Shown here one piece after another: positions 1-32,000 of a DNA stretch of 32,000 nucleotides. Below the pieces are notes generated by a model. That model had not been told where the DNA came from. It saw nothing but the letters and a program-made list of their open reading frames with translations, and made no database searches. The first letter of the stretch is position 1; every line of letters starts with the position of its first letter. The DNA is from Halomicronema hongdechloris C2206. GTDB taxonomy: Bacteria; Cyanobacteriota; Cyanobacteriia; Phormidesmidales; Phormidesmidaceae. The position numbers and the translations under genes are program-made. The stretch is taken from the NCBI RefSeq assembly GCF_002075285.3, contig NZ_CP021983.2, positions 2,970,001 through 3,002,000 of the forward strand. Direction: 5' to 3'.

Positions 1-993
1 ACCATCCTCTCGGCGACGAATCGTAAACGACTCAAAGGACGGAGGAGCCACCGGCAACCCAGGCCCCTGAGGTCGTAGGCCTCGGCGAACAGCACGCTGC
101 CGCAAATCATCGCCCACAGTTACATTCAACTGATCCCCCATGAGCATGCTCAGGGAGCCCAAATAGAGCCAAAGCAGCAACACAATCACTGCTCCCACCG
201 CTCCATAGACCCGATTGAAGTGACCGAAGTGGGCCCCATAGAGGCGAAAGCCCATGGACAGTCCAGCCCAGGCTAGAGCCGCCAATACTGCCCCTGGCAC
301 CAGCGGCTTACCCGGTTGCCAACGACTGGGGCCGAAGCGATAGATCAGTACAAATGCTGCCGCCACAATGGCCAGGGCCAAGGGCCAGCTTAACCACCGC
401 CACAGGTGCAGCAATCCCAGACTAATCATCGGGCCTCCCTGGGCAGCCACCCGATGCACCAACCAGTTACTAACGAATACCAAGGCACAGGCCACCAGTA
501 GCAAGAGCAGCGTTCCTAGGGTTAATCCCAGGGACACTAACTTGGCTTTCCAGAAGGGTCGAGATTGCCCTCGAGGCACTTCATGAATTTCATCCAGGGC
601 TCGCATGGCAGCACTAACGGCTCCTGAGGCAGCCCACAGCGAGAAGCCAAAGCTCAGAGAAAACAGTCGGCTGCTATTGCCCTGGTTCACCTCCTGGGTG
701 AAGTTGCGAATTACCGTCAGGGCCTCTACTGGAGTCACATCACTGAGGCGACTCGCCAGTTGCATCAGAGTCGCCTCCAAGGAGGCCACCAGGCCGATGG
801 CCGTCAGCAGGGCCAAAATCCCCGGAAACAGGCCCAGAATGGCGTTGTAGGCCATCTCCGAGGCCAAACTAGGCAACCGCTGCTCCCCCGTACGCCGGAC
901 TACCTCCCGGAGGGTCTTCGGGGTTAAGAGACAGCGCAAGAATCGAATAAATGCACGAACCGATAAGGCTCGTCTAATGCGACGCATGGGCAT
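1..993 (-). CDS. YihY/BrkB-family (ribonuclease BN-like) integral membrane protein, 3' end outside window
   Basis: The reverse frame is open from ATG at 993 (GGAG about 10 nt upstream) to the window edge, 331 codons. It is absent from the ORF track because no stop lies in the window. My own translation reads MPMRRIRRALSVRAFIRFL...LPSLASEMAYNAILGLFPGILALLTAIG...SFGFSLWAASGAVSAAMRALDEIH...FVLIYRFGP...GAVGAVIVLLLWLYLGSLSMLMGDQLN. It has several hydrophobic helices and the EMAYxxxLxxFP-type N-terminal motif that I associate with YihY proteins. Confidence 0.75.
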   Translation of the reverse strand, partial: MPMRRIRRALSVRAFIRFLRCLLTPKTLREVVRRTGEQRLPSLASEMAYNAILGLFPGILALLTAIGLVASLEATLMQLASRLSDVTPVEALTVIRNFTQEVNQGNSSRLFSLSFGFSLWAASGAVSAAMRALDEIHEVPRGQSRPFWKAKLVSLGLTLGTLLLLLVACALVFVSNWLVHRVAAQGGPMISLGLLHLWRWLSWPLALAIVAAAFVLIYRFGPSRWQPGKPLVPGAVLAALAWAGLSMGFRLYGAHFGHFNRVYGAVGAVIVLLLWLYLGSLSMLMGDQLNVTVGDDLRQRAVRRGLRPQGPGLPVAPPSFESFTIRRREDG

Positions 994-1106
994 AGCACAC
1001 CGGCTCCATTACCCGTCACCTCACGAATCAACAGGCCATTGGCACCGGCAGCCAGTGCCATTTGCTCTGAGTGTAACCTTGTCCCAAACCACTGCCCTCA
1101 CCCCCC

Positions 1107-2309
1107 TCAGGCCCGATACACCGGTAAAGTGAAGTGGAAGTAACTACCTTCATTCACTACAGAGTCCACCCAAATTTGCCCGTAATGGGCCCGCAGGATG
1201 CGTTGGCAGAGAGCCAATCCCAAGCCATAGCCATCCTGACTCTCATCCCGCTGCAGTCGGAATCGTTCTTCGAATATGTTGTCTCGATTTTCCTCTGGAA
1301 TTCCAGGACCACTGTCATGAATGGTCACTTGCACTTTTTGGTTCGTTCGGTGCAGCGCCATAACTTCAACAGTGCCTTTCAAGGGCGTGTACTTGATGGC
1401 ATTATCCAGCAAGTTCAGGATCACCCGCCGGATTTGACTGCCATCGGCATAGACATGGGGTAAGTCTTGGGGAATGTCGATTTGCACCCGTTGTTGTTTT
1501 TCCCGGATGCGATTCTTCATGGCCCCCAACACGTCGAAACAGAGCGCTTTTAAATCCATATCCTGGGGTTGGATTTGCAGCTCTGCCGAGGCCCCCCTCG
1601 CAGTTTGCAGGATATCGGTAATCATGCGATCGATCGCCCGAATCTGGGTCTTAACATGTTTCAGCAACTGGTTAGTCAGTTCAGGAGAGAGCTTGGTTGT
1701 GCCTTCCTGCTGATGGCCATATCCCATTTCCAGGGTTTCGACGGCAATGGATGCTGCCGTTAGGGGGTTGCGTAGGTCGTGAGCCATCATGGCAATAATG
1801 CGATTTTTGAAGCGCAGTTGAGCTTCTAGCTCTTCTTTGACCTGATTCAGCCGAAAGATATCGTCGGAGAGTTTCATCAACTCGGCGGAGTGGGCAATGG
1901 AATCATTGGGATCATAGAAAACTAACTCATCCCCAGAGGCTCCATCAGCAGCCGGGGCCACCTGGGCCTGGGCGTTTTGATGCCAACGGGGCCACCAGTG
2001 TTGCAGTTGGGGCACAATATCACTCCCCGTTAGGGTGCGTTGGGGCAAGGGAGCAATTTTAATTAAGGCGGGGCTAGCAACGAGGCGATAATGTTCAGCC
2101 AGATAGGGATGTTCACCCACATCAACCACATCTAGGTTGATATGAAAATGCTCCTCTAGGCTTTTGAGATACTGTCGGATCTGCCGCACATGGTCGCTAG
2201 AGCTGGGACGTTTATCGATAAATAACAACAGCTTAAGGGGGACTTTTGATGCCTGGCTGGCTTGAGATGTAGCCTCCATGGAGTTTCCCTGGATGATGCG
2301 TGTGAACAA
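1107..2309 (-). CDS. sasA: Adaptive-response sensory histidine kinase SasA (KaiB-like N-terminal domain plus HisKA/HATPase)
   Basis: 400-aa ORF. The N-terminus PLKLLLFIDKRPSSSDHVRQIRQYLK...EHYRLVASPALIKI is the KaiB/thioredoxin-like SasA domain. The H-box is MMAHDLRNPLTAA. The C-terminal ATPase blocks are LLDNAIKYT, DSGPGIP and GYGLGLALC. An alternative ATG start lies at 2279 (MEATSQ...). Confidence 0.9.
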   Translation of the reverse strand: MFTRIIQGNSMEATSQASQASKVPLKLLLFIDKRPSSSDHVRQIRQYLKSLEEHFHINLDVVDVGEHPYLAEHYRLVASPALIKIAPLPQRTLTGSDIVPQLQHWWPRWHQNAQAQVAPAADGASGDELVFYDPNDSIAHSAELMKLSDDIFRLNQVKEELEAQLRFKNRIIAMMAHDLRNPLTAASIAVETLEMGYGHQQEGTTKLSPELTNQLLKHVKTQIRAIDRMITDILQTARGASAELQIQPQDMDLKALCFDVLGAMKNRIREKQQRVQIDIPQDLPHVYADGSQIRRVILNLLDNAIKYTPLKGTVEVMALHRTNQKVQVTIHDSGPGIPEENRDNIFEERFRLQRDESQDGYGLGLALCQRILRAHYGQIWVDSVVNEGSYFHFTLPVYRA

Positions 2310-2333
2310 TGGGGCGAGATTGATCTTCCTAAT

Positions 2334-2413
2334 AGCCTAGCCTGTTCTAGGTCGGGCGATCAGGTCTCAGGCGCCAGGTAACTCAACGCTATAGGTATCA
2401 GACAGGCTAGGCT
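2334..2413. repeat. 12-bp perfect inverted repeat (AGCCTAGCCTGT / ACAGGCTAGGCT) separated by 56 nt in the sasA / glycosyltransferase divergent intergenic region
   Basis: Read directly. Left arm 2334-2345, right arm 2402-2413. The arms lie about 24-25 nt upstream of the two divergent ORF starts (2309 minus, 2437 plus). Confidence 0.8.
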
Positions 2414-2436
2414 GGTGGGGGCCAAACTGGCAGGAG

Positions 2437-3621
2437 GTGGTGATGCAACCGGTATTGGTACTGTCTTGGGAATTTCCGCCCCGCATCATTGGGGGCATTG
2501 CTCGCCACGTTGCTGAACTCTATCCGGAGTTGGTTGCCCTGGGCCATGAGATTCACCTAATCACGGTGGAATTTGGTCAGGCTCCCCATTATGAGATAGT
2601 TGAGGGCATCCATATCCATCGGGTGGCCGTCCCCCCCGCCTCTGATTTCCTCGGCTGGATAGCTCACTTAAATGACAGTATGGGAGCCTATGGCGGCAAG
2701 TTGATGCGAGAGGTCGGTCCCTTTGCCCTCATCCATGCCCACGACTGGCTAGTGGGCGATGCCGCTATTGCCCTAAAGCATCATTTTCAGGTGCCGCTGT
2801 TGGCGACGTTCCATGCTACGGAATCTGGCCGTCACCACGGTTTACACCAGCCCATTCATCATTACATTCACCATAAGGAATGGGATTTGACTTACCATGC
2901 CTGGCGGATTATTGTCTGCAGTCATTACATGCGACACGAAGTCATCCAAGCCTTTGACTGTCCTGAGGATAAGTTGGATGTGATTTACAACGGTATTCGC
3001 CTGCCAGGGAGAGCCTCGGTATCAGACATTGACTTGGCAGCTTGGCGACGGCGGTTCGCCGCCGATGACGAGCAAATTGTCTACTATGTGGGTCGACTCA
3101 CGTTTGAGAAGGGAGTGGCAGTTCTCTTGAATGCGGCGCCGAAAGTCCTCTGGGAAATGGGCGGGGGGGTGAAATTTATCATCATCGGCAGCGGTAATGC
3201 CGATGATTTGAAGCGCCAGGCCTGGGATCTCGGCATTTGGCAGCAGTGTTATTTTACTGGATTTATGGCAGAGCAAGACCTAAAGCACTGCCAGGATCTG
3301 GCGGATTGTGCCGTTTTTCCCAGTCTCTATGAACCTTTTGGCATCGTGGCTCTAGAGAGCTTTGCCGCTCGGGTGCCGGTGGTGGTATCCGATGCTGGGG
3401 GCCTACCGGAGGTGGTTCGCCATGGCTATAGTGGCATCGTCACCTGGGCCAATAACGCCGATTCATTAGCTTGGGGGATTTTACAAGTGCTGCAGCACCC
3501 AGAGCTGGCCCGCCGCCTAGTCAATACTGCCTATGCAGAACTGCAGCAGCGCTTTGCTTGGCCTCGATTGGCTGGTCAGACGGATGCCGTCTATCGCCGG
3601 ATTCTCTCGGCGGTCGGCTAA
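2437..3621 (+). CDS. Glycosyltransferase family 4 (GT-B, group 1) protein
   Basis: 394-aa ORF. The N-terminus LVLSWEFPPRIIGGIARHV is the typical GT4 Gly-rich start. The C-terminal half has FPSLYEPFGIVALESFAARVPVVVSDAGGLPEVV, the E-x7-E type sugar-nucleotide binding motif. AGGAGG at 2432-2437 favours ATG at 2443 as the true start. Confidence 0.8.
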   Translation: MVMQPVLVLSWEFPPRIIGGIARHVAELYPELVALGHEIHLITVEFGQAPHYEIVEGIHIHRVAVPPASDFLGWIAHLNDSMGAYGGKLMREVGPFALIHAHDWLVGDAAIALKHHFQVPLLATFHATESGRHHGLHQPIHHYIHHKEWDLTYHAWRIIVCSHYMRHEVIQAFDCPEDKLDVIYNGIRLPGRASVSDIDLAAWRRRFAADDEQIVYYVGRLTFEKGVAVLLNAAPKVLWEMGGGVKFIIIGSGNADDLKRQAWDLGIWQQCYFTGFMAEQDLKHCQDLADCAVFPSLYEPFGIVALESFAARVPVVVSDAGGLPEVVRHGYSGIVTWANNADSLAWGILQVLQHPELARRLVNTAYAELQQRFAWPRLAGQTDAVYRRILSAVG

Positions 3622-3988
3622 TCGAATCCAGGTGCGGTCCCATACTCCCAATTGCCGATTCTAGCAAGTTGACTGGCTTGGCGATTGCTCTGGTTGGCTG
3701 CCGGTGTAGACAGTTGTCAGGCTGTCACGGATGGGGACCTACGGCTTAGCTGACTGCGATATATACATTACTAAGGGGATATGCAGGAAGGGGCTCTGCG
3801 AGAATCGTGACTATTCTCCCTTGATTCTCCCCTGATAAAAGGTTAAGTCAAGTTCAAAGAGATATTACACTCCCCTAACTGCTAAACCAGTTGTCCCGAG
3901 GAGTCCTCTACAGTGAAGTTAGAGGATCAGGGTTATTCATCATAGGCATAAAGATAGTCATACAGAAATTGATTATAGGGAGGAGCCA

Positions 3989-4582
3989 GTGTTGTCAGTC
4001 GCTGCCATTACGCATAATTCTCATTATCCCTGGACAAATTGGCTCAATCGCGGGTTGATCTATCGGGCTCTACGCTGGAACCGTCCTCTGGCTCGTCTGT
4101 TGCTTGTCTTGGCGTTGATGCTGAGTCTGTTGCCACTGTCTCGAGCCCAAGCGACCCCCCCTGCTGCTGATGTGGCTCAGCCCTCTGTAGCCTCTGTGCA
4201 TATGGCTAGCACTGAGACGACGACGCCTCAATTTCCAGCCGATGGGGTCTATCTCTATGGACAATCGCCAACCCCAGAAGAGTTGGGGGTGGGCTATATG
4301 GTTATGGAGGCCGTTGATCAGCAGGTGATCGGTGCCTTTTATATGCCCCATTCTTCCTTTGATTGTTTCCAGGGACGGGTCGACGGCAATGAATTGGCTC
4401 TAACCATCACCAATAGCTATACCCAGGAAACCTACCCGTATGCCATCTCTCTGGTCAGTAACGATGCGATCGCATCCACCGGCGAAGGACTAGAGCCCCT
4501 ATCCCTGGAAGGACTCTATCGTCTGGCTCAGCCCAGTGATAACGACATGCGCATCTTGGCAACCTGTAAAGCGGCCCTATAA
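3989..4582 (+). CDS. Hypothetical secreted or membrane-anchored protein
   Basis: 197-aa ORF with GGGAGGAG just upstream of GTG 3989 / TTG 3992. A signal-like segment LARLLLVLALMLSLLPLSRAQA is followed by TPP. I recognised no family. Confidence 0.5.
   Translation: MLSVAAITHNSHYPWTNWLNRGLIYRALRWNRPLARLLLVLALMLSLLPLSRAQATPPAADVAQPSVASVHMASTETTTPQFPADGVYLYGQSPTPEELGVGYMVMEAVDQQVIGAFYMPHSSFDCFQGRVDGNELALTITNSYTQETYPYAISLVSNDAIASTGEGLEPLSLEGLYRLAQPSDNDMRILATCKAAL
4466..4473. repeat. HIP1 octamer GCGATCGC
   Basis: Exact octamer read at these coordinates. Confidence 0.95.
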
Positions 4583-4866
4583 AGCTAGTGGGCACTGGTC
4601 TGGTAATGTAGGATGAACGCCGTTAAGCTTCATTGGGTAAGGGTTTTAGAAGTTTAGCAACCGATTGCCTCAGACCTTGGCTGGGCGAACGTTTGGGCAG
4701 GCCATCCCACTTTTAGAAACCAGTGCCAGCATCTCGCAGACGTGATTGAAGGAGTTCAATTCAAGGATGGCTTGTAAGGTTGTTCAACCACATGCTGCGA
4801 TCGTTCACCAGAAGGTTGCCTAATTCCCCCACATATACCACATTTGACAATATCTCTCGTATTGTT

Positions 4867-5481
4867 TCACCAACCCCAAACTGAGTAAGGTTGTTGTGCC
4901 TGCCAAGCTGCCTGCATATTCTCTGGCATTAGCTCAGTACGGGTGAGATTATCCTGATCAGAGCCAATGCGGGTCTCGGCGCAGAATGAGGCAGTGCTGA
5001 AACCACCAAAACTTTTGACGATGCCTGCCCGTAGCCGCAGGTTGGGACTGATAAACCACAAACGCTCAACAGAGCTCATCGTTTCATATTCTGTACTGAG
5101 CACTAACCCATCTTCATTATCCATGTGGTAGCGCCCAATGACAGGCACGATCTCAAGATAGCCACGGTCCCGCAACAGTCGACCTTGTCTGCGGTTGTCA
5201 ACATCAGGAACAAGGGCAAATAGGATTGTCCCTTCATGGTTTTCTCCTTCTCGGTCCCAGGCCATAGAGCCTTGCCAGCTCGCCAATGCTCCACCCACAG
5301 CCAAACTCGAATCCACTTGATGGAATTCACAAATCTCAATAATCTTGGGGTGCGTGGCTGCAAGTGCCTCAACTTCAATCTCGGAATCACCGGTTTCAGC
5401 TCGCTGAAAGGGAAGGTGATGCGTTGTGCGCTGCGATCGCCATTTACCAGTGCTGAGCTGAAAAAAATCCATCACATTCAT
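4867..5481 (-). CDS. cpcS: Phycobiliprotein chromophore lyase, CpcS/CpeS family
   Basis: 204-aa ORF. MDFFQLSTGKWRSQRTTHHLPFQRAETGDSEIEVEAL...GGALASWQGSMAWDREGENHEGTILFALVPD...GRLLRDRGYLEIVPVIGRY...TEYETMSSVERLWFISPNLRLR matches the S-type lyase family pattern as I remember it. The paralogue assignment (CpcS versus CpcU/CpeS) is uncertain. Confidence 0.75.
   Translation of the reverse strand: MNVMDFFQLSTGKWRSQRTTHHLPFQRAETGDSEIEVEALAATHPKIIEICEFHQVDSSLAVGGALASWQGSMAWDREGENHEGTILFALVPDVDNRRQGRLLRDRGYLEIVPVIGRYHMDNEDGLVLSTEYETMSSVERLWFISPNLRLRAGIVKSFGGFSTASFCAETRIGSDQDNLTRTELMPENMQAAWQAQQPYSVWGW
5433..5440. repeat. HIP1 octamer GCGATCGC
   Basis: Exact octamer read at these coordinates. Confidence 0.95.
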
Positions 5482-5727
5482 TGCCAGAACTCCAGTACAG
5501 CTGGATTTCGGTTTGATACATAATTTTGTGAATTAAATTAAATTATGATCCTTGCGATACAAGGATTCTAGGCGACTTCAGAAACAGGATGCCTAGGAAT
5601 TTCGACGTATTTTCGTCTTTACCAGTCTCTAATTCACACTGTGACTTTATCATTGAATTCCGGTATCCATTCAGGGGTTAATGAAAAATTAGGGATTCCA
5701 GCCGTTCGATTCCACTAAGTTGAGTCT

Positions 5728-5970
5728 ATGTCGGGCGAGATTGGCAGGTCAGGCGAAATCGAGATGGCCGGGATCCGAATCGCGCAGTCGGACTGGGAGA
5801 CAACCCCCAAAAGCGTCAAAGGGGGGGGGTATCATCTGGTATCGACGATAGGGAAGCTCAGCGAGCAGGAGGTAGCGCCTCTGGTAGAGCATATCGGCCA
5901 TTTCAATAAGCGCATAGCGCATTTAGAAGAGCAGCTATCGAAAGACTCGAAGAACTCATCAAAAATCTGA
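5728..5970 (+). pseudogene. IS66-family transposase N-terminal remnant (truncated)
   Basis: 80-aa ORF. SDWETTPKSVK...IAHLEEQLSKDSKNSSK resembles the N-terminal leader of IS66-type TnpC proteins (DWE..P.SV ... LEE.L..NS.NSSKPPSSD). It stops right where PPSSD would follow. The rest of the roughly 500-aa transposase is absent, and the ORF contains a G9 run. Confidence 0.55.
5821..5829. repeat. G9 homopolymer inside the IS66 remnant
   Basis: Nine consecutive G read directly. This is a slippage-prone tract. Confidence 0.9.
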
Positions 5971-6156
5971 ACGCTTCCTTTGGTAGGGTAGGGCTAATTC
6001 GTTCTCCAAAAAAGACTGGGAGCTTTATTCTATCGTCGAGCTATTTTCTGCGATCGATGAAGCAACTGGAGTTCTAAGTTTTCTCTCTCGAAAGTGAATT
6101 CTCTCCGCGATTTGCAGGGAAAACCCTGCTCTTGACAAACGACGAATCAGGATGTA

Positions 6157-7665
6157 TTGCTCGATAAGAATAGTATAAACTTTTCAAAAGGTTTTCCCAT
6201 GGTTACAAATTTTGTAAAACCCGATCAAAAAGCTACAGGTTCTAATGAAATCTTGAACAAACTCAGAGAAGGACATTACTTCGTCCTCGACAACTTTACT
6301 AATAAGAACATATTACATGAGGCTGTGAAAAAAGTAATCTTAGACGGAATAGAAAAATTTGAAGGGATTAAATGCCGTCGGCTAGTTGAGAAAAATGGTT
6401 TATGTAAGATGCATTATTACTTCCCAGCAGACAAACTGGCTGATTTAGATTTGCATGTTAAAGGAAGTAAGCGCATCAAAGAAATAATGCTGAAACTCGC
6501 CTTTTCCGTGGGCAAGGAAAATTTAAAAATCTCTGGAGAGTTTTTTATAGAAGAAAATCCATTTGCGTTCAAAATAAGCTATCCGCATAGAGTGGCTATA
6601 AATTCAACAGTAACGAATGAAGACTACCATGTAAAATATATGGAATTGAGAAATAAAATAGCCTTAGAGGAGAATCGTAAATGGGAATTGAGGCAAAAGG
6701 TAGAAAAGTTCCAAGGCATTGGCAGGTTGATAGAGAAAGTAAAAACAGAGGTAAAAACGGCATTTCTAAAATCAATTAGATTTAATCGAAAGCAGGCTTT
6801 CAAACAGACCTATAAAGGGTTTGCTAGAATCGCAAAACAGCCATATGCAGCAAAAATACACCAGCCACATATAGACAGTTGGTATGGAGCCCCGTTAGAT
6901 GGAATAAGTCTTTGGTGGGCTATTGAGGGAGCAAAAGAGAATAACGGTGTAGTCCTCTATCCTAATATGCTTGGTGAGGATATTGACTTTAGTGTAGAAA
7001 GTGAAACTAGTTACCTTCCGTTTGGAATTACAGTAACAAAACCTGAAAAAATAGAGGTTCCGGATGGTAGTGTTTTGCTCTTCACTTATGACATGTTACA
7101 TAGTAGTCACTTAAATATTTCTGACTTTACAAGAATTGCTGTTATAGCCCAGATATATCCTAAGCTTCAGTTCAACCCTGACTCACTCCACGAAAGGGGA
7201 ACTGGTTTTTATTCCTCCGAAGATATTTCTAAAGGTGACTGGGGAAATCTTATTAAAGTACCAATGAAGGATAATCTTGGAGTTCTGCATGAAGGTAGAC
7301 GAAATCCTCATGTAGAGAAACGGATATCGATTACAGTGAATTCTAACTTTTCCGAGGGAAAGCCAATAGCTCTGTGTGATTCTGATACCCTCGGTGTTGG
7401 CGAAAAGATGCTAGTTAGTTTAAGGCAAGAGAGGGTTGTTATTATTAGAAATTCTAAAGGGCTTTGGGCTGTGAATGCAATTTGTCCGCACATGGGGCTC
7501 AATCTGATCGATGGGTTTCATGATGAAAACCACATTTATTGTCCAGGGCATGCAGTGACTTATTGTTTAATGGATGGCTCCTCAGAGGGTGACTTATTGA
7601 AGCTAAAGGTTTACAAGACCTATGATGACAACGGTAAAATTTTCCTGCAGAAAGTCGTGAATTGA
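6157..7665 (+). CDS. Fusion protein: PhyH-like Fe(II)/2-oxoglutarate dioxygenase domain plus C-terminal Rieske [2Fe-2S] domain
   Basis: 502-aa ORF in AT-rich DNA. The likely ATG start is 6199 (MVTNF...).
- Dioxygenase facial triad: H238-I-D240 (6868-6876) in IHQPHIDSWYGAPLDGISLWWAIEGAKENNGVVLYP, and the distal His in GSVLLFTYDMLHSSHLNISDFTRIAV (H315, 7099-7101).
- Rieske motif: C443-P-H445 (7483-7491), then 16 residues, then C462-P-G-H465 (7540-7551). Confidence 0.8.
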   Translation: MLDKNSINFSKGFPMVTNFVKPDQKATGSNEILNKLREGHYFVLDNFTNKNILHEAVKKVILDGIEKFEGIKCRRLVEKNGLCKMHYYFPADKLADLDLHVKGSKRIKEIMLKLAFSVGKENLKISGEFFIEENPFAFKISYPHRVAINSTVTNEDYHVKYMELRNKIALEENRKWELRQKVEKFQGIGRLIEKVKTEVKTAFLKSIRFNRKQAFKQTYKGFARIAKQPYAAKIHQPHIDSWYGAPLDGISLWWAIEGAKENNGVVLYPNMLGEDIDFSVESETSYLPFGITVTKPEKIEVPDGSVLLFTYDMLHSSHLNISDFTRIAVIAQIYPKLQFNPDSLHERGTGFYSSEDISKGDWGNLIKVPMKDNLGVLHEGRRNPHVEKRISITVNSNFSEGKPIALCDSDTLGVGEKMLVSLRQERVVIIRNSKGLWAVNAICPHMGLNLIDGFHDENHIYCPGHAVTYCLMDGSSEGDLLKLKVYKTYDDNGKIFLQKVVN

Positions 7666-8066
7666 GTTTGCAAAAGTTCATTCAAAGTTGTTTGGCACAA
7701 TTGCCCTAATCGGAGCCAATGATGCAAATGTTGGCCCAGGTAAAAAGCACTGTGTCGACGTTGTCCATTGGTATTTGCCTCCGGCCTTGCGACATATTTC
7801 TGAATCCTCATAAGCTTAATTTGACGGCCTTGCAGTCAAGCACTCGTGTTGGCAATGGCAACCACAATCATCAACTTAGAAAGCTGTTCTGGTGCTAGTT
7901 TAGACCCTTCTAGAGGATAGCTACCAGCCTTAAAATCGCGAAACATTTCTTCAATCATTTTGAACCGCAGGCCATAGGCCGCTATCACCGCAGGGCCGGT
8001 TAAGGTCACATCACTGAAAAGCAAAATGATCTGCTGGCCTGAAGGCCATTGAGAGCTAATTGGCAA
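7620..8066 (-). pseudogene. IS4/IS701-like DDE transposase C-terminal remnant (interrupted)
   Basis: Two consecutive minus-strand ORF pieces.
- 8066-7836: WPSGQQIILLFSDV...AYGLRFKMIEEMFRDFKAGSYPLEGSKLAPEQLSKLMIVVAIA. This is a YREK-type block of IS4-like transposases.
- 7811-7620: IQKYVARPEANTNGQRRHSAFYLGQH, a typical C-terminal tail.
An in-frame stop separates the pieces, and no N-terminal DDE region is present. Degenerate sequence may extend to about 8290. Confidence 0.6.
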
Positions 8067-8304
8067 AGGAAATCTTAGAGAGCCGTCAAGGCCAGTGTTC
8101 TCAAGGCTTCTAGCACTAGTACTCTGCAGCAGAAATAACGCCTCTATGGACTAGAGCGGCAAGGCTGAATTTATCAGGATCTCCCTTTCTGCCTTGGCAT
8201 ACTAGGTCCCTGACTATCGCCATGGTCGGCAAAATTCTGCCACTGTCTACCAGTTGACGATTCCCATCAGGGCGATATCCTATGCTTGTAAGACGACGCT
8301 CGTC

Positions 8305-8769
8305 ATGAGAACCAGTGTGAATGCAGCAGAGCAGGCTACTAGCATCGAATTCGCCACGAAGATTGCTACGGTTGTTCGCATGGTTAAGACCGAGTTCCCC
8401 GATTTGCGGGTGGACTTGAAACCGTGGGCAAACGATGACGCCACTCGGGAGTTGACCGATCCCGATTCCATCGATCTTGGGTTTCACTTTCCTGGCGTCA
8501 GTCGGTTATTCAAGTGCCGCAGCCTGCTGATGCAGATTCGCTTTCACGCCGATCCCGACATCCCCCAGCCCCGCGTCATCGGCATAGAAATCGGTGGCTT
8601 TGACCACCGCGGCAAACAATGGAATCTCTCCACCATCGGGGCCTGGGGCTTTACTGGCAATGTGTCGCCCGAGCACACGGTAGCCGAGCAGCTAAAGTCC
8701 TGCTGCCGCCGGGTCTACGCGATCTTCAATGGCCCGCCTAGTGAGGGTGGTGTTGATGATGGCCCCTGA
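8305..8769 (+). CDS. Hypothetical protein (start uncertain, possibly 5'-truncated by the adjacent IS remnant)
   Basis: The plus-strand ORF 8254-8769 has a plausible globular composition from about MRTSVNAAEQ (8305) or MVKTEFPDL (8380) onward. It overlaps the start of the next gene. I recognised no family. A competing antisense ORF at 8116-8487 looks less protein-like. Confidence 0.4.
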   Translation: MRTSVNAAEQATSIEFATKIATVVRMVKTEFPDLRVDLKPWANDDATRELTDPDSIDLGFHFPGVSRLFKCRSLLMQIRFHADPDIPQPRVIGIEIGGFDHRGKQWNLSTIGAWGFTGNVSPEHTVAEQLKSCCRRVYAIFNGPPSEGGVDDGP

Positions 8770-9325
8770 TTTCGACCAATTTCTGCAGGCCCTAGCCTTC
8801 GCTGCCCACCAACACCGCCACCAACGCCGCAAGGGAGCAGAGACGCTGCCCTACATTAATCATCCCATTGCCCTGGTGCATATCCTCTGGCACGAGGCCA
8901 CCATCCAAGACCCTGTGGTTCTTACGAGTGCTCTGCTCCATGACACGGTGGAAGATACCGGCACTAGCTTCGAGCAGATCGATGGGCAATTTGGCCCTGA
9001 GGTGGGAGCCATCGTGCGTCAACTCACTGATGATAAGACCTTGCCCAAGGCGACCCGCAAGCAGCAACAGATCGACCATGCTCCCCATCTGTGTGACCGG
9101 GCCAAGCTAGTGAAACTGGCGGATAAGATTCACAACTTACGGGACTTGCGACAGCATCCCCCCCAAGGCTGGTCTCTGGAGCGCCGTCGAGACTATTGTC
9201 AGTGGGCGAAACAGGTGGTTGATGCCCTGCGCGGTGTTCATCCTTCCTTGGAAGCCCTATTCGACCAAGCCTATGTCCAGGCCATGGCTGACCTCGATTC
9301 CCCTGCTAAGATGGAAGCTTGCTGA
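8729..9325 (+). CDS. HD-domain (p)ppGpp hydrolase, MESH1 / small alarmone hydrolase type
   Basis: [31 protein letters not shown]...[41 protein letters not shown]...[12 protein letters not shown] carries the RelA/SpoT-type HD hydrolase motifs (H..HP, HD, ED). There is no synthetase domain. ATG at 8756/8759 is the more likely start. Confidence 0.8.
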
Positions 9326-9345
9326 TATTTCCTGCTTCAGTCGCC

Positions 9346-10779
9346 ATGAGCCACGGCACCCTCTTCGATAAGGTTTGGGAGTTACACAGCGTGGGCACCT
9401 TGCCGTCGGGGCAAACCCAGCTGTTTATCGGCCTGCACCTGATTCACGAAGTCACTAGCCCCCAGGCCTTTGCCATGCTGCGGGAGCGAGGCCTGAGCGT
9501 CATGTTTCCGGAGCGGACCGTGGCTACGGTGGATCATATCGTGCCCACAGAAAGCCAGGCTCGCCCCTTTGCCGACTCCCTGGCTGAGGAAATGATGCAG
9601 GCCCTGGAGCGTAATAGCCGGGAGCATGGCATCGCCTTCCATAGCATTGGCTCCGGTCGCCAGGGCATCGTTCACGTGATTGCCCCGGAACAGGGACTAA
9701 CCCAGCCTGGTATGACTGTGGCCTGTGGCGATAGTCACACTTCTACCCATGGTGCCTTCGGTGCGATCGCATTTGGCATCGGCACCAGCCAGGTACGCGA
9801 CGTACTGGCCTGCCAAACCCTGGCCCTGGGTAAGCTCGAGGTGCGTCGCATCGAGGTCAACGGCGAGCTGCGCCCGGGGGTCTACGCCAAAGATGTAATC
9901 TTGCATGTCATCCGCAAATTGGGGGTGAAAGGCGGCGTCGGCTTTGCCTACGAATACGCCGGCAGCACCATTGCCGCCATGGCCATGGAAGAGCGCATGA
10001 CCCTCTGCAACATGTCCATCGAGGGAGGGGCTCGCTGCGGCTATGTCAATCCCGACGCCACCACCTACGAATACCTGCAAGGGCGTGAGTTTGCCCCTAA
10101 AGGAGCCGATTGGGATCGGGCCGTGGCCTGGTGGGATAGCCTGCGCAGCGATGCCGATGCCCACTATGACGATGTCGTCGTGTTCGACGCCGCCGAGATC
10201 GCCCCCACGGTCACCTGGGGCATTACCCCGGGCCAGGGCATCGCAGTTGATGAAACCATTCCTACCCTGGAGGCTCTGCCGGAAGACGATCGCCCCATCG
10301 CCGCCGAAGCCTATCGCTATATGGATCTGCAGCCGGGCCAGCCGATTCAGGGCACGCCGGTGGATGTCTGCTTCATCGGCAGTTGCACCAACGGCCGCAT
10401 CAGCGATCTGCGGCAAGCGGCCCAGGTGGCTAAGGGACGTCAGGTGGCGGCTGGCATCAAAGCCTTCGTGGTCCCTGGCTCCGAACAGGTAAAGTGCCAG
10501 GCCGAAGCCGAAGGCCTGGACCAGATCTTCACCGCTGCTGGCTTCGAATGGCGAGAGCCAGGCTGCTCTATGTGTCTGGCCATGAACCCCGATAAACTGC
10601 AGGGCCGCCAGATCAGCGCCTCCTCCTCTAATCGCAACTTCAAGGGCCGCCAGGGCTCCGCCTCGGGCCGCACCCTGTTGATGAGTCCAGCCATGGTGGC
10701 CACGGCAGCCATCAGCGGTCAGGTGGCCGATGTGCGTGACCTGCTGTCGATCCCGAAGGGGGTAGGGGTGATGGGGTGA
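9346..10779 (+). CDS. leuC: 3-isopropylmalate dehydratase large subunit
   Basis: [14 protein letters not shown]...[13 protein letters not shown]...[24 protein letters not shown]...[14 protein letters not shown]...[10 protein letters not shown] is an aconitase-family LeuC signature with the three Fe-S cysteine ligand blocks. The track ORF starts at 9319, but ATG at 9346 fits homologues. Confidence 0.95.
9763..9770. repeat. HIP1 octamer GCGATCGC
   Basis: Exact octamer read at these coordinates. Confidence 0.95.
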
Positions 10780-10832
10780 AATTACAGGACTTAACTAAGG
10801 TTTCATCAAAATTTAACCTCGAGATCTTCCCG

Positions 10833-10866
10833 GCTTAAGCTCAAGTGTTAATGATTACACTTAAGC
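10833..10866. promoter_or_regulatory. Dyad-symmetric element upstream of the Crp/Fnr-family gene (candidate operator)
   Basis: The sequence is GCTTAAGCTCAAGTGTTAATGATTACACTTAAGC. It contains AAGTGT-N8-ACACTT (10843-10862), flanked by two CTTAAGC copies (10834-10840 and 10860-10866). It lies 106-139 nt upstream of GTG 10972. The half-sites resemble the TGT/ACA cores of CRP/NtcA-type sites, but the spacing is non-canonical. Confidence 0.3.
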
Positions 10867-10971
10867 GTGTCACGACTGGGGAACCTTGCCCTGTTTACCA
10901 GCCAAGGACCAACGGGCTTGCCTCTTGGCCCCTGAGATGACACCTGATTAGATGGTCTCTGAGGAATAGAT

Positions 10972-11649
10972 GTGTCTGTACAGTCGACAGTTCGCTTCGG
11001 GTCGTTGCCTCAGACGTCTTCCCAGCAGCCTTTTGTGAATCTGCTCGAGCAACTCTATTGCGATCGCACCCTCACTCCCTACAGTACCGGGCGTACCATT
11101 CCTCTCAAAACTGACCGGCTACTCATCGTTTGCCGGGGAGTTGTCCAGCTCTTCACCATTCAACAAGACGGCAGCGAAACTCTACTGGGTCTAGCCGGAC
11201 CCTCCATGCCCATCGGCCTCTGCCTCACCACCGTGGACCCCTATTGGGCCACCGCCCTCACTGATGTGGATGTGCTGCCCTTAGACATTGCCGAGGTGGA
11301 AGCCTCCCCGGCCCTGATGGCCGGCATCTTCCGCCACCTCTCCTTACGGCTGCAACAGGCCGAAGCCTGGTTAGCCTTGGCCGGCAAGCGCCTGGTAGCC
11401 GACCGCCTCAAACACCTGTTGATCCTATTGGCCCGAGACTTTGGCCAGGTAGAACCCAGCGGCATTCGCATTCCCGTGCGTCTGACCCATCATCAACTCG
11501 CCACCGCCATCGGCACTACTCGAGTCACCGTCACCCGCCTACTCAAGGACTTTAAGGCCGAGGGTTGGCTCGTGATCGACCAGCGACAAATGATGCTGCG
11601 GCGGGATGGCATGCGGGCCGTGTCCCCCCTGATGGGGACTGGTCAGTAG
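10972..11649 (+). CDS. Crp/Fnr-family transcriptional regulator
   Basis: 225-aa ORF. The N-terminal cNMP-binding-like beta-barrel region is followed by the C-terminal HTH LTHHQLATAIGTTRVTVTRLLKDFKAEGWL. GAGGAA lies 5 nt upstream of the GTG. Confidence 0.85.
   Translation: MSVQSTVRFGSLPQTSSQQPFVNLLEQLYCDRTLTPYSTGRTIPLKTDRLLIVCRGVVQLFTIQQDGSETLLGLAGPSMPIGLCLTTVDPYWATALTDVDVLPLDIAEVEASPALMAGIFRHLSLRLQQAEAWLALAGKRLVADRLKHLLILLARDFGQVEPSGIRIPVRLTHHQLATAIGTTRVTVTRLLKDFKAEGWLVIDQRQMMLRRDGMRAVSPLMGTGQ
11060..11067. repeat. HIP1 octamer GCGATCGC
   Basis: Exact octamer read at these coordinates. Confidence 0.95.
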
Positions 11650-11934
11650 CTTGGGGCCGTGTTTTTGCAAAGAAAATCTTAAAAAGCCTGCCAGGCAAGT
11701 GCCGTCAAGACTCTAGCGACCTTGCTTGAGTGTTTACAGTGATTCCGAAAACCTTGCTCTGACGGCTGTTGAGGCATTTTGAAAATCACCTCTCATTTCA
11801 ATCACCTCTGATACAAATTGATCCCGCCGCAGCCGCTAAGGTGTCTTGCAAAGGTTTAAAGCCTTGCCATTCCTTGCTAGTGCATCAAGGAACCGTAAAT
11901 TTCCCGATGATACGGTTTATCTTGCCAGCACCTT

Positions 11935-11957
11935 GGCTTTAATCAGAGGTTAAAGCC
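11935..11957. other. Perfect 8-bp stem / 7-nt loop hairpin (GGCTTTAA-TCAGAGG-TTAAAGCC)
   Basis: Read directly. It lies in the 672-nt non-coding gap between the Crp-family gene and the sugar phosphorylase gene. No U-tract follows on either strand. Confidence 0.5.
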
Positions 11958-12145
11958 ATCAATATCACCCAACCACCGCCCACTCCACAGCAGTCCCATC
12001 TGCTCTGGACTGAGGTCTAGACGGAGATACCCTTGATTCGCTAGATTGCTCAAAATCCAGATAGTCAAGGTGCATAATCTTCGCTCCTCTCCAGCGTTAT
12101 AGCAACGTATGGAGGGATTTTGCTCATCCATATCTAGTGTCCTTA

Positions 12146-12176
12146 GAAATGCCAGGTGTCTCGCCCCTGGCATTTC
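12146..12176. other. Perfect 11-bp stem / 9-nt loop hairpin (GAAATGCCAGG-TGTCTCGCC-CCTGGCATTTC)
   Basis: Read directly. It lies 146 nt upstream of ATG 12322. It is not followed by a T-run, so it is more likely a leader or regulatory structure than an intrinsic terminator. Confidence 0.5.
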
Positions 12177-12321
12177 CCTATCGGCAAGATGCTTCCCGCC
12201 GTTGTCTGGCTGTCCTTTCAACCATGGAAGCTCTAGGCAACCCAGGGAACCCGTCAGCCTCTATCTGCCCTCGTTTATCTGTATTGGTTTATTTGCACTC
12301 ATTAGGTTCAACATCAATCCC

Positions 12322-14115
12322 ATGATTGCCGTTCCCAAACAGCAGGTCACCCAACTCAGCAGCTATATCGAGCCCCTCCTAAAGCGGATTTATCCTGAGC
12401 CCGTGATTCCTGGGCTCTTGGACAAAATTCTTCACCTGATCGAACCCTACTTAACCTCAGCAGCAGAGGAAAACCTGAAAAAGTGGAACCACGACAACGT
12501 TCTGCTGATTACCTACGGTGATAGTATCGCCAGTTCAGACGGACGCAGCCCCCTGACAGCCCTGGGAGATTTCCTAGATACCTACCTGAAAGACACTATC
12601 ACCGGCGTCCACATTCTTCCCTTCTTTCCCTACAGCTCCGATGATGGTTTCGCCATTACCGACTACCAACAGGTCAACCCAGTCTTGGGAGATTGGGAAG
12701 ACATTCGACACATTGCCCATCACTTCAATCTCATGGTTGACCTAGTCGTCAACCATGTATCCAGTCAGCACAGTTGGTTTCAGCAATTCAAGCAAGGACA
12801 GAAACCAGGCTGTGACTATTTCATCACCGTCGATCCAGACACCGATCTCTCCCAGGTGGTCCGCCCCCGGAGCCTGCCCCTGTTGACCCCAGTCGACACC
12901 AAAAAGGGGCGTCAGTATGTCTGGTCTACCTTTAGCAACGACCAAATCGACGTCAACTTTGCCAATCCAGATGTCCTATGGGAATACCTGAAAATCATCC
13001 TCTTCTACGTTCAGAATGGCGCTCGCTACCTGCGCCTCGATGCCGTCGGTTTTCTCTGGAAGAAAATTGGCACCAAGTGTATTCATCTGTCTGAAACCCA
13101 CAACATCATTCGTCTCTTCCGGGAAATTTTGCAGCTGATCGACCCAGGCATTGCCCTGATTACGGAAACCAATGTGCCGAATCGAGAGAACCTCAGCTAT
13201 TTCGGCAACCGCAACGAAGCCCACATGATCTACAACTTCAGCCTGCCGCCCCTGTTGCTGCACGCGCTGATTCAGGGCAAATCTGATCACCTGAAAACCT
13301 GGATGATGAGCATGCCCCCTGCGCCCATTGGCTGTGCCTACTTCAATTTCACCGCCTCCCACGATGGCATCGGCCTGCGTCCGGCCGAGGGGCTGCTATC
13401 CCAAGATGAATACGATACCCTTCTGGAGACGATGCGCCAGTGCGGCGGCGACATCAGCATGCGACGCCATCCCGACGGCAGTGAGTCTCCCTATGAGATC
13501 AATATTTCCCTATTTGATGCCCTCAAAGGTACCGTCGATGGACCTGATCAATGGCAAATCGAGCGTTTCCTGTGTGCTCAGACCATCATGATGTCCTTGG
13601 AAGGCATTCCTGCCTTTTATATCCATAGTCTCTTGGCGACCCATAACGATACTGCCCGCAGGCAAGAGACTGGTCAGAAACGCTCCATCAATCGCCACAA
13701 GTGGGACTACGATGCCCTGAAGGCAGCCCTGGCCGATTCTGACTCTTCCCATGCCATCGTGTTCGAGGAACTCTGCCGCCTGATTCAGATTCGCCGGCGG
13801 CAGCGGGCCTTTCACCCCAATGCCACCCAATACACCCTGCACCCGCTTAATAAGGCGCTGCTAGCTTTCTGGCGTCAGAGCATGGCCCGAGATCAGAGTA
13901 TCTTCTCGGTCCACAACCTCAGCAACCAGCCCCAGGAGCTCCGCCTGGCCGATCTCAACCTGCTCAACACCGATACCTGGTATGACCTAATCAGCGGCGA
14001 TCAATTCCAAGATATCTATTCGGCTTACACCTTGCAGCCCTATCAGTCCCTCTGGATCACCAATAAGATCGACTCGGCCCACGATAGTTCCATCCCAGAT
14101 CCCCTGTTGATGTAG
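12322..14115 (+). CDS. GH13 subfamily 18 sugar phosphorylase (sucrose phosphorylase family)
   Basis: LITYGDSI...GVHILPFFPYSSDDGFAITDYQQVNPVLGDWEDI...FNLMVDLVVNHVSSQHSWFQQF...YLRLDAVGFLWKKIGT...ALITETNVP...FNFTASHDGIGLRP are the sucrose-phosphorylase-type GH13 catalytic blocks. The track ORF begins at 12109, but its first 71 residues look non-protein-like. ATG at 12322 (MIAVPKQQ) gives 597 aa. Confidence 0.8.
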   Translation: MIAVPKQQVTQLSSYIEPLLKRIYPEPVIPGLLDKILHLIEPYLTSAAEENLKKWNHDNVLLITYGDSIASSDGRSPLTALGDFLDTYLKDTITGVHILPFFPYSSDDGFAITDYQQVNPVLGDWEDIRHIAHHFNLMVDLVVNHVSSQHSWFQQFKQGQKPGCDYFITVDPDTDLSQVVRPRSLPLLTPVDTKKGRQYVWSTFSNDQIDVNFANPDVLWEYLKIILFYVQNGARYLRLDAVGFLWKKIGTKCIHLSETHNIIRLFREILQLIDPGIALITETNVPNRENLSYFGNRNEAHMIYNFSLPPLLLHALIQGKSDHLKTWMMSMPPAPIGCAYFNFTASHDGIGLRPAEGLLSQDEYDTLLETMRQCGGDISMRRHPDGSESPYEINISLFDALKGTVDGPDQWQIERFLCAQTIMMSLEGIPAFYIHSLLATHNDTARRQETGQKRSINRHKWDYDALKAALADSDSSHAIVFEELCRLIQIRRRQRAFHPNATQYTLHPLNKALLAFWRQSMARDQSIFSVHNLSNQPQELRLADLNLLNTDTWYDLISGDQFQDIYSAYTLQPYQSLWITNKIDSAHDSSIPDPLLM

Positions 14116-14219
14116 AGGTAGAGGATGGGGAAGGCGGAGACACGGAGGCCGGAGGAGGGGCGAGGGACGGGAATAGGCCCCTTCACCCGCTACTCACCGA
14201 CCCATCCACCCTTCACTCT

Positions 14220-16388
14220 TCACCCTCCATTCTCCCTCTCGCTCTCGAAGCAGTTTTCACAGTGCAGCACCACCATGGAGCGTCCGGCAACGGGAATTGC
14301 CTGGCTGGCACAGTAAGTCTGGTCGCCGTTGACAAATCCTGTCGGCTCTTTGGTATCCAAGATCATCTGCCAGCACTGGCGGATCAGGGAGGGGGGAATG
14401 GTAAATTCCAGGGGTTCCGGATGGGGATTGAAGTACATCAAGAAACTGTCGTCGGTGATGCGCTCTCCACGGGAATCGGGGCTCATCAGTTCTTCGCCGT
14501 TGAGGAAGACGGCGATGGCCTTGACGTCGTCATCATGCCATTGTTCGTCGGTGACGCTGGTGCCGTCGGGGTTATACCAACCGATGTCGAGGACGCCGGA
14601 ACCATGGATTTCGCGGCCCTGAAACCAGTGGCGGCGGCAAAACACGGGATGCTCTTGCCGCAGGTGGATCAGGCGCTGGGTAAACTCCAGTAGGGTTTGG
14701 TCATCGGGGCGGAGGGTCCAGTTAAACCAGGACAGCTGGTTGTCTTGGCAATAGGTGTTGTTGTTGCCCTGCTGGGTACGGCCCATCTCGTCTCCCCCCA
14801 GTAGCATCGGCACGCCCTGGGAGAGCATCAGGGTGGCCAGGAAGTTGCGCTGTAGTTGCGATCGCAACTGCAAGACCTCCGGGTCATCGGTCTCCCCTTC
14901 CACCCCACAGTTCCAGGAGCGGTTGTAGCTTTCCCCGTCCCGGTTCGCTTCGCCGTTGGCCTCGTTGTGCTTCTCGTTGTAGCTGACTAGATCCCGCAGG
15001 GTAAAGCCATCGTGGGCGGTGATGAAGTTGATGCTGGCGTGGGGCTGCTTGCCATTGGCCTGGTAGAGGTCAGAACTGCCGGTGATGCGATAGGCAAATT
15101 CCCCCAGACGACAGTCCTGGTCCCGCCAGAAGTCGCGCATGGAATCCCGGTACTTGCCGTTCCACTCCGACCACAACAGGGGGAAATTACCCACCTGATA
15201 GCCCCCTTCCCCCACATCCCAGGGCTCGGCGATCAATTTGGTGATGGACAACACCGGATCCTGGTGGATGATGTCGAAAAACGCCGCCAGGCTGTCCACC
15301 TCGTAGAGTTCTCGGGCCAGGGCCGAGGCCAAATCAAAGCGGAAACCATCCACATGCATCTCCAGCACCCAGTAGCGCAGGCTATCCATGATTAGCTTTA
15401 GCACCTGGGGATGGCGCACATTCAGGGAATTGCCGCAGCCGGTGAAGTCCATGTAGTAGCGGGGAGCATCGTCCACCAGGCGGTAGTAGGCGGGGTTATC
15501 CAGGCCGCGAAAGGCCAAGGTGGGGCCGTAGTGATTCCCCTCGCCGGTGTGATTATAGACCACATCTAAGATCACCTCAATGCCGGCCCGATGCAGGGCC
15601 TTGACCATTCCCTTAAACTCCCGCACCTGATCGCCGTAGATGCCGGAGGCGCTGTAGCCGGAGTAGGGAGCAAAGTAGCCAATGGAATCGTAGCCCCAGT
15701 AATTGCGCAGCCCTAATTCGGCCAAGTGCCCTGGATTGGCGGTGAAGTGATGCACCGGCAGCAGCTCCACCGCCGTCACCCCCATGGACTTGAGGTGTTC
15801 GATGGCGGCTGGATGGGCCAAGCCGGCGTAGGTGCCCCGCAGATTTTCAGGGATATCGGGATGCTGCTGGGTAAACCCCTTGACATGGGTTTCGTAGATC
15901 ACGGTGCGATACCAAGGGGTATCGGGATAGGCATCTCCTTCCCAGTCAAAGGCCGGATCGACTACCACGCAGCGGGGCATCGCCGCCGTATCATCTTGGG
16001 GCAGCAGCATCAGATCCCGGTCTGGATCAGCCGCCTCATCCACGGCGTAGCTGAAGGTACTGGCATCGGCCTGAATGTCGCCGGCAATGGCCTTGGCGTA
16101 GGGGTCAAGCAACAACTTGCTGGGGTCAAACCGCAGCCCCTCTTCGGGAGCGTAGGCGCCATGGACTCGATAGCCATAGCGCTGGCCTGGTCCCACCTGG
16201 GGCAGATAGCCGTGCCAGACATAGTTGTCGATTTCCTTCAGGGGGACTCGGGTCTGGTGCCCCTGGTCATCAAACAGACACAGCTCGACGGCGGTGGCGT
16301 TTTCGGAAAACAGGGCGAAGTTAGTGCCCTGTCCATCCCAGGTGGCTCCCAAAGGGTGGGATTTGCCTGGCCAAACCTGCTTATCCAT
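14220..16388 (-). CDS. glgX: Glycogen debranching enzyme GlgX (GH13_11)
   Basis: 722-aa ORF. WPGKSHPLGATWDGQGTNFALFSENATAVELCLFD (CBM48 start), VILDVVYNHTGEG, DGFRFDLAS, LIAEPWD, INFITAHDGFTLRDLVSYNEKHN. Confidence 0.92.
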   Translation of the reverse strand: MDKQVWPGKSHPLGATWDGQGTNFALFSENATAVELCLFDDQGHQTRVPLKEIDNYVWHGYLPQVGPGQRYGYRVHGAYAPEEGLRFDPSKLLLDPYAKAIAGDIQADASTFSYAVDEAADPDRDLMLLPQDDTAAMPRCVVVDPAFDWEGDAYPDTPWYRTVIYETHVKGFTQQHPDIPENLRGTYAGLAHPAAIEHLKSMGVTAVELLPVHHFTANPGHLAELGLRNYWGYDSIGYFAPYSGYSASGIYGDQVREFKGMVKALHRAGIEVILDVVYNHTGEGNHYGPTLAFRGLDNPAYYRLVDDAPRYYMDFTGCGNSLNVRHPQVLKLIMDSLRYWVLEMHVDGFRFDLASALARELYEVDSLAAFFDIIHQDPVLSITKLIAEPWDVGEGGYQVGNFPLLWSEWNGKYRDSMRDFWRDQDCRLGEFAYRITGSSDLYQANGKQPHASINFITAHDGFTLRDLVSYNEKHNEANGEANRDGESYNRSWNCGVEGETDDPEVLQLRSQLQRNFLATLMLSQGVPMLLGGDEMGRTQQGNNNTYCQDNQLSWFNWTLRPDDQTLLEFTQRLIHLRQEHPVFCRRHWFQGREIHGSGVLDIGWYNPDGTSVTDEQWHDDDVKAIAVFLNGEELMSPDSRGERITDDSFLMYFNPHPEPLEFTIPPSLIRQCWQMILDTKEPTGFVNGDQTYCASQAIPVAGRSMVVLHCENCFESERENGG
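14858..14865. repeat. HIP1 octamer GCGATCGC
   Basis: Exact octamer read at these coordinates. Confidence 0.95.
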
Positions 16389-16494
16389 TGCGAGTGCTCC
16401 CGGGGGACGGTAATTGAACCATATCGTCTGGTTATACGATAGTAGCGCCTGGGGTTCGGTTCAATCGGTGATTAGCTAGACGCCAGGGGCTCAA

Positions 16495-17874
16495 TCAGCT
16501 GGAGACCATGGCCGCCACCGCCTCAGCCTGGGTGGGCAGGGCCGCCGTCAACACCTGGCAGCCCTCGGTCGTAATCAGCACATCGTCTTCGATACGAATG
16601 CCGCGCACATCATTGAAATGGGTGAGGTAGTCCCAGTTGACGCACTGGCGATAGGTCTGCCGCCGGGCGGGGTCGTTGAGAATGCCAGGCACTTGATAGA
16701 AACCGGGCTCGATGGTAACGGCCATGCCCGCTTGCAGGGGGCGGTCAGGCGCAGAAAGGCCAGGCCAAAGCGCTGGCTCCGCTGCCGGCCTGGGGCATAA
16801 CCGGCCAGATCGCCGAGGTCTTCCATGTCGTGGACGTCGAGGCCGAGCAGATGGCCGACACCGTGGGGGAAAAAACAGGGCGTGAGCATCCTGCTCCACC
16901 AGGGACTCTGGATCGCCCCGCAATAGGCCCAGGTCCACCAGCCCCTCCGCCAGGACACGACAGGCCAGGAGATGCAGGTCTCGGTATTCTACCTCCGGCC
17001 CGGCTTGGGCAATGCAGGCATCGTGGGCAGCCAGCACGATATCGTAGATGGCTCGCTGGGTGGGGGAAAAATGCCCGCTCACCGGCCAGGTGAGAGTAAT
17101 GTCTGAGGCCAGCCGGGAGGGGGCTTCCGCCCCGACATCGGCCAAGAGTAAATGGCCCGGCTGCAGCCGCTGGTGGTACTGCTGGTTATGCAAGACCTCG
17201 CCGTGGTGGGGGGTGACGATGCTGGCGTAGGCGCAGTCCATGTTGTGGGCCAGGATGATCCGCTCCATGGCGGCTCGCACCTCGGCGGCGCTGGTGGCCC
17301 AGGGGGTGGCCACCATGCCTGCTTCGTGGGCGGCCACGGAGACGGCAGCGGCCTCACGGATCTGGGCGATCGCATCCTCGTCATGGCAAAGCCGCACCTG
17401 CACCATGGCCGCTGCCAGCTGGCGGTCAGGATCGGTGGCCTGGGTCGAGGTCGGCACCGGACGACCCAGGATCTGTTCTTGCTGGGCCAATACCGCTGGA
17501 TTGCAGGCGGCAATGGTGGCAGCGCCTTGCACCCGGGGGGCCAAATCGGCCAGGGGATAGGCGGCATCGGCCCCGATCTGCACGGCGATATCATCCCGGC
17601 CAGGGCTGGGGCCATGCCAGAGAACCTCCTCTGGAGAGGCGTCGTCTAGAAACAGGGTGAGCCGCCCCTGCTGCAGGAGGATGACGCCTTGGGCTAGGGG
17701 CAGTCCGGTGAAGTAGAGGAAGTGGCTACTGGCCCGGAAGGGAAAGGTATTGGCGGGAAAGTTGCGGCTGGGAGGCTGTCCGGCCCAGAGGGCTATAGGG
17801 CCATCGATGAATGCGGCCAACCGTCGCCGCCGCTGCCGTAAGGTCTCTGCCAGAGAGAAATGGAGCCCATGCAT
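16495..17874 (-). pseudogene. Xaa-Pro aminopeptidase (peptidase M24B) with two compensating frameshifts across the catalytic core
   Basis: The 459-aa ORF has M24B blocks: LHNQQYHQRLQPGHLLLADVGAE, AVTIEPGFY, GIRIEDDVLIT. The diagnostic HGVGHLLGLDVHD block is encoded in a different frame (track ORF 16575-16958). The annotated frame reads Arg/Pro-rich junk there (PPRCRPSARPRRPRHGRPRRSGR). See the finding for details. Confidence 0.75.
17366..17373. repeat. HIP1 octamer GCGATCGC
   Basis: Exact octamer read at these coordinates. Confidence 0.95.
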
Positions 17875-17995
17875 GCCAAAACGCCTCGGGAAACGCCTGC
17901 TCCTATGCTAAGGATACTGCTCTTAGTCTGGTGTCCGAAAATTGATTGGAGTCATTTCAATCTGGGTTAGGTAAGGTGATTTAGGTCGCCGGTGA

Positions 17996-19939
17996 TTATT
18001 CCGAAGGTTCGGCAACCATTCTCTGGTTTGCCGGGACGTTGACCAGGCTATCGAAGACTAATCCGCTATTTCCTTCTCCACGCCCTGTTTGCTTTCGAAC
18101 TCCTAACCAGGTGTAAATCGTTCCTCTGTGCCATCGTGTACGTTGATACCTTTGGGAGACCTTGACCCCGGCACGAGGCACTTCTTCTTCATAGATAAAG
18201 TATCGCTGTTTTTCCAGATCATCCGGAAGATCGAGACCTTCCCGAAGCAAGACAGTGCGAGGTTTGACTTTGGGGCGGTCTGGACTCCCCGATAAAATAC
18301 GAGGCATGGATGCTCGTTGTAGTTGAATCTGACGATTGTCGTTCTCAACGTGAACTGGGATAAAGGGAATCCACTGTTCCGGTACGCGGTTCATCGCCTG
18401 ATAGCGGATAGGCGCATTGTAGGTTTCAGGGGGAGGCACAATCCTACCTGCTTCGATGTCCTGCCCTAGCAAGCGCTTGTAGTGGTTATACAGTTCATAT
18501 CCAGCTTCACTCCCCGATTTACTGTCCCCTGAGGGCAATGGGATGTGCGTTTCAATGCCCCACACCATATTCGCCATTTCATCGCGGATCAGCGAAATTT
18601 CCTCAAGCGATCGCCCTTCTTGAATCTTCGGTACTGTTGGCAGGAGAAGCAGGCTGAGATCGGCTGCTTCCTGGTTTTGCCCTTGGGTGTTGATGGTGAA
18701 CATACTCCAACGCTGCCAGTCGTCATCTTCACCCCTACCTGCGGGTTCTACCCAGATGCGCTCGCCAAACACATTGGTTACCGCCATACCTTTCACTCGG
18801 GCAATGCTACCGACAGAAAGGGGATAGGAAATCAGGAACCAGTCGTTGGCATAGACCAGGCCAAACTCGATAAAGAGTAGTTTGGAGAGATCTCTAGTTT
18901 TGGGGTTAATATCGCCAAAGTTGGTTTTCCGGTCTTCGAACGCCCACCAGCGAGTGTTGGGCATGCCATCATAGCTAACTTGCACGGGGATAAATGACAG
19001 TGGCGTAGGGGCGCTGTCTTGAGGATTTGAAGCGTCTGGATCGGGGGTTTCTGGATCGGAGCTAGGAGGGGGATTGGGAATGGTCAGTTCCCTTTGATTG
19101 GGATCCACATCCAGGTTGTACCAGTCCAGCTGACCTTGATGGTATCCCTGCGCGACGTAAACCATTTCCTCATCTGCTACTGGAGCTGAGCAGGCAAACT
19201 GGTATTCCAATTGCGAGGGTTTCCATGCTTCGCCTAGGGTTTCTGCGGGTTGGTAAAACTGCCGCTGAAACCAACTGAGGAATCTGTCTGCCAGCCTATC
19301 CACCTCAGGGCGGCTATCCACCGGGATAGATGTATTGTCATAGGCTCGATGCGCTGGATCACCCATGAGATATCGATAGAAGGCATAGCCATCCATCATG
19401 CGCCCCGCCACTGCTGTTACCTGCTGCCAGACCTCGGGATGGGCGCAAATTTGGGCATCTGCTGCGTCGTTCGGATCTGGCTCGGCAATGGGGTATTGCT
19501 GAATGTAATCTGCATTAAAGTTGCCAATGGATTGATTGACCAGTTTGAGCCAGTGTCGGCCCATCAGCAAGCGAAGATTGAGGGAAATGAACTGCTCGCC
19601 GATGGTGAAGGGGATGGGGCGGTTTTCGACCTGGGCTTCAAGGGGAACATCATCGGAAAAAGGACGTGGGTCATGGCCATGGGGTTGGTATTTAGTGAGC
19701 CGAGTGGTGCCCATATGCACCTTGGCAAAGATGGGGGATCCGGCGTCGTCTCCCTGAAATTCTCCCATTTGCCATTGCTTGCAGAGCATCCAGAGGGCAT
19801 CGCGCACCTCAACCTTGAATGCCAGGTCGAAGGTGTCTCGGCGAGGTCGTGCCTCCAACCGATTCCACAGGGTAATGGTGGGAAAGGACCGCTTGTTGAG
19901 TACGGCTGCCATGTTTTGAATTGGAGGAAATTCAGGCAT
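17996..19939 (-). CDS. Giant-operon gene 4: 647-aa uncharacterised protein
   Basis: Long uninterrupted ORF. Its start overlaps the stop of the upstream gene (ATGCCTGA, 19939-19932). Conserved-looking blocks are TLWNRLEARPRRDTFDLAFKVEVRDALWMLCKQWQMGEFQGDDAGSPIF and RWWAFEDRKTNFGDI...FGLVYANDWFLISYPL. It has a Pro/Asp-rich linker PNPPPSSDPETPDPDASNPQDSAPTP. I recognised no characterised domain. Confidence 0.9.
   Translation of the reverse strand: MPEFPPIQNMAAVLNKRSFPTITLWNRLEARPRRDTFDLAFKVEVRDALWMLCKQWQMGEFQGDDAGSPIFAKVHMGTTRLTKYQPHGHDPRPFSDDVPLEAQVENRPIPFTIGEQFISLNLRLLMGRHWLKLVNQSIGNFNADYIQQYPIAEPDPNDAADAQICAHPEVWQQVTAVAGRMMDGYAFYRYLMGDPAHRAYDNTSIPVDSRPEVDRLADRFLSWFQRQFYQPAETLGEAWKPSQLEYQFACSAPVADEEMVYVAQGYHQGQLDWYNLDVDPNQRELTIPNPPPSSDPETPDPDASNPQDSAPTPLSFIPVQVSYDGMPNTRWWAFEDRKTNFGDINPKTRDLSKLLFIEFGLVYANDWFLISYPLSVGSIARVKGMAVTNVFGERIWVEPAGRGEDDDWQRWSMFTINTQGQNQEAADLSLLLLPTVPKIQEGRSLEEISLIRDEMANMVWGIETHIPLPSGDSKSGSEAGYELYNHYKRLLGQDIEAGRIVPPPETYNAPIRYQAMNRVPEQWIPFIPVHVENDNRQIQLQRASMPRILSGSPDRPKVKPRTVLLREGLDLPDDLEKQRYFIYEEEVPRAGVKVSQRYQRTRWHRGTIYTWLGVRKQTGRGEGNSGLVFDSLVNVPANQRMVAEPSE
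18607..18614. repeat. HIP1 octamer GCGATCGC
   Basis: Exact octamer read at these coordinates. Confidence 0.95.
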
Positions 19940-22900
19940 CTTCTTCGGTATTGATAAGACGGTAGACGTTGTTATTGAGAGCCAGGTTGAGCATGATGGT
20001 GAGGGGATGGAAAGTGACTGCAGAAATCGTCGCGGGTAAGAAACGGGCGTAGGCTGTGTCGTCTACTTGCGTTGGCTCGACGGCACGCAGGCGAGCTTCT
20101 TCGATGGTTTCGCGGATGGCATCGACCAGGTCATTCCACTGCCATGCCCCATCCATATGGGGGCTGGCCACCAGTAGCATCGTTTGTGGGGGTTCGGCGT
20201 TAGGCCGGTCATAGTTGAAGGTGATGCCCGTTGTTTCTTCTGGCGTCGAGATGACTTCCGTCCACTCGTCCAGCAGCAGCCCACACTGGTTTGCGCCTGG
20301 ATTGAATGGGATCGCGTAGTGAGCCGTGTAGAGCAGGCGATCGCCCTCAAACTCATAATCTGGCGGATAGGGCATAGCCAGCCATCGATCATGTTCACGA
20401 TAGGGCAACTGTATGGGTATCAACTCTGGTTCCCCAGTGCCAAAGGCACGGCTCAGCATCATCACCCGTTCCCAGTGGGCAGCATCTTCGCGGACTCGGG
20501 CCACGCCGTACAGCCATTCATCTACGGGAAAATCTAGTCCCACCCCAGCAGGCTCTGGATCGGTGAGATAGGAGAGGATGAGGGTGCGATCGCCCCAAGC
20601 CTTGTTCCACTCGCTGGCCTGGTCCTCAGATAAGGAAAATTCTGGAATGATTTTGAAATCCTCGCCCAGCAAAGTTCTCGCCGCCTGGGTTAACCCTTCT
20701 ACGCGTGCCGGGGCTGCTCCAAGGCTCAGGGCCGCCGAAATCTGATCGTTGGCGGTGGTTTGTCGGCGCAGCAGTTCCGTGCGCAGCAGAGTCATTCGGT
20801 CATACAGGTCCCCCGCAAACCGCAGGATTTCTTCCTCCACCGCCGCCACCTCCAGCTTTTGGTAATCAAAAGCATCCAGGGGCAGCCGAGCATTGATGTC
20901 TGTCAGCAACTGGGATAGGGCTGTATTAGAGGAAGTTTGGATCGCCCGCAACTGGTTCAGTTCCGCCTCGAAGGTTGCGCCCTTGGCCTGGGCAGCCATT
21001 CGGTACTCTTCGGGGATTGCAGGCAGGGGCACGGTCAATTCTGTCGAGACCAGCCCTTCCGCCTGCCGCAGCAGGCTAATCCGTTCCTCGTCGGTGGTTG
21101 CTGCCGGATAGTCGGTGGTGAGCAGGGTATTGAAGCGGTCGAGTCGGTCTTGCCATCGTTCCACAAGTTCATCCACCTTGCCTCGTAGTATCCCAAACTG
21201 CTGCTTTTTCCAGTCATAGGTAAACCCAATGCCTGCCTGGGGAATGCTAAACTTCATCGCCTGGACAAACAGCGCCATCACCCGATCAATCCAATTGTCG
21301 ATCGCCCCCAAAATGTTGCTCCGGTGGGTTTCTGGATCAGGCAACCACAGATCCAGATCGGCGATCAGGGCATCCAGATCATCAGTGCCCGGATTGGGAT
21401 GGGACACCAGTTCTCCCAGTTGCGTTACCAGAGGGGTTAGCCGATTCTCATTCAGCAGCACTTGCTCTGCTGTTTCTTGTCGGGTCTCCGTGGGCAGTGC
21501 CACATCCGCTGCATTCAGGGGGCGCGATTTCAGAATTAAACTGCGCAGGCTACCCAGCATGGCCCCTACCTCAAAGAAGGAAATGCGGCCCGGTTCCTTC
21601 AGCACATACTGAATCTGAATATCCCCATCCCAGCGAGGATTGTGGGTTGTCAGCACATGATAGACCACCTGGTCATCCAGTTCAGTCATGGCCTGATTCG
21701 TTTCAGGATTGACGAGGTAGAGCAAATCTAAAGGTTGTAGCCCAAGTTGTTGCTGGCTCACCTCATCTGTGGTCAAGGTACTGTTTGCCGCATTCAGATA
21801 GGTTGCTTTGCAGATCACCGTGGCAGGATCGGGCAGCAGGCGATTCAACCAAGCATTGACGGCGGGTTCGGCATGGGTGCGGGGGGTAATGGCAAGGGCA
21901 TTGGGCGAAATAGCCGGATTCAGCCCCGACTCGAAGTGCAGCCCCATGCGATGGGTCAGGTTTATGCCGCTACGCGGTGTTTGCACCACTTCTGGTTCGG
22001 GAGGAAAGGTGCCTTTGGCGTAGGCATCCAGGTTTGATGCTACTCGTCCGTAGTTGCCCTGTACCGCCTGATAAACCCCCTCTGCCATGACCAAATCGGC
22101 GACCGCATCGTGGACGTCGAGAATTCGGTCAACCTCCGTGTTAATCACGGCTTTTTGTTCATCTGTGATATCCGTTGTGGGAAGGCTTCCCTTGCCAAAG
22201 GGATAGGTCTCGATGTTGGACTGTTTGATCTGGTTAACCAGGGCATAGCCATTAATCACATTGCGGGCCTCGATCGCTTGGATGGCATCGGTTTCCTCCG
22301 AGCGGGTCTCCCGAAATCGATCGGCCACCAGGGGAAAGGCTTTGCGCAGTTCAAAAATAAACTGATCGACTTCGGCCTCGGGGTGGCGATCGTGTAGGCC
22401 CCGTTCTAGTTGATACCCCAGCAGCGCTCCCAAGGTTTGCCCGTTGCGGATGCCTTCGATGATGCCCAACGCTAACCGCACCCGCTCAGAGGACAGGTTC
22501 ACCTTCAGCAGATCGGGATTGCCTGGTGTGGCGTTAGCAATGTAGCCATTGCGGAGAATGGCAGCTGCGATCGCATGATTGAGTGATGGCGCATGGATAA
22601 ATCCGCCGTTGGTATTGTCTCGCATCAGGGGGGGCAGGTCTTCTGCTTCCGGAGGGTTGAAGATGGTGTCCAGTTCCTCACCCAACTCATCCGACTTCAC
22701 GGGAGTGAGCCGTTTGTTTTCTGACTTCACTCGTTCCACAATGCCGAAAGCCCCCAAGTAGAGGCCCTGCCGCGCTGGAGAGCGGTCCCCAGCAACGGCC
22801 AGACGTTCAACATCAATGTCGTCATCAATATCGTCGTCGGAACCATCGTCGGGGGGGCTGGGAGTGCTTGGCGGCGTGGGGCGATTGCCATACCGCATGC

Positions 22901-25727
22901 CCAATAGCTGATAGTTCAACAGTCCCCAGCGCCAGGCATCCAATCGGTAGGTGCATAGATCTACATGTTCCGCTAACAGGCGTTCTAACCGGGCCGTCGG
23001 CGTGTTCTCTAGGTGCTTCAATGCCTCCAGTTGCTGATACAGGTAGCGGGTGGCAGGCAATTGACTGATGACTTGAGGAATATAGTCTGCCACCACCAGG
23101 TCGGGATTGTTGGTGATGGTAGGGGCCGTCTGGTAGAGATATTCATAGCGGCTCTTACTCCGCTGGTTGAGCCGGACGGGCTTGCCAGAGGTTGCCAACG
23201 GGTTGGGAGTCGGTTCTAAGGAAGATTCAAAGGCGCGATCGGCGACATGCACGAAACTCGGATCGAGTCGAGCCGTTGCCAGTTGTGCTGGGGAGAGTAG
23301 CTCGAACGTCTGAAACAGGCGCAGTCCTGCATCCCAATAGCCTTGTTCAAGGGCATAGCGGAGCATCAGATAAAGCAAGGCTCTGGGCTTCTGGGCGAAG
23401 CCCTCTTCTTTGCGCAAAGCATCAAAGGAGGTCTGGGCGGTATCAATCAGCCAGCGAATATAGTTGCGGCCATCCTCCGTGTAGGCGCGGATGGGGTTCA
23501 TCTCCGACAGGGGCTGATCGTCGATGAGATCTCCTAACAGTTTGTCGGGTTGCTTCAGAAAAAATTTCTCCAGGATTTCAGGGATAGCCGTATCCTCGTA
23601 CCCTAGACGGGTCAGCAAATCCATGCCGCTTTGGGGATAGCCCAATGCAATCAGCGCCACCAGCAGGTGTCCCCAAGCCCCCTGTAACTTCAGGCGATTA
23701 GTCAGCTGCTCCAGGCTTTCGGCATAGCGCTGGTAGTATTCCACTGACGAGGGATGCAGTCCCACGACATCCAGCAAAATCTGATGGGGGTCACTCTCCT
23801 CGCTCTCCTCGCCCTTGCCCACATAGGAAACCTTCGAGAGCTGCTGCTGCCAATCTACCCGCATCGTTTCCAGGAGCTGGTGCAACTCGATCAGGTAGTT
23901 ACGGTAGCCCTCCGGATGGGGCACTCCCAAGGGGCGGGGCCACCGTCTCTCCCGCAGCCAGACCACCCGGCTGAAGACAGTGGTGGGAAGAATGCCATAG
24001 GGCTGGTCGCCAATGCGAATCGCAGGCAGGATGCCCCGGGCCGAGACAAAGTTTGTGAAGAACCAGCGCGTCTTTTCGATGGTCGAGGCATCGAAAACCG
24101 GGGCCATCATCGATTCCATCAAGTAGCCCCAGGTGCCCGGCCACAACACCGTATTCATGGCCCGGGCCTCACACTGGTCGCGCCCCCGGGCGCAGGGTGT
24201 ACGATCAAAAGTGTTGAGTCGGATGCCCAACAAATCGGCAAGCCACTGGCCATCCCTGCGCGATCGCAAATCCGGGTCATGGGTCAATGGGTCTGGCTTG
24301 AACACCAGATCATAGGTATCATCGGCATCCTCGCGTTCAGAAAAGCCAGAACCTGCCCCTTCCGTATTGTTTGTCGGGGTTCCCTGGGGCACCAAGCTGA
24401 AGCCAGAATTCCCCGTTTCGTGATGTTGAAATAGGGTTTCAAGCATCTCTTGTCCGGCACTCGCATCGGCGCTCAGCCGCACCCCCAGTACCAGCAGCTG
24501 ATCAAAACCCAGGTTTAGATCCTCAGGGCTCAGGTCGACCCGAAAGCCCATTCCCACCTCTACGGCACGATCGAAATCGACCATCCACCGCATGGCGTCA
24601 CTGACCACCACATCGCCATTCTCCAGGCGTAGCTGATCGGCCTCATCCGCTAGAGGATCTGGCCCTGCAATCAACGGCATGGAGATAGGATTGCCCAGTT
24701 GCTCCAGCACCCGCTCTCCCCTGCGATAACCCAGCAACACCAACCGCTCCGGCAGCACTGTCACACGGGGAGGCTGGGACCAGGGCTGTTGTTGAGTTGC
24801 CATCTGCTCCTGGTCAGGGAATTCGAGCCAGGCGACCGCGACACGCGCCTGTGGCCGAGTCAGGGGGGATGGTGGTTCATCTGCCAGGTTTGCAGGGACA
24901 TAATCGGTGCGCATTACGGCCGCCTGCTCTATCCCGATCGCCGCGGCTAATGTCTCAACGGCAGTCTGCTCCGCTGCGGCATCACCCGCGGCCCGCCACC
25001 AGGCAATCCAGAATGCTTCAACGGCAGGTTTCTCTTCAGGGGGCAAGGGAGACTCCGTGGAGATTACCAACACTACGTCGAAGTCTGTCTTTTGCGGGAA
25101 GGGGGTACCCAGATCAGGACGGTATTGCTGAATCAACCAGGCCGCCCGTCCAGCACCAAAGCCAGCGACGAGCGATCGCCACGCTCCCCGCTGTTCAGCC
25201 TCCTCCCCTCCCGCTTTTGCCCAATCCACCCAAAACTTTTGGACACTGACCAGTTCACTTTCTGAAAGCACCGCTTCAAAGGTATCCACCAGGCATTCAT
25301 CGGGATATACCCGCACCCAGAGCTGCTCGACCTGGGTTGCTCCTGGAACCTCCACCGATTTAAAGCGGGTTTCGAGCCGCAGGGGAAACAGCAAAACAGG
25401 GTAATCGGTACTTTTGAAGCGAAGATTGTCGCGGGGATCGGTAAACGGCAGAAATTCGGCAGTCAATCTCTCTGCCATTCTGACAGATTCACCCAGACCG
25501 CTTTCCAGTTGACTGATAGTGGCCTCCGTTTTGGCCTGTTGGGCTTGCAACCGGCGCTGACGAGCCTGGTGCTGCGGGTTTTGCGGATTGAAATATCGAT
25601 CTAGCCGCTGCTGTGACCTCTGATTTTTCGCCAGTTGCTCGCGGGCAACAAACAGGTTTAACCGGGTATTCTCCTGCTGCTGTCTGGTTTGGTGGAGTTG
25701 TCTGCATGTGTCGTCGAATTGCGTCAT
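19932..25727 (-). CDS. Giant-operon gene 3: 1931-aa uncharacterised protein
   Basis: An uninterrupted 5.8-kb ORF. GGAG lies 7 nt upstream of the ATG and overlaps the end of the upstream gene, with a 5-nt intergenic gap. The N-terminal 90 aa are Q/R-rich and coiled-coil-like. Blocks include PVLLFPLRLETRF, LWVRVYPDE, IRIGDQPYGILPTT and GGFIHAPSLNHAIAAAILRNGY...LGALLGYQLERGLHD. An acidic run reads DDGSDDDIDDDIDVE. I recognised no known domain. Confidence 0.93.
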   Translation of the reverse strand: MTQFDDTCRQLHQTRQQQENTRLNLFVAREQLAKNQRSQQRLDRYFNPQNPQHQARQRRLQAQQAKTEATISQLESGLGESVRMAERLTAEFLPFTDPRDNLRFKSTDYPVLLFPLRLETRFKSVEVPGATQVEQLWVRVYPDECLVDTFEAVLSESELVSVQKFWVDWAKAGGEEAEQRGAWRSLVAGFGAGRAAWLIQQYRPDLGTPFPQKTDFDVVLVISTESPLPPEEKPAVEAFWIAWWRAAGDAAAEQTAVETLAAAIGIEQAAVMRTDYVPANLADEPPSPLTRPQARVAVAWLEFPDQEQMATQQQPWSQPPRVTVLPERLVLLGYRRGERVLEQLGNPISMPLIAGPDPLADEADQLRLENGDVVVSDAMRWMVDFDRAVEVGMGFRVDLSPEDLNLGFDQLLVLGVRLSADASAGQEMLETLFQHHETGNSGFSLVPQGTPTNNTEGAGSGFSEREDADDTYDLVFKPDPLTHDPDLRSRRDGQWLADLLGIRLNTFDRTPCARGRDQCEARAMNTVLWPGTWGYLMESMMAPVFDASTIEKTRWFFTNFVSARGILPAIRIGDQPYGILPTTVFSRVVWLRERRWPRPLGVPHPEGYRNYLIELHQLLETMRVDWQQQLSKVSYVGKGEESEESDPHQILLDVVGLHPSSVEYYQRYAESLEQLTNRLKLQGAWGHLLVALIALGYPQSGMDLLTRLGYEDTAIPEILEKFFLKQPDKLLGDLIDDQPLSEMNPIRAYTEDGRNYIRWLIDTAQTSFDALRKEEGFAQKPRALLYLMLRYALEQGYWDAGLRLFQTFELLSPAQLATARLDPSFVHVADRAFESSLEPTPNPLATSGKPVRLNQRSKSRYEYLYQTAPTITNNPDLVVADYIPQVISQLPATRYLYQQLEALKHLENTPTARLERLLAEHVDLCTYRLDAWRWGLLNYQLLGMRYGNRPTPPSTPSPPDDGSDDDIDDDIDVERLAVAGDRSPARQGLYLGAFGIVERVKSENKRLTPVKSDELGEELDTIFNPPEAEDLPPLMRDNTNGGFIHAPSLNHAIAAAILRNGYIANATPGNPDLLKVNLSSERVRLALGIIEGIRNGQTLGALLGYQLERGLHDRHPEAEVDQFIFELRKAFPLVADRFRETRSEETDAIQAIEARNVINGYALVNQIKQSNIETYPFGKGSLPTTDITDEQKAVINTEVDRILDVHDAVADLVMAEGVYQAVQGNYGRVASNLDAYAKGTFPPEPEVVQTPRSGINLTHRMGLHFESGLNPAISPNALAITPRTHAEPAVNAWLNRLLPDPATVICKATYLNAANSTLTTDEVSQQQLGLQPLDLLYLVNPETNQAMTELDDQVVYHVLTTHNPRWDGDIQIQYVLKEPGRISFFEVGAMLGSLRSLILKSRPLNAADVALPTETRQETAEQVLLNENRLTPLVTQLGELVSHPNPGTDDLDALIADLDLWLPDPETHRSNILGAIDNWIDRVMALFVQAMKFSIPQAGIGFTYDWKKQQFGILRGKVDELVERWQDRLDRFNTLLTTDYPAATTDEERISLLRQAEGLVSTELTVPLPAIPEEYRMAAQAKGATFEAELNQLRAIQTSSNTALSQLLTDINARLPLDAFDYQKLEVAAVEEEILRFAGDLYDRMTLLRTELLRRQTTANDQISAALSLGAAPARVEGLTQAARTLLGEDFKIIPEFSLSEDQASEWNKAWGDRTLILSYLTDPEPAGVGLDFPVDEWLYGVARVREDAAHWERVMMLSRAFGTGEPELIPIQLPYREHDRWLAMPYPPDYEFEGDRLLYTAHYAIPFNPGANQCGLLLDEWTEVISTPEETTGITFNYDRPNAEPPQTMLLVASPHMDGAWQWNDLVDAIRETIEEARLRAVEPTQVDDTAYARFLPATISAVTFHPLTIMLNLALNNNVYRLINTEEDA
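20337..20344. repeat. HIP1 octamer GCGATCGC
   Basis: Exact octamer read at these coordinates. Confidence 0.95.
20586..20593. repeat. HIP1 octamer GCGATCGC
   Basis: Exact octamer read at these coordinates. Confidence 0.95.
22567..22574. repeat. HIP1 octamer GCGATCGC
   Basis: Exact octamer read at these coordinates. Confidence 0.95.
24260..24267. repeat. HIP1 octamer GCGATCGC
   Basis: Exact octamer read at these coordinates. Confidence 0.95.
25172..25179. repeat. HIP1 octamer GCGATCGC
   Basis: Exact octamer read at these coordinates. Confidence 0.95.
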
Positions 25728-25732
25728 GGGTC

Positions 25733-28700
25733 CTACTCCGGCAACATTTCTGAGGCGTGAACGGCAACCCGGACGGGTACCTGATACATGATGTAAGCCA
25801 TTTCAGCGGCACTGACGCTACCCGTCCAGGTCACTTGCACATCTTCTGCGTGCTGCCGTTGGCCTTCCTCGTCACTAGCTGGGGGTGTATCGTCAAGTGC
25901 CACCCCAGGCGTCATCGTTGGTCGGACGAAACTTCCAGCCGCACTTCCCGGCAGTACATCCTCCCAGGACAAGTCATTCCAGTACCGCTTGGTACCTCCA
26001 CCTGCCCCATCTTGGTCGATATCAAAGCCGAAGCGGGGTTCTACGCCACGTTCCTCAATCACGAAGAACCAACCCGGAAAATCAGGATTCGTCTCCGTTT
26101 CCCCTCGGGCTTCCTCTGCTTTCAGATCAATACCAAAGCAATAGGTATCTGGATCTACCTTGGCTTCATAGAGGGGCGTGCGGATTTTATCCGGGGGAGG
26201 GTTCTCCTCCTCATCCGCTGCCAGAGGACACAGCATCCGGGGTTTGGTCTTGTCAATTTCACCATCATCAGTCAGCTGCCAATCTGCCCGTTGGGCATAG
26301 ATTACCGCCGTGGGATACTTTTTCAATAGCTCGCCTCGAATCACTAAGACCAGTTCTTCTTCCTTGTCCCCTTGTGCTTCCCGGTGGTCATGGTCCCCCA
26401 AGTTGGAAAACCTTGACCACCGATGCAGAGGCGGAATGTCTCGCAGTCGTTCTTTCAGGGCTTCCTGGTCGGTGTTGTCGCGATCCAGGAAGCTACTCAC
26501 ATCCCAAAACTGGCGAAAATAGCTGCCCCGCTGGTAGGTAGGGTATTCTCGCCAGAGGAGTTCTCGAGCGAATTCGTGATTGAGTCCCACCATGTAGGCT
26601 TCGATGAAGCGCTGGTTAGTTTCTAGCAGGGAGATACTATTTTGCTCAATGTATTGCAGGTTGGGCAGAAACAACTCGTCTGAGATCTCCACCAGAGGCT
26701 TGTACATGGGGATGTCGAACTCTGGATAGGCCATCGCCTCTTCAAAAATTTCGAAGAGGGCATCTTTAATCCGGGGGGGAATAAAAATTGTCGTCAGAGT
26801 CGCCCGAGGAATGGTTACATCGGGGTTGATCGCCTGAAACGTCCCCGCTGTTAAAGCAGGCAGATCCAATGAACTTTTGGGTGGTTCCTGAGCAACTTGG
26901 TGACTCGCCTGAATGAGGCGGTAGGTATCTTTGAGGGCGGCCTTGAATCGGGTAGCCTCAGCACTATCGGCATTGCCCTGACTGGGCCGAACATCTTCAT
27001 TCGGTCGGGTCAGGACAAAGTCGGGGCTTTGGGGTAAATCGTCTACTCGTTCGGGGGTTTGATTCTCTTCCTTGAGGCTATCGGCAGCTTTGGTCTGTCT
27101 GCCAATGGCATTCAGATAGAAGAAGACGATTAAGGCAAGAATCCCCACGATTAACCCCGCTAATCCCCAGAGCAGTGCCACTATCAAGGCGATCAGCAGC
27201 AAGATCAGAAACCTCAGCCATGATGGGATGCGGCGCACTAAATCTAGAATTATCCCCGGTACTTGGGGTAGCATTTCTTCTGCGAGTTCATCTAGAGTCG
27301 GTAAGCTGGGGGGCGTGGTTTTCGGGGGGGCCGGGAAGACGTCCCGGTTGTTGAGACGCGTCACCAGGGATTCGGGCGGGCGGTTGGCAGGAAAGTTAAG
27401 CTTCTTGATCAGGCGTGATCGCGATCGCATCATCCGTCGCATGGGAGCCGCCACCGCAGTGCGGGGGACATAGCTGGTTCTCATCGCATGGAACCGGGTG
27501 GTGCCCTCCACCAGAATGCGCCGATCCAGCGGAGCCGTCAGGGTGAAAAAGCGATCGGGGTTGGTGTCTTTGAGGGACCCCAAGTGATCGTTGTACCAGA
27601 TCCAGGAAATCTCCTTGGCAACTTGTGCCCACTTGATCTGTTGGTTGGCTTTGAGAATTTCACCAACTTGGCCCCAGGCAGCATCCATATAGGCTTCCTG
27701 GTTTTTCTTAATCACCTCGGTGCCAAAGCCAGCGGCAGCGCGAAACCGAGGATCCAGGTTGAGATCATGAACCCAGTTGCTGTTTTGAGGCAAGTCATTG
27801 CCCGTTTCATCCGTGAGCAGACGCTGCATTTTGGCGTGCCAGCGTCCATAGAGCGGGGGCGTAATCAGAGGATCGGGATCGGGATCAGTACTGATGGGGT
27901 CAGGCAAATTGGGATCGCTATTGGCGGTTTCAGCCTCCAAGCGGCTATAGCCCTCCGCCAAATTGATGAAGGCCGCCAACTCTGACTGAAATGGATGGGG
28001 ATAGGGCTGATCCCAGTTTTCGTATTTCAGAACTTCTTGCTGGTCTTCCTCCTTGAGGGTGTCAAAGGGAATTTGCAAGGCACCACCGAGCTTCAACACC
28101 CCTCCCAGTTCTGGATCAGTAATGCCCGGCAGGTTGGCGTCGGGAAACTGCACATCCATGTCCCGCCGTCCCACCCGGCTGTCCATCGGCTTGGGCTTGA
28201 GCAACCGCACCAGGTACTCAAAATCACCAGCAGTGCTGGTACGGAAATACCAGCGATAATAGACAGGATAGTGGGTCGGCTCTTGCCGAGGGTTGGATGC
28301 TCCTTCAGGATATGCATCCCAGGCACAGTGGGTAGCGTAGGGAGCCGTGATCGGATCCAGCCCCAATCCAGCCAGCCGTCCGGTTTCAAAGACGGGCATG
28401 AGAAATGCGTGGTAAGCCGTATTCGGAGCCAGCTTGCGGGGCGACACAATCCGCGAATAGGCCAGGTCTGGATTTTGTTTCAGCGTTTGCTGCAACTGGG
28501 CAAGTACAGGATCATTCTCATCGGCCTCAATCACCATATCGGTACTTCCAGCCATCAGGCTTTTGTTGATATGAACATGGGCCCAGGCCCAGAGATCCGC
28601 CGAGGGGGGAAAGACCGAGGGATCCTCAACAATGAGGTAGGGGAGGGGGCGCTCGCTCCCACTGCTCCCCTGCTGAAATTCTTCCTCAGTCAGCACCACC

Positions 28701-29077
28701 AGCATGATCCAGGGGCGCAGCCGATTGTTAGAGTTATCGGGTTTGGCCGGGGTATAAAGCCAGGGAAAATCTGGGTAGGGAAACTCGATATGGGGAAGGA
28801 AATTCGTCTCAAAATTGGTGATCCAGTTGCGCGGTTCGACCTTTAGAATGGCCTTGCTGTCAATGCCGACAATATCACCAGGGCCATAAAGCTCAATATC
28901 CTGGGAAATCTCCTGCTCTAGTGGAGTCGTGCCCTCTATGGGATCGCCCTTGAGCTTGAGGGTAATGGGGACCGACGCTCGGGTTTTGACAGCTGGATCC
29001 AGATCGGTAGCGTTAATCCGGTTGGCTATGCCTTGGCGCAGCCATGGCAGGAAGGTATAGGTGCCCAGTTCAGTCAT
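25733..29077 (-). CDS. Giant-operon gene 2: 1114-aa uncharacterised protein with central transmembrane hairpin
   Basis: An uninterrupted 3.3-kb ORF that starts 9 nt after the stop of the upstream gene. There is no signal peptide (MTELGTYTFLPWLRQGIANR). The hydrophobic stretch SWLRFLILLLIALIVALLWGLAGLIVGILALIVFFYLNAI spans residues 618-657 (nt 27107-27226). I recognised no known domain. Confidence 0.93.
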   Translation of the reverse strand: MTELGTYTFLPWLRQGIANRINATDLDPAVKTRASVPITLKLKGDPIEGTTPLEQEISQDIELYGPGDIVGIDSKAILKVEPRNWITNFETNFLPHIEFPYPDFPWLYTPAKPDNSNNRLRPWIMLVVLTEEEFQQGSSGSERPLPYLIVEDPSVFPPSADLWAWAHVHINKSLMAGSTDMVIEADENDPVLAQLQQTLKQNPDLAYSRIVSPRKLAPNTAYHAFLMPVFETGRLAGLGLDPITAPYATHCAWDAYPEGASNPRQEPTHYPVYYRWYFRTSTAGDFEYLVRLLKPKPMDSRVGRRDMDVQFPDANLPGITDPELGGVLKLGGALQIPFDTLKEEDQQEVLKYENWDQPYPHPFQSELAAFINLAEGYSRLEAETANSDPNLPDPISTDPDPDPLITPPLYGRWHAKMQRLLTDETGNDLPQNSNWVHDLNLDPRFRAAAGFGTEVIKKNQEAYMDAAWGQVGEILKANQQIKWAQVAKEISWIWYNDHLGSLKDTNPDRFFTLTAPLDRRILVEGTTRFHAMRTSYVPRTAVAAPMRRMMRSRSRLIKKLNFPANRPPESLVTRLNNRDVFPAPPKTTPPSLPTLDELAEEMLPQVPGIILDLVRRIPSWLRFLILLLIALIVALLWGLAGLIVGILALIVFFYLNAIGRQTKAADSLKEENQTPERVDDLPQSPDFVLTRPNEDVRPSQGNADSAEATRFKAALKDTYRLIQASHQVAQEPPKSSLDLPALTAGTFQAINPDVTIPRATLTTIFIPPRIKDALFEIFEEAMAYPEFDIPMYKPLVEISDELFLPNLQYIEQNSISLLETNQRFIEAYMVGLNHEFARELLWREYPTYQRGSYFRQFWDVSSFLDRDNTDQEALKERLRDIPPLHRWSRFSNLGDHDHREAQGDKEEELVLVIRGELLKKYPTAVIYAQRADWQLTDDGEIDKTKPRMLCPLAADEEENPPPDKIRTPLYEAKVDPDTYCFGIDLKAEEARGETETNPDFPGWFFVIEERGVEPRFGFDIDQDGAGGGTKRYWNDLSWEDVLPGSAAGSFVRPTMTPGVALDDTPPASDEEGQRQHAEDVQVTWTGSVSAAEMAYIMYQVPVRVAVHASEMLPE
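27421..27428. repeat. HIP1 octamer GCGATCGC
   Basis: Exact octamer read at these coordinates. Confidence 0.95.
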
Positions 29078-29086
29078 GATCTTGTC

Positions 29087-32000
29087 TCATGCGTCGATAT
29101 TGACCTCATCGGATAAGATGACGTGGAGCAACTCTCGGCGCGTGGCATCTTTGGCAACCTCTGCCTGCATAAATTCACGGGCCTTAGCCTCACTAGTAAA
29201 GATCGCCTGCTGGCTGATCGCCTTGTTATCAACCGTAGATGCCACCACAAATTGTTCGGGCCTGAGCGTAATTTTTTCGTCAAATGGCTGGAATTGCCGT
29301 TTGTAATGCAGAGATACCACTGATTTCGTGATGACGCTGCCGTTGAGGAAAAGGTTAAACAGCCGACTGACCAAACCCAGCAGGGCAATCAATGCAAATA
29401 GGGAGTTGGTGTCGATAATATGAGTCTCCCAGCGGATGTTGCGCTTGACCGCTTTACCTGTGGCCAGGGATCGATCTGAAACTGCCAGTTCCAATCCTGC
29501 ATCTTCCGGTTGGAAGGCTGCCTGAGAGAGCTTCTCGTCGTCTTTGAAATCCTGGAATTGAGCAATGGCAAATTGCTCGGTCAGATCTTTTACCTTCTTC
29601 AAGCCACCGACCACTTCCAGATAAAACCGCTTGCCATCACTGGGTTTTTGACTACCCACCTTGTCGAGCCGGATACCCAGCGGCACTGCCCGTTGCGTCA
29701 CCATCAGGGTGCCAGCCGGAGGCAACACCAGGCTCTCATTGTCCTCCTCTCGCTTCCGTAAGGACACCGGCAGATTGCTCGATGTCGGCAGCCGAACCTG
29801 CCAGTTTGCCAGCTGTTGCAGTTGCCCTTGCAGCAAGGGCAAGACCTCAATCGGCGGTAAGGAGGTATCTTTCTTTTCACCCCAGGTGAAGTCAAAGTTG
29901 GCTTTGATGGTGAAGAAGAGCAGCTTGAGTTTGCCGTATCCCTTGGCGCGCCAGGGTGTCGGCCCCTCTAGGGAGAACCGCAGTTCGATGCTGAACAGCC
30001 CAATGCCAAAGACCTTGAGGGAGACTCCACAGGATATCTCGATAATGAAGAAGAAGGGATTGAACTGAAACAGGGCGTCAAAGCCGCAATGGCCTTCAAG
30101 ATTAAAGACCTTAAAGCCAAAGAACAATTCTGCTCTGGCCCCCAATTGCACCGTATTAGAGGTGATGGCAAAGTAATTCATCACCCGAATCCGACCCCAG
30201 GATTCGTTCAGGATATTGAGGGAAACCCGCTTGGGAGTGGGGAAGGGCAGCGGTGGCGGTGTGAACTGCGGGTGGAAGCCCCCCACACTAACCACGAAGT
30301 TGCTGTCATTGCCCCAGGCAATGAGTAGCCCCATCTCTCCTTCAAGGGTGATAAAGAGGATCCGTGACTCAAAGAGACTGGCAAAGAAGTAGGCCCGCTG
30401 CTTGTCAAACTCAAGGACACCAATGAAAAGAACCTTAAGTACGAGTAGGGGAACTCTTTCGTCTGGCAGCGCCACCTTGAGAATGCCCAAAATGGCAATG
30501 TTGCCTGGAATCTCAAAGATGATACCAAGGGTAAAAGTAATCAGAGCCGGGGTTCCCCAACCCAGTTTGACCATGGGGCCAATCAGGAAGATTCCCTCTT
30601 CTGGTGGGAAGAACTGCCGTAGATCACTGATAATCCTGGGTGCATTGACGATCACATTCCGTGGGAACATGATGCTCTCAGTTGCTCCGGTTCGAATGCC
30701 TTCGGTTAAGGGTTCGGGCTTCATGGTGCGATTCAGCCCCAACAGACCCCCAACTCCCAGCAAGACAAAACCATACCCGAGCTGAAACCCTGAGCCAAAT
30801 TCAGCAGAAAGGATCAGTAATAAGGAAAAGCCCTTAGAACCATCTGGCAGGCGCGTGGTGATCAGGCCAATTGCCGTAACGCTGACGATGCCAATCAGCT
30901 CAAGGGATAGAATGCCATCGTACTGTTCTTTCTCGGGGTAAAAACGGAGGAAGCCGCCGCCTCTTATCACACCTGCATCTACTGCTAGCCCAACACCCTT
31001 AGGGGGGTTGAATCCAATATCTAAATCAACGGGACCAAGATTTCCATTCTGGTTCGCAGGGAAACTGAGATCTGCCCGCATGCCAATTTGTTCGATCGCC
31101 GCGATTAGAGGGCCAAAATTGGCATTGATATCAGCACTCAGGCTAATAGGAATCTCACTGGCATCAATCCCCACGCCAATAGTGATCGCCTTAACTTTGA
31201 CGACCCCAAGGTCAATATGAGCTGGCAATTGGACCAGTAAAGAACTGCTGCCATAGAAGAAAATGCCGTCTGGACCAGAAAAGCCAAAACCAAGATCAAA
31301 ATTGGATTCCAGTTTGATGTTCGACAAGATCCTAGTTAGGAAACCATCTCCTTGACTGAAATCAATGAGGAGTTTTCCGCCCTTAACTTCCCCGCCGATT
31401 GTGAAATCACCTATCGCTCGGTTTGCAGACGGATCCCAGGCAAAACCTATTCCTGCTCTCATGGACAGTTGTGTCGCTTCTAGGCGACTACCACCGGGTC
31501 GCCCCAAAATCAGGTAAGGATCACCGTTCTTATCGCCACCAATCCACTCTAAAAATGACTCCCCTTTGAGTTGTCCCGATGGAGGAATAAATGCAACCTT
31601 TCCATCAGGTTGGATGATTATTTCAACACCCGGCACCAGATCAGTATTTGAGATAAAGCGAATTATCCAGTCATCAAGTCCATACTCTTCACTGTCTACG
31701 ATGATCCGATCGAGCAAGGATAACTCTAATCCTTTAGGATTGATATTCGTTTCTGGTTTTGCTTCCAGATAAATTAAATCTAAGACGGGGGTGGCAGCTG
31801 TCTGATCGAAGATGGCAGGCACACCACTACGGTTCAATAATTTTTCGAGGGTGCTCAATAAACGAATGCCATCAAAAGAAGAACGACCCCAATCATAGAG
31901 GTTTTCAAGGTGTTCTCCGGGCCGACTAATAAAATGAGTGAATTGATTGAGCTTTATTTTTCGGCTGGTATAGGTGAAATCGCCAGATATATTTTCCTGC
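29087..32000 (-). CDS. Giant-operon gene 1: at least 970-aa protein, DUF6603-like, 5' end outside window
   Basis: The track gives a TTG start at 31858. My own translation of the same frame upstream is stop-free to the window edge (QENISGDFTYTSRKIKLNQFTHFISRPGEHLENLYDWGRSSFDGIRLLSTLEK...), so the gene probably continues beyond 32000. The core block GGGFLRFYPEKEQYDGILSLELIGIVSVTAIGLITTRLPDGSKGFSLLLILSAEFGSGFQLGYGFVLLGVGGLLGLNRTM (nt 30725-30961) matches what I remember of DUF6603 proteins. That match is from memory only and is not verified. Confidence 0.88.
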   Translation of the reverse strand, partial: QENISGDFTYTSRKIKLNQFTHFISRPGEHLENLYDWGRSSFDGIRLLSTLEKLLNRSGVPAIFDQTAATPVLDLIYLEAKPETNINPKGLELSLLDRIIVDSEEYGLDDWIIRFISNTDLVPGVEIIIQPDGKVAFIPPSGQLKGESFLEWIGGDKNGDPYLILGRPGGSRLEATQLSMRAGIGFAWDPSANRAIGDFTIGGEVKGGKLLIDFSQGDGFLTRILSNIKLESNFDLGFGFSGPDGIFFYGSSSLLVQLPAHIDLGVVKVKAITIGVGIDASEIPISLSADINANFGPLIAAIEQIGMRADLSFPANQNGNLGPVDLDIGFNPPKGVGLAVDAGVIRGGGFLRFYPEKEQYDGILSLELIGIVSVTAIGLITTRLPDGSKGFSLLLILSAEFGSGFQLGYGFVLLGVGGLLGLNRTMKPEPLTEGIRTGATESIMFPRNVIVNAPRIISDLRQFFPPEEGIFLIGPMVKLGWGTPALITFTLGIIFEIPGNIAILGILKVALPDERVPLLVLKVLFIGVLEFDKQRAYFFASLFESRILFITLEGEMGLLIAWGNDSNFVVSVGGFHPQFTPPPLPFPTPKRVSLNILNESWGRIRVMNYFAITSNTVQLGARAELFFGFKVFNLEGHCGFDALFQFNPFFFIIEISCGVSLKVFGIGLFSIELRFSLEGPTPWRAKGYGKLKLLFFTIKANFDFTWGEKKDTSLPPIEVLPLLQGQLQQLANWQVRLPTSSNLPVSLRKREEDNESLVLPPAGTLMVTQRAVPLGIRLDKVGSQKPSDGKRFYLEVVGGLKKVKDLTEQFAIAQFQDFKDDEKLSQAAFQPEDAGLELAVSDRSLATGKAVKRNIRWETHIIDTNSLFALIALLGLVSRLFNLFLNGSVITKSVVSLHYKRQFQPFDEKITLRPEQFVVASTVDNKAISQQAIFTSEAKAREFMQAEVAKDATRRELLHVILSDEVNIDA

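Follow-up and report, generated by a model that had tools for sequence, protein, structure and literature searches.

What kind of system is encoded by the four tightly coupled genes (g1 to g4) that provide ∼14 kb of coding sequence on the minus strand of Halomicronema hongdechloris? The genes lie at positions 17996-32000 of the window, that is, of the whole stretch of 32,000 nucleotides analyzed (Table 1). The four-ORF layout put forward in the original prediction agreed with these coordinates and lengths, and its junctions (a 9-nt gap, a 5-nt gap with GGAG, and an 8-nt overlap) matched the sequence exactly. The entire g1 protein has 1132 aa (P0241), and therefore 162 of its residues lie beyond the window. 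The proposal of a four-gene operon held, with one correction: the four genes are real, but the unit has at least one further gene upstream, outside the window. The operon is thus incomplete in the window, since a variable enzyme gene precedes g1 in the relatives (see below).

Table 1. Coordinates of the genes, junctions, and protein segments of the g1-g4 locus (window positions)
Feature	Position	Strand	Description
g1 ORF	29087-32000+	-	970 codons in window, still open at window edge
g1 variable N-terminal "adaptor" module	31046..32000	-	Residues 163-480 of 1132 aa; residues 1-162 beyond window
g1 constant part	29087..31045	-	DUF6603 core and C-terminal alpha/beta domain
g1/g2 spacer	29078..29086	-	9 nt; junction TGA + 9 nt + ATG
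g2	25733..29077	-	1114 aa
g2 hydrophobic helical hairpin	27098..27229	-	About residues 617-660, Arg/Lys flanking both sides
g2/g3 spacer	25728..25732	-	5 nt; GGAG overlaps TAG stop of g2
g3	19932..25727	-	1931 aa
g3/g4 overlap	19932..19939	-	8 nt, ATGCCTGA
g4	17996..19939	-	647 aa

Comparison with the closest relative gave dN/dS values of 0.07 to 0.12 for all four genes; g1 to g4 are real genes under purifying selection. In the window they are flanked by housekeeping genes, with no defense island, and neither Rfam families nor tandem repeats were found there. Promoter and terminator scans of the window were uninformative. HIP1 was present in the window in 13 copies, against 0.57 expected, with seven copies within g2 to g4 and none in g1. 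This sequence had been taken as a sign of long residence; its density does show that the operon is adapted to the host genome, but the family as a whole is horizontally mobile and mosaic.

Apart from DUF6603 in g1, none of the four proteins matched a family in Pfam, NCBIfam, or PHROGs, and the PADLOC-DB models of known antiphage defense gave no match at an E value of ≤0.1 for any of them. Profile searches against the PDB returned nothing, or designed helical bundles and coiled coils only: there was no informative match for g1 or g2 and no match for g4 or for g3, which also lacked any Pfam match. In agreement with the original prediction, no Walker A, HExxH, YD, or RTX motif was found in g1 to g4, and none of their N termini was signal peptide-like. 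No sensor NTPase or other recognizable sensing domain was detected in the four proteins (Pfam and motif check), and hhalign revealed neither paralogy among them nor any internal repeat. Thus, no known fold (g1 and g2 models) or family beyond DUF6603 was detectable, and g2, g3, and g4 constitute three families without any name. The suggested check against characterized systems likewise gave no confident profile match (g1 to g4) or structure match (g1 and g2 models), Tc toxins, eCIS/T6SS, adhesins, S-layers, phages, and defense systems included. A phage module was rejected, with no IMG/VR match, no INPHARED tblastn match (g1), no PHROGs match, and a best BFVD E value of 0.34 for g2.

The DUF6603-like core suspected in g1 corresponded to Pfam PF20248 (410 bits versus a gathering cutoff of 27; E value, 1.4e-122). 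The match spans positions 29537-31219, and the same family was carried by all 120 g1 homologues among the matches listed. DUF6603 is a family without known function; literature searches for DUF6603/PF20248 and for bacterial relatives of NAL1 yielded no relevant paper, and none that mentions DUF6603. In the AF2 model, the core is predicted to be an antiparallel meander of ∼30 strands (pLDDT, 85 to 92) forming a beta-sheet or barrel-like wall, and the adaptor module comprises a helical bundle, with helices at residues 6-219, plus the first beta hairpins. Comparison of this model with the PDB (Foldseek) gave only local likeness to giant beta-barrels, the best matches being LptD, ushers, SlpA, and MtrB (E values of 1e-5 to 1e-3; TM-scores of 0.09 to 0.30; rmsd of 20 to 30 Å).

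The AF2 model of g2 (pLDDT, 80.3) combines a beta-sandwich region at the N terminus with a helical domain, a hydrophobic helical hairpin, and, at the C terminus, an alpha/beta domain; a Foldseek search found neither a PDB match (best E value, 0.27) nor a viral one (BFVD). The transmembrane hairpin predicted in the middle of this gene proved to be a real hydrophobic hairpin. Its helices lie at residues 619-635 and 639-668 of the model, and all 73 of the 73 close family members had at least one strongly hydrophobic mid-protein segment above the 1.9 threshold (19-mer hydropathy), with peaks of 2.6 to 3.4 among the members listed. This conservation, together with the absence of signal peptides, fits the description of the assembly as cytoplasmically synthesized and membrane engaging. 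In the diverged clades of archaea, Streptomyces, and Rhizobium, the hairpin was missing, and therefore membrane insertion cannot be the core function. With positively charged residues on either side, the hairpin would equally well suit a protein anchored to the producer's own membrane on its cytoplasmic face.

The g3 protein begins with a Q/R-rich helical N terminus; its core contains conserved blocks, and a helical region at approximately residues 1370-1700 is variable. An N-terminal coiled coil, as originally proposed, is a plausible reading of the Q/R-rich helical stretch, but only nonsignificant matches lie behind it, and a Pfam scan of each member in 25 g3 sequences gave noise only. A haloarchaeal orthologue matched g3 with an E value of 7e-82; its variable region is interrupted by a surface domain. 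In g4, numerous Trp, Arg, Glu, and Asp positions are invariant, and a linker rich in Pro and Asp spans approximately residues 286-312. The haloarchaeal orthologues of g4 have lamin-tail domains, as shown for Salinigranum by two Pfam LTD matches and for Halalkalicoccus by the record annotation, while extended g4 variants showed no informative added domains except one sub-threshold ConA-like match. One N-terminal extension of g4 was not a g3 fusion.

Each of the proteins searched (g1, g2, and g4) has more than 3,000 homologues, with >3118 for g2 and >3518 for g4; for g4, 5026 representative clusters also matched at an E value of ≤1e-3. Among the 85 loci fetched, the order and strand g1-g2-g3-g4 were constant in every locus (∼80) long enough to show them, and the junctions in the relatives were mostly 4-nt overlaps. 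The quartet spans at least 12 bacterial phyla, diverged copies of the module reside on haloarchaeal megaplasmids, and g1 and g2 relatives occurred in an identical set of 13 plasmid records. Thus, the co-occurrence of the four families, which had been named as a test of the original prediction, was seen throughout. The carriers include monoderms, diderms, and archaea, with Actinomycetota, Chloroflexota, and Halobacteria among them, and the module is therefore independent of envelope type. Native carriers include Chitinophaga, Ruegeria, and Leptolyngbya PCC 7375. Its distribution is patchy, with horizontal transfer, and the loci are self-contained, some of them lying between recombinases on plasmids. 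All four chassis proteins are unusually uniform, with 45 to 60% identity across phyla (54 to 60% for g2), a uniformity atypical of host-targeting toxins. Diverged members gain surface or adhesion-type domains (lamin-tail, BGTF halo_surf_dom, and FG-GAP/VCBS) and a peptidoglycan-binding upstream protein, the added domains being a pointer to an outside role. In summary, g1 to g4 are the constant core of a previously undescribed module of thousands of bacteria and some archaea.

Among the relatives, the gene immediately preceding g1 on the same strand differed from locus to locus. The classes observed were trypsin/Nal1-like, S8 subtilase, M64-like zincin (HELGH motif), M14 carboxypeptidase, tyrosinase, glyoxal-oxidase/kelch, and PhoD-like, and in approximately three-quarters of the loci showing an upstream gene our tally gave recognizable proteases, of four unrelated catalytic types. 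The enzyme is a separate folded protein of 40 to 95 kDa, often present in two to four tandem copies, and no signal peptide was seen by eye on the N termini. Several of these enzymes come from families whose members usually act outside the cell, a further pointer to an outside role. No domain was common to all the classes; the trypsin-like and S8 enzymes have only a ∼130-aa C-terminal domain in common (56 ORFs; E values of 1e-30 to 1e-51). No activity could be assigned to classes c1, c2, and c33 or to several singletons. Classes c1 and c2 have a conserved His and a Gly-Cys motif in common, and their reading as a candidate Cys-His hydrolase stays a guess because neither PDB nor Pfam matches support it. 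No recurrent small gene adjoined the enzymes in the flanks of the relatives.

The N-terminal part of g1 varied with the class of this enzyme. For g1 columns 1-400, identity within the same class exceeded that between different classes by 0.102 (standard deviation, 0.007), a difference reached in none of 2000 permutations; g1 from column 450 onward, g2, g3, and g4 showed no such co-variation (difference, about 0). The g1 N termini from trypsin-like and S8 loci were more alike (0.27) than those from unrelated classes (0.21 to 0.24). In addition, the identity of g1 to that of L005 and L006 broke sharply at residue ∼480, rising from 0.3 to 0.8, which marks a mosaic recombination breakpoint within g1 between near relatives. 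Judged from these alignments, the first ∼480 residues of g1 appear to be a swappable cassette that varies with the upstream enzyme class. For the 25 N-terminal modules nearest to that of the window's g1, the upstream enzyme belonged to the serine-protease class in all loci where it was classified.

The explanation that we favor, tentatively and at somewhat less than even chances, is an ATP-independent, cytoplasmically made complex that would be tethered to the membrane by the g2 hairpin, dock an enzyme on the g1 adaptor, and deploy that enzyme at or across the membrane. In this view, g1 to g4 would supply the invariant chassis, and the whole module, with at least five genes, would be self-contained and able to move horizontally. 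The position just upstream of g1 would hold one or several exchangeable enzymes, for the most part proteases, that lack signal peptides; for this genome, the type of the g1 N terminus leads us to predict that a trypsin/Nal1-like serine protease of ∼500 aa is encoded just past the window end. The first ∼480 residues of g1 would be exchanged along with the enzyme and serve as its dock. The rest of g1, with its meander beta-sheet wall, g2, with its hairpin in the membrane, g3, and g4 would assemble in the cytoplasm with no need of any NTPase, and the resulting large complex would hold the enzyme and deploy it at or across the membrane, most likely outward or to another cell. It is from sequences and models that we infer the physical assembly, the docking of the enzyme, and the direction and purpose of its deployment. 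Against deployment, neither a lysis cassette nor an immunity gene was seen, nor any hypervariability of the receptor-binding kind.

The logic of such a complex would be akin to that of Tc toxins or effector-plus-adaptor cassettes, with unrelated parts. As in Tc toxins, there are several giant, probably co-transcribed subunits with neither signal peptides nor an ATPase, a hydrophobic helical segment might insert into a membrane, g1 is predicted to form an extensive beta-sheet wall recalling the TcB/TcC cocoon, and the payload would be an interchangeable enzyme. However, a Tc toxin was rejected: the TcA/TcB/TcC Pfam domains and RHS/YD repeats are absent (no VRP1, TcdB-mid, or SpvB in g1 to g4 in Pfam and NCBIfam, and 0 YD motifs), the g2 model matched XptA2 only with an E value of 1.4, and no Tc chain was among the top 50 PDB matches listed for the g1 model. 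Here, moreover, the putative payload is a separate enzyme encoded upstream rather than a C-terminal hypervariable region, and the chassis subunits are four instead of three. In common with T6SS, eCIS, and polymorphic effector-plus-adaptor cassettes, a variable enzyme moves with a cognate adaptor segment ahead of a constant machine, effector paralogues occur in tandem, and the conserved part is bordered by recombination breakpoints. Unlike in those systems, sheath, tube, baseplate, VgrG, PAAR, and AAA+ components are absent, no immunity genes were seen, and a chassis protein would itself provide the adaptor, with its N-terminal 480 residues, in place of a separate chaperone. A contractile injection system was thus rejected, with no Pfam or PHROG match, no Walker A, and no conservation of such genes around the loci that were fetched; the claim that nothing resembled sheath, tube, VgrG, PAAR, or AAA+ had been correct, the Pfam, PHROGs, and motif checks all being negative.

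The main rival, which we regard as unlikely, is a protease-triggered suicide system for membrane attack or abortive infection. The upstream protease, as activator or activated rather than as cargo, would cleave one of the giant proteins, and the assembly thereby released would damage the producer's own membrane in a gasdermin-like manner. The predominance of proteases of four unrelated types upstream (∼3/4 of the genes) has the appearance of non-orthologous replacement at a proteolytic step that the system requires and recalls bacterial gasdermin operons, in which proteases of several unrelated families adjoin a membrane-active partner. All the components are cytoplasmic, as judged from the missing signal peptides, the g2 hairpin is conserved, the patchy, horizontally transferred, self-contained loci (some between plasmid recombinases) agree with such a role, and the co-variation of the g1 N terminus equally fits the docking of a protease on its substrate. 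However, some loci have a non-protease instead (tyrosinase, glyoxal oxidase, or PhoD-like), which also sets them apart from the gasdermin operons. No gasdermin domain was found in g1 to g4 (Pfam), although the relatives have the protease adjacency, and the partner here amounts to ∼4,800 residues in four proteins. PADLOC was negative for g1 to g4, which contain no sensor NTPase or recognizable sensing domain, the flanks in the window are housekeeping genes and not a defense island, and two to four tandem paralogous proteases would be unusual for a trigger.

Quite unlikely, in our estimation, is an intracellular, membrane-tethered enzyme cage, in which the chassis would enclose or scaffold dangerous enzymes in the producer, with the g1 N terminus as the loading site. 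The operon logic resembles that of encapsulins: the cargo gene immediately precedes those for the structural proteins, and a C-terminal module of its own marks the most frequent cargo class. The absence of export signals throughout and of any NTPase is also in its favor, as is the high, uniform conservation of the chassis, which fits a closed architecture. A parallel is offered by plant NAL1, a relative of the commonest upstream enzyme here, which is itself reported to form a cage (PMC12012508). However, the module in question is a 130-aa domain rather than a short peptide and is absent from the other cargo classes, no HK97-fold or BMC shell was detected in the Pfam search or in the g1 and g2 models, and the chassis has a membrane hairpin. 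Four different giant subunits are unlike known shells, the surface and adhesion-type domains of the archaeal and Streptomyces versions point outward, and tyrosinase, glyoxal oxidase, and the M64-like protease have no obvious cytoplasmic role.

Improbable, finally, is an envelope or structural apparatus unrelated to the enzyme, for example one handling lipids or polymers by means of the g1 beta-sheet, with the enzyme adjacency incidental or regulatory. The g1 core does have, like the giant outer membrane barrels (LptD, PapC/FimD ushers, Deinococcus SlpA, and MtrB), a long up-and-down antiparallel sheet of ∼30 strands, with local likeness to LptD, ushers, SlpA, and MtrB at E values of 1e-5 to 1e-3, and the predicted hairpin would anchor g2 in the membrane. 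However, g1 lacks a signal peptide, the TM-scores (0.09 to 0.30) and rmsd (20 to 30 Å) are poor, its strands reach 20 residues, and the family also occurs in monoderm bacteria and archaea. In addition, the co-variation and the breakpoint within g1 link the enzyme to the chassis, and the patchy distribution argues against a housekeeping role. Outer membrane protein machinery was rejected for the missing signal peptide, the TM-scores, and the presence of the family in Actinomycetota, Chloroflexota, and Halobacteria. As for nonfunctional, decaying, or chance ORFs, a reading that we give next to no credence, nothing favors them except the absent annotation, and pseudogenes were refuted by the dN/dS values, the thousands of full-length homologues, and the strict synteny.

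Returning to the favored complex, which would deploy its enzyme from the membrane, it is possible, if doubtful, that the module represents a new class of ATP-independent protein-deployment nanomachine of bacteria and haloarchaea, with a standing comparable to that of Tc toxins or eCIS, in which four fold-novel giant subunits would be served by a plug-in cassette of g1 adaptor and enzyme that determines what is delivered. Even if the mechanism is wrong, the strict five-part synteny, the g1 breakpoint at ∼480, and the co-variation with enzyme class stay concrete. If it is true, ∼14 kb of coding sequence that lacks annotation, and that thousands of environmental bacteria and some archaea carry, would encode a molecular machine of a new kind, and the combination of a constant chassis with an exchangeable enzyme/adaptor cassette would offer an appealing basis for engineered protein delivery or containment. 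It would also provide a function for DUF6603 and three nameless families and could explain the use of signal-less proteases, tyrosinase, copper-radical oxidases, and PhoD-like phosphatases.

The four giant minus-strand genes, g1 to g4, were found as originally predicted, with a 9-nt spacer at the g1/g2 junction, a 5-nt spacer at g2/g3 (GGAG lying over the g2 stop) and an 8-nt overlap, ATGCCTGA, at g3/g4. Full-length g1 has 1132 aa, 162 of them beyond the window. A motif search bore out the absence of Walker A, HExxH, YD and RTX motifs and of signal-peptide-like N termini from all four proteins. The dN/dS values relative to the closest relative were 0.12, 0.07, 0.08 and 0.09 for g1 to g4, respectively; thus, the genes are under strong purifying selection. 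The window contains 13 copies of the HIP1 element (GCGATCGC), compared with an expectation of 0.57. Seven of these copies lie within the operon, all of them in g2 to g4, the ∼2.9 kb of g1 having none. The HIP1-free g1 is also the gene bearing a mosaic N-terminal module, and from these two features g1, whole or in part, may have arrived more recently than g2 to g4.

Coordinates of the features in the window
Feature	Position	Strand	Remarks
Multi-pass membrane protein ORF	1-990	-	runs off window start
Compositional island	6001-8000		GC 0.37-0.42 vs 0.52-0.62 around
PhyH-like dioxygenase region plus C-terminal Rieske [2Fe-2S] domain	6157-7665	+	502 aa, TTG start
Alpha-amylase-family gene	12109-14115	+	convergent with GlgX-like neighbor
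GlgX-like gene, CBM48 containing, alpha-amylase family	14220-16388	-	convergent with 12109-14115 gene
pepP-type M24 aminopeptidase	16495-17874	-	121 nt downstream of g4
g4 (XM38_028400)	17996-19939	-	647 aa
g3	19932-25727	-	1931 aa
g2 (XM38_028420)	25733-29077	-	1114 aa
g1 (XM38_028430), DUF6603 protein	29087-32000	-	open at window edge; 970 codons inside window

On the in-window side, the block adjoins housekeeping genes (pepP and the GlgX-like gene), and alpha-amylase-family, Crp-family, aconitase-family, CpeS and SasA-like genes lie farther away. The low-GC island may have been acquired horizontally. The AT skew of the first kilobase (0.27) is due to the membrane-protein ORF located there.

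Homologues are abundant, exceeding 3,000 each for g1, g2 and g4, with full-length identities of 50 to 60% across distant phyla. A search of 1.84 billion proteins with a g4 profile recovered 5,026 representative clusters, and g2 relatives are encoded in at least 368 genomes of a one-genome-per-species collection. The carriers among 80 fetched loci included Cyanobacteria, Alpha-, Beta- and Gammaproteobacteria, Bacteroidota, Chloroflexota, Acidobacteriota, Actinomycetota, Planctomycetota, Verrucomicrobiota, Gemmatimonadota, Chlorobi, Eremiobacterota and a Heliobacteriaceae genome. The quartet proved to co-occur, the order g1-g2-g3-g4 being kept on a single strand in every sufficiently long locus, with junctions that are mostly 4-nt overlaps. 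No conserved genes were detected downstream of g4 or farther upstream, where 527 flanking ORFs fell into 396 clusters. Cyanobacterial copies were scattered rather than forming one group: the g2 protein of the window shares 61% identity with an alphaproteobacterial copy versus 51 to 54% with those of Leptolyngbya PCC 7375 and Nostoc, which, as judged from sequence, indicates that the module moves horizontally. Overall, the module is strictly syntenic, selected and horizontally mobile.

While the predicted quartet is real, the unit is larger than four genes, since relatives contain a fifth part. In nearly all loci, g1 is immediately preceded on its own strand by a gene whose identity varies. According to a tally of per-locus class assignments, the largest class (about 38 loci, often with 2 to 4 tandem copies) comprises trypsin/Nal1-like proteases (∼500 aa) or S8 subtilases (∼800 to 880 aa). 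M64-like zincins with an HELGH motif were found at 6 loci, further S8 subtilases at two, and an M14 carboxypeptidase, a tyrosinase and a kelch glyoxal/galactose-oxidase-like enzyme at one locus each. Classes c1 (9 loci), c2 (6 loci) and c33 (2 loci) and other singletons (a few loci) had no assignable activity; c1 and c2 have in common a conserved His and a Gly-Cys motif. No signal peptide was apparent among the upstream-enzyme N termini inspected. The only part common to the trypsin-like and S8 enzymes is a ∼130-aa C-terminal domain (56 ORFs, E values of 1e-30 to 1e-51), which has no Pfam model and is absent from the other upstream classes. Tandem arrays of 2 to 4 paralogous trypsin/Nal1-like proteases lie upstream of g1 at L005 (2625-6596), L034, L043, L052, L057 and L071, and each protease in them ends in this domain.

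The loci were grouped by upstream class, and pairwise identities within and between classes were compared using 2000 permutations. In g1 columns 1 to 400, same-class identity exceeded different-class identity by 0.102 (sd 0.007), a value reached in none of the permutations. From g1 column 450 onward the difference was 0.011 (reached in 126 of 2000), and for g2, g3 and g4 it was 0.003, 0.007 and 0.008 (437, 280 and 195 of 2000, respectively). The g1 N termini of trypsin-type and S8-type loci, whose enzymes are linked only via the C-terminal domain, showed 0.27 identity, compared with 0.21 to 0.24 for unrelated classes. The g1 proteins of the window and of a closely related Elainellaceae copy share ∼0.3 identity over residues 1 to 480 and ∼0.8 beyond, with a sharp boundary, and g2 to g4 share 77 to 82%. 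The module therefore divides into a constant chassis, comprising g1 from residue ∼480 on plus g2, g3 and g4, and an exchangeable cassette, in which g1 residues 1 to 480 are combined with at least one enzyme. The N-terminal modules nearest to that of the window's g1 (46.6% identity) belong to Lewinellaceae/Bacteroidota loci, and among the 25 nearest neighbors every locus with a classified upstream gene carries the serine-protease class. On this basis, the gene just past position 32000 is predicted to encode a trypsin/Nal1-like protease of ∼500 aa that carries the shared C-terminal domain.

More diverged relatives of g1 and g2 (26 to 40% identity by tblastn) were found together in 13 plasmid records, with no record containing only one of the two; 4 of these records are haloarchaeal megaplasmids. 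The Salinigranum gene order is PhoD-like enzyme, DUF6603, g2-like, g3-like and g4-like; the g3-like protein (E value, 7e-82) has a halo_surf_dom (BGTF) inserted in its variable region, and the g4-like protein (E value, 2e-71) bears two lamin-tail domains at its C terminus. Halalkalicoccus shows the same order, its g3-like and g4-like proteins being annotated as BGTF surface domain-containing and lamin tail domain-containing, respectively. These archaeal gains are seen at L086 (17799-27483) and L090, and the Halalkalicoccus g3 orthologue reaches 3124 aa. For their part, Streptomyces linear plasmids have FG-GAP/VCBS repeats on the g2-like protein and an upstream protein with a peptidoglycan-binding domain. 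One plasmid quartet is flanked by tyrosine recombinases. On Rhizobium lusitanum plasmid p_3 (L089, 11911-21541), the g2-like (357 plus 731 aa) and g3-like (946 plus 597 aa) genes are split, and pentapeptide-repeat and nucleotidyltransferase genes replace the upstream hydrolase. On the Streptomyces sp. NBC_01724 (L091) and S. longwoodensis (L088) plasmids, the opposite-strand neighbors of the diverged quartets are toxin-like: DUF2235 and phospholipase-D-like genes and a gene for an RHS-repeat protein. A WD40 gene follows g4 at L091.

The DUF6603-like core proposed for g1 matched PF20248 (E value, 1.4e-122). In Pfam, g2, g3 and g4 had no above-threshold match, 25 g3 sequences scanned individually gave only noise, and NCBIfam, PHROGs and PADLOC had no match for any of the four proteins. 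Profiles of the four families against every PDB sequence returned no match other than designed helical bundles and coiled coils. Thus, as had been anticipated, these searches matched no characterized system. Neither paralogy nor internal repeats were found among the four families, and a literature search for DUF6603, PF20248 and IPR046538 retrieved no paper mentioning any of them.

The g1 model (full length, 76 sequences; mean pLDDT, 78.9; pTM, 0.44) consists of a helical bundle (residues 6 to 219), an up-and-down meander of ∼30 long antiparallel strands (residues 334 to 867; pLDDT, 85 to 92) broken by helices at residues 590 to 625, and a mixed C-terminal domain. Its best PDB matches were the giant beta-barrels LptD, Deinococcus SlpA, PapC/FimD and MtrB (E values, 1e-5 to 1e-3); since TM-scores were only 0.09 to 0.30 and rmsd values 20 to 30 Å, the likeness is that of a local sheet and does not amount to membership. 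The g2 model (73-sequence alignment; mean pLDDT, 80.3; pTM, 0.61) begins with a beta-rich region, followed by a helical domain that includes a 45-residue helix, a helical hairpin (residues 619 to 668) and a C-terminal alpha/beta domain. In Foldseek searches, neither the PDB (best E value, 0.27) nor viral models (best E value, 0.34) yielded a match to it. On this last result, together with the lack of PHROGs matches, an IMG/VR scan without hits and an INPHARED tblastn with g1 that matched nothing, a phage module was rejected. The hairpin corresponds to the hydrophobic element expected in mid-g2: all 73 close relatives have a strongly hydrophobic segment within a sequence-variable linker, with 19-mer hydropathy peaks of 2.6 to 3.4 among the members listed. 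In the window's protein, it is bordered on either side by Arg and Lys. No comparable segment was found in g3 or g4, and the hairpin is absent from the diverged, plasmid-borne clades.

We propose that g1 residues 1 to 480 would dock the enzyme and that the chassis would form a single physical complex, built in the cytoplasm without NTP hydrolysis, which in the window's clade the g2 hairpin would hold at, or insert into, a membrane. The reading we tentatively favor is that the complex deploys the enzyme outside the cell or into another one. Many of the upstream-enzyme families normally act extracellularly, yet here they lack export signals; furthermore, the system is indifferent to envelope type, diverged members gain surface or adhesion-type domains, and the cassette logic is like that of polymorphic effector systems. 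Several observations speak against deployment: there was no sign of a release mechanism, of an immunity gene or of receptor hypervariability, chassis sequences vary unusually little, and some clades do without the hairpin. A protease-triggered membrane-attack or abortive-infection system, which we consider unlikely, would suit the predominance at the upstream position of proteases belonging to four unrelated types. An intracellular membrane-tethered enzyme cage seems rather improbable, and an envelope apparatus unconnected with the upstream enzyme very improbable.

Tc toxins, effector-adaptor cassettes and encapsulin cargo loading follow a similar logic, but the membership tests that could be run placed the module with none of them; the only positive result was DUF6603, itself uncharacterized. 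With folds compared for g1 and g2, the module is rated categorically new in its components and operon architecture. These results support the original prediction of a novel multi-subunit system, to which the comparative data add a concrete, testable architecture.
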